Shown here one piece after another: positions 1-64,000 of a stretch of 64,000 nt of DNA. The notes under the pieces are model-generated. The model had not been told where the DNA came from, ran no database searches, and worked only from the letters and a program-made list of their open reading frames with translations. A program made the position numbers and the translations under genes. Source of the stretch: Clostridia bacterium. Its GTDB lineage: Bacteria > Bacillota > Clostridia > UBA1212 > UBA1255. Within the stretch, counting starts at the first letter, position 1. Every line of letters starts with the position of its first letter. Where the stretch lies: positions 7,288-71,287 of the forward strand of contig JAZQDE010000049.1 in assembly GCA_045546695.1 (NCBI GenBank), in the 5' to 3' direction.

Positions 1-1119
1 GCCTTCATAAAGTTTATGTCCTGTAATTCTTTCCCACTGATTAAATACTTCGGGGTTAAGTGGCTCACCTGCCATACAGCAGTGATGCAGATATGAAAAA
101 TCAAACTGCTCTATATCTTCTTTGATCATGAATCTGTACATCGTTGCAGGTGCACAGAATGTTGTAATCTTAAAATGAGACATTACTTTCAGGAGTTTGA
201 ATGCGTCAAACTTTACGTGGTCATATCCGAGAACGGCAGAACCTGATATCCATTGTCCGTAAATTTTTCCCCATGAAAACTTTGCCCAGCCTGAGTCTGC
301 AACTGTAAGATGAAGGCCGTTTTCCTCAACGCACTGCCAATATTTAGCAGTTACAATATGTCCGAGCGGATATGACTGGATATGCTGAACCATTTTAGGC
401 ATGCCTGTCGTGCCTGACGTAAAGTAAATAATCATTAAATCTTCTGACATAACGTCATCTTCTGTACCTACAGGTCTGTCGTATACGTCACTTTGTGCCA
501 GATATCCTTCGCAATAGTTGAGCCAACCTTCACGGATATCTGTATTTGCAATGCCTGAAGGCTTTTTCGTTGCCTCCATCTGAGCTTTATCAAGCTTTTC
601 ACCGATAACAAGTGCCTTATATTGGAGTGACGGGCACTGATCCTGTGAATTCTCAACGTGGTCGATAATATACTCATCGGGTGCACATACAATCATCTTG
701 ACATTTGCTGCATTGATTCTGTATATAAGGTCTTTTTCAGTAAGCTGGAATGTCGCAGGGATAACGACTGCACCCAATTTATGGAGTGCTGTAACTGTAA
801 TCCAGTACTCATATCTGCGCTTCATAATGAGCATAACGCGGTCGCCTTTTCTGATACCGAGAGATTTGAAATAATTGCACATCTGATTGCTTCGTCTTTT
901 GATATCTGTAAAGGTAAAAACGTATTCTTCGTATGTGTCGCCCTCGTGGTCGTTGCACCATACGAGCGCTCTTTTGTCCGGCTCATTGTTTGCCCAGTCG
1001 TCAACAACGTCAAAACCGAAATTGAAATTGTCCGGAACGTTTACTTTATATCCTGCTTTGAAATCCTCATATGATTCAAAATCAACACGCGGAAGGTATT
1101 TTTTTAATATATAATCCAT
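1..1119 (-). CDS. AMP-dependent acyl-CoA synthetase/ligase. The N-terminal ~373 aa are in the window and the C-terminus lies beyond the left edge.
   Basis: Minus-strand translation from the ATG at 1119 gives MDYILKKYLPRVDFESYEDFKAGYKVNVPDNF... It contains the AMP-binding signature IYFTSGTTGMPK. The reading frame runs open to position 1 with no stop. GGGAG lies 11 nt upstream of the ATG. Confidence 0.8.
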   Translation of the reverse strand, partial: MDYILKKYLPRVDFESYEDFKAGYKVNVPDNFNFGFDVVDDWANNEPDKRALVWCNDHEGDTYEEYVFTFTDIKRRSNQMCNYFKSLGIRKGDRVMLIMKRRYEYWITVTALHKLGAVVIPATFQLTEKDLIYRINAANVKMIVCAPDEYIIDHVENSQDQCPSLQYKALVIGEKLDKAQMEATKKPSGIANTDIREGWLNYCEGYLAQSDVYDRPVGTEDDVMSEDLMIIYFTSGTTGMPKMVQHIQSYPLGHIVTAKYWQCVEENGLHLTVADSGWAKFSWGKIYGQWISGSAVLGYDHVKFDAFKLLKVMSHFKITTFCAPATMYRFMIKEDIEQFDFSYLHHCCMAGEPLNPEVFNQWERITGHKLYEG

Positions 1120-1144
1120 TTTATTTACAACTCCCTAAGTATTA

Positions 1145-1702
1145 TCAGAAAATAACAGTGAGGAACTTAGCGTCTTTGCCGTCAAGTGCCGTCTGTGCAT
1201 GCGGTACGGTCGGGTCAAAATAGAAGCAGTCGCCCTCGTTTAACAAGTAATCTTTGCCACCGAATATGACTCGCACTCGTCCTTCGACGACGTAGTTAAA
1301 TTCCTGACCGGGATGCGTAACGAGATGCGGAATATTATGCTCTGTATCTTTGCCCACGGTAACGATCATAGGCTCAATTTTTCTTCCGATAAATTTATAT
1401 GCGATACTTTCAAAATCGTAGCCTTCGTATCTGTCTACTGCGATGCCCTCGCCTTTTCTGACAAGCGAGCAATTTGCCAGTCTTGGTGAAACGCCTGTAA
1501 GTAATTCTGTCAGATCGACACCGAGTTGCGATGCCACTTCATACAGCACACTGACCGGAAAATCTTTTTCTGCAGCTTCGTATGCTTTATATAATTCAAC
1601 ATCGAGATTAAGCTTCAAAGCCATCTCTTCTACTGTCAGGTCAGATATTTCTCTTAATTCCTGTACTCTTGATGCTATTTCTTTTATCTTAACAGTGTTC
1701 AT
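1145..1702 (-). CDS. XRE-family HTH transcriptional regulator with C-terminal cupin domain
   Basis: 185 aa. The N-terminal HTH is IKEIASRVQELREISDLTVEEMALKLNLDVELYKAYE. The C-terminal half has a cupin-like fold (HPGQEFNYVVEGRVRV...GDCFYFDPTVPH). Confidence 0.75.
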   Translation of the reverse strand: MNTVKIKEIASRVQELREISDLTVEEMALKLNLDVELYKAYEAAEKDFPVSVLYEVASQLGVDLTELLTGVSPRLANCSLVRKGEGIAVDRYEGYDFESIAYKFIGRKIEPMIVTVGKDTEHNIPHLVTHPGQEFNYVVEGRVRVIFGGKDYLLNEGDCFYFDPTVPHAQTALDGKDAKFLTVIF

Positions 1703-1729
1703 TTACTTCCTCCACCTTTTAATATCAAT

Positions 1730-2986
1730 TTAACATTTAATTATATCACTGAAATCAAATGTTGCAAAGTAATCTTTGGGCGTCTCAGCTCTGCGGATGA
1801 GCTTTGTACTTCCGTCTTCACATTTGAGTAATTCTGCGCTTCTGAGTTTGCCGTTGTAGTTGTAACCCATCGCATATCCGTGTGCGCCTGCGTCCATAAT
1901 CGCAATAATGTCGCCTTTTTCAATCTTAGGAAGCTGCCTGTCGATTGCAAACTTATCATTATTTTCACAAAGGCCGCCTGTCACATCATATGTGTGGTCG
2001 CAAGGCATGTCCTCTTTGCCAACAACAATAATATGATGGTAAGCACCATAAATTGCCGGTCTCATAAGGTTTGCTGCACACGCATCGACGCCGATATAAT
2101 CCTTGTACGTAATCTTCTCATGCAGAACTTTTGTAACGAGCACGCCGTGAGGGCCTGTAATATATCTGCCAAGTTCTGTCTTGAGTGTTACGCTTCCAAG
2201 TGCAGACGGTGCTATAACTTCATCGTATGCTTTTTTAACTTCTGCTCCGATGTACTCAATATCCGGGTTGTTATCTTCCGGTCTGTACGGAATACCGATG
2301 CCACCGGACAGGTTAATATATTTTATATCAGCACCTGTTGCTTTATTAAGCTCTACAGCCGTCTCAAAAAGCACTCTGGCAAGTTTTGGATAATAATCAT
2401 TATTTGTCATATTGCTCGCCAGAAAAGCGTGAATACCGAATCTCTTTGCGCCCATTTTCATAAGCTTCTTAAGACCTTCTATTGACTGTTCATGTGTAAA
2501 ACCGTATTTTGCGTCAGCAGGTCTGCCCATGATAGCATTGTCAATTTTGAAATCTCCACCAGGATTGTATCTGATGAAAATCGTCTCTGGGATACCGCCA
2601 TTTTCTGCCAGAAAATCTATATGTGAAAAGTCATCAAGGTTGATTATTGCATTGAGGTCGCTCGCATATTGAAAGTCTTCTGCCGGTGTAACGTTGGAAG
2701 AAAACATAATGTCGTCACCCTTACAGCCAAGGCTCTGGGCGAGCATCAATTCTGTGTACGAAGAGCAGTCCACACCGCAACCTTCTTCAATCATCATTTT
2801 AATCAGGAACGGATTTGGGCAAGCTTTTACAGCAAAATATTCTTTGTATCCTTCGTTCCATGAAAAGGCCTTCTGCAGCCTGCGTATACCCTCTCTTATG
2901 CCTTTTTCATCATAAAGGTGAAAAGGTGTGGGATATTTTTCACATACTTCATCTATATATTTTTTGTCAAAAAACAGCTTTTTCAT
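1730..2986 (-). CDS. PLP-dependent decarboxylase of the Orn/DAP/Arg decarboxylase fold-type III family, probably diaminopimelate decarboxylase
   Basis: 418 aa. The N-terminus (TPFHLYDEKGIREGIRRLQKAF...YFAVKACPNP) matches the LysA-type alanine-racemase-like barrel pattern. It has Gly-rich motifs and a C-terminal beta-sandwich (DAGAHGYAMGYNYN). Confidence 0.65.
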   Translation of the reverse strand: MKKLFFDKKYIDEVCEKYPTPFHLYDEKGIREGIRRLQKAFSWNEGYKEYFAVKACPNPFLIKMMIEEGCGVDCSSYTELMLAQSLGCKGDDIMFSSNVTPAEDFQYASDLNAIINLDDFSHIDFLAENGGIPETIFIRYNPGGDFKIDNAIMGRPADAKYGFTHEQSIEGLKKLMKMGAKRFGIHAFLASNMTNNDYYPKLARVLFETAVELNKATGADIKYINLSGGIGIPYRPEDNNPDIEYIGAEVKKAYDEVIAPSALGSVTLKTELGRYITGPHGVLVTKVLHEKITYKDYIGVDACAANLMRPAIYGAYHHIIVVGKEDMPCDHTYDVTGGLCENNDKFAIDRQLPKIEKGDIIAIMDAGAHGYAMGYNYNGKLRSAELLKCEDGSTKLIRRAETPKDYFATFDFSDIIKC

Positions 2987-3582
2987 TCTTCTTCCTCCTC
3001 AGTTATTACGTTATCGATTGCCTTCCATAATTCGGGAATACCTGTTTTCTTTTCTGCTGAAACAGGATATACCGGCATATCGTCAGGCATATCAAGTGTT
3101 TTTTTAATAAGCTTTATATTCTCTTTAACCTGCATCTTGCTCAGCTTGTCCGTCTTTGTTGCCACAACAATGTATTCAAGGCCGGATGCCAGTATCCAGT
3201 TGTACATTTTAACGTCGTCTGCGCTCGGTTTGTGTCTGATATCGACGAGCATAATCATAAGATACAGCCTGTCTCTGACGTTGAGATACTGTTCGATTAC
3301 CTTTCCCCACAAGTCGAGTTCGCTTTTTGCTCTCATCGCAAAGCCATATCCCGGCAAATCAACAAAGTGAATCTCGTTGTTGATATTATAGAAGTTTATC
3401 ATTCTCGTCATACCCTGTCTTGAGCCGCTGTATGCCAGGTCTTTCCTGTTTACAAGTGCATTTATGAGTGATGATTTACCGACATTTGACCTTCCGGCAA
3501 ACGCAATCTCAAGCAAATCACCTTCCGGATATTGTTTCGGTGAAACAGCAGATATAACGAATTTAGAATTTTTTACTACCAT
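2983..3582 (-). CDS. engB: ribosome biogenesis GTP-binding protein YsxC/EngB
   Basis: 199 aa. G1 motif GRSNVGKSS and G3 motif DLPGYG are present. The length is typical of EngB. Confidence 0.9.
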   Translation of the reverse strand: MVVKNSKFVISAVSPKQYPEGDLLEIAFAGRSNVGKSSLINALVNRKDLAYSGSRQGMTRMINFYNINNEIHFVDLPGYGFAMRAKSELDLWGKVIEQYLNVRDRLYLMIMLVDIRHKPSADDVKMYNWILASGLEYIVVATKTDKLSKMQVKENIKLIKKTLDMPDDMPVYPVSAEKKTGIPELWKAIDNVITEEEEE

Positions 3583-3605
3583 ATTTTTCCTGCTTTTCTA
3601 TATTA

Positions 3606-4274
3606 TTACATTTCAAAGTTTTTAAGAAACGACCTTCTGTGTATATCGCTGTAGCCAAGGCTTCTTATAGCGTCGTAATGTTTTTTCGTTCCGTAACCTT
3701 TATGTCCGGCAAATCCATATCCCGGATATTTGCTGTCATATTCTACCATCATCCTGTCCCTGGTAACTTTTGCGATTATTGATGCCGCCGCAATTGATAC
3801 GCTAAGTGCGTCGCCGTGTGTTATAGAGACAGTCTTGCATGGCATTTTATCAAGCTTTACGTGGTCTATAAATATAACGTCCCAACTTGATAAGCCTGCT
3901 CCGTTTTGCTTTTCTGCAAGCATTTTCATGGCATTTTCACATGCAAGATGCATTGCCATATGAGTTGCTTTGAGTATGTTGACTTCGTCGATTGTAGTGT
4001 TGTCGATGATTCCGACTCCCCAAGCAAGGCAATTATTAATGATATCATCATAAAGCGCTTCGCGTTTTGCTTCGCTGAGCTTCTTTGAGTCATCTGCCAT
4101 CGGAAACTTGCAGTCCGCGCTGAAAAAGACACAGCCTGCTACAACAGGGCCTGCCAGCGGTCCTCTGCCGGCCTCATCTATTCCGCCGATTATTTTCGCA
4201 CCGCATGCAGCATATTCGCGCTCAAATTTACACATTTCTATGTATTTTTCTTCACTCATTGCCATCTTTATCAC
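3606..4274 (-). CDS. rnhB: ribonuclease HII
   Basis: 222 aa. It contains GIDEAGRGPLAGPVV, the RNase HII active-site region. Confidence 0.9.
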   Translation of the reverse strand: MIKMAMSEEKYIEMCKFEREYAACGAKIIGGIDEAGRGPLAGPVVAGCVFFSADCKFPMADDSKKLSEAKREALYDDIINNCLAWGVGIIDNTTIDEVNILKATHMAMHLACENAMKMLAEKQNGAGLSSWDVIFIDHVKLDKMPCKTVSITHGDALSVSIAAASIIAKVTRDRMMVEYDSKYPGYGFAGHKGYGTKKHYDAIRSLGYSDIHRRSFLKNFEM

Positions 4275-5178
4275 CTAAACAATCGCTATGATCAAGCGAA
4301 ATTCTGCCAAATTTTGCCTTCCTGTAATCATCAAGTAAATACATTGAAGCTCTGTACAAATCAACTTCGCCTTTTTTCACGAGGCAGCCTCTTTTTCTTC
4401 CAAAAGCTTCCAGCATCTCAAGACCTTCTTCAAATGATGGAAAATCGCCTTCGGCGCTGCTCTCTATTGAATATTTTTCTTTAAGAACGCCCGGGTAATA
4501 TCTGCTCATGTATCTTATGAGATATATTGCTATTTCCTGGACATCAAGAACGTCATTCTTAATCGCACCTGTTGCTGCAAGTTTATATCCCACAATCTGG
4601 TCATCAAACTTAGGCCACAAAAGTCCGGGTGTGTCGAGCAGGTAAATATTGTCAGACATTTTAAGCCACTGCTTGTTCCTTGTAACACCCGGCTTATCGC
4701 CTGTCACGGCGACATTCTGTCCTGCGACTTTATTTATGAATGATGACTTGCCTACGTTCGGGATGCCTACAATCATAGCCTTAATAATCGGTGCTTTGCG
4801 CCCCTTTTCAAGATATCTTGCAGTCTTTTCTGCCATAATCTCATTTATAGCCTTAATAACGTCTTTGCTGCCACCACCTGTTTTGCAGTCGGTGAAAAAT
4901 ATACGTTTGCCCTGAGATGCATAATAATTTGCCCAGAAGCTATTCTGAACAGGATCTGCAAGGTCTTTTTTATTGCCGATAATTACACGTGGCTTGTTCT
5001 GAATCAGCTTGTCAATTTCAGGATTACGGCTTGAAAAAGGAATTCTGCTGTCAACCAGCTCAACAACAACGTCGACAAGCTTAAGATTCTCCGACAGAAG
5101 TCGTCTTGCCTTTGCCATATGACCGGGAAACCATTGTATATTTGAGTTTTCTCTTAATTCATCATTGAAGTGGCTCAT
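4252..5178 (-). CDS. rbgA: ribosome biogenesis GTPase A (YlqF/RbgA)
   Basis: 308 aa. It shows the circularly permuted GTPase order (NKKDLADP ... GIPNVGKSSFINK ... DTPG) and the WFPGHM N-terminal signature. Confidence 0.85.
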   Translation of the reverse strand: MSHFNDELRENSNIQWFPGHMAKARRLLSENLKLVDVVVELVDSRIPFSSRNPEIDKLIQNKPRVIIGNKKDLADPVQNSFWANYYASQGKRIFFTDCKTGGGSKDVIKAINEIMAEKTARYLEKGRKAPIIKAMIVGIPNVGKSSFINKVAGQNVAVTGDKPGVTRNKQWLKMSDNIYLLDTPGLLWPKFDDQIVGYKLAATGAIKNDVLDVQEIAIYLIRYMSRYYPGVLKEKYSIESSAEGDFPSFEEGLEMLEAFGRKRGCLVKKGEVDLYRASMYLLDDYRKAKFGRISLDHSDCLGDKDGNE

Positions 5179-6262
5179 TTTCTACCTCATTATCTTCCTT
5201 GTTTTCAAAGTCATTAATTGGTGTATAGTCATTTATCGGATTACCCGCCCATACAATATTTTCCAGTGAATGCATATTCAGGATAACGTTAAAATCAGAA
5301 ATCAGATTATAGGAAACATTCAGTTCCCGTATAGACATGTCCCCGTTAAGGCAAGATATGTCAGTAATGATATTGTGGTTAACGTCAACGTATCCCAGAA
5401 TAAGCATGAAACAAATAGGCGAAATATCGTCAATATAGTTATGACCGATTTCCAGATAAGTAAGAGCTGCCAGAGATGATATGTTTCTGATATTTTTGAT
5501 GCCACAATCATTTGCGATTATGCTCCTGAGATATGGAAGTCTGTATAGTGGCTCTAATGTATCAATTGTACATTCAACACCTTCATCATTAACATATCTG
5601 TTTGAAGAAATATCCAGCTCTATCAGTGAAACGCAGTTACGTAATGATGATATATCTGATATTCTGTTGTTCGTAAGGTCTAACTTCTTTAAGACAGCCA
5701 GTGACGACAGTGCTGAAATATCAGTTATCATATTTTCACGAAGATCAAGTACTTCAAGATTAACGAGTGATTTGAGTGGTGAAATATCCAGTCCGTTTCT
5801 GTTGGATGAGTACAGAACGTTATAATTTTTACCCATATTAAGTTCTTTAAGCGACTTAAGGTTTGATATAGGCGTCAAATCGTTTATTCTGTTGCCATAC
5901 AAGTCAAGTTTTTCGAGCGATGAGAAATATTTCAACTCATCTACGTACATAATTCCACACACACGTGCCGTGAGTTCTTTTATTTGCTGTACGTCCGATA
6001 TAAGAATATCGCCGATATTCTTACCCAGCGCCTTGCGTATAACCGTCTCAAAATTAGGGTCTCTGAACGATATTGCCTGGTCTCCTACCGGCGTTGGAGA
6101 AGCTTTATTTGGATCCTGTGTCACAGATGGAGTAACAACAGCATCAATCGTAGGTCTGATGCTGCTGATTGCCTCTGTATCAGGAGATTGCTTGCAAGCA
6201 ATACCGGAAACAAAACATAAAACAACCAATATTAAAATTATATATTTTTTAATTAACTTCAT
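5162..6262 (-). CDS. leucine-rich-repeat (internalin-like) lipoprotein
   Basis: The likely true start is MKLIKKYIILILVVLCFVSGIAC (lipobox) at 6262. The 6337 start would overlap the upstream gene. The body has multiple LxxLxLxxN repeats (LDLYGNRINDL, LDLRENMITDI, LDLTNNRISDI). Confidence 0.75.
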   Translation of the reverse strand: MKLIKKYIILILVVLCFVSGIACKQSPDTEAISSIRPTIDAVVTPSVTQDPNKASPTPVGDQAISFRDPNFETVIRKALGKNIGDILISDVQQIKELTARVCGIMYVDELKYFSSLEKLDLYGNRINDLTPISNLKSLKELNMGKNYNVLYSSNRNGLDISPLKSLVNLEVLDLRENMITDISALSSLAVLKKLDLTNNRISDISSLRNCVSLIELDISSNRYVNDEGVECTIDTLEPLYRLPYLRSIIANDCGIKNIRNISSLAALTYLEIGHNYIDDISPICFMLILGYVDVNHNIITDISCLNGDMSIRELNVSYNLISDFNVILNMHSLENIVWAGNPINDYTPINDFENKEDNEVENEPLQ

Positions 6263-6275
6263 TTCTAACCCTTTT

Positions 6276-7823
6276 TTATCCTGCAATATCAACCGAATCG
6301 ATGCCTGTGTACTTACCGATTGCCTTACTTTCTCCATTATGCCATACGTAAACAGTATTATTTGATGAATATATAATGTGCTCTATATTTGAATCAAAAA
6401 AGACTTCATTTGCTATATTCTGGCAGATTCTTGTAGTTCTGTTTTCAATTACAAGGTCTAAAGAAAGCTTGTTTTCTGCGTATTTGCGGCAAAGCAGATA
6501 TTCATCATCTGCAAGGCCATAGAGCCTTATTTCGTTTGACATATCAATTTTTTCTATATCACCTTTTTTAAACAATATATAGGCATCCTGTGAGCCATCG
6601 TTTTTCTGGTATCCCATAATCTTTTTATTGTAATAACTGTATAAAAATCCCGTATTATCGGATATCTTTGATATTTTCAGGGATACGTCAAGAACTTTGT
6701 ATCTGTTCAGCGTTGCATCTTCGTTGCGGAAATACAAAAGACCTAATGACTCCTGGTATAAAAACGTTGCGTTTTTATCACACGTTATTTGCTTTTGCGG
6801 CTTATTTCCACCGGCAGACATATAAATTGTGGAAGAATATTCTGACTTGACCGTGTACAGTATCATGTCATCATTCTGCGAGTAATATATAACGTTTGAA
6901 ATTTCCTGCGCAACCTGTTTTATTTTACCATCTTTAAAATACATTAACGATGCGGTTGTTCCTTGTTCATTTGTAACAATATCTGTCAGTAAATACTTGA
7001 ATGGAACAGATTGGTTACATGGTATCTTCTCCGCTATTGGTTCGGTAATATATGACGCTGATGAATTCTTTACGAGCTGAGCACCTTGTTTTTTTGTAAC
7101 TATTTTTCCTTTTATATTTGCAAATACAAGTTCGCCATCTTTTTTATAACAGATATACTCCCCGTCTGAGTCAATATAAAACGATTTACCCGGATCTATA
7201 TTTTCAGCAACTTTTGTAACTTTAGCGTTTTTATCAGCATAAAGAAGGTCCATCTTACCTGTATCTTCCTTTGAATTATCTGCAAAAAGAACTCCATTTT
7301 CACCGATGCAATACAGGTTGTCTATCAATATGTTAGATACAGTATTTTCACTTATTTTGATATATTTATTGCCCTTATATAAGTAAAGATATGCGTCGTT
7401 ATTCAGATCCACTGTGAAAATAACTGATTTGTCTTCAAACAGGTTGAAAAATGCACAGTTGTCTACAAGCATTCTTCTGCTGTTTGTTGTAATATCGTAT
7501 TCAAAGAGTTGGCTTTCTCTGAGGTAGTATACGAGTGCGTTTGACGTATCGTGTACAGCCTGACCTACTGAGTCATCGACCGGTGTAACTTCATATTCTT
7601 CGTTAATAATATACAAATCAGAATTGCTGTCTGTGAAAATAAACGGAAACATCTGTACCCGGCTGACGCCCATATCGTCGTCCTGAGTCATATCCGTTAC
7701 ATTGCCCGGCATTAGTTCGAGTAGCGATATAACAACAAATACAACAAATACAACACAGAATGCAATTATTGCATTGCGTTTTTTATCTCGTGTTATATAC
7801 GTTTTGATTTTTTTCTCAGCCAT
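6276..7823 (-). CDS. hypothetical membrane-anchored (type II) extracytoplasmic protein
   Basis: 515 aa. An N-terminal basic stretch is followed by one TM helix ([18 protein letters not shown]). The rest is Y/N/D-rich beta-type repeats. I recognise no family. It overlaps the metA stop by 8 nt. Confidence 0.65.
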
Positions 7824-8775
7824 TTGTTATCATACCCTTCTGAACAGGAGCAAATTTATCATCAATATCTGATAAATCATAAGGTGTAGCCTGATATACG
7901 TAGTAATTGAGCCAGTTGGCATATAATAGATACGCGTGGCTCTTCCACTGAAATGTCGGAATGTTTTCCGGATTATCTTCAGGGAAATAATTCTGCGGAA
8001 TCGCTGTATCAAGACCTCTTTCGTGGTCGCGGAAGTATTCATTTTTCAAGGTATCTCTGTCATACTCCAGATGTCCGGTCATAAATATCTGTCTTCTGTC
8101 ATGCGATGCACAAATACAAAGACCGGCTTCTTCTGACGTTGCCAATATATCCAACTGCGGAATTTTCTTTACTTCTTCTGTTGATGTTGTTGTATATCTT
8201 GAATGTGGCACGTAGAAGCAATCATCAAAGCCTCTTAAAAGTCTCACAAATTCATTTTCAGATTTATGTTCAAAAATACCAAACATCTTTTGAGGCAGCG
8301 GATGTTTTTGAACACCATAATGATAATACATACCTGCCTGCGCGCCCCAGCAAAGGTGAAGTGTTGTTGTAACGTTAGTCTTTGACCATTCCATTACGTC
8401 GCATAATTCTGACCAATATTCAACTTTTTCAAATTCAAGAAGCTCTACAGGTGCCCCGGTTATTATCAGACCATCGTATTTCATGTTTTTAATATCATTA
8501 AAATTAACATAAAATGTATTAAGATGACTTGCCGACGTGTTTTTAGACACGTGCGTTTTTGGATGAATCAAGGTAACTTCTACCTGTAGTGGTGAATTAC
8601 TAAGAAGCCTCAGAAGCTGAGTCTCTGTCTCAATCTTTTTAGGCATAAGGTTCATAATCGCTATTTTGAGCGGTCTGATATCCTGATGATATGCCATATT
8701 CTCATCCATCGTAAAAACATGCTCTTGTAAAAGCGTTTCTTTTGCAGGTAAATCATTTGGAATTTTAATTGGCAT
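7816..8775 (-). CDS. metA: homoserine O-acyltransferase (MetA family)
   Basis: The MetA N-terminus is [21 protein letters not shown]...[19 protein letters not shown]. The ATG at 8775 is preferred because AAAGGA sits 9 nt upstream. The longer ORF start at 8784 abuts that RBS. Confidence 0.85.
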
Positions 8776-8866
8776 ATGCACCATCCTTTCAAATAGTATT
8801 ATCTTTTTATTTTACTATAGAAAAGGCAAAAAGTCTATTCTTTATTAAATAAAAATGAATGAAAAA

Positions 8867-8893
8867 AAGCTCTGCCTATGGCAGAGCTTTTAA
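8867..8893 (-). terminator. rho-independent terminator ending the ABC operon (bidirectional-capable)
   Basis: AAAAAAAGCTCTGCC-TAT-GGCAGAGCTTTT forms a 10-bp GC-containing stem. An A-run flanks one side and a T-run the other. It lies 22 nt past the stop of the 8915-10261 gene. Confidence 0.65.
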
Positions 8894-8914
8894 TACTGTA
8901 ATTATCAATTAATC

Positions 8915-10261
8915 TCAATAATCAACCAATGTAGACCAGAGGTCATTACATGTTGTCTGGAGTTCTGTAAAGGCATTTTCAAGTGATACACTACCTGCCA
9001 TTACTTTTGGAATAATCTTAGCCATTTCTGTGTTGATCTTAGTAGCGATTTCGTAAGGCATACGACATACTACCTGACCTACGATACTTGCTGTCTGTGC
9101 TTCAAATACGAAAGCATCCCAGTTCTTATTTACCCAGTCTGCTTCGTCAGGATATCTCCAAGAAGAGTCTTCTTTGAGGCTACCTACTACAGGAACTGAT
9201 GCACCGGGCTGTCCGTTATAAGCTCTCTGACCTTCCTCTGTGTAGAAGAAAAGTGCGAAAGCAGCTGCTGTATCCTGATTTCTTGTTCTGTTATAAACGC
9301 CGAAACCTGAAGAACCGCAACCAAATCCTCTGTTCTGACCATTTTCACCAAAGCCGGGGAATGCAACGATATCCCAGTCAACGCCTGCAGCGTCATAGTC
9401 TTTACCAGCGCTGAGAACCTGAGGATGTACGCAATACTTGAATACAGGAGTACCTTGAGTCTTGGTGCTCGTACCTGGATTGATGTAACCTGCTAAAGCA
9501 GCATCAATACATTCCTGCATAGCCTGGAGTGTACGACCATCTTCATCAATAAATGTAATCTTCTTCTCTTCTGTGTCGCACCATGTGCCACCAACAGCTG
9601 ATTCAAAGAATGTTACATATACAGGTGAATATGTAAGGTCAATGTTTGCACCATAGAATTTCTCGTTTGTCTCTGATGTAGCTTCTGTAACAGTCTTGGA
9701 AATCTCAAGAAGGTCACTCCAAGCCCAGTCATTCTTAACCATTGTAGCAAGGTTGTACTCTTTCAATTTGTCTACGTTGTATGTAAAGCAAATTGCGTTG
9801 TAGTCTCTTGATACATAGTACAGACGACCATCAATCTTACCTAACTCATAAATACCCATGTAAACGTCTGACAAGTCAAGGTCAAGAGCTGCAACATAGC
9901 CCTCAAGTGGCATGAGACCATTACATGTAACAGCATACTCGTAAATCTGTGTCTCAGCGAAGTAGAAAACGTCACCGATTGTACCACCGTTTACACGTGT
10001 AGCTGATGAGTCAGATGAATCGAGCTTAACAGATGCATTTGGATATGCACTCTCAAATGCTTTGATAAAAGAAGTAGCTGCTCTCTTAGCAAAAGCATTT
10101 GACACATTGAATGTCCAAGTGATCTCACCGGATACGTTTACATCGTAATCAGCGTTAACGTTAGTAACGTTTACGATAGGTGCCTGATTACATGCAACCA
10201 TTCCGAATAAAGTGAGAGTTACAATGAACAAGACAATTGCTCTTTTTACAATCTTTTTCAT
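8915..10261 (-). CDS. ABC transporter substrate-binding lipoprotein (extracellular solute-binding family 1, CUT1 type)
   Basis: 448 aa. Signal peptide plus lipobox LFGMVAC. GTIGDVFYF and the overall pattern match sugar binding proteins. It is a paralog of the next gene. Confidence 0.85.
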   Translation of the reverse strand: MKKIVKRAIVLFIVTLTLFGMVACNQAPIVNVTNVNADYDVNVSGEITWTFNVSNAFAKRAATSFIKAFESAYPNASVKLDSSDSSATRVNGGTIGDVFYFAETQIYEYAVTCNGLMPLEGYVAALDLDLSDVYMGIYELGKIDGRLYYVSRDYNAICFTYNVDKLKEYNLATMVKNDWAWSDLLEISKTVTEATSETNEKFYGANIDLTYSPVYVTFFESAVGGTWCDTEEKKITFIDEDGRTLQAMQECIDAALAGYINPGTSTKTQGTPVFKYCVHPQVLSAGKDYDAAGVDWDIVAFPGFGENGQNRGFGCGSSGFGVYNRTRNQDTAAAFALFFYTEEGQRAYNGQPGASVPVVGSLKEDSSWRYPDEADWVNKNWDAFVFEAQTASIVGQVVCRMPYEIATKINTEMAKIIPKVMAGSVSLENAFTELQTTCNDLWSTLVDY

Positions 10262-10363
10262 TAAATAAACCTCCTAAGTAGTATTCTACATTTACTATAA
10301 TAATATCATAGTTTCAAAAAAAGTAAACAATAATATGATGAATATTTTATTACAATTCACCAA

Positions 10364-11842
10364 TTAATGTGTGTTTACAGCATCCTGTATCTCCTGCATG
10401 TAAATATCAAATGAAATATCATCTGATTCTGCATAAAGACGGATTGCCTCGCCTATTGCATCGTTAATCTCTGCAGATGGAGCAAGTGGCAGGAATGAAG
10501 TGATTTCTGCCGGATAATCAAATGCACTATACAGTGAAAATACAGATGTGTTTTTACCATCTACAGGGAAATTTCTCCAATATTTCTTTGCGTTTGCTGT
10601 GATAAGAGCAGGAACACGATATCCATCCTCGCCTGTTATGGCAACAGCGGCTTCTTCAACCATCGCATAAAGAGCGAATGTGATTGAATTCTTGATTGTG
10701 TTTTCAACGTTCTCTTTTTCTTCTGCCAAAAGAACCTCATCAGTTATTGCATCGTATACGCCATTAACAACGTTGTAGTGTTCACGGTTAAATGCGGCTA
10801 AACCAATTGTCTGAACACCGATTGTAGCAACACTCGTTTCAGTCTTTTCATCATAGAATCTCGGGAAATGAGCAAGCTCCCAGTCAAAACCGTCTGAATT
10901 GCTTCCGGCAAGACCATTTGCCCATCTTACGATATCTGAGTGATTACAGATAACCATAGCATAATTTGCAAGATCTGCTGCAGAAAGTTCTGCAGGTGTT
11001 TTATCCGCAACAAAACCTGTTTTAATGAAGTTATTTGCAAGATATTCAATACCGCTCAGAACAGCAGGATTTGTAAGTTTTAATGCAATATCATTTTCAG
11101 CAAAATCTACCTCATTGTAAAGCGCTGCACTCTTGCTTCTTGCAAATGCACCCCATACTGAATAATCAGCATAATCCATAACGATAGGAGACTTGTGACC
11201 TGCTTCTACCAGAGCTTTTGCAATCTCTTCTACCTCTTGCCATGTCCAGTCATCTTTTGGTACGACAGGGTTGATTCCGATTTCATTCAACAAATCGATA
11301 TTAAGAAGCATTACGGTGTTGTTGTATTCAACAGGACACATAAACAGTCTTCCGTCATACATTGAATTTGCAAGAGCAGCCGGATAGAAAAGCTTTGAAG
11401 GATAAAGCTTTGTATACTCATCACTTGTATAGTCGATAACGCCTTCACTGTGTTCGCTGAGGTCAATTATATAATCTTTTTCTGCATACTTTGCAAGCAT
11501 AGCTGAATCAATGGTGAAAACGTCACCAATTGTTCCGTTTTCGATTCTTTCTTCTAATGTTGAAAAATATTCTTCAGCGCTGTCTGCAAGATCAAGCTCT
11601 ATGTCTACGCTCGGGTACTGCATTACAAAAGATTGCATATAGTTGAAGCTTGCAATCTCACCGTCATCACAACGATACGAAGAGAATACAACAGAGCCGA
11701 TAAGTTCTTCAGGAATCGGTACAGGAGTTGATAAGCCGATGAATTCGTCCTCATCATCATCTTTTCCCGAACATGAGATGAGTGACAATACCATAATTGC
11801 GGCTAACAACATTGTAAGGATTTTAATTATATTTTTATTCAT
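10364..11842 (-). CDS. ABC transporter substrate-binding lipoprotein (family 1)
   Basis: 492 aa. Lipobox LSLISCSG. GTIGDVFTI is shared with its neighbour. Binding-protein fold pattern. Confidence 0.85.
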   Translation of the reverse strand: MNKNIIKILTMLLAAIMVLSLISCSGKDDDEDEFIGLSTPVPIPEELIGSVVFSSYRCDDGEIASFNYMQSFVMQYPSVDIELDLADSAEEYFSTLEERIENGTIGDVFTIDSAMLAKYAEKDYIIDLSEHSEGVIDYTSDEYTKLYPSKLFYPAALANSMYDGRLFMCPVEYNNTVMLLNIDLLNEIGINPVVPKDDWTWQEVEEIAKALVEAGHKSPIVMDYADYSVWGAFARSKSAALYNEVDFAENDIALKLTNPAVLSGIEYLANNFIKTGFVADKTPAELSAADLANYAMVICNHSDIVRWANGLAGSNSDGFDWELAHFPRFYDEKTETSVATIGVQTIGLAAFNREHYNVVNGVYDAITDEVLLAEEKENVENTIKNSITFALYAMVEEAAVAITGEDGYRVPALITANAKKYWRNFPVDGKNTSVFSLYSAFDYPAEITSFLPLAPSAEINDAIGEAIRLYAESDDISFDIYMQEIQDAVNTH

Positions 11843-11863
11843 TAATATAGCCCTCCTACAAAA

Positions 11864-12901
11864 TTACTCAATGACACCAATTCGTTCGATACCGGCAACA
11901 AGTCTCTTCTGACCAAGAATATATACTATTAATACAGGTAACATTACCATAAGACATCCTGCGAAAAGAACCGGTTCTGAAGAAGCTCTCAGAGTTTCAC
12001 TGATAGCACCGCCATCATAACCTAACTCCTCAAGATAATTCTGCTGAATCTTACTGAGGGATTCCTGGAATGTATTATGTTGTGGCAAGTAAGTATATGT
12101 CAATGTCTCCTGGTTATCATTCCAATGCCATACAAACGAGAATATAAATACGATTGTGAGCGCTGATTTAACAAGCGGGAACATAATCTGACCAAATACT
12201 CTGATTGGACCGGCGCCGTCGATTCTCGCTGCATCGTCCATAACGTCCGGAATTCTCTGGAAGAAGTACATATAAATCAAGATGAACAACGCGCCTCTCA
12301 GACCATGTCCGAAAAGTGACGGAATCAATATAGCGTAGAAACCTTCTGCCATTCCCATCTGTGACCACATGAAGAATGATGCTGTGATCATTGTTTGCGG
12401 CGGGATTAAGAGAATAATGATAACAAATAACATTATAAACAATCTGCCTCTGAACTTAAATCTACCTAATGAATATCCTACAAGAGCACATGAAACGGAC
12501 TGAAGAATCGCACTGCCAAGTGAAAGAATGATGGTATTCAGAAGAGTTGAGTAATAATCACCTATTCCGGGATCAACCAAATCAAGATCCAGTGACGGAT
12601 CTACTGAAAAGACATCCAGACCCATCCATGCTTTCTGGAAGTTTTCCCAGTTAATATGTGTAGGTATGTACTGTACAGTAGGATCCATGTAATCCTGAGC
12701 TGACATCATCGACGTCGTAAAGATGTAGATAAATGGTAACAGGAAAAGATAAGCAAGCTCTATGAGCACATAGTATAAGAAAACTCTTCCGATTACAAAC
12801 TTAATCTTTTTCTTTACTTTATAGCCAAGATTTTCGTATTTAGTGTAAAGGCCAAGGAAAAACTCCTTGATTCTATTTATCAATCGCTTCATCTCAGCCA
12901 C
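11864..12901 (-). CDS. carbohydrate ABC transporter permease (MalG-like)
   Basis: 345 aa with about six TM segments. The EAA-like loop is DAARIDGAGPIRVFGQIMFPL. It has an enlarged extracytoplasmic loop. Confidence 0.85.
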   Translation of the reverse strand: MAEMKRLINRIKEFFLGLYTKYENLGYKVKKKIKFVIGRVFLYYVLIELAYLFLLPFIYIFTTSMMSAQDYMDPTVQYIPTHINWENFQKAWMGLDVFSVDPSLDLDLVDPGIGDYYSTLLNTIILSLGSAILQSVSCALVGYSLGRFKFRGRLFIMLFVIIILLIPPQTMITASFFMWSQMGMAEGFYAILIPSLFGHGLRGALFILIYMYFFQRIPDVMDDAARIDGAGPIRVFGQIMFPLVKSALTIVFIFSFVWHWNDNQETLTYTYLPQHNTFQESLSKIQQNYLEELGYDGGAISETLRASSEPVLFAGCLMVMLPVLIVYILGQKRLVAGIERIGVIE

Positions 12902-13770
12902 CTCCTTGTGAAGAGAATGAATATGAGAATAACAATTAATGTCATCAACATGTAAAGCCAGCTAAGAGCAGCTCTCTCTCCGTATTTATCCATATTGTTG
13001 AGAAGTCCCATTACCGGGTTAGATGAATCAACGAATGAGTCAACAAGCGCGTAAATACAGTTCAGGATAACGAACGGAGATACGTATGGTAATGTGATAT
13101 GCCAGAATGATTCCCATGCAGACGCACCGTCCAGGTCAACAACTTCATAAAGGATATCCGGAACACTCTGAAGAGCAGCAAGGAAGATAAGAATCTCTAC
13201 ACTACTTCTCCACATTATGTGACCAATTTCTGAGGCAATTCCTCCGAATCCTCTCAGGAACTGATTGTTTGCAACAATCTGACCGAAGATACTAATATTA
13301 CCAACGTCATCACTGAAAAGATATGACATGATAACACCGGAAAGGATAACCGGGATAAAGAATATAACTCTGAAGTAAACTCTTCCGGGGAATTTCTGCT
13401 TTAACAGTACTGCAACAAACAATGCAAATGCAACGATTACAGGTACCTGATAAAGAGCATTCAAAAATGAATTTAACACAACCTGACCCGATTCAGGATC
13501 CTGAATAACCTCAATATAGTTATCAATACCTACCCATGTACTAAGGCCTGTATTACACCACAAGTCCTGTCCGTTAACGTTGTAAAAACTCATTTTTACA
13601 GACATGAAGAGTGGAATAAACAAGAACCAAACGAGGCCTATTAACCATGGAATTGAGAAAACCAAGCCTTCAAGATTACGTCTTCTTTCGAAAGATAAAA
13701 ACGTAGTCTTAACTCTTCTATGAGCCAGCTGTTTCTTTGTTAAAACTTTTGTTTTTTTATTATCTGCCAT
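12889..13770 (-). CDS. carbohydrate ABC transporter permease (MalF-like)
   Basis: 293 aa. Polytopic, with the EAA motif region LDGASAWESFWHITLPY. Confidence 0.85.
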   Translation of the reverse strand: MADNKKTKVLTKKQLAHRRVKTTFLSFERRRNLEGLVFSIPWLIGLVWFLFIPLFMSVKMSFYNVNGQDLWCNTGLSTWVGIDNYIEVIQDPESGQVVLNSFLNALYQVPVIVAFALFVAVLLKQKFPGRVYFRVIFFIPVILSGVIMSYLFSDDVGNISIFGQIVANNQFLRGFGGIASEIGHIMWRSSVEILIFLAALQSVPDILYEVVDLDGASAWESFWHITLPYVSPFVILNCIYALVDSFVDSSNPVMGLLNNMDKYGERAALSWLYMLMTLIVILIFILFTRRWLR

Positions 13771-13773
13771 AGA

Positions 13774-16332
13774 TTACTCCCCCTTAGCGCTTATTACGCT
13801 ATATCCTTGACCATCAAATGATAATACGTCATTTGTGTAAGGATCCGTTATCTCAATTGCTTCTTTTTCGTAGCAAACGTATACTCTTGCTCCGCCTGAA
13901 TATTCGGTGCAGTATACTTCAGCATCAGCTGAAAGCTTGTAATGGTTTACAATCTCTTCGTTAACGAAAGGAGCAACAGCTTCTTCAATTGCTTTATAAA
14001 CCATTTCAATTGTACCAAGCTGATCAAGCAGTTCATACTCTGATTTATATAATGTATTGTAATATGTCCACTTAAGCAACGCAGATTCTTCTTTTGTTAC
14101 TTCAATTGAACCTAATGCACCATATTCAATGGATCTGAGCAATGCATCATATTCTACGTCACAGTTATTAATTGGCATTGAATAGTAAGGTACTATGCCA
14201 TGGTAAATCATCTGTACAAACGGAATCTCCTCATCAAGTACAACGTGTGAAGACTTTGTCATAGACATATCGTAAATTGATGATACGAAAGGAACAACAT
14301 ATGAATTACCATTGTATACTGATACAGTATCAAATTTTTCATTGTATTTGATAAGCCAGTCAACATATTTATTGATTAACTGAATTCTGAATAATGCATT
14401 GAACTGGTTATAGTCTGAATAAAGCTGATCACCAATCTGCTGAAGAGTAACGCCTGATACATCATAGTCGCGGAGTCTACCGATATTCTTTGAAAGAATC
14501 TTACTCTCAAAGTATAAAGGACTGAGAATATATCCGTTTCCACCTCTATAATAAGCACCGGAAACTGTCTTGAGCTTATAGTTCAGATAGAACGTACTTG
14601 GAATCTTCACGACAGAATTTCTGAGTGTAGCACTGCCTGACGGTGAACCATACAGGTACAATAAGTTGTTATCATAGTTGACTGTTATACCATTCTCCTC
14701 TGCCCATGCGTTGAATTCTTCCATGTCAAGGCCATCATCATAGCTGCTGTCGGGCTTAAGTTTAGATGTGGAATTCCAGAAATAACCATTATTCATCCAA
14801 CCAACCATTGTCATGGTAATATCTGACATTCCCTTGTTCTTGAGATCATTATAAATATTCTGAGCATCCTTGAATGTTGTCATTACCTTAAGCTGGTTTG
14901 TTACGCCACCTACAGCATTTTCTGCACCCATGAATGTTCTGAGATTCAGAATATCAGCATCAGAAATGTTTCCGATTGTAACGTCAACTCCGTATCTTTC
15001 TTTCCACTGAGCAATCATTTTTGTCTGAACAGTCTTTGCAAGGTCGTTGTAACTATATTCTTTTTCTTCAGATAAATCAAATCTGATACGCTGCTCTACG
15101 TCACCGAGCTGCATAGTTCTTGTAATATCTGAATATGAAGAACCTGACTTTGAAACCTGTCTGTTGAAATACTCTCTATATGTGTACTGAACGTATATCG
15201 CATAGAACGGAACGTTTCTTACACCCGGATTTGATACTCTCAGGTATGCATTTGCTTCACCCTGTTCAATAAATCCGGTAATCATTGAGTTTGCATATTT
15301 ATTAACGTCTTTTGCATCCTCACTCAGATTTTCAATAATACCATATGCCCCAAGAAGGATTGTATGGTTGTTATATCTTGGCTGAGATTCAGCATCCGTT
15401 ACAGAGTCAATTGTATAATCCCAACCGTAAATTCTTTTTGCGTATTCACTTGAGTTACTTACTCTTGATACTGAGAAGTCAGTAACTGCACCTGAACCAT
15501 CCGGAACAACAAAGTAACCGGATTCACCGCTACGATGAGCAAAAAGATATGGAAGAACAGCAAGAGATGAAAGAAGTGGTCTTTCTTCTGCTGTCTGATC
15601 TTCAATATCATCGCTCAGATATGGGCGCTCGATGATACCATTTTTAGGAATGAAATATACAACTTCATTACCATCAAGTGTAATTTCCACAGAAAACTCG
15701 AGTTCGAGGTCTACCATTTCATAAGTCAACCTGATACCATTTTCGATATAGTATACATTTTTAACATGTTCCTGAGTATTTACACCGACAAACAGACCAC
15801 TGTCTCGGCCGGACATCTTTGTGTATCCAATGAATACAGGTGAAGTAATAATATTACCGGTAGAAGTACCCTTCTTGAAAATATCTATATCACCCGGATC
15901 ATCTTCTGTCGCCTGAATCGGCTCAGGATAACTTCTGAAGATCTCACCTGTTGCATTATCCTTGAAAATAAACAAGTCATTCTTTGGGGAATAGCTCATT
16001 GTGAGATATTCATTCTGTGCAATAACTGTCATTCCCTCGTCTCCGAGCATCTGACCGTTAATGCCTTTATCTTTCAGTGGTGCTGATACCTGTACGTCGC
16101 TCTTTATACCTTCGTCGCTGAATGAGATTAAAGATGATTCAGCAAAACCCACCTTGATAATAAGGAAGCCGAGTAAAAATACTGTAACAAGAGCTACAAC
16201 AATCTTAACAATTCTGAGGTAGAATTTCTTTTTTGCCATCTTGGCAGCATATGCTGCAGCTTCTGCCTCATCAATATATAAAGAAGTTTTTTTGGTTTCA
16301 ACATCAATATCTTTTTTCTTTTTCTTAAACAA
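13774..16332 (-). CDS. large N-terminally membrane-anchored extracytoplasmic protein of unknown function. It may be a TIM-barrel glycosidase-like family of the DUF5696 type.
   Basis: 852 aa. A Lys-rich N-terminus (MFKKKKKDIDVETKK) is followed by a single TM (IVKIVVALVTVFLLGFLIIKV). The extracellular body has motifs VPDGSGAV, MTMVGWMNNGYFWN and PFVQMIYHGIVPY. It is translationally coupled to the genes on both sides. Confidence 0.7.
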   Translation of the reverse strand: MFKKKKKDIDVETKKTSLYIDEAEAAAYAAKMAKKKFYLRIVKIVVALVTVFLLGFLIIKVGFAESSLISFSDEGIKSDVQVSAPLKDKGINGQMLGDEGMTVIAQNEYLTMSYSPKNDLFIFKDNATGEIFRSYPEPIQATEDDPGDIDIFKKGTSTGNIITSPVFIGYTKMSGRDSGLFVGVNTQEHVKNVYYIENGIRLTYEMVDLELEFSVEITLDGNEVVYFIPKNGIIERPYLSDDIEDQTAEERPLLSSLAVLPYLFAHRSGESGYFVVPDGSGAVTDFSVSRVSNSSEYAKRIYGWDYTIDSVTDAESQPRYNNHTILLGAYGIIENLSEDAKDVNKYANSMITGFIEQGEANAYLRVSNPGVRNVPFYAIYVQYTYREYFNRQVSKSGSSYSDITRTMQLGDVEQRIRFDLSEEKEYSYNDLAKTVQTKMIAQWKERYGVDVTIGNISDADILNLRTFMGAENAVGGVTNQLKVMTTFKDAQNIYNDLKNKGMSDITMTMVGWMNNGYFWNSTSKLKPDSSYDDGLDMEEFNAWAEENGITVNYDNNLLYLYGSPSGSATLRNSVVKIPSTFYLNYKLKTVSGAYYRGGNGYILSPLYFESKILSKNIGRLRDYDVSGVTLQQIGDQLYSDYNQFNALFRIQLINKYVDWLIKYNEKFDTVSVYNGNSYVVPFVSSIYDMSMTKSSHVVLDEEIPFVQMIYHGIVPYYSMPINNCDVEYDALLRSIEYGALGSIEVTKEESALLKWTYYNTLYKSEYELLDQLGTIEMVYKAIEEAVAPFVNEEIVNHYKLSADAEVYCTEYSGGARVYVCYEKEAIEITDPYTNDVLSFDGQGYSVISAKGE

Positions 16333-18436
16333 GATAACTCAACTCCTTTACCAATTGTGCGATAAATGTGAACAGCTGACTTGTCAATGCATATACGAGA
16401 ATGAATAACATTGCAACTGCTGAAACACCGACAACTGTTATGAAAAATACAACAAATGCTTTAACCGGGTGGAAGCCGTGTATACCCTTGATGGCAAAGT
16501 ATACAAGGAACACTACCAATATCATAAGGATTGTATTCGCAAGATTCCACAGACTTTGTTCATTAAGAGTAAGAACATGTGTCAAAGCATGAAGTGGAAG
16601 TAATGCTATCATCCACGGAACGTGACAATATGCACCTGCGATAAATACGTCTCTGAGACGACCTTCACCATACATGATTGTTGTAACGCCGTAGTTAACA
16701 ACACACATAACAAGCCATGGAATCAATGAGAACAATATTGTCTCAAATGGATTAATCAGGTCGAGAGAAGAGCCTCCTCTGAATATAAAGCTTGTAGCAT
16801 ATTCAGAAGCAACTGAAACGGCAGTGTAAAGTAACATTACAAGCACCATATCTGTATAAGAACCCTGGTTCTCATATCTGATACCTTCAAATCCATCAAC
16901 AGGATGACGTACCACGCCATAGCTTCTGCTGAAGAACTTCTTGACCTTAGTAAACGCATTGTTTTTCTCCGGAGGAACACCATACTTACGTTTTCTGTAA
17001 CGTTTGAATGTCTTCCACGCAATAGCAAGTAACAACAATGCGATGATTGAGATAACAATAACAGTAAAGTAATCTCTTATAAAATATGTTCTGATCTCGT
17101 CAAACGCATCAGAAGCATTTGTGGCATCTTCTGCATCTACAAAATAATCGTATGCTATCTTGTAGTTCTCTTCCTGCATCTTACGCATTTCTATTTTACC
17201 CATGTTAAGAAGAGCAAGTGTATAGAAGCTGTCTTTTTCAAGAATTTCTTTCCAGATCGGAAGAGATTCATCATATTTACCATCAATAAAGAGATTGTTG
17301 GCTTCATGAACCGTCTTGATAAAATCTGTCGGCTCGTAAACTGTAATTGTTGAAGTTGCGTTATCAAGAACGTATACCCTACCTCTGCTGTCAACTTCTA
17401 TACTGATTGGAACTCTGATCTGACCGTATCCAAGACCATCACTGCCGAATACACAAAGGTTGTTGCCCCATTCGTCATATGAATAAATACGGCAATATCT
17501 CTGATCGAGAATGAACATGTTACCATTGCTGTCAACTGTTACATCGATAAATGTCTGGTTAACATCTGAATAGTTGTTTGACAAGCTCGTATCACTGAAG
17601 TTGAATGATCCGTACAATACGTCAGAACCTGCAATGTTAATCTTTCTTACCTGAGGTGGTGTATCTGTTGTTGTAGTCGCATACATATAACCATCGTCAG
17701 ATGCGTAAATGTTTGTGAAAGTATACGGGAGCGTAACGATAGAACCTTTTCTGTCCTCTCTGTCCCAGAGTACTTTTGCAATTGATTCCCAGAAGGAAAG
17801 GTTTACTTTGTTTGTGCCATAGTAACTTCTGAATTCACCATCTGCACTAAGCTGCATGATACCGTTATAGTCACCTGTGTTACATACGTAAATATAACCT
17901 CTGGTATCCTTTGTAACTTTTAAGGGCTGATAGTTAAAATCAACTGATAAAAGTTCACTTTGCGGCATTTCATATGAATATCTCAAGTTACCATATTTTG
18001 TATATTCAACAAGTCTTGAATTACCTGAGTCTGCTACAAGGATTGTACCTGAACCTGAATCAACGTAAACACACATAGGATTCTTGAGTGCTGACTGATC
18101 TTCAGGATATGTACCCTTACCTGATACTTCCAATACAAAATTATAATCAGAATCGTATTTTACTATTCTGTTGTTACCGGTATCTACAACATAAATATTA
18201 TCATCATCATCAATGAAAATATCTTCCGGTTTGCTGAGTTTACCCTCTTCTTTAGTAGGTTTATCAATAACTGTGCAAACTTCGTATGCTGCCGGAATCG
18301 GATAAGGCTTATCCAGAGCACCGTTGTACATATTCAGATAATAGTTCGGATATGGAGTATCGGCACTTACAGTAAACGTACATGTGAATACGAGAGCAAA
18401 TAACAGGAGTAAACAAACATATTTTTTCATTTTCAT
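16325..18436 (-). CDS. secreted NHL-repeat beta-propeller fused to a C-terminal Yip1-like multi-pass membrane domain
   Basis: 703 aa. Signal peptide MKMKKYVCLLLLFALVFTCTFTVSA. There are five or six NHL blades (YVVDTGNNRIVKYD, ILVADSGNSRLVEY, IYVCNTGDYNGIMQL, MFILDQRYCRIYSYD, VYVLDNATSTITVYE). After a TM helix and a basic cytoplasmic linker come about five further TM helices resembling Yip1-domain proteins. Confidence 0.8.
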   Translation of the reverse strand: MKMKKYVCLLLLFALVFTCTFTVSADTPYPNYYLNMYNGALDKPYPIPAAYEVCTVIDKPTKEEGKLSKPEDIFIDDDDNIYVVDTGNNRIVKYDSDYNFVLEVSGKGTYPEDQSALKNPMCVYVDSGSGTILVADSGNSRLVEYTKYGNLRYSYEMPQSELLSVDFNYQPLKVTKDTRGYIYVCNTGDYNGIMQLSADGEFRSYYGTNKVNLSFWESIAKVLWDREDRKGSIVTLPYTFTNIYASDDGYMYATTTTDTPPQVRKINIAGSDVLYGSFNFSDTSLSNNYSDVNQTFIDVTVDSNGNMFILDQRYCRIYSYDEWGNNLCVFGSDGLGYGQIRVPISIEVDSRGRVYVLDNATSTITVYEPTDFIKTVHEANNLFIDGKYDESLPIWKEILEKDSFYTLALLNMGKIEMRKMQEENYKIAYDYFVDAEDATNASDAFDEIRTYFIRDYFTVIVISIIALLLLAIAWKTFKRYRKRKYGVPPEKNNAFTKVKKFFSRSYGVVRHPVDGFEGIRYENQGSYTDMVLVMLLYTAVSVASEYATSFIFRGGSSLDLINPFETILFSLIPWLVMCVVNYGVTTIMYGEGRLRDVFIAGAYCHVPWMIALLPLHALTHVLTLNEQSLWNLANTILMILVVFLVYFAIKGIHGFHPVKAFVVFFITVVGVSAVAMLFILVYALTSQLFTFIAQLVKELSYLV

Positions 18437-18450
18437 AATCTGTAACCTCC

Positions 18451-19329
18451 TTATTTAATACCTGAATGTGCCATTGTATCCATAACACGGCTTTGCTGAA
18501 TTATGAATATTATGATACTTGGCAACGTCATAATTAACGATGAAACTGCTGTCGCACCTGTTCTTGCAACGTTACCGCCAATTGTTGACATAAAGAACGC
18601 AAGTGTTCTTAAGTTCTCTTCATAAATGTATGTGTTTGATGTACCTGCATCGCCCCAGATACCACCGAATGAAAGGATGATAGCTGTTGCCTGAGCATTC
18701 TTCAGAAGCGGCAATGCAATCTTTGTATACAGCTTCCATTCACTTGCACCGTCAATCTTACCAGCCTCAAAAATCGAATCAGGAACCTGATCCAGGAACT
18801 GTTTCATAAGGAAGAGGATTGTCGTTGAAGCCAGACCCGGGATAATATAAACAAAATATGTATTATCAATACCGAGCTTTGTAATAATCAGGTATGAAGG
18901 AATACCTGCAGCTGCTGTTACGAACATCAGGGCTGTTGTAATGAGCTTGAACAAAGCTTTATGTCCTGGGAACTTATGCTTTGAAAGCGGATAACAAGCC
19001 ATTGTGTCTACCATAATCAATGCAAACAAGTAACAGATAGTTACAAATATTGTATTGAAAAGATATCTTGAAAATGGTACCAAGCTGTTTGATGTTACTG
19101 TACTGAGGTCAGAGAAGTTCTGTAGCGTCGGATTCTTAACGAAGAACGTCGGCGGATACAGGAACAATTCCTCCGGTGGCTTGAAGGCCGTGCTTACGAG
19201 GTAAATCAAAGGAAGGAATGATAGGATACCTGCCAGGGACAGGAATATAACAATTATCTTACCAGAGTAATCTCTATGTTTTCTCGCTTTTTTTAAATAA
19301 TCAACGTCAACTTGTAACATATGCATCAC
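18451..19329 (-). CDS. carbohydrate ABC transporter permease (MalG-like)
   Basis: 292 aa, polytopic. EAA loop EAGKIDGASEWKLYTKIALPLL. Confidence 0.85.
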   Translation of the reverse strand: MMHMLQVDVDYLKKARKHRDYSGKIIVIFLSLAGILSFLPLIYLVSTAFKPPEELFLYPPTFFVKNPTLQNFSDLSTVTSNSLVPFSRYLFNTIFVTICYLFALIMVDTMACYPLSKHKFPGHKALFKLITTALMFVTAAAGIPSYLIITKLGIDNTYFVYIIPGLASTTILFLMKQFLDQVPDSIFEAGKIDGASEWKLYTKIALPLLKNAQATAIILSFGGIWGDAGTSNTYIYEENLRTLAFFMSTIGGNVARTGATAVSSLIMTLPSIIIFIIQQSRVMDTMAHSGIK

Positions 19330-20312
19330 TCCTTATCTTGTAAGAGTTTGAACGCAATACGTCCAAGACCCAATATTAATATTGACAACACAACGGCTAT
19401 CGCCGACGCGTAACCAACCTCAAATCGTGTACCGGAGTAGTCTCCTAAGTGCAACATAATCGTAAGACCTGCATCCTCCGGAGACGGGTGACCTGCCATC
19501 GTAGAACCTACAGTAAACGCACCTGTAATCTGTAATACGGCTGCGAAGAGCAACTGTGGCATTGTCTGCGGAATATCAACATACAGAAGTCTCTGGAATC
19601 TTGATGTAACACCGTCAACGGCAGCTGCGTCATATAGCTCGCGGTCAACGCCTCTGAAACCGGCAACAAATGACAAGAATCCTGTACCAAGTGATGACCA
19701 CAAAGCAACTACGATTGTAACCGGCATGATAAGGTTAACGTCCTGAGTCCACATGATAGGCTCATTTATGAAGCCCATCTTCAAGAGTAACGCATTCAGG
19801 TAACCTGTACTATCGTTAGAGAAGAGTACTCCCCATACAACCGTCATCGCTACAGCACTTGTAAGTGACGGAGCATAGAATGCCAGAACGTAGACTGCTC
19901 TGATTTTGTCAGGAACCTGGTTGATAAGCCATGCAAAGAAATATGATGCAACATATCCACAAGGACCAACAATAACAGCATAATAGAGAGTGTTACTGAA
20001 AGCCTTTAAGAAGAGCGGGTCATCAACGAAAAGGTACTGATAGTTTGTAAGACCATTGAATACCGGATCTTCAAGAATACTCCAATAAGTAAAGCTCAAT
20101 GCTGTTGATGCAATCAACGGAAGCAGTGAAAAAATTATAAATACTATAAAGAATGGTGCGATGAGACCATATGACATTTTATAACGCCACATCTCATGCA
20201 GTGTGTAGCCAAAACGTTTCTCAACGTTGAAGAAACGTTTTTTAGGCTTTTGAACTGCAGGCACAGCCGATTCTTTTTTGTTTGAATCTTTATTTTTTGA
20301 CACTCTACTCAC
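19326..20312 (-). CDS. carbohydrate ABC transporter permease (MalF-like) with basic N-terminal extension
   Basis: 328 aa. A Lys-rich cytoplasmic N-terminus is followed by six TM segments. EAA loop DAAAVDGVTSRFQRLLYVDIP. Confidence 0.85.
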   Translation of the reverse strand: MSRVSKNKDSNKKESAVPAVQKPKKRFFNVEKRFGYTLHEMWRYKMSYGLIAPFFIVFIIFSLLPLIASTALSFTYWSILEDPVFNGLTNYQYLFVDDPLFLKAFSNTLYYAVIVGPCGYVASYFFAWLINQVPDKIRAVYVLAFYAPSLTSAVAMTVVWGVLFSNDSTGYLNALLLKMGFINEPIMWTQDVNLIMPVTIVVALWSSLGTGFLSFVAGFRGVDRELYDAAAVDGVTSRFQRLLYVDIPQTMPQLLFAAVLQITGAFTVGSTMAGHPSPEDAGLTIMLHLGDYSGTRFEVGYASAIAVVLSILILGLGRIAFKLLQDKE

Positions 20313-20315
20313 CTC

Positions 20316-23300
20316 TTAATCTTCCTTAAGACTATGGAGACATGAACCAATACTCGGATCAGGACCATCGGCCAGGATATCCCAATATTGTTCTTGTTTA
20401 CGTCTCATCTCTTTATCTATCTCACGGATAGCATCTTCGAGAGCAACTCTTGCACTCTGTCCCTGCAATACTGTCTGGTTAAGAGCTGTAAGCAAGTACC
20501 TTGATGTGTAGTAGTCACCAAGAGTCTGAGGAGTCTCTTTGATCCAATCCCACTGAGCATTGATAACTTCGAGTTCTTCTGCTGTATAAGGTAATTCCTG
20601 TACAGCATTCTTGTTCGCAGAATTCCATCTGCCGGCAACACCGAATGTAGCTTCGATTTCTCTGCCATATTCTGCCTGGACGTCGTCAGAAGCCCACCAC
20701 TGCATGAATACCCATGAAGCTTCTTTTGTCTTTTCAAAATCAGGTCTTTCGTGATTGTTGATCATAATCGAACATGTAGCAACAGCGTTCATTGATCTGT
20801 CAATTACTACCTCACCTGCTTCGTTGAGTTTAGCCTGTCCGGGAACCGGCTTCATAGCCCATTTACCTTCAAGCTCAGGAGCTGCGTAATTGAGCTGACA
20901 ATAGAAGCCCATATCACCGATACCAATCGGCATCTCACCTGATTTAAATCTCATATAGAAGTTTGCAGCGTAAACGAAATTGTACTGTAAATAGAGGTTA
21001 CAATATTCAATAAATCCATCATAAGCTGCCTGCGTACCAAGAGCAGATGTCATACCATGTTCATCATAGAATGTACCACCGTGCTGGTAGAGGAATGGTG
21101 TGTAGCCACCTACACCATAGTTATAACAGAAATCGTAACCTGAGTTTGTAAGAATCGGAATAATATCATATACGTCTTCCCATGTATCAGGAGCAACGAT
21201 TCCTAATTCTTCAAATATATCAGTTCTGTAGAAAAGTGCTGACCAACCCTGTGTCTCCGGGAAACCATAACAGTGATCCTTGAAGTTGATAGGTTTGAAT
21301 ACTTCTTCATAATATGAAGATGCCTTAAGGTCATCAAATCCGAGGTATGCCTCGCCGTTGAACTCGCCTGATTCAAATGTATCAAGCGGAACAAGCGCAT
21401 CTCTTACAGCGTATTCAAACGGAGTACCTACACCGATTGATATAGCAACATCAGGAGCAGTACCTGCAACATAACGTGGCATGATAAGACCTTCAGAAGC
21501 ACCTGCAACCATGTTGAGGTTTACCTTGATACCATATCTTGAAGTAAAGTCTTCACCAATCATGTTCTCGAGAATTGTAACATACTCTCTGGCACGTGAT
21601 ACATATACGGTAATCTCTGTGTCAGCATCTGATGCGCCTTCTCTCAGACCATAGTTAGAATATTTTTCTGTATCGAATGAATCAAAGAATCTTACAACAC
21701 CAACTTTAAGATTCTGCCAACCTGAGCTGACTGTACCCGGATAATCATATCCATCTGTACAAAGAACCATGTAGTCAGCAGTCATAGGCTGATCTTTGAT
21801 TGATGAAAGTGTCGTACTGAGACCTGAAAGAGCATTGTTGATATCGTTAAGAGATGTAGGAATCTTTTCCAGATCTTCTTCGAACTTTTCAAAGAGCTCC
21901 TCTGCAACCTGAATTGCTGATGCGTAAGACGGTACCTTATTACCATTCAGAGCAAGAATCTCTTTATATGTCTCAGCAAAAAGCTCCTTGTATGTAACAA
22001 CGTCATCCTGGATAGAAGGAATGTACTTCTGCAAATCCCAGTCACGGTTTGCATCAACAATATAGCCACCCGAGCTTGAACGTGTAGAAGCAGTAATCTT
22101 TACGATCTTGTTGATAAGAGTTGAAATTGAATCCATTGACTCTTCAAGTGCTACAAGAGCATGTCTGAGTGGACCAACCTTATTTGTAATAGTAATCGTA
22201 TGTGTGCCTGCTTCAAGATAGAACATGTAAGGATTCTGGTTTGCATCACAAAGAGAAGTAGCAATCCAGCCATCTGAGTATGGGAAGCAATATTCCTTCA
22301 TCTCTTCAAAAGGAATCTCGCCGTCAATCTTAATTTCTCTGTAGCATGCAACATATGTGAGTTGTGACTTGTATCTGAAACCGATCTCGTACCAGCCTGT
22401 CTCAGGAACCTCAAATGACCATTGAGCCATGTCGCCACCTGTATTCCAGTTGTCACCGCCGAAGATATTGTAAAGTGTCACTTTATAAGGAGATGCATTA
22501 ACGTCAGAAGATGTGCAATAGTTGCCATCTGTTTCCATACGTGTACTGATACTTGTGACAAAGTCAGCAACCTCAAGTTCAGTCTTGATGATGCCACCCT
22601 TATAGATAGCGCCTTCGCTGAAGCCGTTTGCTGTCTTGTAATCTTCGTATGAACCAATAACAGGAGGTGCTACAAAGCTGATACCATTGATAACACCGGG
22701 TTCTCTGTCAAATGTCATGGTGACAATATGTGTACCCTCTGTCATATAGAATCTGTAAGGATCCTTATAAAGGCCATCAGGGTTTGTCATAATCTGACTG
22801 TTCTGCTTATAAAGAATCATTGTCTTACCACGGATCTGGTTGCCTACGATATCTTTGTTGTTAGCGTAGTCAGTATCATAGAATGTATATGTACGCTTGA
22901 GTGACAGGTTACTTGCTTCAGCAAAAGGATATTTCTCATCAATTGTCAATGAAACAAGCATGTCAGCATACTTTCCACTCAAAAGATAATAATCGAGGTT
23001 CAATGAATACAATGCCGATTCAGGAATTGTAACCTCGAATGTAATAGTAGTCTTGCCTGTAGAAGCGTACAAGCCATCTTCGATGTCCGTAACGGTAACT
23101 TCTTCGTCCTTGGATGGATCTGTATATTTAAAGCCATCTTTGAACTTATCTACTTGTGAAAACAGCTTTAATGCTTCGGACGCATCATCACCCTCGACAA
23201 CAACAGCGCTGTCGGGATTGCCTGTCTCATAAATAGTAAGATTACCATTAGCGTCAGTTGAGAAATCAAGACTGATATCCTCACCTTCGTAATACTTGTA

Positions 23301-23534
23301 ACCCTTCGTTGCATATTTGCTGAGTACCTTACCGTACTCCAGCAAACTGTTATCAAGTCTGTCTTCGTTAGTTATAAACGGATTGAAATCCATCTCATCA
23401 TAATTCTCATAAGCAAATTGCTGCGCACCGGGTTCTTTGGTGAGAGAATTTACTACGAGGACTGCGATGAGAATAACAAGAAGACCGGCTACGACCGATA
23501 ACTGAATAATTCTCTTCTTCTTCTTTTTATTCAT
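20316..23534 (-). CDS. giant membrane-anchored solute-binding protein: an N-terminal TM anchor, a ~550-aa extension of unknown function and a C-terminal family-1 binding-protein domain
   Basis: The preferred start is MNKKKKKRIIQLSVVAGLLVILIAVLVVNSL at 23534, with GGAAGG 9 nt upstream. The 23591 start adds 19 implausible residues. The C-terminal ~480 aa have the binding-protein pattern (periplasmic-binding fold type II sugar binding proteins). It is the first gene of the operon. Confidence 0.75.
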   Translation of the reverse strand: MNKKKKKRIIQLSVVAGLLVILIAVLVVNSLTKEPGAQQFAYENYDEMDFNPFITNEDRLDNSLLEYGKVLSKYATKGYKYYEGEDISLDFSTDANGNLTIYETGNPDSAVVVEGDDASEALKLFSQVDKFKDGFKYTDPSKDEEVTVTDIEDGLYASTGKTTITFEVTIPESALYSLNLDYYLLSGKYADMLVSLTIDEKYPFAEASNLSLKRTYTFYDTDYANNKDIVGNQIRGKTMILYKQNSQIMTNPDGLYKDPYRFYMTEGTHIVTMTFDREPGVINGISFVAPPVIGSYEDYKTANGFSEGAIYKGGIIKTELEVADFVTSISTRMETDGNYCTSSDVNASPYKVTLYNIFGGDNWNTGGDMAQWSFEVPETGWYEIGFRYKSQLTYVACYREIKIDGEIPFEEMKEYCFPYSDGWIATSLCDANQNPYMFYLEAGTHTITITNKVGPLRHALVALEESMDSISTLINKIVKITASTRSSSGGYIVDANRDWDLQKYIPSIQDDVVTYKELFAETYKEILALNGNKVPSYASAIQVAEELFEKFEEDLEKIPTSLNDINNALSGLSTTLSSIKDQPMTADYMVLCTDGYDYPGTVSSGWQNLKVGVVRFFDSFDTEKYSNYGLREGASDADTEITVYVSRAREYVTILENMIGEDFTSRYGIKVNLNMVAGASEGLIMPRYVAGTAPDVAISIGVGTPFEYAVRDALVPLDTFESGEFNGEAYLGFDDLKASSYYEEVFKPINFKDHCYGFPETQGWSALFYRTDIFEELGIVAPDTWEDVYDIIPILTNSGYDFCYNYGVGGYTPFLYQHGGTFYDEHGMTSALGTQAAYDGFIEYCNLYLQYNFVYAANFYMRFKSGEMPIGIGDMGFYCQLNYAAPELEGKWAMKPVPGQAKLNEAGEVVIDRSMNAVATCSIMINNHERPDFEKTKEASWVFMQWWASDDVQAEYGREIEATFGVAGRWNSANKNAVQELPYTAEELEVINAQWDWIKETPQTLGDYYTSRYLLTALNQTVLQGQSARVALEDAIREIDKEMRRKQEQYWDILADGPDPSIGSCLHSLKED

Positions 23535-23690
23535 ACGCTCAACCTTCCATATTGTAGATTGTGAAACGATTATTAACTCAAAACATAACACAAAATACGC
23601 CCAAGTCAGATTTGGGCAAACTTAACAAAATGATTATATAGATTTTATGCAACAGTGTCAACTGTAACCTTTTTATTTTTTAAGATATTT

Positions 23691-25127
23691 TTATTTTTGG
23701 GAAAGCAAATTTACAATTTCTTTATATTTCCTGCCGCGCTCTTCAAAATTTCTGAAAAGGTCGAAACTGGTGCTTGCAGGAGACAGCAAAACTATGTCTC
23801 CCTCGCCCGCTGCTTCATACGCGCAGGCAACAGCGTCAGGATAATTGTCTTTTTTGATTATAGTGATATTATGACCGGGATTTGCAAGCAAAATAGCATC
23901 CTCGATAGCCTTTGAAGTCGGTCCTACAAGAACAAGAACCTTGACTTTTTCACAGATAGCAGGACCAATCTCATCGTAAGAGATTCCCTTATCTTTGCCA
24001 CCGGCGATCATAATTATTTTCTGATTGAATACTGATAAAGTAGATATCGTACGTTTGGGACTACTGTCTATAGAACTGTTATAGAAGCTGACGCCACTGA
24101 CTTTGCGGACAAATTCAAGGCGATGTTCAACCCCGCGAAAAGCATCGGTTGCCTTAATAATATCGTCTATATCAGCTTCATCCTTGACAGCACACATAGC
24201 AGCAAGGAAATTTTCGACGTTGAAAAAACCGGGAATACGGATATGAGCACGCTCCATTTTCAGGGATTTTTTATCATCCTTATAGCATAAAACAGTGCCA
24301 TTTTCTGTAAGAAGCGCATTTCCGGCAGCAAAATCAGGCACTATATCAGTTTTTGCGGAAAAATAAGATACATTTTCCCTTCTGTCGCCCAGAAGACGGA
24401 CTGACATCTCGTCTGTAGCATTCATAATAATGCGACCTTCCTTATTCTGGAAAGCAAAAATACTTTTTTTTGCAAACGCATACTCGTTATAACTCTTGTG
24501 TACGTCAAGATGGTTCGGGGACAGATTGGTAATAACTGCCACGTCCGTGCTTATTTTCATATCCATAAGCTGGAAGCTGCTGAGCTCCAGTACAATTCTG
24601 TCCTGAGGCTTAATCTGCGGAAGAACGTCAATAAGCGGAATACCGATATTTCCTCCGAGCCAGATCCTGGTATCTGTATCCTCATAATGAGCTGCCAGAA
24701 ATTTACTGATAAGCGTTGTTGTAGTGGTCTTGCCGTCGCTACCTGTGACACCGTATGTTTTGCAAGGAGCGAGCTGTAGCACAGTCTCTACTTCTGATGT
24801 CAGAATAGCACCTTTTGCTACACACTGAGCTATCTCTGGTGTGTCAAAACGGACAATCGGAGAACGGAAAATAATGTCATATCCGCCTTCAACCATGTGG
24901 TTAAGGTAACCTTCCCCATAATAATAATCACGCACACTGCCGGCAGATACCAGCTTTTCACAGGAATCGATAAATCCCTGAGCCGTTGTCTTGTCAAAAA
25001 TACTTATATTGTACGCTCCACAATCATTCAAAAAGCGTATTAAAGCTTGATTGCTGATACCGAGACCGATAACAGCAATCTTTTTATTACATATAAATTC
25101 TTTGTATTCTGACAGGTTTGTGATCAT
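23691..25127 (-). CDS. murD: UDP-N-acetylmuramoyl-L-alanine--D-glutamate ligase
   Basis: MITNLSEYKEFICNKKIAVIGLGISNQALIRFL shows the Rossmann N-terminus. The Mur ligase ATP site is GVTGSDGKTTTTTL. The 24 codons upstream of the MITN start are an ORF extension. Confidence 0.85.
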   Translation of the reverse strand: MITNLSEYKEFICNKKIAVIGLGISNQALIRFLNDCGAYNISIFDKTTAQGFIDSCEKLVSAGSVRDYYYGEGYLNHMVEGGYDIIFRSPIVRFDTPEIAQCVAKGAILTSEVETVLQLAPCKTYGVTGSDGKTTTTTLISKFLAAHYEDTDTRIWLGGNIGIPLIDVLPQIKPQDRIVLELSSFQLMDMKISTDVAVITNLSPNHLDVHKSYNEYAFAKKSIFAFQNKEGRIIMNATDEMSVRLLGDRRENVSYFSAKTDIVPDFAAGNALLTENGTVLCYKDDKKSLKMERAHIRIPGFFNVENFLAAMCAVKDEADIDDIIKATDAFRGVEHRLEFVRKVSGVSFYNSSIDSSPKRTISTLSVFNQKIIMIAGGKDKGISYDEIGPAICEKVKVLVLVGPTSKAIEDAILLANPGHNITIIKKDNYPDAVACAYEAAGEGDIVLLSPASTSFDLFRNFEERGRKYKEIVNLLSQK

Positions 25128-25137
25128 TTTGAGTACC

Positions 25138-26493
25138 TTATTCGAAAAATTCGTTATACAGGGCAACGACAGCTGCCTTGGCATCCTTTTCCTCAACACC
25201 GAACATGATGCTGACTTCAGAAGAGCCCTGGTTAATCATTTTGATGTTGATGTCTGAGCGTGAAAAAGCGGCCGTAGCTCTTGTGGCTACTCCTACGCTC
25301 TTTGTCATACCTCTACCTACCAGCATGACGATTGCCTGATTCTTTTCAACAACAACACTGTCAACAGCCAGAACAGTCTTAATCTCCTCTACCATCTTCT
25401 CAAGAATACCATTTGCGCAATGTTTTTCTCTTACAATAATAGAAATACTGTCCATTCCTGAAGGCATATGCTCGAAAGGAACGTTATTTTCTTCCAGAAT
25501 CTGGAGAAGCTTGCGACCAAAACCAATCTCACGGTTCATCATATATTTATGAACGTGAACTGTTATAAATCCCTTGTCTGCAGCTATACCTACAACAGGA
25601 AGTGTCGGCTTCGGAGCTATGCTGCTCGGAACAATCATCGTACCTTTTGCATCAGGATTGTTTGTGTTGCGGATATTTACAGGGATTCCCACTTTATAAA
25701 CGGGAGCAAGTGCCTCTTCGTGGAGCACGCTGAAACCTGCGTAAGAAAGCTCTTGCATCTCTTCGTATGTGAAAAGCGGTATCGGGAACGGATTGTTAAT
25801 GAGATTCGGGTTTGCAGCGTAAACAAAATCTACGTCTGTAAAATTCTCATATACAGATGCTTTGATAGCAGCCGCAAGAATACCACCTGTAACATCTGAG
25901 CCGCCACGTGAAAAAGTAACAACCTCTCCTTTTTCTGAATAACCGAAAAAGCCGGGGAAAATCATGATTGTATCGCGTTTTGCAAGCTCGCTGAGTTTAT
26001 CATAAGATGAAGGCAGTACCTGAGCATTACCAAATTCTTCCGTAAGAATCATGCCGGCATCCTGAGGATTTACATACTCTGCATTTACTCCCCTGCTTTG
26101 CAGGTAGCAAGCAATAAGCTTTGCGTTGTTGTCTTCGCCTGCAGCTTTGAGCAGGTCAACAAATTTGCCATAGTTTTCTGTCTTAGTATTAATGCGAGCT
26201 GTGAGGTCATCTTTGATGAGATTTACAATCTCATTATCAAGACCGAGGCTACGTGAGATACTTGCATATCTTTCTACTATCTCATCAAGGATAGCTTCTG
26301 TATTTTCACCATTGTAGCTTGCTTCTGCAAGAGAAATGAGCATATCTGTTACTTTTTTATCATCACTGTAACGCTTGCCGGGTGCCGAAACAACAACAAG
26401 TCGTCTTTCGTCGTCTGATAAAATAATCTTGCATACTTTTTTTATTTGTTTTGCGTCAGCAAGAGAGCTGCCGCCGAATTTTATAACTTTCAT
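25138..26493 (-). CDS. lysC: aspartate kinase
   Basis: The start MKVIKFGGSSLAD is the amino-acid-kinase signature. The C-terminal region has ACT-domain character. The upstream 9 codons are an extension. Confidence 0.85.
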   Translation of the reverse strand: MKVIKFGGSSLADAKQIKKVCKIILSDDERRLVVVSAPGKRYSDDKKVTDMLISLAEASYNGENTEAILDEIVERYASISRSLGLDNEIVNLIKDDLTARINTKTENYGKFVDLLKAAGEDNNAKLIACYLQSRGVNAEYVNPQDAGMILTEEFGNAQVLPSSYDKLSELAKRDTIMIFPGFFGYSEKGEVVTFSRGGSDVTGGILAAAIKASVYENFTDVDFVYAANPNLINNPFPIPLFTYEEMQELSYAGFSVLHEEALAPVYKVGIPVNIRNTNNPDAKGTMIVPSSIAPKPTLPVVGIAADKGFITVHVHKYMMNREIGFGRKLLQILEENNVPFEHMPSGMDSISIIVREKHCANGILEKMVEEIKTVLAVDSVVVEKNQAIVMLVGRGMTKSVGVATRATAAFSRSDINIKMINQGSSEVSIMFGVEEKDAKAAVVALYNEFFE

Positions 26494-26512
26494 TTTTCTT
26501 ACCACCAAATGC

Positions 26513-27766
26513 TTATTCAATTACTTTTAATTTATATTCTGCTTTAGCGCCTGTGATGTCACAGAAAGCAGCCAGTTTTGTTTCAAAATCAGCAGCTGTG
26601 CATTTATCTGTGATGAATGCCGCAATCTTGTTGTCCGAAAGTGAAGCGCCGAGGAATGATGCATTTTCACCGAAGCATTTTATAACGGCTACCTTGAGCT
26701 CATCGCTTTCGCAGTCGTGATTCTCAACAGAGATACGAACGTAATATTTGTTCTGAGCTTCGCTGTCTTCAATAACAACGGCGTTTGCAGATACAAAGCC
26801 CGGAAGTGCTTGCTTGCATGCGTCTGTGAGTACATCGATGATATCGCCTACTACTGCACTTGCTGTCGGGTGCTTGCCTGCGCCCTGACCATACATAAGT
26901 GTATCACCTGTGTAAGAGCCTTTAACGAGAACAGCATTGTAAACTGAGTTTACAGCCGCGAGCATATTTGTCTTTGGAACGAGCTTTGGCTCTACGCTGA
27001 TTGTAACTCCCTTGTCAGTATTGCGGCTGCCGGCGATAAGCTTGATTGCGTAACCTGCGCCTGCGGCAAATTCGTGGTCATCATAAATAACGTCTCTGAT
27101 ACCCATGCATTTTACGTCTTTGTAATCAACAAACTTGTTGTATGATATTGATGAAAGAATTGCAATCTTGCGGGCTGCATCGAAGCCATCAACGTCAGCA
27201 GACGGATTTGCCTCGGCATAACCTGCTGCCTGTGCATTTTTGAGTGCAACATCAAACGAGAGTCTGTCCTGATACATGCATGTGAGAATATAGTTTGTGG
27301 TACCATTAAGAATACCATTTATTTCATAGATATCGTTTGAAGCAAGGCAGAGATTGAGCGGACGGATAATCGGAATACCGCCACCTGCGCTGGCCTCATA
27401 AAGGAATCTTACGTTATTTTCATCAGCAAGAAGTGTCAGCTCAGTACCAACTGCAGCTACAACTTCTTTGTTTGACGTAACAACGTGGCGTCCTGATTTA
27501 AGAGCGCGTCTGCAGAAGTCAGCTGCAAGGTCAAGACCACCGATAGTCACAACGATAAGCTTAATCTCGTCATCGCCAAACACAACTTCCTTGTCGTTTG
27601 TATAATAAGGCTCGTATTTTGTGCCTGTCATATCCCTGATATCAAGAACGTATTTTAATGAAATATCTTTGTGAAAACGCTCTGAAAGCGCTTTGCTCTT
27701 GTCGATTAATATATCAGCAACGCCTGAACCTACAACGCCGCCTCCTAAAATAGCTATTTTGAACAA
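26513..27766 (-). CDS. hom: homoserine dehydrogenase
   Basis: 417 aa. N-terminal NAD-binding motif IAILGGGVVGSGV. The catalytic region is NGTTNYIL and a C-terminal ACT domain follows. Confidence 0.85.
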   Translation of the reverse strand: MFKIAILGGGVVGSGVADILIDKSKALSERFHKDISLKYVLDIRDMTGTKYEPYYTNDKEVVFGDDEIKLIVVTIGGLDLAADFCRRALKSGRHVVTSNKEVVAAVGTELTLLADENNVRFLYEASAGGGIPIIRPLNLCLASNDIYEINGILNGTTNYILTCMYQDRLSFDVALKNAQAAGYAEANPSADVDGFDAARKIAILSSISYNKFVDYKDVKCMGIRDVIYDDHEFAAGAGYAIKLIAGSRNTDKGVTISVEPKLVPKTNMLAAVNSVYNAVLVKGSYTGDTLMYGQGAGKHPTASAVVGDIIDVLTDACKQALPGFVSANAVVIEDSEAQNKYYVRISVENHDCESDELKVAVIKCFGENASFLGASLSDNKIAAFITDKCTAADFETKLAAFCDITGAKAEYKLKVIE

Positions 27767-29244
27767 AACTCATCTACCTCTTTCATCATGTCATTTTTGC
27801 TGCATACCTTATCATGCAGAATCTTTTTTTTATCAAGGTCTTTAAGCGGCCACGGTATCGGACTGCCTGTTTTTGTTGATAAATACTCAAGAATTTCAAA
27901 TTCATTCATTGCCGCCGTGTCTTTTTCACCAAAGATGCTGTCTGAAACAGTCTTGTTGAACTTGAACGGACTTGCAGTGGATACTGTAACTGTCTTTGTG
28001 GTATCTCCTGTTGAGATAACATATTTGTCGTAAACGTCAAAGCCAACACTTGTGTGAGGATCAATCAGATAACCATATCTGTCATAAACTGATTTGATGG
28101 TCCTGATGCAGTCATCCTCTGTAGCATATGAAGACCAGAAATGTGCTCCGATATTGTCCATTGTGCTCTTGTCTGCAGTATACACGCCATCTCTTTTGAG
28201 CGCAGTCATCATATCTGTTACTGCCTGGCTGTCGCTACCTGTCATATCAAAGAGCAGACGCTCCAGATTAGATGATATGAGAATATCCATTGCAGGTGAA
28301 ATAGTTTCCATAAACTTTCTGTTAGCGTCGTACTTGCCTGTATTGATAAAGTCGGAAACTACGTTGTTGTCATTCGTAGCGCAGATAATTCTATTAATCG
28401 GCAGACCGCATTTTTTTGCATAATAGCAAGCAAGAATATTACCAAAATTACCTGTCGGCACTGTGAAATTAATCTTTGTACCGAAGGATATCGCGCCTTT
28501 TTTACACATAAGGAAGTATGCGTAAAAATAATATACAACCTGAGGAAGAAGTCTTCCTATATTAATAGAGTTTGCAGAAGACAAGCTATAGCCTCTTTGC
28601 TGCATTGCCTGTGAAAATTCGTAATTTGCAAAGATGTTCTTGACACCTGTCTGTGCGTCGTCGAAGTTACCTTCTACAGCAACAACCTTAAGGTTTGCAC
28701 CCTCTTGTGTAATCATCTGCTGTCTTTGCATCTGGCTGACGCCATGTGCAGGATAGAATACCATGAGCTTTATGCCGGGTACGTCTTTAAAGCCCTTGAG
28801 TGCAGCGCTGCCTGTATCTCCTGAAGTCGCAGTGAGAATCGCAATCTTGTCATGTCTGTTGCTCTTTGTGAGTGCAACTGACATAAACTCCGGCAGAATC
28901 TGCAGAGCCATGTCCTTAAATGCGGCTGTCGGACCATGCCACAGCTCAAGCACATTAAGATATCCGTTTACAGAAGTAAGCTTAACGTCCAAACCTGTGT
29001 ACGCGTTATCAACGCATCTTCTAATCTCTTCTTTTGTGAAATCTGTCGCATAGCGGCTGAAAATCTCGCAAGCCAGACTCTTGTAATCCATTGTAGAGAG
29101 TTCAGATAGCTGAAATGAATCGTACACGTAAAAATCATCCGGAATAAAAAGACCGCCATCAGGTGCAATACCTCTTAGTACTGCGTCTGAAAAGCTATAT
29201 CCTTTGCTCATTCCCCTCGTGCTACCGAATGTCATATTAATCAC
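27754..29244 (-). CDS. thrC: threonine synthase (long form)
   Basis: 496 aa. The PLP-lysine region is AFKDMALQ. It has the overall fold-type II pattern. It overlaps the hom start. Confidence 0.85.
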   Translation of the reverse strand: MINMTFGSTRGMSKGYSFSDAVLRGIAPDGGLFIPDDFYVYDSFQLSELSTMDYKSLACEIFSRYATDFTKEEIRRCVDNAYTGLDVKLTSVNGYLNVLELWHGPTAAFKDMALQILPEFMSVALTKSNRHDKIAILTATSGDTGSAALKGFKDVPGIKLMVFYPAHGVSQMQRQQMITQEGANLKVVAVEGNFDDAQTGVKNIFANYEFSQAMQQRGYSLSSANSINIGRLLPQVVYYFYAYFLMCKKGAISFGTKINFTVPTGNFGNILACYYAKKCGLPINRIICATNDNNVVSDFINTGKYDANRKFMETISPAMDILISSNLERLLFDMTGSDSQAVTDMMTALKRDGVYTADKSTMDNIGAHFWSSYATEDDCIRTIKSVYDRYGYLIDPHTSVGFDVYDKYVISTGDTTKTVTVSTASPFKFNKTVSDSIFGEKDTAAMNEFEILEYLSTKTGSPIPWPLKDLDKKKILHDKVCSKNDMMKEVDEFCSK

Positions 29245-29326
29245 CTATTAAAGTATTTAATCATTAAAATAGTATAACAAACACATATAATACTGTTTGC
29301 ATGGTGAAAAGTCAAGAAATAAGATG

Positions 29327-31486
29327 TCAGGCGTTGTAGTATTTATGGTACAAATACACAGGAATTGCACTCCAGCCGTGGCATAAACTGCCCGCATTAT
29401 CAAAATCCCACGCGCCGTTTTCTGTTTCCCAGAAAGAAGTAGCACCGTTAAAGAGCATATTTCCCCATTTTTGGGCAATCTGGTCGTATACAAAATCAGA
29501 ATACGTATCTCCAAGCATCAGAAGCGCTTCATATTTGAATATAGAAGCACTGAGGCTCGTATCAATCATAGAATCATCGTATGCGAGTTTATCAGCAACT
29601 ATCATGACTTTGTCCTTTGGCACAAGACCTGCGTAAAGAGCAAGTGCATTTGCAAGTTTGCAATAATGATCTGCCTGTTTTCCGTTGACAATAAATGTAG
29701 TATAGCAGCGCTTTTCTTCATTCCAGAAAGTGGAATCAAAAGATTCTTTGATTCCCTCGCACAGCATCTCAAACCATGAAGCTTTTTCCATAAAATCTAT
29801 ATCCTCACTCGTATACGGGACAAGCATTTTTGTAAGCTTTGTCATCCGGTCGAGAGCAACCATATACAAGCAAGACAGCGGTGCATCATAATTGTCACGG
29901 TTATTTCTGTCGCGCACATCTGCCATATATCCGCCGCTGAGGCCGGGCATCCACTCATAAAATTCCCAACATGCTTTGTCGAACCACGGACCAACAAGAT
30001 CCCTGCCACCGGCTTTTCTCCAGAAAGTGGAAATAATCCGCTCTGCGCACGGCCACATTTCGAGACCGAAATCTGTGTCGCCGCTATATAAAACATATTC
30101 GTATAATTCAAGAATCCATTGGAGTGAAAATGACGGTATAGTTATGTGAGATTTTGCCGGTGCACATATTTCAAGAAGACCGCTCGGAAGCTGGCTTAAG
30201 CTAAGGAGCTTTATGCTCGCCTTTGGCATATCAAACTCTTCAAAAGCATAATATCCGCAAAGAATCTGATTGCGCGAATCCATCGCATATAAGGCCTGCT
30301 CTCTCCACGGGGTGTCTTCGTAATGCTCGTGCATACAAAGTCTCAGAGTATCTACACAAACATCATAAATTTTATTTTGTAAATAGTCAGCGCTGTCAAG
30401 GCGTCTGATCTTTTTCACAGGATAAACTGTCGGCAGTACGCCTGCGTAATAAAGGTCAAAGTTGCCACTTTCTACCAGAAGTTCGATATATCTGAGTCCG
30501 AATCTCTTATTGTATTGTGTGAAATGTTCTATCCCCTCACCAGAGCAAGTATATTTGCAGGCAAAACATCTGCCGCCCACACTGCTTCTTACCCTCAGGT
30601 CATCTAAGTGTTCTCCGTAACCAATATTTACCACTGTGCCACGGTCAGCTTCTATAACGAGGTCAAATACGCCTGCCGTTTCTTTTCCGAGGTCGATTAT
30701 AAGATATACACCGTCATCGCAGTCACAATTAACAGAAAATGGCTTTTCACCATCTAAAACAAACGGAGCCGCACCTGAGCCGGGAGCTACCATGCCAAGC
30801 TCACGCGCAGATAAATACGCACGCTGCATTTTTTGTGCCGTAGTATCGCCCGGTGCATTGTCTGCATGCATGAAAACGCCCTGCGCAACAATTTTTGCCA
30901 GTGGTCTACCTTCGATAACAAGCTTCGGTATCGGTCTTGGGTTCATTCTCATAGGCCTGCCAACCACGACTGCTTTTTGCCAGTTATTGTCTGCAGATTT
31001 TGTTGCGTCATATTCAAAAGCATAACCGAGCTGACCTGTAATCCTCTCCATAGGACCATTTCTGTATTCTTTTGCAACTGCGCACTCTACATTGGTGTCG
31101 CTGCTGAGAATGATTGTATTCCCTTCTGACAAGGTAAAGAGCAAGCCGGCTCTTCCGGTAATATATGTAAAAGAGCTCTGTCCCTGGTAATACGCAAGAA
31201 TGTACACTTTGTTTTCACCGGGAATGACATAATCTGTCACATCAAGTGTGTCATAACACTTGTACTCCGGAAAATCGGCATATTGACCATAGTCTACAAA
31301 ACGGTCGTTAATCCACAACGCGTACTGGCTGTCTGCGCTGATTCTGAAAGTGTATTGGGTGTTTTCATCAATCTCTTCACCTATAATAAACGATGTTCTG
31401 AAATGAACGTACAGATTTTCATTTATATCATATCCGTCGGCTGTCCATATCCATTTGCAGTCAGTATTATTCATGAATTCACCCAC
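29327..31486 (-). CDS. alpha-L-rhamnosidase-like glycoside hydrolase (GH78-like), cytoplasmic
   Basis: 719 aa with no signal peptide. The N-terminus is KWIWTADG...LYVHFRTSF. A central concanavalin-like region is followed by a C-terminal six-hairpin domain ending LCHGWSAIP, a pattern seen in the bacterial rhamnosidase family. Confidence 0.6.
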   Translation of the reverse strand: MGEFMNNTDCKWIWTADGYDINENLYVHFRTSFIIGEEIDENTQYTFRISADSQYALWINDRFVDYGQYADFPEYKCYDTLDVTDYVIPGENKVYILAYYQGQSSFTYITGRAGLLFTLSEGNTIILSSDTNVECAVAKEYRNGPMERITGQLGYAFEYDATKSADNNWQKAVVVGRPMRMNPRPIPKLVIEGRPLAKIVAQGVFMHADNAPGDTTAQKMQRAYLSARELGMVAPGSGAAPFVLDGEKPFSVNCDCDDGVYLIIDLGKETAGVFDLVIEADRGTVVNIGYGEHLDDLRVRSSVGGRCFACKYTCSGEGIEHFTQYNKRFGLRYIELLVESGNFDLYYAGVLPTVYPVKKIRRLDSADYLQNKIYDVCVDTLRLCMHEHYEDTPWREQALYAMDSRNQILCGYYAFEEFDMPKASIKLLSLSQLPSGLLEICAPAKSHITIPSFSLQWILELYEYVLYSGDTDFGLEMWPCAERIISTFWRKAGGRDLVGPWFDKACWEFYEWMPGLSGGYMADVRDRNNRDNYDAPLSCLYMVALDRMTKLTKMLVPYTSEDIDFMEKASWFEMLCEGIKESFDSTFWNEEKRCYTTFIVNGKQADHYCKLANALALYAGLVPKDKVMIVADKLAYDDSMIDTSLSASIFKYEALLMLGDTYSDFVYDQIAQKWGNMLFNGATSFWETENGAWDFDNAGSLCHGWSAIPVYLYHKYYNA

Positions 31487-32640
31487 TCCTTTATTTTTTC
31501 AATCGCTGTTTTTATATGTTCAATTGAGTATGCATAAGAAACTCTTACGAAGCCCTCGGCATTTTCACCAAATGCTGTGCCGGGTACGAGTGCGACTTTT
31601 TTGTCCATGAGCAAACGCTCGCAGAATTCGTCGGACGTCATGCCTGTCGACTTTATGCACGGGAAACAGTAAAAGGCGCCTTGTGGTTCAAAGCATGTAA
31701 ATCCCAGTTTGTTGAAGCTGTCTACTATGTATCTGCGTCTGTAATTATATTCTTTACGCATCATGTCGATGTCGTCGTCTCCGTAGCGGATTGCTTCTAT
31801 AGCCGCATATTGGCTCGTGGTCGGTGCGCACATAATCGCATATTGGTGAAGTTTGACAAATTGTTTTACAAATGCAGATGACGCACACAAGTAACCCATG
31901 CGCCAGCCTGTCATAGAATATGCCTTTGAAAAGCCGTTTACGAGGATAGTCCTCTCCTTCATGCCATCTAACTGTGCAATCGAAACGTGGCCCTCTTGTG
32001 TGTAATTAAGTTCTGCATATATTTCATCAGAAAGAACTGCAATATTTGTCTCTCTGAGGACATGCGCTATAGCCTCAAGGTCTTCGCGGTCCATAATCGC
32101 ACCTGTTGGATTGTTAGGAAATGGGAGAACGAGAAGCTTGGTTTTCGATGTAATGGCAGCCTTGAGATCTTTTGCAGTCAGTTTGAAGTTGTTTTCCTCT
32201 TTAAGGTAAACCGGCACAACAGTCGCGCCACAAAGCTGAGCAATCGGCTCGTAGCAAACAAAGCAAGGAAAAGGAATTATTACTTCGTCTCCGGGTGTAA
32301 TAATCGCGCGCATGCAAAGGTCAATCGCTTCGCTGCCACCGACAGTAACAAGTATATTGTCGTCGGGATTGTATTCGAGTGAAAATTTTCTCATCAGATA
32401 TTCTGATATAGCGCGTCTTAATTCAGCAAGTCCGGCATTCGACGTATATTGAGTGCGGTTGCCTTCGAGCGAACGGATGCCTGCGTCGCGTACGTGCCAC
32501 GGCGTCGGAAAATCAGGTTCGCCTACACCAAGAGAGATGACACCTTCCATTTGATTTGCTATATCAAAAAATTTACGTATCCCCGACGGCTTTATATTTG
32601 TAAGAGTCGGGCTTAATAATAAATCAGGATTGAAATTCAA
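31471..32640 (-). CDS. class I/II pyridoxal-phosphate aminotransferase (AspC/PatA-like)
   Basis: 389 aa. PLP-lysine motif SKAYSMTGWRMGY. The N-terminus has the IKPSGIRKF substrate motif. Confidence 0.85.
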   Translation of the reverse strand: MNFNPDLLLSPTLTNIKPSGIRKFFDIANQMEGVISLGVGEPDFPTPWHVRDAGIRSLEGNRTQYTSNAGLAELRRAISEYLMRKFSLEYNPDDNILVTVGGSEAIDLCMRAIITPGDEVIIPFPCFVCYEPIAQLCGATVVPVYLKEENNFKLTAKDLKAAITSKTKLLVLPFPNNPTGAIMDREDLEAIAHVLRETNIAVLSDEIYAELNYTQEGHVSIAQLDGMKERTILVNGFSKAYSMTGWRMGYLCASSAFVKQFVKLHQYAIMCAPTTSQYAAIEAIRYGDDDIDMMRKEYNYRRRYIVDSFNKLGFTCFEPQGAFYCFPCIKSTGMTSDEFCERLLMDKKVALVPGTAFGENAEGFVRVSYAYSIEHIKTAIEKIKEWVNS

Positions 32641-33116
32641 AATGACACCGCCTGTCTTTCGTCTTTAGAAGGAGTCTCAAAAAGCATACCGTCTTGTTTG
32701 TATTTTTTTAAAACAAAGTGTGTGGCTGTGCTTATTACTGTGTCCATCGGAGCCAGTTTTTGGGCAACAAACAGTGCTACTTCTGTAAGAGTTCTGCCTT
32801 CAATTATGAGCGCGATATCGTATCCGCCTGACATAAGATATACAGACTTAACCTGTTCATACTGGTAAAAACGCTCTGCAATCTCGTCAAAGCCTCTTCC
32901 AAATTGTGGAGTTACCTTTACTTCGATAAAAGCCGTAACAAATTCACGGGCAGTCTTCTGCCAGTTGATAATCAATTTATTGCCAACAATAACACCGGCT
33001 TTTTTATATTCTTCTATCTCCGCGCTGATTTCTCCGGCGCTTCTTCCGAGCATTACCGCCATCTCGTCTATAGTTAATTCACTGTGCTTATCAAGCAGAT
33101 CAAGTACACCTTCCAT
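32637..33116 (-). CDS. Lrp/AsnC-family transcriptional regulator
   Basis: 159 aa. N-terminal HTH LDLLDKHSELTIDEMAVMLGRSAGEI. The C-terminal RAM/AsnC_trans domain has the FxxVKV pattern. It overlaps the aminotransferase start by 4 nt. Confidence 0.8.
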   Translation of the reverse strand: MEGVLDLLDKHSELTIDEMAVMLGRSAGEISAEIEEYKKAGVIVGNKLIINWQKTAREFVTAFIEVKVTPQFGRGFDEIAERFYQYEQVKSVYLMSGGYDIALIIEGRTLTEVALFVAQKLAPMDTVISTATHFVLKKYKQDGMLFETPSKDERQAVSF

Positions 33117-33216
33117 AAAAAACTCTCCTTATTCATAATTGCATTTATTATATCTCTGATTTATAATAATTAAAAGCCCTTTTTCACAGGCCTTTATTTA
33201 CAAAAAGGAGTTTTTT

Positions 33217-33990
33217 ATGCACACAAAGAGAATTATTCCATGTCTTGACGTCAAAGACGGCCGCGTTGTGAAGGGTGTCAATTTTGTTAACCTGATTGAT
33301 GCGGGCGATCCTGTTGAGTGTGCCAAGGTTTATGATGCACAGGGCGCAGACGAATTAGTCTTTCTTGACATCACTGCCTCTTCTGATGCACGCGCAACAA
33401 GACTTGACATGGTGAAAAGAATTGCAGAAAATATTTTCCTTCCTTTTACAGTCGGAGGCGGCATCAGAACGAGTAATGATATTCGTGATACGCTACTTGC
33501 CGGTGCTGACAAGGTCGGTATTAATTCTGCTGCGCTGAAGAACCCGGATTTAATCGCCGACGGTGCATACCGCTTTGGTAGTCAGTGTATCGTCGTTGCG
33601 ATAGATGCAAAAAGACGTTATGATTCTTTAGGCAACATAGTTGGCTACGATGCGTATCTGAACGGTGGCCGTGTAAATACAGGTATTGATGCTGTAAAAT
33701 GGGCAATAAAATGTGCCGAACTTGGTGCCGGTGAGCTTCTGCTTACGAGTATGGATTGCGACGGCACAAAGAGCGGATACGACATTGAGCTTACAAGAAT
33801 TGTCAGCGACAACGTCGGCATTCCCGTTATCGCATCAGGTGGCGCCGGCACAATGGAACATTTTTACGATTGTTTCACAAATGGACACGCCGAGGCTGTG
33901 CTGGCAGCTTCACTTTTTCACTTTAAAGAACTGGGTATTCCCGAGCTCAAAAAATATTTGAGCGACAAAGGTATTCCCGTGAGAATATGA
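33217..33990 (+). CDS. hisF: imidazole glycerol phosphate synthase cyclase subunit
   Basis: 257 aa. [26 protein letters not shown]...DPV matches the canonical HisF TIM barrel. AAAAAGGAG sits 7 nt upstream. Confidence 0.9.
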
Positions 33991-34010
33991 TTATTTTATG
34001 AGGAGAATGA

Positions 34011-35137
34011 TGAAAATGGCAAGAAAGTTTTTCACATCAGAATCAGTTACAGAAGGACATCCCGATAAGATCTGCGATACTATCGCTGACCGTATTCTGG
34101 ATGCTATTATAAGCGATGACCCTACTGCAAGAGTTGCCTGTGAGGTTACTGCTGCGACAGGACAAATCCTTATTATGGGAGAGATCACTACCACAACATA
34201 TGTGGATTTCCAGAAAATAGTAAGAGATACTGTTGTTGAGATTGGATACGATTCATCAGATCTCGGTTTTGACGGACATACGTGCGCAGTTCTTAATTGC
34301 GTACACGAACAGTCTCCCGATATTGCCCTTGGTGTTGATATTGAAGGCGCCGGCGACCAGGGTATGATGTTTGGTTATGCGTGTGACGAGACACCTGAGC
34401 TTATGCCACTTCCTGTCAGCCTTGCCCACAAATTATCATACAAGCTGACACAGGTCAGGCGCGACGGCATTCTCCCCTACCTGCGTCCGGATGGAAAGTC
34501 ACAGGTTACGATTGAATATGATGAAAACAACAAGCCAATCCGCGTAGAGGCAGTCGTTGTTTCAAGCCAGCATGCGGCTGACGTTGATATTGAAGTTCTT
34601 CGCAGGGACATCAAGGAGCACGTTATCAAGGCTGTTATTCCGGCTGAATTGATTGATGAAAATACTAAATTCTTTATAAATCCGACAGGCAGATTCGTGC
34701 TCGGCGGACCTTGCGCAGATTCAGGTCTTACAGGTCGTAAGATCATTGTTGATACGTACGGCGGCATGGGTCGTCACGGTGGCGGAGCTTTCAGTGGCAA
34801 AGATCCGACGAAGGTTGACCGTAGCAGTGCATATATGGCACGTCACATTGCAAAGAGTATCGTAGCTTCAAAGCTTGCCTCCAGATGTGAGATTCAGCTC
34901 AGCTACGCAATCGGCGTTGCAGAGCCTGTCAGTGTCCGTGTTGAAACTTTCGGCACAAATACTATTCCCGAGAGCGAGATTGAAGCGCGCGTTCTTGAGC
35001 GTTTTGATATGCGCCCGGCCTCAATTATCAAATATCTGAATTTGCGTACTCCTTTATATGCAAAGACAACAAACTACGGTCACTTCGGCAAAGAAAATCT
35101 TGGTCTTAAGTGGGAGGAGGTTGTTGATTTAAAATGA
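34011..35137 (+). CDS. metK: S-adenosylmethionine synthetase
   Basis: [22 protein letters not shown] and [16 protein letters not shown] are hallmark MetK motifs. The start is chosen 6 to 8 nt after AGGAGA at 34001. ATGs at 33998, 34008 and 34017 are alternatives. Confidence 0.9.
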
Positions 35138-36270
35138 GTGACATGAAGCGAATTGCCAGTTTTGACGTTAATCACGACGTGCTTAATCCCGGAATGTATA
35201 TTTCTCGCGTAGACGGTGATGTGGTAACGTACGACATTCGTTTTATCAAACCCAATACCCCACCTTATGTAAGTGTTGAAGCAGCTCACACAATTGAGCA
35301 TATTTTTGCTACATACGTGCGCAACAGCCGTTTTGCAGATAGTGTCGTTTATTTTGGTCCTATGGGTTGCATGACAGGTTTTTATCTGTTGTTGCGTGAC
35401 AGTGTATCATATGAAGACGCTATTTTACTCGTACGTGAAGCTCTGCAGTTTGTGGCAGATTTTGGTGCAGACAGCTGTGATGCGTCTCTCATTCCGGGTG
35501 TTTCGCGCATTGAATGCGGCAATTACCTTTCACATAACCTGGCGCAGGCACGTGCTCTTGCATCAGATATGGTTAAAGTTCTTGCCGGTTGGAATGTCGG
35601 TATGCTGAAATACCGCGGCCTTACTCTCATTCAGGGTGCAATGTTTGTTGAGATTGAAAAATTCCTTGAAAAGCGTGACTTTAAGGAAGTTTGTATTAAT
35701 GATTTCAAATTCTACGTTTCAGATGATCTCGTTATAAGTCTTACAGGAATTGGTATGACGAATGCTACAATTGCAACTGTTATTGCAATCAATGAATTCC
35801 ACCCCACTTGTATTATCAACCAGGGTACTGCCGGAGGACATACAGAGTACCTCCACGTCGGTGATTTTGTAGTTGCAGACAAGAGTGTCAATATCAATAT
35901 TAATTTTGGCAGCGATGATGATTCTATTCCTCTTGCCAATCAGTTCAAGTACTTTGACGCCGATGCTTCTCTCGTGAAAAAAATGGCAGAAGGTGCTGCC
36001 AAGCCTGACAATACGGGTCTTTTCACCGGTACAATCGGAAGCGGCGACGTATTCAACAAGGATGCAGAAAAAATCAATAAGGTAAATGCTATGTATGGTG
36101 AACTTGCCGAGGATATGGAAACGGCCGCAGTATTTGAAGTGTGTAAGCACTTTAACGTCCCTTGCGTGGGTATCCGTGTTATTTCAAACAATGAATTAAC
36201 AAAAGAAGCTTACGTGCGTGAGACTGCACATAAGCTTCAGCATTACGTTTACCAGTGTGTGGTAGATTAA
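35134..36270 (+). CDS. luxS-mtnN: bifunctional fusion of S-ribosylhomocysteine lyase (LuxS, N-terminal) with 5'-methylthioadenosine/S-adenosylhomocysteine nucleosidase (MtnN/Pfs, C-terminal)
   Basis: Residues 1-160 are [13 protein letters not shown] ... [12 protein letters not shown], which carry the LuxS metal-ligand motifs HxxEH and the Cys. Residues 165-378 are [32 protein letters not shown] and RVISN, the Pfs signatures in canonical order. There is one continuous frame with no internal stop. The start overlaps the metK stop (ATGA). Confidence 0.85.
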
Positions 36271-37751
36271 TTACCGTTATATAGATAATTTGATGCGAAA
36301 CGGGGCTCGACTGTCAGGTTGAGTCCTATTTTTTTGAGAATATGCTCATCTGTCGGATTGAGAATCGTAGTTGAGTGTGCCTCAAGGCCACGAAGCGTCT
36401 CAAGCTGAGCCAGAGCTTTTGCGGCATTATCATCTGATGCGGCGCATATCGTCAGGGCAATGAGAATCTCCTCAATGTTCAGAATAAGGTCCTTCTTACC
36501 ATTAAGGGACTCTTTGAGTTTAATAATCGGCGTCAGAACTTCCGGTGAAATGAGTAATAATTCATCGGGCATGTCTGCAAGTTTTTTGAGTGCATTAAGT
36601 ACGCTGCTGGCAGACGCTACCATAAGATCTGTGTCACGGCCTGTTACTATCGTGCCGTCGGGAAGTTCGATTGCAATAGCCTGCTTACCTGACTGTATGC
36701 GTTTGTCGGTCGCCGCTTTGACAACCAGTCTGTCTTCAGGCATAAGGTCAGCCTGCTGCATAATAATGCTTATCTTGTCTACTGTTTCAGCGTCTACGAG
36801 GCCCTGCACGTAGTCTGCCTGAATACGGTAATAACGCCTGATAATCTCATCTTTTGCAGCCTTGCATACAACGTCGTTGTCTACGATTGCATACCCTGCC
36901 ATATTTACGCCCATATCAGTCGGTGACTTGTATACGTCCTCTCCCAGGATCTTGTTGAGTATTGTCTTTACTACAGGGAATATTTCTATATCTCTGTTGT
37001 AATTTACTGTCAGCTCACCATATGATTCAAGATGATAAGGGTCTATCATGTTAACGTCGTTATGGTCTGCCGTTGCAGCCTCGTATGCAAGATTTACAGG
37101 GTGCTTGAGCGGGATATTCCATATTGGGAAAGTCTCAAACTTGGCATATCCGGCCTTGATTCCCCTCTTGTTTTCATGATACAGCTGTGAAAGGCACGTT
37201 GCCATTTTTCCGCTGCACGGGCCGGGAGCCGTAACGACTACGAGTTTACGTGTCGTGGGTATGTACTCATTTTTACCATAACCATCGTCGCTTACAATCA
37301 AATTAACGTTTGTCGGATAACCTTTTATCGGATAATGAAGATACGTATGTATGCCACGTCTTTCCAGTTTGTTCCTGAATTTGTCAACTGACGACTGACC
37401 GTTGTACTGTGTAATAACTACGCTGTCAATTTTCAGGTCGAGTTCGCGCATTGAGTCAATAAGTCTGAGCAGCTCAAGATCATAAGTAAGGCCTAAATCT
37501 GCGCGGATCTTGCTTTTTTCTATATCAGTTGCGTTGATACAGAATAATATTTCGCAAATATCCTTGAATTCGCAAAGCAGACGAATCTTGCCGTCGGCTT
37601 TGAATCCGGGCAGTACTCTTGCTGCGTGAAAATCATCAAATAGTTTTCCTCCAAATTCAAGATAGAGCTTATCTCCAAAGCGTTCTATGCGCTTTTTGAT
37701 CTGTTCAGTCTGTTTTTGCAAATACTTATTATTATCAAATCCTGTTTGCAT
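36267..37751 (-). CDS. UPF0371 / DUF1846 family protein
   Basis: 494 aa. KLYLEFGGKLFDDFHAARVLPGF and FETFPIWNIPLKHPVNLAYEAATADHNDVNMIDPYHLESYGELTVNYNRDIEIFPV match the conserved core of the Firmicutes UPF0371 family as I recall it. Its stop overlaps the stop of luxS-mtnN (convergent TTAA). Confidence 0.75.
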   Translation of the reverse strand: MQTGFDNNKYLQKQTEQIKKRIERFGDKLYLEFGGKLFDDFHAARVLPGFKADGKIRLLCEFKDICEILFCINATDIEKSKIRADLGLTYDLELLRLIDSMRELDLKIDSVVITQYNGQSSVDKFRNKLERRGIHTYLHYPIKGYPTNVNLIVSDDGYGKNEYIPTTRKLVVVTAPGPCSGKMATCLSQLYHENKRGIKAGYAKFETFPIWNIPLKHPVNLAYEAATADHNDVNMIDPYHLESYGELTVNYNRDIEIFPVVKTILNKILGEDVYKSPTDMGVNMAGYAIVDNDVVCKAAKDEIIRRYYRIQADYVQGLVDAETVDKISIIMQQADLMPEDRLVVKAATDKRIQSGKQAIAIELPDGTIVTGRDTDLMVASASSVLNALKKLADMPDELLLISPEVLTPIIKLKESLNGKKDLILNIEEILIALTICAASDDNAAKALAQLETLRGLEAHSTTILNPTDEHILKKIGLNLTVEPRFASNYLYNGN

Positions 37752-37840
37752 ACGATTTAATCCTGTTCTTCAAAATTATATTTGTTTGGCGTCCGACCAA
37801 CGTCTTCATATGATATCACTAAGCCGGCAAAAAAACAATG

Positions 37841-40840
37841 TTATTTTATGTTAACTTTGAATGTTCTTGCGCTACCATTATCATCCATTTCAACCACGAA
37901 TGAATAGCTGTACGTGCCGTCTTCGTTGTAGTCAATCTGATGTCCGTCAAAATCTTTTTCATTGATTACATATTCTGTCCAGCCAGATCCTGTTTTTTCC
38001 TGGATAGAAATGCCTGACATTGATGTTATGCCGTCGATTCTTACGGTGAATCTGTTGCGTCCGCCGGAGAGCGTAAACTCAGCCGCGTTGTTGTCAGCCT
38101 TAACAATCGGAATATATGTATCTTCAACAACTGTGCCTGTCTGTGCCGTAATCTTCAGCTTGTTGAAAACTGAGTCTTGTCTTACATACTGAACGTTGCT
38201 GTCATCTGTATCTGTACCTGTTCCCCACGGCACCAGAATGAAGTCGAGTCTGATGTAGTCACCTTTTTTGAATTTAACAGTATCTTCCATGAGTGACAAG
38301 TCACCATAGTTCAGGTTGCCGTTAAATGCATTACGGAAAGCAAAGTCGCCATTCCATTTTTCACCGCCGATTACGATATCGTAATCCACCATAATGTAGG
38401 CAAAGTTCATGATATTTGTATTGGCGTTGTTAAGTCCGTAGTATGTGAAATACGGTGCCTTGTTGCCAATATTTAACAGTTCGTATGCGCCGTCTGTCTT
38501 TGTGGTGCGTTTGTTTACGGGGTTGCCGTTTTCATCAGTATATCCGACATAGTCAAAATTCTCTGCCCTGCCGTCGAAGCTGAATAACGTAAAGTTTGTT
38601 TTTACGTCTTCAATTGTCAGATCTTTGAGGAAATTAAGATCCATTGTGTAGTATGTTCTGTTCTCGTCATCCTGCGGGAATTCAACGTGTCTTAACGTGT
38701 ACTCGTATGAACCGCAATCTGAGATATAGTTGTAGTCCATATCTGCATATGTGTTTCCTGAAGACCTTATGTCTGTGTCCGTGTATTCAGCGGCGTACGT
38801 TATGTTGTCCTTTACGTATGACGCAAAGCGCAGTCTGCCTACTGCGTTGAACTGTGGCTGTGATGCCCACATTGTTCCGCTGCAGCCTCTGAAATCAGGC
38901 AGTGTCCACTGGTCTTTGCCATATACAAAGTATGGCGCGATACAGTTCGATTCTGTTACACCTGTTGACAGGTGGTAATATGAAATGTGGAACTGGATTG
39001 ATGATATTTGTTTGAGTGGGAATTTACCCCAGTTCTGGTACAGGTGGTGAATTGAGTAATTAAGCGTCTGTCCTGCAGATATTTTCAGCGGAATGAAGCT
39101 GTCGCCGTATCCTGTGTCTGCAGGCTCGTAGAAGGGCTCTTCTTTTTCACCGGAGAAATTCTTGCAGACCTGAGGGTTGATAGGTGTCAGCAGGCCGTTT
39201 GAATCTACGACTGCTGCGCCTTCGAGTGCTCCTGTTATACTGTTCGTCCAGATGTACATGTTGCGGTCAACGCCTGTGTCGTTCGTGATTGACACGTCTG
39301 CTGTGTAGTATTCATTTCTGTTCTTGTACGCTACGTTGAAGTCTGAGCCGCCCATTTTTATATGATACGAACCTCTGTATGGGTCATATTCTATGTATTT
39401 TGCGCCTACTTTTCTTGCAGATTCTGCCGTAATCTGTGTAATAGGATTACGCTCGAGTTTTGCTTCTGCTGCAATGCCGTCAAACGAGTTTGTTTCGTCG
39501 TTATAAATGCGGCTTCCGATTGTGAGTATTCTCTTGTTGTATTCTATTTCCTGTCTGATAACGAGGTACTCGCCTTCCGGCTGTGCTGTTACGTTGTATT
39601 CGATTTCGTCTTTAGGAATAATAAAACCTATAACGCCTGCATATTTTACGCTGGCAGCTACGTATTCCGGCTCGCCGTTTTCATCGAATGACACTTTGTA
39701 ATCGAGTACGTTTTCGAGTGGAATTTTGAGTTCGATGCCGTAGGTTTCAAATTCTGTAAGCGCATCACCAATTCTGCTTTTTACAAGGCGATATTCCTGA
39801 TGTACTTTATCAGAATATACGTGGAAAGTCTTGTCGAGTTTGTATATAGGTGTGCTGACTTCTTTACCGATTACCTTAATACTCTTTATTGTAAATGTAT
39901 CGCCTACTTTTTGGCCAAAGTCAAATCTTACACCTACGAGGCCTTCTTTAGCGCCTTTTATTGACGACAGGTCTATTCTGTATGTGCGGTCTGTACCGTC
40001 TGATACAATACCAAAGGAGAGGCGCTGTTCTGCGTTGAAGCCTTTACCTGATGTTGTCGCGATGAAAAGTTCAGCATTAGAGGTCTGACCGACTGAGTTG
40101 ATTGTAACTTCGATGTGTGTTGATGCTTCGCCGGCAACTTCAAAGTTGTTAAGACAGCAGTATGGGTCGTGTGTGTCTGTTGCTTTGATTGTTACTGTTC
40201 CGTTTTTGTATTCCGGATTTGACATTTGGTTTACAGTCCATCCGGTATCAATTTTTAACTCTTCACTGCTTGTTATTTCATCCTGAAACTCACTTTCAGA
40301 TATATCTTCGCCGAAGCCGAGTTCGCGGATATGTGTTTCGTAATAGTAGTAGCCCAGGCGTACTGTGTTCATTCTTGCGTACGTTGGTGAATAAGCTGAC
40401 GAGTATACTGTGCCATCTTTACCTTTGAGGTATACGTCAAGTGTATCGTGTGCGTATGAGATGCCGTCTTTGTTTGCTATATCCCTGACGCTTAATTTAT
40501 CTGTTGTGTCCATCGTATGCACAAGGCTCATATCTGTGTTTACGAGTGCATAGTAGTGTCTTGTAGGATCTGCATAGAAGCCCTGTACTGTGTTTTCAAG
40601 GCTACTTGAGTAGGCAAAACTTGCAGACAGTGGGCTGTCGTTATTTATTTCATGTGCGCCCGGCTCTATCGCCTTTATGCCGAAGCTCAACGGATCGTCA
40701 GGAATGTTGTTTTCCGGCTTCTTTTTGTCGTTGTCTGTCGTTTTGCACGCTACCATTGATAATACTATTGTAGCTAATACGGCGATTGCAACGATTGATA
40801 AACATATTTTCATCATTTTTGTAATGCGCATAAGAAACAC
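37841..40840 (-). CDS. large exported lipoprotein of unknown function
   Basis: 999 aa. Signal peptide and lipobox (AIAVLATIVLSMVACKTT). The body is Y/N/D/G-rich all-beta type with no recognised catalytic motif. Confidence 0.7.
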   Translation of the reverse strand: MFLMRITKMMKICLSIVAIAVLATIVLSMVACKTTDNDKKKPENNIPDDPLSFGIKAIEPGAHEINNDSPLSASFAYSSSLENTVQGFYADPTRHYYALVNTDMSLVHTMDTTDKLSVRDIANKDGISYAHDTLDVYLKGKDGTVYSSAYSPTYARMNTVRLGYYYYETHIRELGFGEDISESEFQDEITSSEELKIDTGWTVNQMSNPEYKNGTVTIKATDTHDPYCCLNNFEVAGEASTHIEVTINSVGQTSNAELFIATTSGKGFNAEQRLSFGIVSDGTDRTYRIDLSSIKGAKEGLVGVRFDFGQKVGDTFTIKSIKVIGKEVSTPIYKLDKTFHVYSDKVHQEYRLVKSRIGDALTEFETYGIELKIPLENVLDYKVSFDENGEPEYVAASVKYAGVIGFIIPKDEIEYNVTAQPEGEYLVIRQEIEYNKRILTIGSRIYNDETNSFDGIAAEAKLERNPITQITAESARKVGAKYIEYDPYRGSYHIKMGGSDFNVAYKNRNEYYTADVSITNDTGVDRNMYIWTNSITGALEGAAVVDSNGLLTPINPQVCKNFSGEKEEPFYEPADTGYGDSFIPLKISAGQTLNYSIHHLYQNWGKFPLKQISSIQFHISYYHLSTGVTESNCIAPYFVYGKDQWTLPDFRGCSGTMWASQPQFNAVGRLRFASYVKDNITYAAEYTDTDIRSSGNTYADMDYNYISDCGSYEYTLRHVEFPQDDENRTYYTMDLNFLKDLTIEDVKTNFTLFSFDGRAENFDYVGYTDENGNPVNKRTTKTDGAYELLNIGNKAPYFTYYGLNNANTNIMNFAYIMVDYDIVIGGEKWNGDFAFRNAFNGNLNYGDLSLMEDTVKFKKGDYIRLDFILVPWGTGTDTDDSNVQYVRQDSVFNKLKITAQTGTVVEDTYIPIVKADNNAAEFTLSGGRNRFTVRIDGITSMSGISIQEKTGSGWTEYVINEKDFDGHQIDYNEDGTYSYSFVVEMDDNGSARTFKVNIK

Positions 40841-40926
40841 CTACCTTGATTTGTTACGTAATTGTTAACATTGATTTTACTATAGTCCCCGTTTATATGT
40901 CAAGGTGAGTATTTCCCGGGAAATAC

Positions 40927-42117
40927 ATGATTATTTTGCTTTTTACGCTGTCTTGTAATAGAATTGTTGCCATGGCCATATTTTTTGATTTACCTGACAG
41001 CCGGAATGCAATTGATGATGTGTACGCGCTTTTGCGTGCGCAGCTTCTTTCTGCAGCAAAGACCAGCTTCCGGATTACTTCGTTGCTTAAAGGGATGGTT
41101 GATCCCGGTCAAATTCGTTTTTACAAAAAATATGTGAAGTACAAGCCTAAAGGCTCTCAGACTACCCGTGTTTATGAATATAACAGTCATTATTTGCGTT
41201 ATAGTGAAAATGTTGTTGACAAAAAAGGTAATATCAGGACTCGTTATTTTACGCGTATTCTGCCGAATGAGGAGTACGAGAAGATTCAGCGGGATAGTAA
41301 TCTGTTCAGGTATCTTTCAGTGGCGCGTGAATGCGTGAATAATATTCTCGACAGGACAAAAGCGCTTCTCTTGTCTTCTTTTTATTATAATCCAAACGAT
41401 TATCCCGACATTGATTCTGAAATATCACTTGCTGTGTGTGCGGAAAAGGATTCTGAGGACTCCCGCCGCTGGCATATTGAGAACAGAGTTTGTTATTCGC
41501 CTGAAAAATATAAATGTATTGATTTGCATTCTCTACCTTTTATGTCGCGGGGTGAGTTATTGCTTTATGAGGCATTTGCTCATTGTGGCTTATCTCCAAA
41601 ATATGAAGCTCCTTTGCAAATTTCCGGTCCGCGCCACGCCGGCAAGACTTATTATCCTGACTTTACATGCGAGTGCAATGGTAAGACGTATTATTTTGAA
41701 TATTTCGGCATGATGAATGACCCTGCATATTTTGCAGACGCCTGTCGTAAGATTGAAGATTATACGAGACATGGTCTTGTACCCGGACACAACTTTATTG
41801 CTTTTTGTTCTGGTGATTCAAGTGCTATCAATCTTGAAGTTGTAGTTAAAGTTTTGCAAAAAATCGTATCAGGTCAATCTCTACTTGAGAAGGATAATTA
41901 TATTTCTATGCCAGGTATAGTGCGTCTTGACTCTATTTCCTCGTGGTCTTTACCGCAAGATCTTTGCAATATAATTGCAGAAGAATCAAAGAGGTTCATT
42001 CCCAAAAAACACAAGACAAAGTCTCGTCAGCGCAATATTAAGACGGAAAAACGCGAAAATCCTGTTTTATCGACGCCTGATGAGTATAGTGATGTCATTT
42101 TAAAAATTGAAGAATAG
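40927..42117 (+). CDS. hypothetical protein with a basic C-terminal tail and an uncertain start
   Basis: 396 aa ORF. There is no clear RBS. Alternative ATGs at 40927 and 40972 remain open. No signal peptide. The C-terminal tail is KKHKTKSRQRNIKTEKREN. Function unknown. Confidence 0.55.
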   Translation: MIILLFTLSCNRIVAMAIFFDLPDSRNAIDDVYALLRAQLLSAAKTSFRITSLLKGMVDPGQIRFYKKYVKYKPKGSQTTRVYEYNSHYLRYSENVVDKKGNIRTRYFTRILPNEEYEKIQRDSNLFRYLSVARECVNNILDRTKALLLSSFYYNPNDYPDIDSEISLAVCAEKDSEDSRRWHIENRVCYSPEKYKCIDLHSLPFMSRGELLLYEAFAHCGLSPKYEAPLQISGPRHAGKTYYPDFTCECNGKTYYFEYFGMMNDPAYFADACRKIEDYTRHGLVPGHNFIAFCSGDSSAINLEVVVKVLQKIVSGQSLLEKDNYISMPGIVRLDSISSWSLPQDLCNIIAEESKRFIPKKHKTKSRQRNIKTEKRENPVLSTPDEYSDVILKIEE

Positions 42118-42198
42118 TCAATTTTCTGCCCTTTTGCCCTCTTGCTGCCATTTTTTGGCAATTTGACGTCTGCCAGGGCCTTTCACCCTTGCTTCCTC

Positions 42199-42437
42199 CC
42201 GGTTTTGCAAATAGTTCCCCGCCTTCATTTGCAAAACCGCAAGTGAGAGATAGCCCTTTTTGCCTGCTCTACCTCGGTTTTGCAAATAATTTGCCGCTTT
42301 CATTTGCAAAACGGCATAGCGTAATGGCCGACCTTGCACCTGATGCCCCGGTTTTGCAAATAATTTGCCATTTTCATTTGCAAAACCGAGATGATAAACA
42401 GCGTAAAAAAGGCCGGTTTTGCAAATGCAAAACCGGC
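42199..42437. repeat. tandem array of hairpin repeats. Three 40-nt units sit 75 and 74 bp apart, followed by one loop-deleted unit.
   Basis: The units are at 42199-42238, 42274-42313 and 42348-42387. Each is CGGTTTTGCAAAT-[14-nt loop AATTTGCC(G/A)(C/T)TTTC]-ATTTGCAAAACCG, a 12-13 bp perfect stem. The fourth copy at 42410-42437 is GGCCGGTTTTGCAAATGCAAAACCGGCC, which is the stem without the loop. Spacers are 35, 34 and 22 nt. Spacers 1 and 2 are weakly similar to each other (TTGCCTGCT vs TTGCACCTGAT). Confidence 0.8.
42404..42437 (-). terminator. rho-independent terminator of the 42463-43791 lipoprotein gene
   Basis: On the minus strand a 12-bp GC-rich stem (GGCCGGTTTTGC/GCAAAACCGGCC, 4-nt loop) is followed directly by TTTTTT. 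It lies 25 nt past the stop codon. Confidence 0.7.
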
Positions 42438-42462
42438 CGCGGTTAAACTTGGCTCAGCAGGC

Positions 42463-43791
42463 TCAGTCAACTAATTTAGCGGGCACATAGCCTGAAGTCT
42501 TGAATGTAGTATTCTTGAATTTATATGCTGTATTAATTGTATTGCCATCTTCATTGCTGTCTATAACACATGGCAGCACACCGATATCAACGCCTGCTGC
42601 CGGAGCAAATGCAGTGGTATCAATTTTACCCTCTTTAAGCTGCATTTCAGACCACGGAATAAATGCCTCAATGATGTAGCTTGAACTGCCTGATGTGTGG
42701 CCTGCGGCTTTCGCTGTTACCTTGTCAGATATAATACCCTCTTTATAATTATTACGATAGGTTACAACACTGCCATCTTCTTTCGCGCCAAAAGTGAAGA
42801 ATATTCCGTCAGTATAATTGCCTGTCATCAGATAGCCCGGATTAAAAGCAATCTGCACACAGTCTGCGCCAACCCATGATTCCTTATCGCCACGATAGCC
42901 TGGGGTTGAATCAGTCACTTCCGCAGCGTAATAGAAGCCGCTGTCGTCCCACGACATATAAATTGTAGTCTTGTTGTTTCCGATAGCACTACCTACCCAC
43001 GGAGAACAAGAGCTTTTGTCCATAACGTATGATGTCTTGTATTCGCCGTCTGCAATTGCAGCGTCAACCGTTGCTGTTCCACGATGGATTTCAAAAGAAA
43101 TACCGATATCTGGTGTTGCAACAGGAGCCAACGGGTCATCGTTGTCATCATCAGGATAATCTTTGTCGAGCATCAGGTCATTCGGTCTGTATGCATACAT
43201 AAAGCCCGTAATCGGCTCTAAAAATGGTTGCTCACCAGCATTATACTCTGTACCTTTATTACATTGAATTCTTGCATCACTGCCCGCGTCATATCTGAGG
43301 AAAGTACCATCTTCATTCATTGAGCTTGCACACATAAACGTATGCGCAGGTTTATAATCAGCATTAGGATTTACAAAAACAATATCTCCTGCCTGAAGTT
43401 CTTCAAGATTCTCAATCTTTTCAAAGCCCTGAGACTCGCACCATCCGGGAAGCGCCCATACGGTTACGCCCTGTGTATACGGCTGGTCTGTATATCCTAC
43501 ACGATATAAAATCCAGTCGACAAGTCTGTCGCAGCTAACCTTTTTTTCGGAAGGATCAATAGCCTTCTCGGGGTCAAGATGTTCCCAGTTTATAGCAGGG
43601 TTAATTCTTGCATCACCATAAACAAAGTCATTATCACGAATAAAATCAGCAACAACCTGCGCCTCTTTCATAAGATGTTCACGCAAGGTCATTCCACCCT
43701 CTTCACCATCATCGCCTTCTTTACAAGATACTCCCGCAAAAGCCAGCATAAACACCAGCAAAAGCGACAAAACTCTGACAAAATTTCTCAT
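42463..43791 (-). CDS. exported lipoprotein. The N-terminal domain may be a papain-like (CHAP/NlpC-P60-type) Cys/His domain and the C-terminal domain is a CBM9/DOMON-like sugar-binding domain.
   Basis: 442 aa. Lipobox LAFAGVSC. The N-terminal domain has a conserved Cys (CDRLVDWIL) and a downstream His (PAHTFMC). The C-terminal ~200 aa are an all-beta region resembling carbohydrate-binding family 9. The domain calls are tentative. Confidence 0.65.
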   Translation of the reverse strand: MRNFVRVLSLLLVFMLAFAGVSCKEGDDGEEGGMTLREHLMKEAQVVADFIRDNDFVYGDARINPAINWEHLDPEKAIDPSEKKVSCDRLVDWILYRVGYTDQPYTQGVTVWALPGWCESQGFEKIENLEELQAGDIVFVNPNADYKPAHTFMCASSMNEDGTFLRYDAGSDARIQCNKGTEYNAGEQPFLEPITGFMYAYRPNDLMLDKDYPDDDNDDPLAPVATPDIGISFEIHRGTATVDAAIADGEYKTSYVMDKSSCSPWVGSAIGNNKTTIYMSWDDSGFYYAAEVTDSTPGYRGDKESWVGADCVQIAFNPGYLMTGNYTDGIFFTFGAKEDGSVVTYRNNYKEGIISDKVTAKAAGHTSGSSSYIIEAFIPWSEMQLKEGKIDTTAFAPAAGVDIGVLPCVIDSNEDGNTINTAYKFKNTTFKTSGYVPAKLVD

Positions 43792-43805
43792 AATATACCT
43801 CCTTG

Positions 43806-45020
43806 TTATTTATCATACAAAGCAGGACACTCAAGTCCGGACTTATAATAACGAATATACTCACAAAGCCATTTATAATACTTATCACCATGGCCGCCCT
43901 TCATAGGCTCAATATCGCGGCTGTATTCCTGATTGAAGTTGTCGGTGAAAATATAACCGACACCATCGACCTTATAAAGCTGCGCACACCATTCATTCCA
44001 CCATGTAACAGTAACAATTTTGGGATGATGCTCAAAAGCCGTCTTCCACTGCTCGTTCCAGAATCTGCCACCGTCACGGCCGTGGGCAGTCGGCAGAGAC
44101 ATATATGTTTCCTGCGTTGCGACAGCAGCACAAACGTGCTCGGGATTACCATCAGCGTCATAAGCAACAGTATTCGAATTGTTTACTTCAAGGTACGACC
44201 ACTGATTTTCATAAACAACACTCTGAAGTCCGTACATGCCCTTAATCTTGAAATAATCATTTTCGACAAAATCATAGCGCCAGTCAAGAAGCAGAGGCTT
44301 TGAGTCCCAATATACGAAACAATCCTGCCACTTTTCAACGCCATAAAAAAACTTTTCAAGGAATCTGTACATGCTATCAGAGCTCACCCAATACACAACG
44401 TACGGAGTTCCCAGACCTTCTGCACGCATCTGCATAATAGTATCAAGCAAAGCCACAGACGGGTTGTAAATATATTGATTCCATGCCGACTGACCGGGCG
44501 AATAAGCACCGGCAGAAGCATACGTATAGTCAAGAATAATAAAATCAACGCCGGCGTTATAAAGGAGCGTCATGTTGTTTCTTATAGCGGCAGTGTCAGT
44601 GCTTCTGTAGTACCCTTGCGCAGGCTCAGACCAGTAGTGGAACTTTGTAACGCGATTATACTGCTTATTCTCATCACCAAAGCCATACTCCTTGCTAAAG
44701 CCATACTTTGCAGTCATTTCTTCAACGTTGCAAACATCAGTAATCGGGCCCGTACCTGAGCCGTTAATCGCATCGAACCACATAGAATAACAAATACTTA
44801 CAAGGTCCTTTTTATCTGTAATATCAAGGCCCAGTGTGTGACCGGGCAACGCTTCTGCTTTCACAACAATCTCCCCTTCTACTATCTCAGTTGTATAATT
44901 GACGCGACCTTCGCCAAATTTACCTTCAGGAACACTCCATGTCGGCTCCGGTTCAGGCGTGCATGCAAACATCCCGATTGCAAAACAAATCATAATAAGT
45001 AATAATATCGCTCTTTTCAT
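43806..45020 (-). CDS. exported lipoprotein, probably a TIM-barrel glycoside-hydrolase-like enzyme
   Basis: 404 aa. Lipobox AIGMFAC. Motifs FHYWSEP, GVDFIILDY and WWNEW are typical of (beta/alpha)8 glycosidase-like folds. The family is not assigned. Confidence 0.65.
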   Translation of the reverse strand: MKRAILLLIMICFAIGMFACTPEPEPTWSVPEGKFGEGRVNYTTEIVEGEIVVKAEALPGHTLGLDITDKKDLVSICYSMWFDAINGSGTGPITDVCNVEEMTAKYGFSKEYGFGDENKQYNRVTKFHYWSEPAQGYYRSTDTAAIRNNMTLLYNAGVDFIILDYTYASAGAYSPGQSAWNQYIYNPSVALLDTIMQMRAEGLGTPYVVYWVSSDSMYRFLEKFFYGVEKWQDCFVYWDSKPLLLDWRYDFVENDYFKIKGMYGLQSVVYENQWSYLEVNNSNTVAYDADGNPEHVCAAVATQETYMSLPTAHGRDGGRFWNEQWKTAFEHHPKIVTVTWWNEWCAQLYKVDGVGYIFTDNFNQEYSRDIEPMKGGHGDKYYKWLCEYIRYYKSGLECPALYDK

Positions 45021-46315
45021 GTTTCCCCTCCAACGTCAAATAAAATCTTCTGTCTGACTTCAGTCGCCTGTTCTTCTGTCAACTTCCATAAATTAACAAT
45101 CGGCATCAGGTCGTATCCGTCCACACTTGTAACCTCCGCCGGATAGTCATCCGGAAGACCGGTTACCTGCGCATAAATAATATCTCCATCGGTGAAAAGA
45201 TAACCATTTTTTGCCACATTGCCCTCTGTCTGTGCATAAAGCAGGTCGCAATTATCAGTGATATATTCAAGGCCCTCTGCAAATCTCATAGTACAGCAGA
45301 AAAACGCCTCGTACATAAGAGTATGGGATTCGTGCTCAGCCTCCGGCAGAATTATAGTATCAGTACCGGCGCCACCATTAGGTCTTTGAGCCGTAGCAAG
45401 ACCGTTATGGTAAATTCTGGCAGCGATAACTCTGTATTTCTCGTCATTCCTGACCTTATACAATTCGCAAGAGAGCATCAATGAATCGACAATCGCACAT
45501 GGCTCTGTCCACGTATCCGGTCTGCCCCACCAGTTAAGATTCTGGTAAGTCATCGTCATACCGCCACCATTGACATATAAATCCCAGATATTGTCAGCAC
45601 CGTCAAGATATCTGACGTCGCCGGACAGTCTGTACATACGCATCATGCCACGCGCGGCAGTCAGCGTACAATGCGTCTGTACCTTAAGCGCCACCTTGTC
45701 AATTGCAAGGAAAACATCAATCATTTCGTCGAGCAATTCCTTAATCCGTGCGTCTTTTAATATCTCATATGCATGTGAAAGGCCGTCGACAGACATAAAT
45801 GCACAGCCGATATCACTTGAAAGAATCCACTGCCCTATACAAAGCCCTGACGAGCCTGAAACGCCGCCCGTGTTTTCACCGGACCTGTTAATGGGATACG
45901 TGTGAAAACGGCCTTTAAGAGGCAGAAAAAGGTTCTCTACGATTTTCTGCACAGAAGCCTTGCTGTAGTCGTCACCGAATGCCATAAAATGGTTACAAAG
46001 ACCGCGAAGAAGCCACGAGTGACCGGACAGTTGCTGTTCGTGTATTTTATCTGAAAAAACAGGCCCGAAGTAGCCACCGCTATTAAGGTGAGCATCCATG
46101 GCCTGCATCAACTTATCCATGCAAGGAATCTTTTCGCCGGACATATTGTAGTGGCAAACAAATGCGAGCAATGCCCTGCCCTCTTTGTCTGCATACCAGT
46201 CATAATCATCAGGCGCAAAAATATTATCAAACTGGTAATAATCACCTGTTTCAAGTCGTTTTCTGTTAAGAGCGACTCTTGCTTTTAAATCGTTTTCGTT
46301 AATATTTATTATCAT
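45017..46315 (-). CDS. hypothetical cytoplasmic protein. It may be a six-hairpin (alpha/alpha)6 enzyme of the GH127/DUF1680-like or LanC-like type, with low confidence.
   Basis: The MIININENDL start at 46315 overlaps the upstream zinc-ribbon stop by 4 nt. There is no signal peptide. It has many conserved Cys/His (GHSWLLRGLCNHF, SGLCIGQW, FFCCTMRF). Confidence 0.6.
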   Translation of the reverse strand: MIININENDLKARVALNRKRLETGDYYQFDNIFAPDDYDWYADKEGRALLAFVCHYNMSGEKIPCMDKLMQAMDAHLNSGGYFGPVFSDKIHEQQLSGHSWLLRGLCNHFMAFGDDYSKASVQKIVENLFLPLKGRFHTYPINRSGENTGGVSGSSGLCIGQWILSSDIGCAFMSVDGLSHAYEILKDARIKELLDEMIDVFLAIDKVALKVQTHCTLTAARGMMRMYRLSGDVRYLDGADNIWDLYVNGGGMTMTYQNLNWWGRPDTWTEPCAIVDSLMLSCELYKVRNDEKYRVIAARIYHNGLATAQRPNGGAGTDTIILPEAEHESHTLMYEAFFCCTMRFAEGLEYITDNCDLLYAQTEGNVAKNGYLFTDGDIIYAQVTGLPDDYPAEVTSVDGYDLMPIVNLWKLTEEQATEVRQKILFDVGGET

Positions 46316-46614
46316 CTTTTCGCTCCACATCCTGCACAAAATTTGTCATCCGGTCCGAACTTTTTACCACATCGAGTACAAAAAGAAGCTGTACCCTGTG
46401 TCTGGGCGTTTGGTTCAGAGAAGACCTGTGCATTGATGGCGTATTTTTCGTTATGTCTCAAGGGAGTCTTACACTTAGGACAATATACAAAACCATCCGG
46501 AAACCATGGTCTGTAATCAAGGTGTGTGTCTTGATATTGAACCGCTATACCACAGCAATGACAAGTCTGGATATATGTGAGGCCACTGTGCCACTCTGCC
46601 CGTTTATATGACAT
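46312..46614 (-). CDS. small zinc-ribbon domain protein
   Basis: 100 aa with four CxxC pairs (CHCC, CPKC, CTRC, CAGC). The C-terminal CTRCGKKFGPDDKFCAGCGAKR is a classic zinc-ribbon. GGAGGG RBS. Confidence 0.6.
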   Translation of the reverse strand: MSYKRAEWHSGLTYIQTCHCCGIAVQYQDTHLDYRPWFPDGFVYCPKCKTPLRHNEKYAINAQVFSEPNAQTQGTASFCTRCGKKFGPDDKFCAGCGAKR

Positions 46615-46661
46615 TATTACGCCCTCCTGAATTTTTCAACTATATTTTTAATATCCTAACA

Positions 46662-46690
46662 CTGTGAAAATATAGTGTCAAGCAAAATGT
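46662..46690 (-). promoter_or_regulatory. putative sigma-70 promoter for the zinc-ribbon gene
   Basis: Minus strand: TTGACA (46685-46690), a 17-nt spacer, then TAGGAT (46662-46667). The RBS GGAGGG and the ATG at 46614 follow. Confidence 0.4.
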
Positions 46691-47545
46691 TTACCATGAG
46701 CCCTTGTAGCCAACGCCATATGTATCGGTATAATAATCAATCCTGTCATTGTCGGTGAAAACAGGTGGATAAATATTTTCATCGGGATTTATACCGGCAA
46801 GGACGCAGACAGCAGCGTGACTTCTTATGACAAGATCATCGATCTGCTCCCTAAAAGGTAAGTTCTCATCACGATAAAGAGGCGTGCCGATATTCAGAGT
46901 AAAGCGGGCTGCCTGACCGAATATTTTTTTGCGGATCCAGCCGGGCTTGCGATAAGAAAAAGCCATCGGTAGTAGTGGCACGTTGTTTTTACAGGCAAAA
47001 TATGCCGCGCCTGATGAAAAAGGGCGTATGGGCGCGTAATATTCCCACATACTGCCTTCAGCATAAACGTGAAGCCACCCATTATTTGCCAGTAAACCAT
47101 TAATCGCGCGCGTGTATGCGCGGGTAGCACTGACAGAGCCTTCGGGTATAGGAATCCCTCCTACATGACGGATAAGAGAACCCATTTCGCCATTTATATT
47201 GTCCTTCCATGTAAGAATGCGTGATTTGCGCGGTCTGATGGCATTCAATATTGCCAGATAATCCCACATATGAACGTGATTACAACATGAAACAACAGCA
47301 TTATTTTTGAGCTTTTTGATGTTTTCGCGGCCTTTTGTCCTGAGACCGAGGCGGACAACGGTAGCCGGCAACACGGCACACCTCAGAAGCACCCTCATAA
47401 GAAAATCCACAAACCGGAAACCCTTGCTGCTATCTATATATGGATAATCAGCATCAAAGACAATGCCACAATCCTTTTTTATCTTAAGATAGTGTCCGTT
47501 TGTTTTGGCTGTATATGGAAATTTGTCGGTTTTCGGATCAAACAC
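46691..47545 (-). CDS. lysophospholipid (1-acyl-sn-glycerol-3-phosphate) acyltransferase, PlsC family
   Basis: 284 aa. HX4D acyltransferase motif CNHVHMWD. Downstream are the PEG and IPIPEG-type motifs (GGIPIPEG). Confidence 0.8.
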   Translation of the reverse strand: MFDPKTDKFPYTAKTNGHYLKIKKDCGIVFDADYPYIDSSKGFRFVDFLMRVLLRCAVLPATVVRLGLRTKGRENIKKLKNNAVVSCCNHVHMWDYLAILNAIRPRKSRILTWKDNINGEMGSLIRHVGGIPIPEGSVSATRAYTRAINGLLANNGWLHVYAEGSMWEYYAPIRPFSSGAAYFACKNNVPLLPMAFSYRKPGWIRKKIFGQAARFTLNIGTPLYRDENLPFREQIDDLVIRSHAAVCVLAGINPDENIYPPVFTDNDRIDYYTDTYGVGYKGSW

Positions 47546-47600
47546 TTCCGCCCCACCTTTTAAACTATAAAATCCAGATTAATAATATCACGACAAAGCA

Positions 47601-47628
47601 AAAAAACCAAGTCATAAGACTTGGTTTT
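47601..47628 (-). terminator. rho-independent terminator downstream of tRNA-Tyr
   Basis: Minus strand: AAAAACCAAGTC-TTAT-GACTTGGTTTTT followed by T residues. It starts 2 nt after the tRNA 3' end. Confidence 0.6.
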
Positions 47629-47629
47629 T

Positions 47630-47711
47630 ATGGGAGATTGTGGATTCGAACCACAGAAGTCGTCGACAACAGATTTACAGTCTGCCCCCTTTGGCCGCTC
47701 GGGAAATCTCC
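47630..47711 (-). tRNA. tRNA-Tyr (anticodon GTA), type II with long variable arm
   Basis: Reverse complement: GGGAGAT TT CCCG AGCGGCCAAA GGGGG C AGACTGTAAATCT GTTGTCGACGACTTC TGTGG TTCGAATC CACA ATCTCCC A. It has a 7-bp acceptor stem, an anticodon loop with GTA and the GTTCGAATC T-loop. 82 nt. No 3' CCA is encoded. Confidence 0.9.
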
Positions 47712-47741
47712 CAGCTTCCGAAATATTCAATTTTCGGAACA

Positions 47742-47814
<73 letters not shown>

Positions 47815-47842
47815 CTTGTGCTTGTTTTCAAGCAACGTGTGA

Positions 47843-47871
47843 CATTATACCCACTTTTACGATGTCTGTCA
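47843..47871 (-). promoter_or_regulatory. consensus sigma-70 promoter of the tRNA-Thr/Tyr operon with an upstream A/T-rich UP-like element
   Basis: Minus strand: TTGACA (47866-47871), a 17-nt spacer, then TATAAT (47843-47848). It sits about 28 nt upstream of the tRNA-Thr 5' end. The preceding sequence is TAATTTTTAAAAATATTTTTAAATAG. Confidence 0.6.
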
Positions 47872-47892
47872 ACACCCTATTTAAAAATATTT

Positions 47893-49776
47893 TTAAAAAT
47901 TATCAGGCCATTTATCGAGGTTAAAATCGAAGCAAAGTGGCAGATGATCTGATGTTTTCCGGATAAAAGTCGGGTCAATTATGTCAAAGAAAACAGGCTC
48001 AATATCACCCATATAATAGATGTGGTCAATGGCCCTTTCGAGCTTCGCTTTTGTTGCACTTCCGATTGAATAATAGTACTCATAATATCTGTCATATTTT
48101 GGATATCCGCACGTTGTATTGCGTAAATCCGTAACCGGAGATGTGCGCTGCGCAGATTTAAATCCATATTCTTCCAGCTCCGTAAGAGCTATACGACCAT
48201 CATACAGTTCTTTAGTTGCAGTAAACTCCAGGTCTCTGTATGCGCTGTTGAGGTCTCCGCCGAGGATAACAGGCAAATTGGCATATTCCGGAACAGATTT
48301 AACTGTCTCCAGCACTTGCTTAAGCTCACGAATGTTGTCAAGACGTCCGGCCAGTGATCCGGCGAGATATCTGATGTCGTCTGTTTCATATTCAACGCCG
48401 TCTGCAGACTCTTTATCGGCATTATAATACAAATGCGTGTTCATCAGTATAAAACGCTTACCGGTCTGATTTACCTCCATAACAGCCCATATGACGCTCT
48501 TAGTAGCAGCCGGGGCTATTCTGGTGTCCTCCGGATAAACGTAGGTATATTGGTGATAGCCTGTCTCCAGTGCCGTCAGCACGTCGCTCTTGTAGAAAAA
48601 CGGCGTATAAAGCGGCATCGCGCCGGTCTCAACCTTCCCCTGCACGTATCCGAACTTTTTTATGTAGCCCGAAACGAGGTTGTACGCTTTTTCTTTGAAT
48701 TCCTGGAAAATCAATATATCCGCGTCAAATTCGTTATATATATCTCTTTGTATCCTATAGCGGCGTGTCGGATTTATGGTAGGCGTCCTGTCATTGCCAT
48801 ATACGTTGTGGTCAATAATTCTGAGCTCGCCTGTTTTGCCGAGAATGGCATTATTTTCCTTTTCGAACTTCTCAGTGAGATCTTCATTTACCTCCCACTC
48901 TCCTTCAAAGATGAACTCGTTGCCGGTGAAAAGCCTTTCACAGAGCTTCTCGTATGCTTCGTCATATGCATACGTCGAGCCGGCTGCGATATATACGTTG
49001 CTGTCTTTGATTGCAAGAGAATAATTGACAAGAGTCATTTCGTCAAGCAAGCCTGTCGCTTTGCCAACGTAAATTGCCTTGCCTGTTTCTTTGCCTTTAT
49101 CTTCTATTTCTAGAAAATGGCCGTACTTATTTGCTATTTCCTGTCTGATTACATGAGCAAGTTCTTCCTCGATAGTAGAACAATTTTCGTCGAGCACAAT
49201 GGCGTAATCCTTCATATCATTGCCATTTATTACCATTTTTCCAACAGTATACTCTCCCGTGAGCGCAGCCTCCATTGTATTGTTGAATTCAAGATATCTG
49301 TCGCGTTCAAACGTTGTCTCTTCAAGTGCGGTACAAAAAGCCTCCACAGCTTTTATTGTTGATTTAACGCTGCTACCTGTGATGACAATTTTTTTACCGG
49401 AGCGCTTTATAACGTAATCATTGAACATTAAAGGAGCTCTTGCTTCTTCGCTCTCGGGAAAAGTTGTGTCGCCTATGTATATTTCGTACATATCCTCTTC
49501 GTACAAAAGCGCCTGACGCACCTCAGCCGGTATCTGTGCGCCCGTCTTGTCGGCAATTATTGTACGGAGTTTTTCAACAGCGTCTTTAAGGTCCCAGTCT
49601 GCCTCGGATTCTTTTTCACAATATACGATTGAAAAACGAGTCACACCGTCTGACGCGATAGTGTACGCGTTGTCGTTGAAAACTTCATACGGCGGCTCCT
49701 GCGGCTCTGGTTTGCAGCCTGCCATTCCTGTTAACAATAATAAACCTGCCAATAACAATGCTGTAATTTTTTTCAT
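47893..49776 (-). CDS. exported lipoprotein with a C-terminal endonuclease/exonuclease/phosphatase (EEP) family domain
   Basis: The MKKITALLLAGLLLLTGMAGC start (lipobox) is at 49776. The upstream 24 codons are an ORF extension. The C-terminal half has EEP motifs (RIIDHNVYGN ... ADILIFQEF ... ILMNTHL ... GGDLNS). Confidence 0.75.
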   Translation of the reverse strand: MKKITALLLAGLLLLTGMAGCKPEPQEPPYEVFNDNAYTIASDGVTRFSIVYCEKESEADWDLKDAVEKLRTIIADKTGAQIPAEVRQALLYEEDMYEIYIGDTTFPESEEARAPLMFNDYVIKRSGKKIVITGSSVKSTIKAVEAFCTALEETTFERDRYLEFNNTMEAALTGEYTVGKMVINGNDMKDYAIVLDENCSTIEEELAHVIRQEIANKYGHFLEIEDKGKETGKAIYVGKATGLLDEMTLVNYSLAIKDSNVYIAAGSTYAYDEAYEKLCERLFTGNEFIFEGEWEVNEDLTEKFEKENNAILGKTGELRIIDHNVYGNDRTPTINPTRRYRIQRDIYNEFDADILIFQEFKEKAYNLVSGYIKKFGYVQGKVETGAMPLYTPFFYKSDVLTALETGYHQYTYVYPEDTRIAPAATKSVIWAVMEVNQTGKRFILMNTHLYYNADKESADGVEYETDDIRYLAGSLAGRLDNIRELKQVLETVKSVPEYANLPVILGGDLNSAYRDLEFTATKELYDGRIALTELEEYGFKSAQRTSPVTDLRNTTCGYPKYDRYYEYYYSIGSATKAKLERAIDHIYYMGDIEPVFFDIIDPTFIRKTSDHLPLCFDFNLDKWPDNF

Positions 49777-49845
49777 AATATTTCTCTTTCCGGCGAAAAT
49801 TCTTTGTCTAATAGTAGAGATAAACGAAACGGATGTCAATATTTT

Positions 49846-49877
49846 CAAAAAAAAACTCCCGGTGAAAAAGCCGGGAG
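49846..49877 (-). terminator. rho-independent terminator of the 49897-51165 surface-protein gene
   Basis: Minus strand: AGACTCCCGGC-TTTTT-CACCGGGAG followed by T9. Confidence 0.6.
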
Positions 49878-49896
49878 TCTGAGTTAAAAAGCAATA

Positions 49897-51165
49897 TTAT
49901 CTCTTTTTCTTGAGAACTACGCATGCTGCAAGGATCATTGCAACGTGAGCGATAACTGCTGATGAGCCGCAGCCGCCTTCTTCTTCCTTAGCCGGAGCCT
50001 GGATAGGAGCTGCTGTCGGAGCCTCTGTCGGAGCCTCTGTCGGAGCTTCAGTCGGAGCTACTGTAGGCTCAACTGGAGGTTCAACTGTAGGCTCAGGTGT
50101 AGCGTTCGGATCTTCAAACTCTGTGCCTGATTCAACAAACTGTGCACCTGCTTCTGCAATAAGTGAGAACCATAAATGACGACCCTGTGGGTTACGGTTT
50201 GTAGCATTTGTCCATTTCTGGAAATATAATTCGTTTTCAGTTTCATCCTCGTATAATATCGGACCTGTACCGATCCACAGCTGTGGGCTACCTGCCTCTA
50301 CGGGATCAAATGTCTCAGTAACCTGGAGAACTAATAAGTATTCGCCTGCAGGAATAGGTTCATCGAATGTACATACACAGTACTGGTTTGTATCAGATGA
50401 AAATTCTTCTGTGGAAGAAACCGGATCTTCATCATATTCAAAAGCGCCCGGGTTTGAACCATAGTTCTTATCGCCCCAGTCTTCATCATACGGATAAATC
50501 TCAACTGTAAAGGTAACGCCGCCATTTGGACGCATTACCTGGAATGCTATTTCCTGGAAAGCGCCGGAAACTGTAAAGTGCTGTGCATAATACTGGCCTA
50601 CGCCTGTGCCCATAACGACAGCCGTGCTATAGTGATTTGTAGTAGAGTCAAGAGAAACAGGTGACAGTGAAACCTTTGTTCCCTCAGGGAATGCTTCGCC
50701 ATAATAAGAAATAGTCGGAGCCTTTACGTTTATACCTGACTCAATGAGGTTGATACTGAACTTATATGTACCGGCTTCTTCAACCTTAAAATACAACTTA
50801 TGGTCTGTGTATGTTGTCCAGTTGCCTGCTGCGGCAAAACCATTTACAACGCTCTGCGGAGCACCGTTGATAGAGCAACCAACCTTACCTGCGCCCGCAT
50901 TTGAGCAAATAGGTGTAACAGCTTCGTAAACGCCCGGTTTGCTTACCGTAATTTCCCATGAAATTTCGTCAAGAGCTGTAATATAACCAAAGTTACCGCC
51001 TTCTTCAAGTTTGAGCTGACCATTTTTAATGGATGTAAGTGTTGCCGCATTCGGATCAAGTGCTACAGAACCTTCTGCAGGAATCTCAACTGCTGCGTTA
51101 GATGTTATAGCAAACATACTGATAAGCATACATGCCACAACTATAAAAAGTGTTAATTTCTTCAT
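49897..51165 (-). CDS. cell-surface protein with a Pro/Thr/Glu/Ala-rich linker and a C-terminal hydrophobic anchor
   Basis: 422 aa. Signal peptide MKKLTLFIVVACMLISMFAITSNA. The body is beta-rich (CBM-like). The C-terminus is EPTVEPPVEPTVAPTEAPTEAPTEAPTAAP...GGCGSSAVIAHVAMILAACVVLKKKR. The DNA carries a 15-nt tandem repeat, 3 copies, at 49981-50041. Confidence 0.7.
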   Translation of the reverse strand: MKKLTLFIVVACMLISMFAITSNAAVEIPAEGSVALDPNAATLTSIKNGQLKLEEGGNFGYITALDEISWEITVSKPGVYEAVTPICSNAGAGKVGCSINGAPQSVVNGFAAAGNWTTYTDHKLYFKVEEAGTYKFSINLIESGINVKAPTISYYGEAFPEGTKVSLSPVSLDSTTNHYSTAVVMGTGVGQYYAQHFTVSGAFQEIAFQVMRPNGGVTFTVEIYPYDEDWGDKNYGSNPGAFEYDEDPVSSTEEFSSDTNQYCVCTFDEPIPAGEYLLVLQVTETFDPVEAGSPQLWIGTGPILYEDETENELYFQKWTNATNRNPQGRHLWFSLIAEAGAQFVESGTEFEDPNATPEPTVEPPVEPTVAPTEAPTEAPTEAPTAAPIQAPAKEEEGGCGSSAVIAHVAMILAACVVLKKKR

Positions 51166-51219
51166 ATTATCCTCCTAGGTTATTTTATTCACAAATAATA
51201 CTCCAGATTCAGATTTGTG

Positions 51220-51945
51220 TCAATAATTTTCAGTATTGCCTGTAAAAGCAAACCGCCCGTCAAGGCACTTTGCCATCTGGAAAGTTTTACTGTTTTCGTA
51301 AGCTTTATCAACAAAAATCATCTTCTCAAATCCATTTTCCGGATTCTTTACCACGTGGATTTCTTCATACATATCAGCCATCTGCCACATATCCCCGATT
51401 GTTTTTTTGAAATACCCGTCTTTGGCATTTTTTTCATAACAGTCGAGCAATTTACAAGCAAGGTCTTCTGTCATATCGCTGCTCGTGTATATGGTAATAT
51501 TTGCCTTCTCTTCTTCGGTGAAAAACGCCGCCGGGCAGTACTCAGAGTAAGTTTCAAAGCCACTTTTTTCGTAAAAGGCAGGTATTTCAGTAGAAAGCTG
51601 AAGTACAGACAGCGCTTTGTTTTCACCATAATAATCAGACAGATAATCCATTATTTTCCGGCTGATACCCTGCCCTCTGAAGGCAGAATGAGTACATACA
51701 CCGACAATAAAGCCTGAGCTTACAAGCGACTTTTTATTGTCATAATATGTCTTTTGAGGAATGACGTTTATCATTGAAACAAGTGACTTTTCATCAAAAG
51801 CAGCAAAGCATACGGCGTCGTCCGCAATAAGACGATGGCTGATATAATAGTCAATAAATTCAGCATCGTCTTCCGGAAAACAAGCCAGCCATAATGCTGC
51901 TATTTGAGGGCGGTATTCATTTATGTCAATAATTCTGATATCCAT
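51220..51945 (-). CDS. GNAT-family N-acetyltransferase
   Basis: The start is MDIRIIDINEYRPQIAALW. The acetyl-CoA binding region is VCTHSAFRGQGISRKIMD (Q/RxxGxG/A pattern). The upstream 17 codons are an ORF extension. Confidence 0.75.
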   Translation of the reverse strand: MDIRIIDINEYRPQIAALWLACFPEDDAEFIDYYISHRLIADDAVCFAAFDEKSLVSMINVIPQKTYYDNKKSLVSSGFIVGVCTHSAFRGQGISRKIMDYLSDYYGENKALSVLQLSTEIPAFYEKSGFETYSEYCPAAFFTEEEKANITIYTSSDMTEDLACKLLDCYEKNAKDGYFKKTIGDMWQMADMYEEIHVVKNPENGFEKMIFVDKAYENSKTFQMAKCLDGRFAFTGNTENY

Positions 51946-51963
51946 TGAAAAAATCCTTTGTAT

Positions 51964-51994
51964 AAAAAAAACAGGCAGCATGAATGCTGCCTGC
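51964..51994 (-). terminator. rho-independent terminator of hydCBA
   Basis: Minus strand: CAGGCAGCA-TTCA-TGCTGCCTG followed by T8. It lies 12 nt past the hydA stop. Confidence 0.65.
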
Positions 51995-52005
51995 ATAAAG
52001 TGCGA

Positions 52006-53769
52006 TTATTTAAATCTCTTCTTTGTTTCATAAGTTGTGTGCAGAAGCTCGTGAGCTTTGTGTGAATTAGGAGCTCCGAGGTAGTCTTCGTACAACTTCT
52101 GAATCTGAACGTTGTTGTGTGACTGTCTGATTGCCTGACGCTCGTCTTCGCTGTAAAGAGCCTGAGCACGTTTTGCTTTGAATGTGTCAAGAATGTCAGG
52201 ATCTTCGTTAGGAAGGAAGCAAGGCTTAACGTAAGGCTGTCCGCCACCTGCGATACATCCGCCGGGGCATCCCATGATTTCGATGAACGTGTATTTTGAT
52301 GTGCCTGCACGGATCTCATCGAGGAGAACTTTTGCGTTCTTCATGCCTGATGCAACAGCAACGTTGATAACTTTACCTTCGATATCGATTGAAGCTTCTT
52401 TGATACCCTCAAGGCCACGAACCTGCTCAAATTTGATGAGCTCGTGCTCTTTGCCTGTAAGAGCGTGATATGCTGTACGTAGTGCTGCTTCCATAACTCC
52501 GCCTGTTACGCCGAAGATAACGCCTGCGCCTGTGTAGTCGCCGAGTAAGTCAGCGTCAAATTCTTCATCAGGAAGAGCGTTGAAGTTGATACCTGAACGT
52601 TTGATAAGGTCGCCGAGCTCACGTGTTGTGAGTACTGCATCAACGTCAGCGATACCATCTTTCTGGAGCTGGTCTCTTACTGCCTCGCCTTTTTTAGCTG
52701 TACAAGGCATAATTGATACTACGAAGATATCCTTAGGATCGAGGTTGTTCTTTTCAGCGAAATATGACTTAACGATTGCGCCCATCATCTCGTGAGGAGA
52801 CTTGCATGATGAGAGGTGGTCGAGCTGGTCGCCATAGTAGAACTCAGCGTAGTTAACCCATCCCGGTGAGCATGACGTAATCATAGGAAGCACGCCGCCA
52901 TTCTGGATTCTGTCGAGAAGCTCTGTAGCTTCTTCCATAATAGTAAGGTCAGCTGCAAAGTTTGTGTCATATACTTTGTTGAAGCCAAGACGCTTGAGAG
53001 CTGCAACCATCTTACCTGTTACAGGAGTACCGATCTTCATGCCGAACTCTTCGCCAAGAGCTGCACGTACTGCCGGAGCTGTCTGAACAACGATATATTT
53101 TCCTGCCTTTTTAGCAGCGTCAATCTTGGAAATTTCTGATTTTTCCATAAGAGCGCCTGTAGGACATACGTTTACGCACTGGCCGCACATGATACAAGGA
53201 GATGTATTAAATGAGCGGTTGCCTGCAGGAGCAACGATTGTTGAAAAACCACGGTTTTCAAAGCCGAGCACACCAAGGCCGTGAGCGTTTGCACATCTTG
53301 CTACGCAGCGACCGCAAAGGATACATTTTGATGTATCACGGATGATTGCAGGTGAAATCTCATCAACAGTAACAGGTGTCTTTGAACCGATATATTTGTT
53401 TTCTCTTGCGCCTGTGATCTTGGCAACGTGAAGAAGCTCACATTTACCATTTTTGTCACACTGCTGGCAGTTAAGAGAGTGGTTTGAAAGGAGAAGTTCA
53501 ACAGATGCTCTACGTGCTTCTACAGCCTTGGGAGAAGAAATTGTAATTTCCATACCCTCAGCTACAGGATATACGCAAGATGCAACGAGGCCACGTGCGC
53601 CGGTTGCTTCTACGAGACATACACGGCAAGAACCTTTTGAACATTCACCATGATTGTATGCGCAAAGAGAAGGAATCTCGTAGCCGCAAAGCTTTGCAGC
53701 TTCAAGAATTGTAAGACCTTCTTCTACCTGATAGGGATAACCTTCAATTTTAATGTTTACTAATGCCAT
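52006..53769 (-). CDS. hydA: [FeFe] hydrogenase catalytic subunit (bifurcating HydA / HndD type)
   Basis: 587 aa. The N-terminal domain is 2Fe-2S ferredoxin-like (CAYNHGECSKGSCRVC). There are two 4Fe-4S ferredoxin motifs. The H-cluster motifs TSCSPGW, MPCTAKK and EIMGCPGGC are present. A C-terminal extension follows. Confidence 0.9.
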   Translation of the reverse strand: MALVNIKIEGYPYQVEEGLTILEAAKLCGYEIPSLCAYNHGECSKGSCRVCLVEATGARGLVASCVYPVAEGMEITISSPKAVEARRASVELLLSNHSLNCQQCDKNGKCELLHVAKITGARENKYIGSKTPVTVDEISPAIIRDTSKCILCGRCVARCANAHGLGVLGFENRGFSTIVAPAGNRSFNTSPCIMCGQCVNVCPTGALMEKSEISKIDAAKKAGKYIVVQTAPAVRAALGEEFGMKIGTPVTGKMVAALKRLGFNKVYDTNFAADLTIMEEATELLDRIQNGGVLPMITSCSPGWVNYAEFYYGDQLDHLSSCKSPHEMMGAIVKSYFAEKNNLDPKDIFVVSIMPCTAKKGEAVRDQLQKDGIADVDAVLTTRELGDLIKRSGINFNALPDEEFDADLLGDYTGAGVIFGVTGGVMEAALRTAYHALTGKEHELIKFEQVRGLEGIKEASIDIEGKVINVAVASGMKNAKVLLDEIRAGTSKYTFIEIMGCPGGCIAGGGQPYVKPCFLPNEDPDILDTFKAKRAQALYSEDERQAIRQSHNNVQIQKLYEDYLGAPNSHKAHELLHTTYETKKRFK

Positions 53770-53786
53770 TATAGTTTACCCTCCTA

Positions 53787-55658
53787 TTATTCTTTAATTA
53801 TTGCATTGAACTTACAGCTTGATACGCACATGCCGCACTTGATACACTTGCTCTGGTCAATTACGAAAGGACTCTTTACAACGCCTGAGATAGCGTTTAC
53901 AGGACACTTACGTGAGCAAAGTGAGCAGCCCTTACAAAGTTCAGGAACAATCTTGTACTGCATGAGGTTCTTACAAACTTTAGCAGGACATTTCTTTTCC
54001 TGGATATGAGCAATATACTCATTTCTGAAGTGCTTGAGTGTAGACATTACGGGGTTTGCAGCTGTCTGACCGAGAGCGCAAAGAGAATTTGCTTTGATAG
54101 TAGCAGCAAGTTCTTCTAACTCTTCGAGGTCTTCCATAGTACCATTACCGTCTGTAATCTTGTTGAGGATCTCAAGAAGACGCTTTGTACCGATACGGCA
54201 AGGTGAGCATTTACCGCAAGACTCGTCACAAATAAATTCCATGTAGAATTTAGCAACGTCAACCATACAGTTGTCTTCGTCCATTACGATAGCGCCGCCT
54301 GAACCCATCATTGAGCCTTTAGCTGACAGTGAGTCGAAGTCGATTGGCTCATCATAGAATTCTTCTGTAAGACATCCGCCTGAAGGGCCGCCTGTCTGGA
54401 TGGCCTTAAACTTCTTACCGTTGGGAATACCGCCGCCGATATCATAAATAAGTTCGCGAAGAGTTGTTCCCATAGGAATCTCAACAAGACCTACGTTGTT
54501 TACTTTACCGCCGAGCGCGAATACTTTTGTACCCTTTGACTTCTCTGTACCATACTGTGTAAATGACTCAACGCCATTGCGCAGAATATAAGGTACACAA
54601 GCGAGTGTCTCAACGTTGTTAACAATCGTGGGCTTCTCCCATAAACCTTTAACTGCCGGGAACGGAGGTCTTGGACGAGGCATACCACGCATACCTTCGA
54701 TTGAGTTAAGGAGGGCTGTCTCTTCTCCGCATACGAATGCACCTGCAACAAGACGGACATGTAAATCAAAGTTAAAGCCCGTACCTAAGATATTCTCACC
54801 GAGAAGGCCTTCTGCTCTTGCCTCTTCAATAGCAAGTCTAAGACGCTTAACTGCGATAGGATATTCTGCACGAACGTAGAAGTAGCCGTTGCTGGCACCG
54901 ATTGCGTATCCGGCAATTGCCATACCCTCGATAACTGCAAGCGGGTTACCTTCGAAAATAGAACGATCCATGAATGCGCCCGGGTCACCTTCGTCACCAT
55001 TACAAACAACGTATTTCTCGTCGCTCTTCTGGTTGTAGGCAAACTGCCATTTTCTGCCGGTCGGGAATCCGCCGCCGCCACGGCCACGCAAACCTGAATC
55101 AAGGATTGTATTGATAACTTCCTGAGGCTCCATTGTCAGAGCTTTAGCGAGGCCGGCAAATGCGCCCCAGCCAAATGCTTCATCAATGCATTCAGGATCG
55201 ATTGTACCGCAACCGCTAAGAGCGATACGGTGCTGTTTTTTATAGAATGTAATATCATCCTGTTTTTGTACTTTTTCGCCTGTAACAGGATCAACGTAAA
55301 GGAGTCTTTCTACAACTTCACCGCCGATAAGATCTTTTTCAACAATCTCATCAACGTCATCAATTGAAACCATTCTGTAAAGGGTATCTTCCGGGAAAAT
55401 TTTTACGAAAGGTCCTTGTGAACAGAAACCGAAACAGCCGGCCTGGTTAACTGAAATCTTATCACTAAGGCCTTTTGCTGCGATTGTTTCCTTTAACTTT
55501 GCCATAATCTCTGCAGAATTTGAAGAAAGACAGCCTGTACCGCCGCAGAGAACTATTGCTCTCTTGCCGTCTTTACCTTCGAATTTGTCAGCAAGCTTAG
55601 CAGCACAGCTTTCTATTCTTTGTCTGAGTTCTTCAGGTGTTTTTATCATTTTAGCCAT
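53787..55658 (-). CDS. hydB: NADH-binding flavoprotein subunit of the bifurcating hydrogenase (NuoF-like, HydB/HndC)
   Basis: 623 aa. An N-terminal thioredoxin-like 2Fe-2S domain is followed by the NuoF FMN/NADH core (GRGGGGFPTGRKW, CNGDEGDPGAF). A 4Fe-4S motif is ESCGKCSPCR. The C-terminus has 2x CxxCxxCxxxCP. Confidence 0.9.
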   Translation of the reverse strand: MAKMIKTPEELRQRIESCAAKLADKFEGKDGKRAIVLCGGTGCLSSNSAEIMAKLKETIAAKGLSDKISVNQAGCFGFCSQGPFVKIFPEDTLYRMVSIDDVDEIVEKDLIGGEVVERLLYVDPVTGEKVQKQDDITFYKKQHRIALSGCGTIDPECIDEAFGWGAFAGLAKALTMEPQEVINTILDSGLRGRGGGGFPTGRKWQFAYNQKSDEKYVVCNGDEGDPGAFMDRSIFEGNPLAVIEGMAIAGYAIGASNGYFYVRAEYPIAVKRLRLAIEEARAEGLLGENILGTGFNFDLHVRLVAGAFVCGEETALLNSIEGMRGMPRPRPPFPAVKGLWEKPTIVNNVETLACVPYILRNGVESFTQYGTEKSKGTKVFALGGKVNNVGLVEIPMGTTLRELIYDIGGGIPNGKKFKAIQTGGPSGGCLTEEFYDEPIDFDSLSAKGSMMGSGGAIVMDEDNCMVDVAKFYMEFICDESCGKCSPCRIGTKRLLEILNKITDGNGTMEDLEELEELAATIKANSLCALGQTAANPVMSTLKHFRNEYIAHIQEKKCPAKVCKNLMQYKIVPELCKGCSLCSRKCPVNAISGVVKSPFVIDQSKCIKCGMCVSSCKFNAIIKE

Positions 55659-55675
55659 TTCCTTTCATATAATAA

Positions 55676-56152
55676 TTAAGCATTCTTGTATGATTCAATA
55701 ATGCCGGGAACGTCAGAAACTTTAACCTTTGGATATACCTTACCATTTATTGTAACAGCGGGAGCGATACCGCAAGCACCGATACAACGAAGAGCATCCA
55801 GAGTGAAAAGTCCGTCAGCTGTTGTCTCGCCCGGTTTGATACCGAGAACTTCTGCAAACTTATCGAGAACAGGGCCTGCACCCTTTACGTAGCAAGCAGT
55901 ACCGAGACATACACCGATAATGTACTTGCCCTTTGGTTCAAGGGAGAAGAAAGAATAAAATGTTACTACACCGTAAATATCAGCAACTGATACGCCGATT
56001 TCTTCAGATACGATCTCTTGTACTTCCAGCGGAATATAACCGAATTCATTCTGGATATCACTGAGAATCATCATAAGGGGCGTATTTTCAGATGCATACG
56101 ATGCACAAATCTCACGAATACGCGCAACTGCCTTTTCATTAATGTGAGCCAT
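55676..56152 (-). CDS. hydC: NuoE-like 2Fe-2S subunit of the bifurcating hydrogenase (HydC)
   Basis: The start MAHINEK is at 56152, with AGGAGG 6 nt upstream. The longer 56179 ORF start lacks an RBS. The thioredoxin-like [2Fe-2S] ligands are CLGTACY...CIGACG. Confidence 0.85.
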   Translation of the reverse strand: MAHINEKAVARIREICASYASENTPLMMILSDIQNEFGYIPLEVQEIVSEEIGVSVADIYGVVTFYSFFSLEPKGKYIIGVCLGTACYVKGAGPVLDKFAEVLGIKPGETTADGLFTLDALRCIGACGIAPAVTINGKVYPKVKVSDVPGIIESYKNA

Positions 56153-56248
56153 ATGAAGCCTCCTGTTTAAGTAATTCATAATAAGACGCGTGAAAAGTTA
56201 TGCGCGACCAAAAAAGAGGCGTGCATAACAACCACAAATCCGTGGTTC

Positions 56249-56276
56249 ATTATAACACACCTCTTGTTTTTTGCAA
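56249..56276 (-). promoter_or_regulatory. possible extended -10 promoter for hydCBA
   Basis: Minus strand: TTGCAA (56271-56276), a 15-nt spacer, TG at 56257-56258, then TTATAAT (56249-56255). The spacing is suboptimal. Confidence 0.3.
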
Positions 56277-56298
56277 CATGATTTTAGAGTGGTCTCTA

Positions 56299-57714
56299 TC
56301 AATTCAACAACTGTTCATCAATTGATTTTGCAGCCGTTTTTCCGGCGCCCATTGCAAGAATAATTGTAGCTGCGCCTGTCACAGCATCTCCTCCTGCGTA
56401 CACGCCGTCTTTCGTTGTTCTGCCTGTCTCCTCCTCTACTATAATGCCACCTTGCCTGTTTACGTCAAGGCCTTCTGTAGATGATTTGATAAGAGGATTG
56501 GAGGTCGTTCCGATTGCGATGATAACGCAATCTGCATCAATAACCACTTCGCTGCCGGGAATATCAACGGGCTTGCGGCGTCCACGCTCATCAGGTTCGC
56601 CAAGCTCACATCTGATACATTTTATACCTGTGACGAAACCATTTTTAGGATCTCGTTTGTCTTCAGGATTGTTGTAACCAATAATTTCCACCGGATTATG
56701 AAGAAGTCTGAATTCAATGCCTTCTTCTTTCGCATGTTCCACTTCTTCTTTTCTGGCAGGAATTTCCTCGAAAGTACGTCTGTATACGATTGATACTTCT
56801 TTTGCACCGAGTCTCAGGGCTGTGCGGGCAGCGTCCATAGCGACATTTCCGCCACCGACAACGGCAACCTTTTTGGCATGCATGATTGGTGTAGAAGAAT
56901 TATCTTTATATGCCTTCATGAGATTGTTTCTCGTAAGGAATTCATTGGCAGAATATACGCCCTTAAGAGCCTCTCCGGGTATGCCCATAAAGCGCGGCAA
57001 TCCGGCGCCCGAGCCGATAAAAGCAGCCTCGTAGCCATTTTCAAAAAGTTCGTCAATCGTAAGTGTCTTGCCGATAACAACGTTTGTCTGAATCTCAACG
57101 CCGAGAGCCTCAAGAGACTCAATCTCTTTTTGAACGATAGTCTTTGGAAGTCTGAACTCCGGTATACCATAAACAAGTACGCCTCCGGCTAAGTGAAGGG
57201 CTTCAAAAACAGTAACGGCATATCCTTTTTTTGCCAGGTCTCCTGCGCATGTAAGGCTGGCAGGACCTGAGCCTATAATTGCCACTTTATGGCCGTTCGG
57301 CTGTGGTTTTTCAGGCAGAGTATTGCAATGCTCGTTGTGCCAGTCGGCGACAAATCTTTCCAGTCTGCCGATACCGACACTCTCACCTTTAATACCTCTT
57401 ACACACTTTGCTTCGCACTGTGTTTCCTGAGGGCATACGCGACCGCAGACCGCCGGCAAAGATGAGCTTTGAGATATCACCTGATAAGCTCCTTCAAAAT
57501 CACATTCTTTAATCTTACGTATAAATTCCGGAATATGGATTTTCACCGGGCAACCGTCTGCACATGGCATCGTCTTGCAGTCAAGACAACGCATAGCTTC
57601 GTTTATAGCCATTTCTTCCGTATAACCCAATGCAACTTCGTCAAAGTTCTTTATTCTGATCAGGGGTTCTTGTGACGGCATGGGATTTTTTATCAGCGAC
57701 ATATTATGTGCCAT
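56299..57714 (-). CDS. nfnB: NADH-dependent reduced ferredoxin:NADP+ oxidoreductase large subunit (GltD-like, NfnB)
   Basis: The start MAHNMSLIKNP is 1 nt after the nfnA stop (TGA-T-ATG). It has 2x [4Fe-4S] Cys clusters (CLDCKTMPCADGCP, CGRVCPQETQCEAKC). The FAD and NADPH Rossmann motifs are VAIIGSGPASL and VAVVGGGNVAMD. The upstream 52 codons of the ORF overlap nfnA. Confidence 0.85.
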   Translation of the reverse strand: MAHNMSLIKNPMPSQEPLIRIKNFDEVALGYTEEMAINEAMRCLDCKTMPCADGCPVKIHIPEFIRKIKECDFEGAYQVISQSSSLPAVCGRVCPQETQCEAKCVRGIKGESVGIGRLERFVADWHNEHCNTLPEKPQPNGHKVAIIGSGPASLTCAGDLAKKGYAVTVFEALHLAGGVLVYGIPEFRLPKTIVQKEIESLEALGVEIQTNVVIGKTLTIDELFENGYEAAFIGSGAGLPRFMGIPGEALKGVYSANEFLTRNNLMKAYKDNSSTPIMHAKKVAVVGGGNVAMDAARTALRLGAKEVSIVYRRTFEEIPARKEEVEHAKEEGIEFRLLHNPVEIIGYNNPEDKRDPKNGFVTGIKCIRCELGEPDERGRRKPVDIPGSEVVIDADCVIIAIGTTSNPLIKSSTEGLDVNRQGGIIVEEETGRTTKDGVYAGGDAVTGAATIILAMGAGKTAAKSIDEQLLN

Positions 57715-57715
57715 A

Positions 57716-58558
57716 TCACTCGACCTCCTTTTTGAAAAGATTGCACGTCTCCTCATAAGAATGACGCTCGAAATCTCTGTACATAGCGCCTCTTGAGATT
57801 GCCTCGTCAAAGTCAACCTCAAAGCCGTTAAAATCAGGACCGTCAACGCACGCAAATTTTGTGCAGCCACCTACAGTCAGTCTGCAACCGCCGCACATAC
57901 CTGTGCCGTCAATCATTATCGGGCTCATCGACACGGTGGTAGGTACATTGTATGGTCTCGTTGTTGCAACAACGAATTTCATCATAACAAGAGGCCCGAT
58001 AGTGATAACCTCGTCGTAATTTTCACCGGCTTCAATAGCCTCTTTAAGAGCCGCAGTTACCAGACCTTGTCTGCCGATACTGCCATCATCTGTCATTATT
58101 GTATATTTATCCGAACATGCGCGGAATTCATCTTCCAGAATAAGTAAATCTTTGCTGCGGAAGCCAACGATTGAATGAACCTCACAACCCATTTCGTGGA
58201 GCTTCTGCGCGATAGGAAGCGCAATTGAGCAACCTACTCCGCCACCAACGATGCAGACCTTTTTGAGACCGTCAAGCTTTGTAGCCTTTCCGAGAGGACC
58301 AACAAAATCGCGGATGTATTCGCCTTGCTCTTTTTTATTAAGAAGTGTAGTTGTAGTACCCACAACCTGGAAAATAATCCTGACAGTACCTGCCTGTCTG
58401 TCGTAACCGGCAATTGTAAGCGGAATTCTCTCCCCTTCTTCGTCAACACGAAGAATAATAAACTGGCCGGGCTGTGCCTTGGCTGCAACAAGGGGCGCCT
58501 CAATTTCCATCATTGTAACTGTTGGATTAAGGACTTTTTTGTTAGTAATTTTATACAT
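57716..58558 (-). CDS. nfnA: NfnA small subunit (PyrK-like ferredoxin-NADP reductase fold with 2Fe-2S)
   Basis: 280 aa. FAD-binding barrel RPYNV-like motif. NAD-binding motif GGGVGCSIALPIA. The C-terminal 2Fe-2S Cys cluster is CGGCRLTVGGCTKFAC. Confidence 0.85.
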   Translation of the reverse strand: MYKITNKKVLNPTVTMMEIEAPLVAAKAQPGQFIILRVDEEGERIPLTIAGYDRQAGTVRIIFQVVGTTTTLLNKKEQGEYIRDFVGPLGKATKLDGLKKVCIVGGGVGCSIALPIAQKLHEMGCEVHSIVGFRSKDLLILEDEFRACSDKYTIMTDDGSIGRQGLVTAALKEAIEAGENYDEVITIGPLVMMKFVVATTRPYNVPTTVSMSPIMIDGTGMCGGCRLTVGGCTKFACVDGPDFNGFEVDFDEAISRGAMYRDFERHSYEETCNLFKKEVE

Positions 58559-58685
58559 TTTTATGCCTTCTTTTGTTTATTTATCAGCGCCTGCAAAATA
58601 TATTACGCTGGAGTCGTTATTCTACAACAAAAAAAATTAAAAATAAATAGGATGACCGGTTTTCACATTTTATTAACACTTTTGC

Positions 58686-58709
58686 CACTTTTTCACGCGG
58701 TGAAAAGTG
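58686..58709. promoter_or_regulatory. inverted repeat CAC-T5-CAC-GCG-GTG-A4-GTG in the nfnA/marR divergent intergenic region
   Basis: CACTTTTTCACGCGGTGAAAAGTG has 7-bp arms TTTTCAC/GTGAAAA around GCG. It is a candidate operator. Confidence 0.3.
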
Positions 58710-58722
58710 TATCATCTGCAAT

Positions 58723-58740
58723 TAGTTAACGGCTTAACTA
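58723..58740. promoter_or_regulatory. Rex-like operator candidate
   Basis: TAGTTAACGGCTTAACTA compared with the clostridial Rex consensus TTGTTAA-N4-TTAACAA matches 12 of 14 specified positions. It sits between nfnA and marR. Confidence 0.35.
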
Positions 58741-58777
58741 TTAACACGTTAATCATTTTGTATCAAGGAGGCATAAA

Positions 58778-59278
58778 ATGGATAAGAATTGTCGCAAGAC
58801 GCCAAAAGAGCCTGATTTTCTTAAAGATAATCCCGGTGCGAAGCTTCACTGGAAGATGCGCAATATTGAACATTCCAGAATGATGATTATAAATACTATG
58901 CTCGCCCGTCACGATATCTGCTACACTCACCCGCGTATTCTCGGCGATATTATGCGCCACGGCAGTGTTACCCAGACAGAGATTGCGAATAGAATGAACA
59001 TATCAACGGCAGCTATGTCGTCTACTATAAAGGTGCTTCAGAAACAGGGTCTGGTGAAAAAGGACACCGATTCAAGTGATCTGCGCTACAACAAAATTTC
59101 GCTTACAGAAAAAGGTAAAAAAATGCACGACGAGACTCTTTCTCAGATGCTAAAAATTGACAAAGAAATGTTAAGCGGCTTTACGGATGAAGAAGCTCAG
59201 TTATTTCTTACTATGCTTGATAAAGTACAGCTTAATCTGAATAAACTATCGGAGGACCAGGAAGAAAAAGATGATTAA
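58778..59278 (+). CDS. MarR-family transcriptional regulator
   Basis: 166 aa. Winged HTH region GSVTQTEIANRMNISTAAMSSTIKVLQKQGLVKK. AAGGAGG RBS. Confidence 0.85.
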   Translation: MDKNCRKTPKEPDFLKDNPGAKLHWKMRNIEHSRMMIINTMLARHDICYTHPRILGDIMRHGSVTQTEIANRMNISTAAMSSTIKVLQKQGLVKKDTDSSDLRYNKISLTEKGKKMHDETLSQMLKIDKEMLSGFTDEEAQLFLTMLDKVQLNLNKLSEDQEEKDD

Positions 59279-61052
59279 AAGATTATTTTCCTATTATAAG
59301 AATTACAAAATCTATGCGATTTTAAGCCCGATAATGATGCTTTGCGAAGTAATGGCAGACGTTGCAATCCCGATGTTGATGGGATTGATTTTAAACCGCG
59401 TCAGCAAAGCCTCGCTGTCGGCAGCAGATATCGAATACATAGCATTGATAGGCGGCGCAATGGTAGCGTTGGCACTTTTTGCCATGTTCTGCGGCGGTTA
59501 CAGCAACCGTCTGGCGGCAAAAGCTTCCATGGGAGCAGGCGCAGAAATAAGAGAAGATCTATTTGTGAAAATACAGAGTTTTTCATTTGCAGACGTTGAC
59601 AAATTCTCTACCCCTTCCCTCATCACAAGGCTCACAACTGACGTAAACAACCTGCAGCAATCATCAATGATGGTGCTCAGAATGGCTGTGCGAAGCCCGT
59701 TTATGTTCTTGTTTGCCTTCATCGCAGCAGCTCTCATAAACGCAAAGCTTGCGTCTATCTTCCTGATAGCTGTTCCGATTCTTGCCACCGTCATCGTTAT
59801 AATAATGAGAAAGGCGCACCCGCGTTTCAGTAAATTCCATCACGAAATTGATAACCTCAATACATCTGTACAGGAAAATCTTGTAAACGCGCGTGTTGTC
59901 AAGACATTTGTCCGTGAAGATTATGAAAAAGGAAAATTCAGAAAAGCAAATGACAAGCTGACAGATACTGCCATAAACGCAATCAAGCTCGTTATTATGA
60001 ACATGCCCTTTATGCAGCTTATTGTTTATGCTTGTATTATTGCCATTTTATGGTTCGGAAGCAGCATCGTCCTCGACACTTCGATCGGCCATTTACTGGG
60101 AACTATTGAGGAAAACACAGGCATGATGGCCGGCAATCTCATGAGTCTTATTACATACGTAACGCAGATTCTTATGTCCCTTATGATGCTTTCTATGATG
60201 TTTTTGCAATTTACGCGTGCAAGAACTTCTGCAGAGCGTGTACTCGAAGTCCTTGACACAGAGCCGAGCCTCAGAAACCCCGACGAACCTGTTTTCACCG
60301 TTCAAAACGGCTCTATTGAGTTCAATAACGTTTGTTTCAGATACGAAGGCGGCACAATCGACGACACTCTCAAAGACATTTCTTTCCACATTAAGTCCGG
60401 TGAAACGATTGGTATCATCGGTTCTACAGGCTCTGCCAAGTCAACCCTGGTGCAGCTAATCCCTCGCCTTTATGACGTCAAGAGCGGCTCTGTCAGCGTA
60501 GGCGGCCTTGACGTGCGCAAGTACGATCTTGAAGTGCTGCGCGACAGCGTTGCGATGGTTCTGCAGAAAAACACGCTGTTTTCCGGTACTATCCGTGAAA
60601 ATATGCAATGGGGCAAGCCTGATGCAACTGACGATGAAATAACTGATGCACTTAAAAATGCACAGGCATGGAATTTTGTCAGCAGCTTCCCCGATGGACT
60701 TGATACCGACTTAAGTCAGGGCGGCGTGAATCTTTCAGGCGGCCAGAAGCAAAGACTTTGTATCGCAAGAGCGCTGCTTAAGAAGCCGAAAATCATTATT
60801 TTAGATGACTCCACGAGCGCTGTGGATATGGCGACCGACGCCCATATTATGGAAGCTTTTGAACGTGAGCTCAAGGACGTCACAACGATTATCATTGCAC
60901 AGAGAATCAGGTCTATCCAGACTGCTGACAGAATTATCGTTCTCGACGAAGGCACGGTCAACGCTGTCGGTACGCACAGCGAACTGATGGAAAATAATGA
61001 AATTTACCGTGATATTTATATTTCACAGCAGGAAGGAGTGATGGAGCAATGA
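59271..61052 (+). CDS. ABC exporter fused permease/ATPase (type I exporter, first half of a heterodimer)
   Basis: 593 aa. Six TM helices are followed by the NBD with Walker A GSTGSAKST, signature LSGGQKQRL, Walker B IIILDDSTSAVD and H-loop IIAQR. It overlaps marR by 8 nt. Confidence 0.85.
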   Translation: MIKRLFSYYKNYKIYAILSPIMMLCEVMADVAIPMLMGLILNRVSKASLSAADIEYIALIGGAMVALALFAMFCGGYSNRLAAKASMGAGAEIREDLFVKIQSFSFADVDKFSTPSLITRLTTDVNNLQQSSMMVLRMAVRSPFMFLFAFIAAALINAKLASIFLIAVPILATVIVIIMRKAHPRFSKFHHEIDNLNTSVQENLVNARVVKTFVREDYEKGKFRKANDKLTDTAINAIKLVIMNMPFMQLIVYACIIAILWFGSSIVLDTSIGHLLGTIEENTGMMAGNLMSLITYVTQILMSLMMLSMMFLQFTRARTSAERVLEVLDTEPSLRNPDEPVFTVQNGSIEFNNVCFRYEGGTIDDTLKDISFHIKSGETIGIIGSTGSAKSTLVQLIPRLYDVKSGSVSVGGLDVRKYDLEVLRDSVAMVLQKNTLFSGTIRENMQWGKPDATDDEITDALKNAQAWNFVSSFPDGLDTDLSQGGVNLSGGQKQRLCIARALLKKPKIIILDDSTSAVDMATDAHIMEAFERELKDVTTIIIAQRIRSIQTADRIIVLDEGTVNAVGTHSELMENNEIYRDIYISQQEGVMEQ

Positions 61053-62992
61053 GTGAGCAGAAATTCAAATCAGCTCCCGGCGGTCCGGGAGGCGGCCCCG
61101 GCGGCGGCCCCAACAGACATGGATACAGAAAGCCAAAAAATACCGGCAAAACTTTGCTCCGAATGTTCGTATACTTCAGGAAAAACCTGGGGCTGCTTAT
61201 TGTGGCTTTGTTTATGGTCGTGTTCTCCTCCCTTGCAGGTGTCACAGGCAACTACCTGTTAAAGCCTATCATCAACAACCTTGACACCGATATTGGTGCA
61301 ATTGTCGGTGACGACCTGACAGAAGCAGCTCTCCAGGCTGCAAAACACGATATAATGGAGTCTCTCGTCGGCTCACTTGCCGTTATGGCTGCAATCTATG
61401 CTCTCGGTGCGATATTCTCATATCTTTCCAGCCGTATCATGGTTTCCATCGCGCAGAGAACCACTAATACAATCCGTGCAGAGCTTTTCAACAAGCTCCA
61501 GAAATTGCCAATCGGCTATTTTGACAGCACACCAAACGGCAATATTATGAGTAGCTTTACGAACGATATGGACAACGTGGGAATGGCATTGGAGCAGAGC
61601 TTATCCCAGACAATAACGTCACTTTTCACCGTAGTAGCGACGTTTATTATGATGCTTGTTTTAAGTCCCCTGCTCACCATAATCGTAATCCTGATGCTGT
61701 TTATAATGCTGAAAATTGTTAAAGTTGTCGGCGGCCGAAGTGCCAGATATTTCCGCGAGCAACAAAAAGCACTTGCAAATGTTGACGGGTATATTGAGGA
61801 AATGGTTGAAGGTCAGAAAGTTATCAAGGTGTTTAACCACGAAGATGCTACGTGCAAGGAGTTTGCCGCTAAAAACGCAGAACTTAAACACGCTGCTACC
61901 AATGCGCAGACTTTTGCGGGACTCATAATGCCGATAATGGGTAACCTTTCGTATTTCCACTACGCAATCACAGCTGTTGCCGGCGCGATTATGATAGTAA
62001 ATCCCGGAAACTGGGCAATTTTCGCCGCAATGGACCTCGGTACTCTTGCCTCTTTTTTACAGTTTACAAGGTCGTTTTCACAGCCAATCACACAGATATC
62101 CAACCAGGTAAACGTTCTTTTGAGTGCACTTGCCGGTGCAGAGAGAATTTTTGAGATTATAGACGTTGAGCCGGAGGAAAATAATGGTAAGGTCCGTCTG
62201 GAAGTAAACGGAAATAATTACAGCTGGAATAATCCGGAAACGAATGAGGTGACCGAACTTAGGGGCGACGTGCGTTTCCACAATGTTACATTCTCATATG
62301 TTGAGGACCGGGTTGTTTTGCGAAACGTTTCTTTATATGCAAAGCCGGGTCAGAAGATTGCTTTTGTCGGCTCTACGGGCGCAGGCAAAACGACGATTAC
62401 AAATCTGATCAATCGTTTTTACGAGATTCAGGAAGGCACGATTACGTATGACGGCATCGACGTGCGCGATATAAACAAGGATGATTTGCGCCGTACGATG
62501 GGCATCGTGCTTCAGGACGTTCATCTTTTCAAAGGTACTATCCGTGAAAATATACGTTATGGTAAGCTTGATGCGACGGACGAGGAGATTGAGCGTGCGG
62601 CAAAAATTGCCAATGCGCACTCGTTTATTTCAAGGCTTCCTGACGGATACGATACGATGCTCACAGCCGATGGCACGAACCTTTCACAAGGACAAAGGCA
62701 GCTTATTTCTATCGCCAGGGCTGCGGTCGCTGACCCGCCGGTTCTGATTCTCGATGAAGCTACGAGTTCAATCGACACGCGTACGGAACGCCTCATCGAA
62801 AAAGGCATGGATAGCCTGATGTCCGGCAGAACTACGTTCGTTATCGCCCACCGTCTGTCTACCGTGCGTAACTCAAATGCGATTATGGTGCTTGAAAAGG
62901 GCGAGATTATTGAGCGTGGTACTCACGAGGAATTGCTGGAATTAAAAGGAAGATACTACAGCCTTTACACCGGCAAGAGCGAGCTATCGTAA
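61049..62992 (+). CDS. ABC exporter fused permease/ATPase (second half of the heterodimer) with a Gly/Pro-rich N-terminal extension
   Basis: 647 aa. The N-terminus is SAPGGPGGGPGGGPNRHGYRKPK, then 6 TM. Walker A GSTGAGKTT, a degenerate signature LSQGQRQLI, Walker B LILDEATSSID. It overlaps the upstream gene by 4 nt. Confidence 0.85.
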   Translation: MSEQKFKSAPGGPGGGPGGGPNRHGYRKPKNTGKTLLRMFVYFRKNLGLLIVALFMVVFSSLAGVTGNYLLKPIINNLDTDIGAIVGDDLTEAALQAAKHDIMESLVGSLAVMAAIYALGAIFSYLSSRIMVSIAQRTTNTIRAELFNKLQKLPIGYFDSTPNGNIMSSFTNDMDNVGMALEQSLSQTITSLFTVVATFIMMLVLSPLLTIIVILMLFIMLKIVKVVGGRSARYFREQQKALANVDGYIEEMVEGQKVIKVFNHEDATCKEFAAKNAELKHAATNAQTFAGLIMPIMGNLSYFHYAITAVAGAIMIVNPGNWAIFAAMDLGTLASFLQFTRSFSQPITQISNQVNVLLSALAGAERIFEIIDVEPEENNGKVRLEVNGNNYSWNNPETNEVTELRGDVRFHNVTFSYVEDRVVLRNVSLYAKPGQKIAFVGSTGAGKTTITNLINRFYEIQEGTITYDGIDVRDINKDDLRRTMGIVLQDVHLFKGTIRENIRYGKLDATDEEIERAAKIANAHSFISRLPDGYDTMLTADGTNLSQGQRQLISIARAAVADPPVLILDEATSSIDTRTERLIEKGMDSLMSGRTTFVIAHRLSTVRNSNAIMVLEKGEIIERGTHEELLELKGRYYSLYTGKSELS

Positions 62993-63014
62993 GTTAAATA
63001 TGTATCAAATTTTG

Positions 63015-63043
63015 TTGACATATCTACTTTTTTTACATAATAT
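63015..63043 (+). promoter_or_regulatory. sigma-70 promoter of mntP
   Basis: TTGACA (63015-63020), a 17-nt spacer, then TAATAT (63038-63043). Two GGAGG copies and the ATG at 63064 follow. Confidence 0.55.
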
Positions 63044-63063
63044 GTGGAGGTTTGGAGGTAAAC

Positions 63064-63648
63064 ATGGACCTGAGTTTTTACTTTTTTTTACATAGTCTGC
63101 TGCTCGGAGCCGGACTTGCGATGGACGCTTTTTCTGTGTCCCTGGCAAACGGTCTTAATGAGCCTTGCATGAAAAAAAGAAGGATGTTTGTGATTGCCTC
63201 TGTTTTCTCTTTTTTCCAGACAATTATGCCACTTATTGGCTGGATCTGCGTCTCTACAATTGCCAGATATTTCAATATTTTTGAAAAGGCAATTCCCTGG
63301 ATTGCGCTCGTTTTACTATGCTATATCGGAGGAAAAATGCTTTATGACAGCATGCATAACAAATCCTCCTGTGAGGAAGGAAAAGCCGTATGTTTCGGTG
63401 CGCTTCTTTTGCAGGGCGTTGCTACGTCTATTGATGCGCTGTCAGTCGGTTTTACAATATCTGACTATAATCTGCCGGAGGCTATTCTTGCCTGCCTGCT
63501 CATCGGCGTTGTTACTTTGCTTATCTGCCTTGCGGGCGTTTTCATCGGTAAAAAAGCCGGCACAAAGCTGGCCGACAAAGCAGGTATTCTCGGTGGCGCT
63601 ATACTGATTTTCATAGGCCTTGAGATATTTATAACGAGCTGGTTGTGA
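63064..63648 (+). CDS. mntP: manganese efflux pump MntP (DUF204 family)
   Basis: The ATG at 63064 (MDLSFYFFLHSLLLGAGLAMDAFSVSLANG) is preferred over the TTG at 63052. The duplicated LAMDAFSVS / SIDALSVGF half-motifs and six TM helices are typical of MntP. Confidence 0.8.
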   Translation: MDLSFYFFLHSLLLGAGLAMDAFSVSLANGLNEPCMKKRRMFVIASVFSFFQTIMPLIGWICVSTIARYFNIFEKAIPWIALVLLCYIGGKMLYDSMHNKSSCEEGKAVCFGALLLQGVATSIDALSVGFTISDYNLPEAILACLLIGVVTLLICLAGVFIGKKAGTKLADKAGILGGAILIFIGLEIFITSWL

Positions 63649-64000
63649 TTAAAACTTATTGTAATGCGACTGCCTCGATATATTCAGAAGGACTCCCATC
63701 GATGCCATAAGAATAACTAATGATGTACCGCCATAGCTAAATAATGGCAGTGAAATACCTGTAACCGGCATAGATTGGGATACCACGGCAAGATTCATAA
63801 TAACCTGAATTGCTATAAGAGACGTAATGCCTGATGCAAGGAGGGCGCCTGTGCGGTCAGGTGCATTTGCAGCAATCTTATAGCCGCGGAAGATGAAAAG
63901 AGCAAATAAAGCAATTACGATTGTTACGCCAATAAAGCCAAGTTCTTCTGCCAGAATCGAGAAAATAAAGTCATTATATGGTTCAGGAAGATACATGTAT
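63649..64000 (-). CDS. FtsW/RodA/SpoVE-family peptidoglycan glycosyltransferase. Only the C-terminal part is in the window and the gene continues past 64000.
   Basis: Minus-strand translation ...LPEPYNDFIFSILAEELGFIGVTIVIALFALF...GISLPLFSYGGTSL is the conserved SEDS C-terminus. The stop is at 63649. Confidence 0.8.
   Translation of the reverse strand, partial: YMYLPEPYNDFIFSILAEELGFIGVTIVIALFALFIFRGYKIAANAPDRTGALLASGITSLIAIQVIMNLAVVSQSMPVTGISLPLFSYGGTSLVILMASMGVLLNISRQSHYNKF

Follow-up and report, generated by a model that had tools for sequence, protein, structure and literature searches.

The window analyzed here, a stretch of 64,000 nucleotides from a Clostridia bacterium, contains on its minus strand an operon whose first gene encodes a long solute-binding protein (SBP). 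The longest open reading frame spans positions 20316..23591 and would give 1091 amino acids from a GTG codon. The true start is, however, likely to be the ATG at 23534 (MNKKKKKR...), since a putative ribosome-binding site (GGAAGG, 23543..23548) is found eight nucleotides upstream, close homologues begin with MNKKKKK, and an identical protein of 1072 amino acids (P0001) is present in the database. The coding sequence, supported also by the Pfam matches described below, then covers 20316..23534 with 1072 codons and a stop. An earlier sequence-only reading of this DNA gave a length of 1091 residues, which is an artefact of counting from the GTG, while the coordinates it proposed, 20316-23534, fit the 1072-residue product. 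Neither the minus strand nor the 1072-residue start was given there.

The N-terminus of the long SBP reads M-N-KKKKK-R and is followed by 23 hydrophobic residues, I9-L31 (23442..23510), a pattern common to all close homologues. No cysteine is found among the first 50 residues, and the protein thus has no lipobox. A transmembrane-type anchor behind the KKKKKR stretch, as was suggested from the first inspection, agrees with this. Cleavage by signal peptidase I after the V-N-S sequence is conceivable. Many distant members of the family lack both a lipobox and a transmembrane anchor and have instead an ordinary signal peptide that can be cleaved.

A sigma-70-type promoter, TTGACA-17-TATAAT (23633..23661, minus strand), matches the consensus at 12 of 12 positions, lies just upstream of the long SBP gene and is identical in the relatives L005 and L006. 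The 5' leader also contains a terminator-like hairpin followed by a T-run (23598..23618, minus strand) within an almost invariant sequence; indeed, L005 and L006 have nearly the same leader, whereas the identity of their proteins is only 89% and 79%. A search with Rfam found two tRNAs in the whole window and nothing in the leader. The terminator scan identified only one strong intrinsic terminator in the operon, at 8891..8865, with a 12-bp stem containing six GC pairs and a T-run. The promoter and the terminator support the proposal that the long SBP gene is the first of an operon, which ends at 8891..8865.

All the genes of the operon are on the minus strand. The long SBP gene is followed by two genes for ABC permeases of the BPD_transp_1 family, A1 (19326..20312) and A2 (18451..19329), both identified by Pfam and syntenic in all loci. 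Next is a gene encoding a 703-residue fusion protein that combines a secreted NHL β-propeller with a multi-pass Yip1 membrane domain (16325..18436); the Pfam matches have E-values of 2e-15 for NHL and 1e-9 for Yip1, and NHL propellers are also found among the PDB matches. The fifth gene (13774..16332) encodes an 852-residue DUF5696 protein (Pfam E 2.5e-116) with an N-terminal transmembrane helix. A second permease pair, B1 (12889..13770) and B2 (11864..12901), was assigned by domain matches and synteny. The last two genes encode the two further binding proteins that the sequence-only reading had noticed, SBP2 (10364..11842, 492 amino acids) and SBP3 (8915..10261, 448 amino acids), and both are lipoproteins according to their lipoboxes (...LISC and ...MVAC). 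The three binding proteins are highly divergent, SBP2 and SBP3 being 23% identical while the long SBP matches SBP3 with an E-value of 2.1, and they might divide the substrate range between them. A regular-expression scan of the window, which is a crude test, gave no ABC ATPase, and no gene for a transcriptional regulator is found between murD and the terminator.

The C-terminal part of the long SBP (amino acids ~630-1072, 20319..21647) is a complete family-1 (CUT1-type) solute-binding domain, as first assumed. Pfam SBP_bac_1 matches amino acids 655-954 with a score of 66.6 bits (cut-off 26, E 5e-18) and covers profile positions 10-307 of 307; SBP_bac_8 also matches. The C-terminal 447 residues correspond in length to an entire CUT1-type binding protein, and their sequence profile covers solved binding proteins over nearly the full length, the matches including Lin1841 (5YSB, E 3e-30), 5CI5 (E 9e-27) and CbpB (7X0I, E 1e-19). 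Lin1841 is the β-1,2-glucooligosaccharide binding protein of Listeria innocua, and the match covers its chain residues 5-311. Lin1841 and CbpB are, however, lipoproteins of about 400 amino acids, while the long SBP has a transmembrane-type anchor and about 585 additional N-terminal residues, and their ligand specificity cannot be transferred across such a distance in sequence. The two adjoining BPD_transp_1 permease genes are what is expected for a CUT1-type receptor, and this arrangement is kept in all loci. The ATPase gene is absent, as in many CUT1 loci.

The region between the anchor and the binding domain (residues ~40-625) has no Pfam match above threshold and no match in NCBIfam, which gave nothing for the protein as a whole. 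An AlphaFold2 model of amino acids 45-640 has a pLDDT of 93.2 and a pTM of 0.91, and displays two all-β modules and four long helices. From this confident model, the extension of about 585 residues is predicted to consist of two homologous CBM35/CBM6-like β-sandwiches and a helical bundle. The top Foldseek matches are glycosidases carrying CBM35 or CBM6 and isolated CBM6 modules (4QAW, 5X7G, 3WN*, 5AWO, 2CDO, 8J3X), with E-values from 1e-4 to 1e-8 and probability 1.0. That the two modules are related to each other is seen from a profile-profile comparison with hhalign (probability 99.6%, E 7e-25).

Module 1 (amino acids ~87-290, 22665..23276) contains a lineage-variable insert at about amino acids 81-160, and its profile matches CBM35s weakly (E 0.035). 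Module 2 (amino acids ~314-452, 22179..22595) gives a profile match with an E-value of 7e-11 to CBM35-1 of the cycloisomaltooligosaccharide glucanotransferase (CITase) of Paenibacillus sp. 598K (5X7G), and also matches CsxA, CBM35s of C. thermocellum and one CBM6; the full-length profile of the long SBP finds the same CITase module at E 3e-11. The Pfam CBM_35 family itself matches the extension below threshold (18.6 bits against a gathering cut-off of 28, E 0.0025), and the modules are therefore termed CBM35-like rather than members of CBM35, although several homologues have a recorded PF16990 (CBM_35) match. The β-jelly-roll sandwich typical of the CBM35 fold is nevertheless found in the modules by both the model and Foldseek.

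In a HMMER alignment Trp423 of module 2 corresponds to Trp507, and Tyr439 to Tyr519, of CBM35-1 in the Paenibacillus enzyme (PsCITase). Trp507 of PsCITase is the canonical sugar-stacking platform, and Tyr519 also stacks glucose (PMC5408701). Counts in the alignment columns of 87 homologous sequences showed that Trp423 is kept in 84 of them, while module 1 has Gln244 where 81 of the 87 have a tryptophan. The extension equals the binding domain in its degree of conservation, with specific aromatic and Gly/Asp positions kept in more than 90% of the 87 sequences, and no other segment of the protein is conserved as well as module 2. Unlike CBM35, the modules contain the family-specific motifs N-x-x-GG-x-x-W and IDGEIPF, and while the CBM35 and CBM6 modules of glycoside hydrolases sit on enzymes, those described here sit on a transporter receptor.

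A further difference from CBM35 is that module 2 appears to contain a helical insertion of 127 residues. Four long helices (amino acids ~454-580, 21795..22175), assigned by DSSP in the model, form a bundle that has no Pfam match and only compositional PDB matches, to designed coiled coils. The β-strand that follows (amino acids 584-592, 21759..21785, QP-x-x-x-DY...) contains Asp587, which is present in 85 of the 87 sequences. When the strand order in the model is compared with that of module 1, this strand appears to supply the final strand that module 2 otherwise lacks, and the bundle would thus be inserted into that module.

Importers with fused or tandem substrate-binding domains, such as GlnPQ and OpuA, and transmembrane-anchored binding proteins use a protein tether instead of a lipid. 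The long SBP is similar to GlnPQ and OpuA in having a protein-tethered binding domain, but what is added in those systems is either more binding domains or the permease itself. Tandem binding domains do occur in ABC systems like GlnPQ, and a degenerate second binding domain in the N-terminal half was the outcome that the sequence-only reading had named as refuting its proposal of a distinct module. BLASTP of amino acids 45-640 against 641-1072 gave an E-value of 0.69, and hhalign of the extension against the binding domain a probability of 0.1% (E 0.61). No SBP family of Pfam matches amino acids 40-640 even at E 10, the extension is modeled as all-β parts and an all-α bundle instead of alternating α/β lobes, and none of the 50 best Foldseek matches is a binding protein. 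A tandem duplication was rejected on this basis and has hardly any probability left; the extension is a region of its own with several modules. It is just as hard to believe that the long reading frame was created by a sequencing or assembly error joining two genes, as the same uninterrupted architecture is found in more than 100 full-length homologues of 25-100% identity from independent assemblies.

The full-length homologues of the long SBP form 111 clusters at 90% identity, and a search with only the N-terminal part retrieves 1419 clusters at 50% identity, which shows that the fusion is not a chance event. Among the best 150 of the 1419 clusters, 118 have a length of at least 900 amino acids, and the module is always found at about amino acids 90-520. 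The sequence-only reading had not noticed that the protein belongs to a large conserved family, nor that its gene belongs to a cassette with strictly conserved synteny. In the literature searched, no study of the fusion, its family or the cassette was found, and a paper on the C. bescii secretome had no bearing on them.

The order of the genes in this nine-gene cassette, with the long SBP first throughout, followed by two permeases, NHL/Yip1, DUF5696, two permeases and one or more SBPs, is identical in 37 of 37 genome loci and in seven distant loci. An alignment search with conserved stretches reached only close relatives, all of them uncultured gut or rumen Clostridia. The cassette as a whole is widespread in gut and soil Firmicutes, from Clostridia metagenome-assembled genomes of gut and rumen to Paenibacillus lactis. 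NHL and Yip1 are encoded by two separate genes in some distant loci. In the sampled loci the long SBP fusion is never found without NHL/Yip1 and DUF5696, and the cassette is probably the real unit of function.

The CAZymes flanking the cassette differ between lineages. In Paenibacillus lactis it adjoins a GH26 and a GH2 β-mannosidase, in the distant locus L044 an SOGP (GH94), PF10091 and GH35, and in the distant locus L003 GH115, GH43 and GDSL. Genes for AraC-type or LacI regulators are found beside distant copies of the cassette. A β-1,2-glucan substrate, suggested by the likeness to Lin1841 and in agreement with L044, was not adopted, as other loci point to mannan or xylan and no CAZyme gene adjoins the cassette within the window.

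The DUF5696 protein lies outside every glycoside hydrolase family of CAZy and Pfam. It has no NCBIfam match, a relaxed Pfam scan gave no GH family, and a sequence search of the PDB was empty. Its AlphaFold2 model (pLDDT 78, pTM 0.82) is nevertheless predicted to have a fold like that of GH129, GH101 and GH36 glycosidases. The closest folds are those of GH129 enzymes (ZgGH129, 5OPQ; NagBb, 5WZR), and the agreement with 5OPQ extends over the whole chain (E 1e-30, TM 0.68-0.70 normalized to the target). The DUF5696 protein differs from the GH129 enzymes in being only 10-14% identical to them, in having no PDB relative by sequence, and in its N-terminal transmembrane anchor. As judged by the fold alone, it may be a hydrolase.

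The probable role of the long SBP, as judged from sequence and models, is that of the receptor through which an ABC importer takes up sugars at the cell surface, and an arm for capture of glycans would be built into it. An uncleaved signal-anchor would keep the receptor in the membrane and leave about 1040 residues exposed on the outer side. Beyond the anchor would follow the two β-sandwiches, the second with the four-helix bundle before its last strand, and the chain would end in the CUT1-type domain. The CBM-like modules, here chiefly module 2 with its predicted platform Trp423, would retain a glycan, either a polymer or a large oligomer, on the cell surface, where the neighboring membrane-anchored DUF5696 protein might trim it. 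The C-terminal domain would then pick up the released oligosaccharide and deliver it to the adjacent permease pair, while the two lipoproteins and the second permease pair could import other products. ATP hydrolysis would be provided by a shared MsmK-type ATPase encoded elsewhere. The structure of the gene, the type of anchor, the domain folds with their homologies, the conservation, the synteny and the signals of the operon come directly from the analysis; in the scheme built on them we infer that the modules bind carbohydrate, that DUF5696 is active as a hydrolase, how the SBPs pair with the permeases, and that the ATPase is shared.

Glycan capture, which was also suggested by the sequence-only reading, is a reasonable interpretation of modules that resemble CBM35 and CBM6. 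The conserved Trp423, the fact that true carbohydrate-binding modules are the closest relatives in both structure and sequence, and the glycan-degrading genes near the distant cassettes were counted in its favor. The CBM_35 score below the Pfam cut-off and the properties of module 1, which lacks the tryptophan of 81 of the 87 homologues and reaches CBM35s only at E 0.035, were counted against it. The extension could alternatively be a protein-protein scaffold, where the sandwiches and the bundle dock the SBP onto NHL/Yip1, DUF5696 or both in one surface complex and the conserved aromatic residues are part of the interfaces. The strict co-occurrence with these two proteins suits docking equally well, and the distant members with neither lipobox nor transmembrane anchor would need other means of being retained at the surface. 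The helical bundle without carbohydrate-related relatives and the CBM scores below threshold also fit a scaffold. This explanation seems rather unlikely, though, given that the conserved tryptophan of module 2 aligns with the canonical sugar platform of CBM35 and that the nearest relatives are all true carbohydrate-binding modules. Docking and sugar binding could also coexist in the same protein.

The distance of about 585 residues between the anchor and the far C-terminal binding domain, and the four long helices, might also indicate a mainly passive stalk that replaces the lipid anchor and lets the binding domain extend across the thick cell wall and then return to the permease. A passive spacer would, however, be expected neither to match the binding domain in conservation, with module 2 as the best conserved segment, nor to keep specific aromatic and Gly/Asp positions, and the pTM of 0.91 indicates a compact, ordered assembly. 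A mere stalk is therefore quite improbable.

The capture of glycans at the surface by such a receptor would have parallels in other bacteria. The polysaccharide utilization loci of Bacteroidota, with their surface glycan-binding proteins SusD/E/F, and the "Gram-positive PULs" (gpPULs) encode surface glycan capture, a surface glycosidase and a dedicated importer together, and this functional logic is shared with the role proposed for the cassette. SusD is, however, related to the long SBP neither in sequence nor in fold, and the Sus systems are TonB-dependent while the importer here is of the ABC type. The cassette further differs from both in that the capture module and the receptor are one polypeptide, and in that this copy has no regulator gene. 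A gpPUL is defined by the co-location of a transporter, a CAZyme and a regulator. Of these, the transporter is represented by four permease and three binding-protein genes, the regulator is missing here, and the place of the CAZyme could be taken by DUF5696 with its predicted glycosidase-like fold.

It is conceivable, and can be put forward as a tentative proposal, that the CBM-bearing receptor, NHL/Yip1 and the GH129-like DUF5696 glycosidase form one physical complex with the two ABC importers. This would be a widespread but undescribed surface machine of the Firmicutes, a Gram-positive counterpart of Sus built from entirely different parts, where the specificity would have been retuned between lineages (mannan, β-1,2-glucan and xylan contexts).

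Gram-positive ABC sugar receptors are usually regarded as simple lipoproteins of 400-500 amino acids that see small oligosaccharides only. The long SBP family, which comprises more than 1000 clusters at 50% identity, differs from this in its pair of CBM-like modules and in what appears to be a novel insert of helices. Should these modules prove to bind glycan polymers, the Gram-positive surface would be a place where capture is linked with trimming and import in a hitherto undescribed manner. DUF5696 and the bacterial Yip1 proteins would then also be given functions, as would an unannotated region of about 585 residues in thousands of entries labeled only "extracellular solute-binding protein". 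As the cassette is found beside mannan-degrading genes in the cultivable Paenibacillus lactis, the question is directly testable.

The gene for the long membrane-anchored sugar-binding receptor lies on the minus strand. Its longest open reading frame (20316..23591) yields 1091 aa if translation begins at the first GTG, and the coding sequence starting at ATG 23534 (20316-23534) gives a 1072-aa product beginning with MNKKKKKR. The ATG is preferred since GGAAGG is found 8 nt upstream of it, close homologues start with MNKKKKK, and the protein collection already contains an identical protein of 1072 aa, P0001. The sequence-only reading had paired 20316-23534 with 1091 aa; the coordinates hold for the 1072-aa product, while the length belongs to the GTG-started frame. 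As that reading also proposed, the KKKKKR stretch is directly followed by a predicted transmembrane helix, a hydrophobic stretch of 23 residues (I9-L31), and there is no lipobox since the first 50 residues contain no cysteine. The putative signal-anchor may instead be cut by signal peptidase I. Close relatives share the poly-lysine stretch and the anchor, while many distant homologues carry ordinary cleavable signal peptides, also without a lipobox; AXA-type sites are found among distant members.

The C-terminal half is a genuine family-1 binding domain, and it is complete as had been suggested: SBP_bac_1 is matched at aa 655-954 over profile positions 10-307 of 307 (Pfam, E 5e-18). Its closest solved relative is Lin1841 (E 3e-30), which binds beta-1,2-glucooligosaccharides. 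The N-terminal extension of about 585 aa could have been a second, degenerate copy of such a domain, but a comparison of aa 45-640 with aa 641-1072 gave only E 0.69 in BLASTP, and when profiles of both halves, based on 33 homologues, were aligned with each other, the probability was 0.1% and E 0.61. No binding-protein family was found in the extension by a Pfam scan at E 10, and no Pfam or NCBIfam family scored above threshold over aa ~40-625. The extension is thus distinct from the binding domain, and a tandem duplication is rejected.

An AlphaFold2 model of aa 45-640, built on an alignment of 87 sequences (mean pLDDT 93.2, pTM 0.91), predicts a multimodular extension, in line with one of the earlier suggestions. 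A short helix (aa 67-77) is followed by two all-beta modules, module 1 (aa ~87-290) and module 2 (aa ~314-452), four long helices (aa 454-580), one beta-strand (aa 584-592), a linker helix (aa 605-618) and the binding domain from aa ~637 onward. Module 1 closes with two strands, HIVTMTFDRE and then VINGISFVA. In module 2 the counterpart of the first of these, HTITITNKVG, leads directly into the helices, after which comes a lone strand (..TADYMVLCT) whose D587 is found in 85 of the 87 sequences. Since module 1 ends in two strands and module 2 in one before the helices, the strand at 584-592 is most simply read as the closing strand that module 2 otherwise lacks. Judged from this strand order, the 127-residue helical bundle would be an insertion in module 2. 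Neither Pfam nor a PDB search gave a family match for the bundle.

Foldseek searches of the PDB with this model retrieved glycosidases bearing CBM35 or CBM6, as well as isolated CBM6 modules, among them Xyn30D-CBM35 4QAW, the CITases 5X7G/3WN*, isomaltodextranase 5AWO, agarase CBM6 2CDO and CBM6E 8J3X. The 50 best matches included no binding protein, and no match spanned the whole chain. The module 2 profile matches the CBM35 of a Paenibacillus cycloisomaltooligosaccharide glucanotransferase (PsCITase) with E 7e-11 and other CBM35 and CBM6 modules more weakly, while module 1 reaches only E 0.035-0.05 against the same set. The two modules are homologous to each other (hhalign probability 99.6%, E 7e-25; BLASTP E 3e-5). 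Pfam CBM_35 scores 18.6 bits against the receptor, below the cut-off of 28, and the modules are therefore called CBM35-like rather than CBM35 members. They are distant relatives of CBM35 and CBM6 and may work in the same way, but differ from CBM35 in failing the Pfam threshold, in having motifs of their own and in the predicted inserted helical domain.

The residues of the putative sugar site were compared with PsCITase in a HMMER alignment, whose chain numbering differs by 19 from the published one, as checked on Pro500, Gln502, Trp515-His516 and Tyr519. W423 of module 2 (Trp in 84 of 87 sequences) aligns with Trp507, on which the sugar stacks at the canonical variable-loop site, and Y439 (Tyr in 82 of 87) with Tyr519, which also stacks a glucose (PMC5408701). 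At the level of the alignment, these aromatics fit a retained sugar-binding site in module 2. A further conserved aromatic is W363. At the position equivalent to the platform tryptophan in module 1, aa 244 (nt ~22803-22805, minus strand), 81 of the 87 homologues have Trp, while Gln takes its place here and in the two proteins most closely related to this one. Module 1 may thus have lost sugar binding in this lineage.

In conservation the extension equals the binding domain; no other stretch of 40 residues in the protein is as conserved as aa 401-440, while aa 81-160 form a lineage-variable insert. Full-length homologues make up 111 clusters at 90% identity (83-100% coverage, 25-100% identity, 930-1150 aa), and those that a source names are called only 'extracellular solute-binding protein'. 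An exhaustive search with the N-terminal 537 aa gave 1419 clusters at 50% identity, 1079 of them at E<=1e-10. Among the best 150 of the 1419, the N-terminal module is always found at about aa 90-520, and 118 are at least 900 aa long (median 968). The shorter matches are consistent with truncated contigs, and the module was not seen in any other architecture among the matches. The nearest genomes come from uncultured Clostridia of the gut or rumen. The first is a sheep-rectum MAG, RGIG6223 (89% identity), followed by MAGs of Oscillospiraceae, Ca. Egerieisoma and 'Mageeibacillus sp. UBA'. An assembly artefact as the origin of the fusion is refuted.

A promoter with perfect consensus (TTGACA-17-TATAAT) is found at 23661..23633, upstream of the receptor gene, and the only strong terminator at 8891..8865. 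Together they delimit an operon of nine genes and about 14.7 kb, with the receptor gene first as had been noted; murD, further upstream, is unrelated to it. The nine genes (8915-23534) include four permease and three binding-protein genes. The two additional binding proteins recognized earlier, SBP2 and SBP3, are both encoded at the end of the operon and both have lipoboxes. The three are very divergent from one another by sequence comparison (SBP2 and SBP3 share 23% identity; the long receptor matches SBP3 with E 2.1). The cassette has no ABC ATPase gene, and a crude motif scan found none anywhere in the window; CUT1 systems commonly lack an ATPase gene of their own and share MsmK-type ATPases.

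The sequence from the promoter through the entire 5' leader (23535-23661, minus strand, with the leader at 23535-23632) is almost invariant compared with the related loci L005 and L006 (about 9835-10000), except for a 12-nt insertion present only in the window, and contains a hairpin with a T-run at 23618-23598 (minus strand). No Rfam match was found in this region. As the proteins of these relatives are only 79-89% identical, the near-invariance suggests an operator or attenuator in the leader.

In every locus with enough DNA, the genes have the same order and strand: long receptor, two permeases, NHL/Yip1, DUF5696, two permeases and a binding protein. This was seen in 37 species-level genomes and in more distant members (25-32% identity), Paenibacillus lactis among them. 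The NHL/Yip1 gene (16325-18436, minus strand), placed between the two permease pairs, encodes a 703-aa protein that joins a secreted six-bladed NHL beta-propeller to a multi-pass Yip1 membrane domain; in Lachnospiraceae-like and Paenibacillus copies these are separate genes. The DUF5696 protein (13774-16332, minus strand; 852 aa) has an N-terminal TM helix and a putative ectodomain at aa ~65-852. Sequence searches gave no PDB relative, and no literature on DUF5696 was found. Its model (pLDDT 78, pTM 0.82) matches GH129 over the whole chain in Foldseek (5OPQ, E 1e-30, TM 0.68-0.70; NagBb, E 5e-23), followed by GH101, GH36 and GH31. This makes it a candidate membrane-anchored glycosidase, and it may represent an unrecognised glycoside hydrolase family. 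The DUF5696 alignment shows no variation at D278, D640 and H711 and almost none at D554 and D700.

The neighbours of the cassette vary by lineage. Here it is flanked by housekeeping genes, and in P. lactis (L048; assembly GCA_007679615.1, contig VEGV01000042.1) by LacI, GH26 and a GH2 beta-mannosidase. The flanks at the P0096 locus (L044), SOGP GH94, PF10091 and GH35, are of the beta-1,2-glucan type (compare PMC8861115). At L003 they are GH115, GH43, GDSL and AraC, the first three of the xylan type. Given these mixed contexts no substrate is assigned to the cassette, despite Lin1841 being the closest solved relative.

The receptor is a real, conserved and uncharacterised architecture joining two known kinds, an ABC receptor and CBM-like modules, and the arrangement proposed here is very probably correct. 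The signal-anchored receptor would display its two CBM35-like modules, which would keep a large or polymeric glycan close to the membrane. DUF5696 would trim the glycan, the C-terminal binding domain would load the adjacent permease pair, and the lipoprotein binding proteins with the second permease pair would import other products. Capture of glycan by the extension is somewhat favoured as its putative function. In the main rival reading, the extension would be a scaffold onto which NHL/Yip1 and DUF5696 dock. This reading draws on the obligate co-occurrence of the three and on distant members without an anchor; it is possible but doubtful, and the extension might serve in both ways. A passive tether is quite improbable, given how highly conserved the extension is.

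In function the cassette resembles a Gram-positive PUL, but this copy has no regulator gene, and its sole candidate enzyme is recognised by its predicted fold. Neither the fusion of a binding protein to CBM-like modules nor the cassette was found described in a limited literature collection. The long receptor matters more as a marker of the whole cassette than as a single gene.

Other surface and carbohydrate-related genes are found in the window. A 719-aa alpha-L-rhamnosidase-like protein (Bac_rhamnosid6H, GH78-type) is encoded at 29327-31486 (minus strand), 6 kb upstream of the operon, with thrC, hom, ask and murD in between. A second surface-protein cluster at 37844-46345 (minus strand) encodes a GH127-like protein and three lipoproteins. 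The lipoprotein of 994 aa matches no Pfam family, that of 442 aa has a CBM9-like domain, and that of 404 aa gave no match. At 5162-7823 (minus strand), just downstream of metA and the operon terminator, the gene for a 515-aa membrane-anchored protein that matches no Pfam family precedes one for a 391-aa LRR-repeat surface protein.

Follow-up and report, generated by a model that had tools for sequence, protein, structure and literature searches.

In the DNA of an uncultured gut Clostridia bacterium, a single open reading frame (ORF) joins two predicted enzymes that would act consecutively in the recycling of S-adenosylhomocysteine (SAH), the by-product of methylation. The frame lies within the 64-kb stretch of DNA that was analysed (hereafter the window), between a gene for S-adenosylmethionine (SAM) synthetase and a convergent gene of the DUF1846 family. 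The features at this locus, in positions of the window, are as follows.

33217-33990, plus strand: hisF-like gene, 257 aa (His_biosynth, Pfam PF00977, E 7e-83)
34016-35137, plus strand: metK, SAM synthetase, 373 aa, with all three S-AdoMet_synt domains
35134-35137, plus strand: ATGA, in which the start codon of the fusion (ATG, 35134-35136) overlaps the metK stop codon (TGA, 35135-35137)
35134-36270, plus strand: luxS::mtnN-like fusion ORF, 378 aa plus stop codon
35134-35613, plus strand: LuxS (S-ribosylhomocysteine lyase) domain, aa 1-160, from Pfam, NCBIfam and PDB matches and from residues
35602-35631, plus strand: domain junction, aa 157-166, from the last LuxS helix to the first nucleosidase strand, with a linker of about 2 residues
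35614-36267, plus strand: MTA/SAH-nucleosidase-like domain of the PNP_UDP_1 fold, Asn-type subfamily, aa 161-378, from Pfam, TIGR01704, PDB and Foldseek
36267-37751, minus strand: convergent DUF1846 (UPF0371-type) gene, 494 aa (Pfam PF08903, PF20921)
36302-36327, plus strand: terminator-like hairpin with a T-run, 11 pairs then ATTTTTTT, from a consensus scan

The fusion gene and its neighbours

An earlier, sequence-only reading of this DNA had proposed the single 378-aa frame, and it was found exactly as claimed. In Pfam, aa 6-148 match LuxS with E 1.5e-44 (151.9 bits; cut-off 27) and aa 166-356 match PNP_UDP_1 (PF01048) with E 1.6e-33 (116.5 bits; cut-off 25.1), a placement that also upholds the claim that the domains run opposite to the order of the pathway steps. 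All motifs quoted in that reading were located in the protein. The LuxS half carries HTIEH (aa 52-56), GPMGC (75-79) and IECGNY (126-131), and the nucleosidase half carries GAMFVE (168-173), GIGMTNAT (205-212) and INQGTAGG (228-235) and, towards its C-terminus, DMETAAVF (327-334) and RVISN (348-352). Stand-alone relatives guided the placement of the junction: LuxS proteins that end 2-4 residues past an L(K/Q)Y motif (P0121, P0125), and Asn-type nucleosidases that start 5-6 residues ahead of L(I/L)QGAM (P0054, P0083, P0090). The AF2 monomer model of the fusion protein (pLDDT 89.6, pTM 0.81) is continuous and confident across this region (pLDDT 92-97). No second luxS or mtnN copy was found elsewhere within the 64-kb window; a separate canonical mtnN or sahH may lie in other parts of the genome.

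The hisF-like gene, whose position is conserved in L001-L006, is the probable first gene of a hisF-metK-fusion transcription unit. It is separated by 25 nt from the probable metK start, which we place at 34016 rather than at the 33998 of the longest ORF; this probably gives the correct 373 aa, the length of MetK in relatives (90-91% identical). The overlap of the fusion start with the metK stop, already noted in the sequence-only reading, recurs identically in five related loci (L083, L001, L002, L003, L006). Given this unit and the overlap, the genes for making SAM and for disposing of SAH are probably transcribed together and coupled in translation. The earlier description of the methyl-cycle enzymes as “co-translated” overstates the case, but coupling is plausible given the conserved overlap. 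No SAM riboswitch or other known RNA element was matched in Rfam at E<=1 within 31000-38500, and the neighbouring genes include no others for the methyl cycle or for AI-2 transport. Downstream, the DUF1846 stop overlaps the fusion stop as TTAA, and this convergent neighbour is 89-91% identical in L001-L006 and L083. The terminator-like hairpin lies 32 nt past the fusion stop, within the 3' end of the DUF1846 coding sequence; its sequence is kept in relatives, possibly as a result of coding constraint.

Catalytic residues and the Asn-type nucleosidase

The LuxS half had been described as complete on the strength of its HxxEH and Cys metal ligands and GPMGC motif, and in alignment every catalytic and metal residue is indeed intact. 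The metal ligands H52, H56 and C128 correspond to B. subtilis His54, His58 and Cys126, the catalytic residues C79 and E55 to Cys84 and Glu57, and the partner-subunit residues S9, H14 and R36 to Ser6, His11 and Arg39. This half matches PDB entry 1inn (E 4.9e-19), and its best NCBIfam equivalog, NF002604, scores 156.4, slightly below the cut-off of 158. S-ribosylhomocysteine is the sole known substrate of LuxS.

The nucleosidase half is most similar in sequence to PDB entries 5b7g and 5b7n (E 2.7e-29) and gives Foldseek TM-scores of 0.78-0.82 against MTAN chains. TIGR01704 scores 83.3 bits, narrowly above its cut-off of 73.8, and PRK05584 scores 110.9, below its cut-off of 169. Three sets of codons define its active site by alignment with E. 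coli MtnN.

35650-35652, plus strand: codon of Glu173, in the alignment column of Glu12, which activates the water nucleophile
36115-36120, plus strand: codons of Met328-Glu329, in the columns of Met173-Glu174 (ribose binding, catalysis)
36187-36189, plus strand: codon of Asn352, at the position of the general-acid Asp197, from HMMER alignments to PDB MTANs

Arg193 and Ser196 are also kept, as R348 and S351, and five of the six key residues (Glu12, Met173, Glu174, Arg193, Ser196) are present. Asp197 is the general acid of MtnN, protonating adenine N7, and the HMMER alignments set Asn352 opposite the Asp of R-A-(I/V)-S-D. The sequence-only reading called this a “complete” MTA/SAH nucleosidase, which is right for five residues but not for Asp197. 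It also took RVISN as an intact motif, which is incorrect: the canonical form is R-x-I-S-D, and the Asn was overlooked.

Among 86 collected nucleosidase domains this position is Asn in 66 and Asp in 20, the latter being every other LuxS fusion and the E. coli MtnN reference. The Asn-type domains share a signature (in E. coli numbering Gln 6, Gln 74, His 80, Glu 171 and Asn 197, with the 207-211 region deleted) that is 88-100% conserved across the 66 sequences, and the window protein carries every residue of it. Because Asp197 is absent, we assign this half to an Asn-type MTAN-like subfamily and not to canonical MtnN; because Asn marks the entire subfamily, including PDB 5B7P, we consider Asn352 a subfamily trait and not decay. 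Loss of catalytic residues in either half had been named as the mark of a pseudo-domain. None is lost from LuxS, and the one exchange in the nucleosidase is a conserved signature. Selection on both halves is strongly purifying, with dN/dS of 0.19 (LuxS) and 0.04 (nucleosidase) between the window and L083, and 0.05 and 0.035 between L002 and L006. We rejected the pseudo-domain reading on these values (0.04-0.19) and on the invariance of the Asn across its subfamily.

The Asn-type half probably works like MtnN, and by its sequence would hydrolyse SAH. It is unlikely, in our judgement, that it is something other than an ordinary SAH nucleosidase, whether very slow, substrate-binding or regulatory, or specific for another leaving group, of which the hypoxanthine of S-inosylhomocysteine from an MTA/SAH deaminase may be one; the protein would then not simply turn SAH into homocysteine. 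Such a reading starts from Asn352 itself. Among purine nucleoside phosphorylases, Asn at the corresponding position accompanies a preference for 6-oxo purines and Asp one for 6-amino purines, and Asp-to-Asn mutants of canonical nucleosidases, in work of Lee et al. from 2005, are said to lose activity. PDB titles describe such mutants of the E. coli and H. pylori enzymes crystallised with intact MTA or SAH (1z5o, 4oy3, 4p54). The Asn also co-varies with other invariant changes of the subfamily (T74 to Q, L80 to H, V171 to E, and deletion of the Phe207 region), which suggests a remodelled active site. However, the nearest structure, 5B7P/5B7Q, has the same Asn and signature and is deposited as a functional MTA/SAH nucleosidase. 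The equivalents of Glu12, Glu174 and Arg193 are kept under the low dN/dS of 0.04, and a stand-alone member of the subfamily is encoded beside a radical-SAM methylthiotransferase, as is typical of MTANs. The fusion to LuxS likewise argues that the product is S-ribosylhomocysteine.

A related proposal, which we regard as quite unlikely, is that the Asn-type nucleosidases have a non-canonical chemistry or specificity to whose S-ribosylhomocysteine product the LuxS fusion is a Rosetta-stone clue. The invariant Glu at the V171 position or His at the L80 position might substitute for Asp197 as the acid, or the preferred substrate might carry a 6-oxopurine, as does the S-inosylhomocysteine of a deaminase-dependent methyl cycle. 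Both LuxS and MTAN are obligate homodimers whose active sites lie at the subunit interface, and on this proposal a near-linkerless fusion of the two could also force an unusual higher-order assembly that brings the sites together.

Origin and conservation of the fused frame

Fusion of LuxS to a nucleosidase is rare but recurrent, which answers the question of how widespread it is: about 20 such clusters occur in public data, in both domain orders. Examples with LuxS first are P0005, P0009, P0011, P0081 and P0109; the opposite order is found in eight clusters, among them P0006, P0014, P0015, P0097 and P0122. All of these other fusions keep the LuxS residues, and all that were collected carry the canonical Asp in the nucleosidase, which suggests that fusion arose at least three times. 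Their independent origin is further indicated by their different genomic contexts, in which metK is not adjacent, and by the opposite order in the eight clusters.

Split genes in relatives, a comparison that the sequence-only reading had suggested, are present as adjacent unfused pairs: luxS-mtnN with a 13-nt gap in a Ruminococcus MAG (L026), and mtnN...luxS in L066. Both genomes, from GTDB, gave full-length tblastn matches to the fusion, and inspection of their ORFs showed separate luxS and mtnN; in two further GTDB matches of this kind (L071, L075) the LuxS ORF stands alone. The most likely origin of the fusion, we hypothesize, is a neighbouring luxS and mtnN that lost the stop codon and short gap separating them, so that the domain order would be the order of the operon and not that of the pathway. 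A viral scan with P0109 gave zero matches, and a row of mtnN-luxS-metK is present on a 102-kb viral contig.

The sequence-only reading held that the fusion suggests channelling, that is, that it serves direct transfer of S-ribosylhomocysteine from the nucleosidase site to the LuxS site. We found this claim unsupported and consider it very doubtful. The two enzymes do catalyse consecutive steps and the same pair has been fused repeatedly, and the near absence of a linker and the single-chain AF2 model (pTM 0.81) suggest a fixed domain arrangement. However, natural fusions occur in both orders and with several linker lengths, which makes a single required geometry unlikely, and relatives keep the genes adjacent and unfused. 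The two orders and the unfused neighbours are what one would expect if a stop codon and the gap after it had been lost inside an operon. In these lineages LuxS is found joined to unrelated partners as well, including RluA-type, TadA-type, Macro, GH25, MatE and GNAT domains, and thus its fusions need not reflect channelling. S-ribosylhomocysteine is also not known as a labile or toxic compound.

The fusion itself is real and conserved. Full-length homologues are found in P0001 (98% identity), P0002 (69%) and P0003 (68%), the last two being clusters that draw their 9 and 13 sequences from many contigs and samples, and the fused frame recurs with the hisF-metK-fusion/DUF1846 synteny and the ATGA overlap in six independent assemblies at 63-98% identity. 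A frameshift or sequencing error at the junction, named earlier as what would restore two genes, was not seen: the window, L002-L006 and L083, seven independent loci, all have the frame unbroken, as do 33 members of three 90%-identity clusters drawn from NCBI, JGI, ENA and Logan assemblies, and across a divergence of 2-37% there is no insertion or deletion at the junction. An assembly or sequencing artefact in an organism with two genes is therefore vanishingly improbable and was rejected. The sole broken copy, metagenome contig L001, has a point in-frame TGA inside the LuxS half, where gene callers split it, but this lies away from the junction in an otherwise continuous frame.

Proposed function and known systems

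We think it likely that this is a conserved bifunctional activated-methyl-cycle gene of an uncultured Oscillospiraceae-like lineage of gut Clostridia. Most likely the C-terminal nucleosidase would convert SAH to adenine and S-ribosylhomocysteine, the product expected of a domain fused to LuxS by Rosetta-stone evidence, and the N-terminal LuxS would then convert S-ribosylhomocysteine to homocysteine and DPD, the AI-2 precursor. The hisF-metK-luxS::mtnN unit would express SAM synthesis and SAH disposal together, and the probable benefit of fusion would be fixed 1:1 co-expression and co-localisation. Both activities, the use of SAH despite Asn352, the coupling to metK and the quaternary structure are what we infer.

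The enzymes and the pathway are textbook, and the view of the activated methyl cycle and AI-2 synthesis is unchanged by the fusion. What is now documented is the repeated, independent fusion of LuxS with SAH nucleosidase in both orders. The window protein also ties a little-characterised nucleosidase subfamily, with a natural “inactivating” Asp197-to-Asn change, to S-ribosylhomocysteine production, and the catalytic puzzle of this subfamily is directly testable with one recombinant protein. It further exposes an annotation gap: the same architecture appears in NCBI as “hypothetical protein”, “S-ribosylhomocysteine lyase” or “MTA/SAH nucleosidase”, because each half scores near model cut-offs.

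Separate LuxS (EC 4.4.1.21) and MtnN/Pfs (EC 3.2.2.9) proteins, as in E. coli, B. subtilis and Bacteroidales, have the same folds, catalyse the same consecutive steps and are often encoded by adjacent genes, whereas the window protein combines them in a single chain, joined by about 2 linker residues, and is Asn-type rather than Asp197-type. The other natural fusions share its domain pair and LuxS residues but are Asp-type and do not adjoin metK. In Borrelia burgdorferi, pfs, metK and luxS form an operon in that order. Tetrahymena MtnAK and MtnBD are fused methionine-salvage enzymes (PMC6302742). In both cases, as at this locus, consecutive enzymes of sulfur metabolism and the methyl cycle are clustered or fused, but the enzymes or the gene order are different, and neither is a LuxS-nucleosidase polypeptide.

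For the nucleosidase half, the closest known enzyme is periplasmic MtaN-1 of Aeromonas hydrophila, whose activity was reportedly measured by Xu et al. in 2017; members of its subfamily would be expected to hydrolyse SAH, MTA and 5'-deoxyadenosine. Its structures (PDB 5B7G/5B7N/5B7P/5B7Q; 5B7P and 5B7Q are titled MTA/SAH nucleosidase) are the best PDB match of this half (Foldseek E 5.6e-23), and the two have in common R-V-x-S-N, the (D/E)-ME signature and Asn at the Asp197 position. MtaN-1, however, is stand-alone and exported, with Trp at the Phe151 position, whereas the window protein is cytoplasmic, has Phe there and is fused to LuxS.

In the literature searched, including the supplement of a systematic gene-fusion survey, we found no paper on a natural LuxS-nucleosidase fusion; the “mtnN-luxS” of a 2026 Bacteroidales preprint denotes a gene pair and was rejected as a fusion. 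The earlier statement that no characterised fused LuxS-Pfs enzyme is known thus stands for natural proteins but not for engineered ones, as Pfs-LuxS has been made and used (PMC3564257). These “nanofactories” of the Bentley laboratory turn SAH into AI-2 in vitro (PMC3564257, PMC4969242), and covalent linkage is therefore compatible with both activities. The window protein would be their natural counterpart and could be a compact one-gene AI-2/homocysteine module. Like it, engineered Pfs-LuxS is a single chain with both enzymes; in contrast to it, engineered Pfs-LuxS is artificial, built from E. coli Asp-type enzymes with tags, a protein G module and designed linkers, whereas the window protein is natural.

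The fused reading frame

The 378-aa reading frame at 35134..36270 (+) is present as the sequence-only reading described it, with every motif quoted there found in place, and Pfam recognizes two domains in it:

aa 6-148, LuxS domain, E 1.5e-44
aa 166-356, PNP_UDP_1 domain, E 1.6e-33

The LuxS half keeps all residues known to matter (S9, H14, R36, H52, E55, H56, C79 and C128); these are Ser6, His11, Arg39, His54, Glu57, His58, Cys84 and Cys126 of B. subtilis LuxS, the reference sequence having been checked against published residue numbers. Sequence searches of the PDB match aa 1-147 to LuxS structures (1inn, E 4.9e-19) and aa 164-373 to MTA/SAH nucleosidases, or MTANs (5b7g, E 2.2e-28). Judged by the ends of stand-alone relatives, there is hardly any linker: unfused LuxS proteins terminate 2-4 residues past an L(K/Q)Y motif, and unfused counterparts of the C-terminal half start 5-6 residues ahead of L(I/L)QGAM. 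AlphaFold2, given 35 sequences, models the chain with confidence (mean pLDDT 89.6, pTM 0.81) and a sole disordered loop at aa 257-266, and the C-terminal half resembles MTAN structures (Foldseek target TM-scores 0.78-0.82). No second luxS or mtnN occurs within the window.

A frameshift at the domain junction, flagged earlier as a possible artefact, does not account for the fusion. The same fused frame recurs in homologues at 98%, 69% and 68% identity (P0001, P0002 and P0003), whose clusters at 90% identity contain 11, 9 and 13 sequences, those of P0002 and P0003 being drawn from NCBI, JGI, ENA and Logan assemblies. Related loci on other contigs (L001-L006 and L083) share one layout, namely, in this order, an aminotransferase / AsnC regulator, hisF-metK-fusion and a convergent DUF1846 gene, as well as the same ATGA overlap between metK and the fusion. 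The only split copy is in L001 (source of P0004), where a single in-frame TGA lies inside the LuxS half and the junction is intact. In this metagenome contig (L001 5566-6696) the TGA replaces the Gly codon conserved in the GCMTG motif of LuxS, with the remaining frame intact; it may stem from a sequencing error, or reflect recoding or a recent pseudogene. Nei-Gojobori counts for the window against L083 put dN/dS at 0.19 in the LuxS half, where substitutions are few, and at 0.04 in the nucleosidase half; for L002 against L006, with dS near saturation, it is 0.05 and 0.035. Selection therefore maintains both halves. Within the GTDB species set, the query-clade fusion is carried by only two species, Oscillospiraceae bacterium SIG424 and Clostridia bacterium RGIG6223 (sheep rectum).

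Gene neighbourhood

The metK stop and the fusion start do overlap as ATGA (35134-35137), as had been read from the sequence alone. For metK the most likely start is 34016; its product then has 373 aa, matching relatives. hisF stops at 33990. The short hisF/metK gap and the 4-nt metK/fusion overlap suggest that hisF-metK-fusion forms one transcript from a 100-nt region shared with a divergent AsnC-family gene. An Rfam scan of 31000-38500 gave no match at E<=1, to a riboswitch or to any other family. Further features are:

14 nt upstream of the fusion ATG (+), Shine-Dalgarno-like GGGAGGAGG, inside conserved metK codons
36267-36270, TTAA, where the stop codons of the fusion gene and of convergent DUF1846 overlap
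36302-36327 (+), terminator-like hairpin inside the 3' coding end of the DUF1846 gene
36238-36205 (-), terminator-like hairpin inside the 3' coding end of the fusion gene

Because of its position in metK, conservation of GGGAGGAGG is uninformative. The DUF1846/UPF0371 gene (36267-37751, -; 494 aa; function unassigned) is always convergent with the fusion gene, and its product is far more conserved across L001-L006 than the fusion protein (89-91% against 66-72% identity). The hisF-like gene (33217-33990), directly 5' of metK, stands without other his genes nearby and keeps its place before metK in all relatives. Three large ORFs, at 37841-40840 (-), 40927-42117 (+) and 43806-45020 (-), encode 999, 396 and 404 aa and go unmatched in Pfam at E<=1e-5; the longest product (999 aa) carries a membrane or signal segment at its N-terminus and is also conserved in L083. 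At 42% G+C, the window is unremarkable chromosomal DNA of an anaerobic Clostridia bacterium that degrades glycans; its genes include those for FeFe hydrogenase, rhamnosidase, GH127 and the threonine pathway.

Proposed function of the fusion

We consider the fusion likely to be bifunctional. The C-terminal domain would hydrolyse SAH to adenine and S-ribosylhomocysteine, which the N-terminal LuxS domain would then convert to homocysteine and DPD, and MetK from the same putative transcript would make SAM, whose use yields SAH. The reversed domain order would reflect an earlier luxS-mtnN gene order from which the intervening stop codon was lost. LuxS and MTAN are obligate homodimers, joined here almost without a linker. 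Engineered Pfs-LuxS fusions are active on SAH, turning it into AI-2 (PMC3564257), and covalent linkage itself is therefore compatible with activity.

The nucleosidase half retains equivalents of Glu12, Met173, Glu174, Arg193 and Ser196 (E. coli MtnN numbering), but the sequence-only reading overlooked the replacement of the general acid Asp197 by Asn352. In canonical enzymes this is the classic substrate-trapping mutation, as PDB titles attest: 1z5o is an 'Asp197Asn mutant complexed with 5'-methylthioadenosine', and 4oy3 and 4p54 are H. pylori D198N with SAH or MTA. Asn352 might slow or redirect the nucleosidase half. Asn occupies this position in 66 of 86 collected nucleosidase domains, a set biased toward query relatives, and near-invariant changes co-vary with it (Gln for Ile6, Gln for Thr74, His for Leu80, Glu for Val171), as does loss of the Phe207 region. 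Decay is ruled out by the invariance of Asn across this subfamily and by these signature changes. We class the nucleosidase half as an Asn-type MTAN-like domain that most likely works like MtnN; it is not filed as canonical MtnN because of Asn352, a narrow pass against TIGR01704 (83.3 against a cut-off of 73.8) and a score below the cut-off of PRK05584 (110.9 against 169).

The advantage of the fusion is probably fixed stoichiometry and co-localisation. Channelling of S-ribosylhomocysteine, as first proposed, is unsupported, since both domain orders and several linker lengths occur in nature, LuxS in these lineages is fused to unrelated partners too, and S-ribosylhomocysteine is not known to require protection.

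Other fusions and the Asn-type subfamily

Both domains are present in 12 of the 120 best-scoring 90%-identity clusters listed (collection of 5.8 billion) and, when all 1.84 billion 50%-identity representatives were scanned, in 11 of the best 150. The two sets combine to about 20 distinct clusters, LuxS coming first in 13 and the nucleosidase in 8. Fusions collected from outside the query clade all carry the canonical Asp and lie in different gene contexts, without metK; their LuxS domains are more similar to unfused LuxS than to the query's (that of P0005 is 72% identical to stand-alone P0121 and 61% to the query). Two domain orders, and two nucleosidase subfamilies within one order, imply at least three independent fusion events. 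Putative precursor states exist: in L026, a Ruminococcus MAG, unfused luxS is followed after 13 nt by canonical mtnN, and in L066, another MAG, unfused mtnN precedes luxS.

Some LuxS-MtnN fusions may be phage-encoded. An Asp-type example, P0109 (GCA_016648615.1), is surrounded by phage-like genes (T4_Y16D, Phage_HP1_YO09, NT5C, AAA_23); as a query against viral contigs it gave no match. The predicted phage contig L094 (IMG/VR UViG_3300012016_000699, 102 kb) carries mtnN, luxS and metK in a row (3875-6362) adjoining a lysozyme-like ORF, the mtnN being of canonical Asp type and overlapped by luxS for 14 nt in a different frame; it has the look of an activated-methyl-cycle or AI-2 module carried by a phage.

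In gut Clostridia, many unrelated partners are also found fused to the LuxS domain (P0013, P0025, P0021, P0031, P0007, P0038, P0016 and P0055, among others): RluA-type pseudouridine synthases (390-445 aa; one cluster with 443 members), TadA/CMP-deaminases (about 301-329 aa; dozens of clusters), Macro, GH25 lysozyme, MatE and GNAT. We know of no description of these fusions.

No description of a natural LuxS-nucleosidase fusion was found in the searchable literature, and the proteins stand in public databases unrecognized as bifunctional. Identical architectures are named 'hypothetical protein', 'S-ribosylhomocysteine lyase' or 'MTA/SAH nucleosidase' at NCBI because no NCBIfam model is dedicated to the Asn-type subfamily and scores fall near the existing cut-offs. 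Enzymes of consecutive steps commonly become fused in evolution, and LuxS and MTAN are both well known. Of more interest is the Asn-type subfamily, as its fusion to LuxS supplies functional-linkage evidence. Stand-alone cytoplasmic proteins belong to it, one adjoining a radical-SAM methylthiotransferase gene. Two secreted proteins, P0124 (691 aa) and P0142 (738 aa), have a signal peptide and an N-terminal region of cell-surface type, followed by two tandem Asn-type domains, which suggests extracellular nucleoside scavenging.

Among known enzymes, the Asn-type signature of the fusion's nucleosidase half is shared by periplasmic MtaN-1 of Aeromonas hydrophila, which Xu and colleagues are said to have found active in 2017. 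MtaN-1 is also the nearest solved structure (5B7G/N/P/Q, deposited in the PDB as MTA/SAH nucleosidase), and P0124 and P0142 resemble it in having Trp at the Phe151 position.

Follow-up and report, generated by a model that had tools for sequence, protein, structure and literature searches.

The 345-bp intergenic gap at 42118-42462 of the window (the whole 64,000-nucleotide, or 64-kb, stretch of DNA analysed here) is flanked in the ORF list by two convergent genes, the plus-strand ORF396 and a minus-strand CBM9 gene, and it holds a tandem array of hairpins. Our preferred reading, which we hold tentatively, is that this array is a locus-bound hairpin minisatellite, i.e. a variable-number tandem repeat (VNTR), the full copies of which would act as 3'-end stem-loops between the convergent transcripts. 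A tandem array of 40-nt hairpins at 75- and 74-bp spacing between convergent genes had been described in a first-pass annotation of this DNA, and its coordinates and geometry were confirmed. The features of the locus are as follows.

40972..42117, plus strand: ORF396 (listed as an ORF from 40927), with M16 at 40972 as the likely start; an uncharacterised protein.
42118..42199, plus strand: leader, running from the ORF396 stop to H1; pyrimidine-rich and G-poor, with the motif CCATTTTTT.
42200..42239, no strand assigned: hairpin H1, with a 13-bp stem and the loop AGTTCCCCGCCTTC; 74 bits with the covariance model.
42240..42274, no strand assigned: spacer A, 35 nt, recurring in tandem in other strains.
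42275..42314, no strand assigned: hairpin H2, with 11 contiguous pairs plus a closing pair and the loop AATTTGCCGCTTTC; 67.8 bits with the covariance model.
42315..42348, no strand assigned: spacer B, 34 nt, unrelated to spacer A; found in the strain of contig L065 and missing from contig L062.
42349..42388, no strand assigned: hairpin H3, with a 13-bp stem and the loop AATTTGCCATTTTC; 73.7 bits with the covariance model.
42389..42410, no strand assigned: spacer C, ending in A6 (42405-42410), which is the terminator T-tract on the minus strand.
42405..42438, minus strand: H4 terminator, with the stem core of H1-H3, a 2-4 nt loop, a GGCC/GGCC clamp and a T6 tail.
42463..43791, minus strand: CBM9-like lipoprotein gene, 442 aa, with Pfam CBM9_1 at E = 6.7e-7 and a signal/lipobox-like N-terminus.

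The full hairpins H1-H3 are 40 nt each, with start-to-start distances of 75 and 74 bp and loops of 14 nt. The direct-repeat family D1 comprised three 41-nt copies at 42197, 42272 and 42346, likewise spaced by 75 and 74 bp, with 85-93% identity to the reference copy. The stem arms, CGGTTTTGCAAAT and ATTTGCAAAACCG, form 13 perfect base pairs in H1 and H3, where they are 100% complementary with 14 nt between them (42200-42212/42227-42239 and 42349-42361/42376-42388). H2 pairs over 11 contiguous positions (42277-42287/42302-42312), followed by a G.G mismatch, which occurs because its right arm ends in CGG, and then by a closing C-G pair. The loops are asymmetric (A[AG]TT...TTC) and read in the same direction in all hairpins.

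The fourth copy at 42411-42438, GGCCGGTTTTGCA-AA-TGCAAAACCGGCC, has 13-bp arms and a deleted loop and is followed directly by TTTTTT on the minus strand. The terminator scan ranked it first in the region (12 pairs, eight of them G-C, tail TTTTTTACGC), in agreement with the earlier description of a stem-only fourth copy fused to the T-tract of the downstream minus-strand gene. Its fold was predicted at -23.4 kcal/mol, and it scored 18.6 bits over positions 5-44 of the covariance model. Judged from its sequence, H4 is the intrinsic (Rho-independent) terminator of the minus-strand CBM9 lipoprotein gene. It shares with intrinsic terminators a G+C-rich stem, a short loop and a T6 tail, whereas H1-H3 have a 14-nt loop and lack a U-tract on either strand and are therefore not canonical terminators.

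Single hairpins were predicted to be stable on either strand, at -10.7 to -22.3 kcal/mol. For H1, the plus and minus strands folded at -15.6 and -18.6 kcal/mol respectively (z = -6.4 and -5.0), and for H3 at -16.0 and -22.3 kcal/mol. Compared with shuffles, the whole 345-bp gap gave folding z values of -6.8 (plus strand) and -8.0 (minus strand), which bears out the hairpins proposed in the first-pass annotation. None of the seven exact matches to GGTTTTGCAAAT in the 64 kb falls outside 42201-42426; when up to two mismatches were allowed, 21 matches were found where 10.5 were expected, a number that none of 100 shuffles reached. No GC-skew switch or replication terminus was found at the position of the array. 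Similarity between the spacers inside the window was not significant (p = 0.77, 0.99 and 0.075 against shuffles), so the earlier claim that they are weakly similar to each other is unsupported there. The longest match of a spacer elsewhere in the window or in the compared loci was at most 12-14 nt.

Variation within the species was assessed in ENA and Logan contigs with near-identical relatives of ORF396, to which one contig reaching in from the CBM9 gene was added. Of the 12 contigs that approach from ORF396, 11 end 17-212 nt past its stop, in or just before the array, the broken contigs including lengths of 15.7, 15.7 and 8.0 kb, and the one approaching from the CBM9 gene ends in H2. The one contig that spans the gap, L062, carries two full hairpins and the terminator, compared with three and the terminator in the window. 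Contigs L055 and L060 read hairpin-spacer A-hairpin-spacer A, in L061 spacer A comes after an H3-type hairpin, and L051 has two near-identical units; near-identical units of 74-75 bp were found in L051, L055 and L060. The module of H3, spacer C and H4 is constant in the window, L062 and L065, which are all the strains covering it. Exact look-ups of the window's own two flanking proteins returned no contig, and a protein-guided scan of JGI metagenomes returned just two distant loci.

The duplicated, missing and mosaic units among same-species contigs therefore indicate a VNTR. Spacer A, being repeated in tandem in other strains, is part of the duplicating unit. The proposal that the real unit is a duplication of about 75 bp thus holds through the tandem spacer A of L051, L055, L060 and L061, but not through the likeness among spacers in the window on which it had been based.

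Constraint was examined across ten distinct hairpin copies. Variable positions numbered 2 of 26 in the stem compared with 8 of 14 in the loop (Fisher p = 0.0012), and 7 of 8 flank positions varied, matching the first-pass impression of a conserved hairpin with a drifting flank. The hairpin stem is probably under selection, since stems are conserved in sequence while loops drift. There were no compensatory double changes in the stems among the ten copies. Among wobble-pair variants, two favour the plus strand and one the minus strand: a C/T variant in the leader and a spacer variant in L051 keep an extended stem on the plus strand only, and a G-to-A variant in L052 keeps pairing on the minus strand only.

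These patterns bear on a neutral or selfish origin, which we consider unlikely, in which a terminator region was duplicated by slippage and its copies are drifting. The stems would then look conserved only through homogenisation of pairing-prone repeats by recombination or gene conversion. Such an origin would account for the copy-number polymorphism and mosaic units across strains, for the presence of the array in one species only, with homologous positions in other genera lacking it, and for the absence of a match to RNA families in Rfam. Homogenisation should, however, carry loops and linkers along with the stems, and the stems are far more conserved than either, both within and between strains. 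The common loop type of H2 and H3 in unrelated flanks and the stability of the H3-spacer C-H4 module wherever it is covered also argue against neutrality.

To search for copies elsewhere, a covariance model was built from the ten distinct hairpin copies and applied to the window with its filters switched off. It found only the array, with the next match at 18 bits inside a coding region. The pattern GTTTTGCAAAT-N8-22-ATTTGCAAAAC was scanned against 185,579 species-representative genomes (GTDB, one per species) and gave 50 loci, all of them single palindromes in unrelated taxa, none with the 14-nt loop or the CGG/CCG clamp. A stricter hairpin pattern had no matches in JGI metagenomes, IMG/VR gave one single unrelated hairpin and nothing akin to the array, and blastn found no match to the array region or spacers in plasmids and phages. 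With Rfam 15, the gathering score was reached in the window only by two tRNAs, and the best match at the array was STnc500 at a sub-threshold 20 bits (gathering score 44). A known RNA family was accordingly rejected as the identity of the array, and the small structured RNA suggested earlier has no known counterpart at gathering score.

Several related genomes of the Oscillospiraceae contain repeats of comparable layout. At 4198-4358 of locus L078, directly 3' of an ORF396 homologue, three inverted-repeat units TTTTTTCAA...TTGAAAAAA lie 73 and 54 bp apart. At 3708-3818 of L066, an unrelated locus, two 40-nt hairpins TTTTTTTTCAATA-N11-TATTGAAAAAA have a 71-bp period. Single units of the form TTTTTTCA-N15-18-TGAAAAAA are common in the spacers of these genomes, with five over 7 kb of L074 and the same number over 6 kb of L075; the window has just one, within a coding region. 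Whole-unit homology of the window array to the L066 and L078 arrays was rejected, their similarity not being significant. Hairpin-like arrays of such geometry recur in the family, and the one in the window may be related to them, as a form strengthened by G-C pairs. We know of no described family to which the arrays of the L066 and L078 type belong.

This distribution is relevant to the idea that the unit is a low-copy mobile hairpin, similar to a REP or MITE, inserting next to itself as in a BIME cluster and with further copies outside the window. The near-identity of H2 and H3, loop included, between flanks that are unrelated on both sides fits copying of the 40 nt alone, and a dispersed hairpin-like family does occupy many spacers of related genomes, with arrays at 54-73-bp spacing. 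We nevertheless judge it improbable. The covariance model with filters off found no further copy in 64 kb, none of the 50 matches among the species-representative genomes has such a loop length or clamp, JGI metagenomes gave zero matches, and IMG/VR, plasmids and phages held nothing related. Together these searches leave the REP-like mobile palindrome of the first-pass annotation without copies beyond the array. All hairpins have a single orientation, and neither a Y1 (RAYT) nor any other transposase occurred among the approximately 47 window ORFs scanned. With respect to MITEs, there were no other copies and no direct repeat visibly flanking single hairpins. A mobile-element setting for the array was also rejected, with no transposase or integrase in the window and no match in plasmids or phages.

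A CRISPR reading, as a mini-array or as an orphan array resembling CRISPR, would fit by geometry alone, with a 40-nt repeat and 34-35-nt spacers that are mutually dissimilar in the window. We give this reading practically no credence. There are no cas genes in the 64-kb window (Pfam, approximately 47 ORFs), the 14-nt centre of the repeat is variable at eight positions, spacer A recurs in tandem within the arrays of L051, L055, L060 and L061, the spacers have no phage or plasmid match, and the last 'repeat' is a terminator. The array thus has neither repeats that are near-identical over their full length nor unique spacers from mobile DNA nor nearby cas genes, and the first-pass decision against CRISPR was sound.

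Two further candidates were rejected. A coding repeat was considered for a 73-aa minus-strand ORF, an 85-aa plus-strand ORF and a 56-aa ORF, and the array-encoded peptides had no match in 5.8 billion proteins; with units of 71, 74 or 75 bp the reading frame changes from one unit to the next and from strain to strain, so that ORFs through the array are not kept intact. A sigma-54-like -24/-12 motif (TGGCAA-N5-TTGCA) on the minus strand of H3, less exact in H2, was judged to be due to chance, because TTGCA is in every arm, the GGCA of the loop is the sole addition and H1-type loops lack it. The Pfam scan of approximately 47 ORFs found no sigma-54 activator or enhancer-binding protein in the window.

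The surroundings of the array are those of an ordinary chromosome, the approximately 47 ORFs scanned with Pfam yielding housekeeping and transport genes only, including amino-acid biosynthesis, ABC transporters, glycoside hydrolases and hydrogenase. For ORF396, 11 of 12 homologues begin with MAIF/MTYF aligned to M16. The protein is conserved across the Oscillospiraceae/Ruminococcaceae, with 13 homologues at E ≤ 0.001, of which the two with source names come from Ruminococcaceae/Oscillospiraceae-type MAGs, and it had no match in Pfam, NCBIfam or PDB sequences. Its AF2 model (pLDDT 76.5) gave weak top matches in Foldseek (E 0.07-1), mostly to PD-(D/E)xK nucleases (Bax1, Cdn1/Can2, OkrAI, MGME1, AF1548, XisH and RecU), and residues ~207-325 resembled in tblastn the C-terminal domain of RecD-like helicases and AAA ATPases. 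Given these structural matches and the RecD-like resemblance, a PD-(D/E)xK restriction-endonuclease-like domain is probable in the C-terminal part of ORF396. Homologues elsewhere occupy varied settings by genus, beside DUF1846, mraZ or pyridoxal kinase. Conserved synteny of the ORF396-CBM9 pair was rejected, as the downstream genes differ in every genus and are not CBM9 homologues.

The terminator scan found no canonical plus-strand terminator after the ORF396 stop codon. The leader that follows is 34% C, 16% G and 10% A. Its first 70 nt past the stop show no differences across ten same-species contigs; the ORF396 gene in same-species contigs has 2.9-4.0% base differences from the window, mostly at third codon positions. 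The leader motif CCATTTTTT is conserved across genera, as is its distance from the stop, with CCAT(A/T)TTTT found 27-31 nt past the stop in the window and in L053, L071, L074 and L078. The 3' end of the leader resembles the 3' end of spacer A in L051 (p = 0.0025).

In the minisatellite and stem-loop reading that we prefer, the repeating unit is a stem-loop of 40 nt followed by a linker of about 35 nt, with the 14-nt loop free to vary. Copy number would change by slipped-strand mispairing or unequal recombination between identical stems. The full copies H1-H3 lie in the 3' untranslated region of ORF396 and just beyond the CBM9 terminator. As RNA stem-loops they could halt or pause read-through from both sides as a backup to termination, and they could block 3'-to-5' exonucleases and so stabilise the upstream mRNA. 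The predicted outcome is insulation of the convergent genes from each other, as with REP/BIME arrays in E. coli, minus the dispersed family. Consistent with this, ORF396 lacks a canonical terminator and is followed by an invariant C-rich, G-poor leader, and the arrays of related genomes adjoin an intrinsic terminator (L078 4198-4358; L066 3708-3818).

Other observations sit less easily with stem-loops acting in RNA, namely that H1-H3 are without a U-tract, that the stems show no covariation and that the strand signals of the variants conflict. In L071, an imperfect hairpin, CGTTTTGCAAATA-N11-TATTCACAAAACG, lies 3' of the ORF396 homologue between two terminators; little transcription is expected across this related hairpin.

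The stems are conserved in sequence and not in pairing alone, and a protein-binding site therefore fits this conservation equally well. In the corresponding alternative, the array would act at the DNA level as a set of protein-binding sites and the hairpin potential would be incidental. Each arm holds an 8-bp palindrome, TTTGCAAA, the centres of the two in one hairpin lying 24 bp from each other, and a dimeric protein would occupy seven sites in 240 bp. That protein might be the ORF396 product, or a nucleoid or regulatory protein. As an account of the whole locus we consider this somewhat unlikely, although a number of results point towards it. Besides the stem sequence, which is conserved without compensatory changes, seven of the 13 TTTGCAAA sites of the 64 kb are inside the array. 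The 11-mer GTTTTGCAAAT occurs once each in L071 (7238) and L074 (4275), both times 3' of the ORF396 homologue, where base composition predicts approximately 1.4e-3 occurrences. Inverted half-sites of the form TTTTTTCA-N15-18-TGAAAAAA are common in related genomes at nearly fixed spacing, and their interiors are often non-complementary, which suggests a binding site more than an RNA stem; at position 6061 of L074, TTTTTTCA is paired with TGCAAAA. The nuclease-like fold predicted for ORF396 would also agree with a DNA-level role.

Set against these results, successive sites are spaced by 24, 51, 24, 50, 24 and 41 bp, out of helical phase. Conservation also extends to the CGG/CCG clamp and the AAT/ATT inner pairs, which would be unneeded by a site consisting of TTTGCAAA only. 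The hairpin of L071 scores 14.4 bits (E = 0.2) with the covariance model, the motif is absent 3' of the ORF396 homologues in L053, L075 and L078, and the similarity of the window units to the L066 and L078 units is not significant. A regulator for the motif was not found in one text search of the literature, which returned only unrelated primer and oligonucleotide matches and no regulator binding motif.

A link between the hairpin and the ORF396 gene, drawn from sequence comparison, is suggestive only. In its extended form, which we regard as a long shot, the hairpins would be the cognate DNA or RNA partner of the ORF396 family, with the gene, its conserved 3' leader and TTTTGCA...TGCAAAA-type repeats forming one module in several Oscillospiraceae genera that was amplified to an array here and in the L078 species. 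There is a perfect Noc-binding-site palindrome, TATTTCCCGGGAAATA, upstream of ORF396, and homologues of ORF396 have been placed beside the mraZ cell-division cluster. If the module is real, this palindrome and the mraZ neighbourhood would point to a nucleoid or division role, and a link to the nuclease-like neighbour would provide a first handle on the ORF396 protein family.

For the hairpin minisatellite itself, the retention of 26 stem bases while loops, linkers and copy number change makes a clean case. With the stem kept while the rest varies, the strains form a handy natural series for asking how many 3' stem-loops it takes to keep convergent genes insulated in an uncultured gut Firmicute. 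The array also breaks almost every short-read metagenome assembly of the host species at one point. It calls for caution in annotation, as its geometry mimics a CRISPR mini-array and yields spurious ORFs of 56-85 aa.

Among known systems, REPs occur in hundreds of dispersed copies, are linked to RAYT transposases and alternate in orientation within BIMEs; the copy number of REP clusters varies by strain. The window array resembles the REP/BIME clusters of enterobacteria, such as the BIME-2 cluster REP325 of E. coli, as a cluster of stem-loops of ~35-40 nt in an extragenic 3' region, a position that in REP/BIME clusters is often between convergent genes, and its units are imperfect palindromes of this length at a gene 3' end. 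The REP325 array of E. coli terminates transcription in a partly Rho-dependent manner and stabilises mRNA, and where REPs separate convergent genes, both genes tend to be more highly expressed (bioRxiv 10.64898/2026.03.23.713779). This partial termination plus stabilisation is the role proposed for the full copies here. The window array differs in having no second locus in the searches run (64-kb window, GTDB representatives, JGI and IMG/VR) and in that its copies all point one way. No RAYT (Y1, IS200-like) transposase was found in the window, and RAYT genes can sit anywhere in a genome. By analogy, then, the window array would resemble a REP/BIME cluster in its proposed working and would not belong to that class, being non-dispersed in the searches run and uniform in orientation.

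The resemblance to a CRISPR array is confined to a partly palindromic 40-nt repeat with 34-35-nt spacers, whereas cas genes within 64 kb and protospacers in phages or plasmids are lacking, the repeat centre is variable and spacers recur. Closer in layout are the Oscillospiraceae arrays of L066 and L078, with inverted-repeat units of 32-40 nt at 54-73-bp spacing beside an intrinsic terminator and a half-site (TTTTTCA/TGAAAAA) one base apart from that of the window (TTTTGCA/TGCAAAA). Their stems are weak and consist almost wholly of A-T pairs, solitary copies are scattered over many spacers in the same genomes, and the arrays are identical across the 2-4 samples compared, in contrast to the variable array of the window.

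Minisatellites or VNTR loci consist of head-to-tail units of 50-100 bp in intergenic positions, and both head-to-tail units and a strain-variable copy number were found here. As in the mycobacterial MIRU-VNTR loci, the array is intergenic, its units are arranged head-to-tail, its copy number depends on the strain and assemblies break in it. MIRUs form a dispersed family for which a strong hairpin is not the defining feature, whereas the window array occupies a single locus and its unit is built on a perfect 13-bp stem of conserved sequence.

The region immediately 3′ of ORF396, the uncharacterised plus-strand gene next to the hairpin array, was conserved at two evolutionary distances. Within the species, the first 70 nt past the stop codon (42118-42187) were identical in all 10 strains compared, the ORFs of which differ by 3–4 %. 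Across five genera, the motif CCAT(A/T)TTTT was found 27–31 nt past the stop codon of ORF396 or its homologue, with no conservation of the intervening bases. No conservation of a minus-strand peptide was seen in 42118-42187 or at the homologous sites. The sites concerned were as follows.

Window, 42118-42187
L053, 7171
L071, 7132
L074, 4196
L078, 4100

The post-stop motif also resembles a hairpin arm (TTTTTTGGCAAT vs TTTTGCAAAT).

Further inverted-repeat structures were found both in the array and at the corresponding position in a relative. The sequence variant carried by the second hairpin of the array, in which the right arm ends in CGG and GCCGC lies in the loop, gives rise to an alternative minus-strand hairpin, TGCCGTTTTGCAAATGAAAGCGGCA (42292-42316), which is followed by a T-rich tail and came up in the terminator scan as a second terminator-like site. 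In L053, a related Oscillospiraceae contig, the spacer 3′ of the ORF396 homologue is flanked by 12–18-bp inverted repeats (7106-7125 and 7410-7448), the left of which overlaps the final codons of the homologue. These repeats, CTTTTGTTAATA and TATTAACAAAAG, are 100 % complementary, and the spacer between them holds a 12-bp palindrome, TTTGTTAACAAA.

Inverted half-sites with the pattern TTTTTTCA-N15-18-TGAAAAAA were numerous in contigs of related Oscillospiraceae, chiefly in intergenic spacers, and formed tandem arrays in two places, with a 71-bp period in L066 and spacings of 73 and 54 bp in L078. To our knowledge, neither a family with this motif nor a protein that binds it has been described. 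Its units were located as listed here.

L074: 559, 1773, 2872, 6061, 6896
L075: 37, 740, 1746, 3408, 5184
L066: 3568-3818
L078: 4198-4358
L053: 7218
Window: 49612, in a coding region (the only unit)

Three other features of the window were recorded.

37841-40840, minus strand, flanked by the DUF1846 gene and ORF396: gene whose 999-aa product has a signal/lipobox-like N-terminus
47631-47815, minus strand: a pair of neighbouring tRNA genes (Rfam, 69 and 49 bits)
49993-50154, within the minus-strand ORF 49897-51165: tandem repeats of 12, 21 and 24 bp that overlap one another

The 999-aa protein had no Pfam or NCBIfam match, and its gene is missing from the otherwise syntenic L053 locus. The tRNA genes, which are followed by a hairpin at 47599-47632, were the sole Rfam matches in the window. 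The tandem repeats probably encode a low-complexity repeat segment of the 422-aa product of their ORF, for which no Pfam match was obtained.

At the 5′ end of ORF396, a −10-like hexamer (TAGAAT, within 40950-40974) was found, with TACAAT at the homologous positions in L053, L071, L075 and L078. The hexamer ends 6–7 nt from the conserved ATG (M16 of the mechanically called ORF), and no Shine-Dalgarno sequence was visible before this ATG in the window or these four contigs. Taken together, this sequence arrangement suggests that the ORF396 family may be translated from leaderless mRNAs. Directly upstream of ORF396 lies a perfect 16-bp palindrome, TATTTCCCGGGAAATA (40910-40925), and half-sites of the form (C/T/A)GGGAAATA precede the likely start codon of the homologues in L071, L075, L078 and L053 by approximately 42–47 nt. 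The core of the palindrome, ATTTCCCGGGAAAT, has a single exact match in the window and three matches with no more than two mismatches, compared to 0.22 expected, and is the same as the Noc-binding-site consensus of Bacillus subtilis, as taken from published papers.
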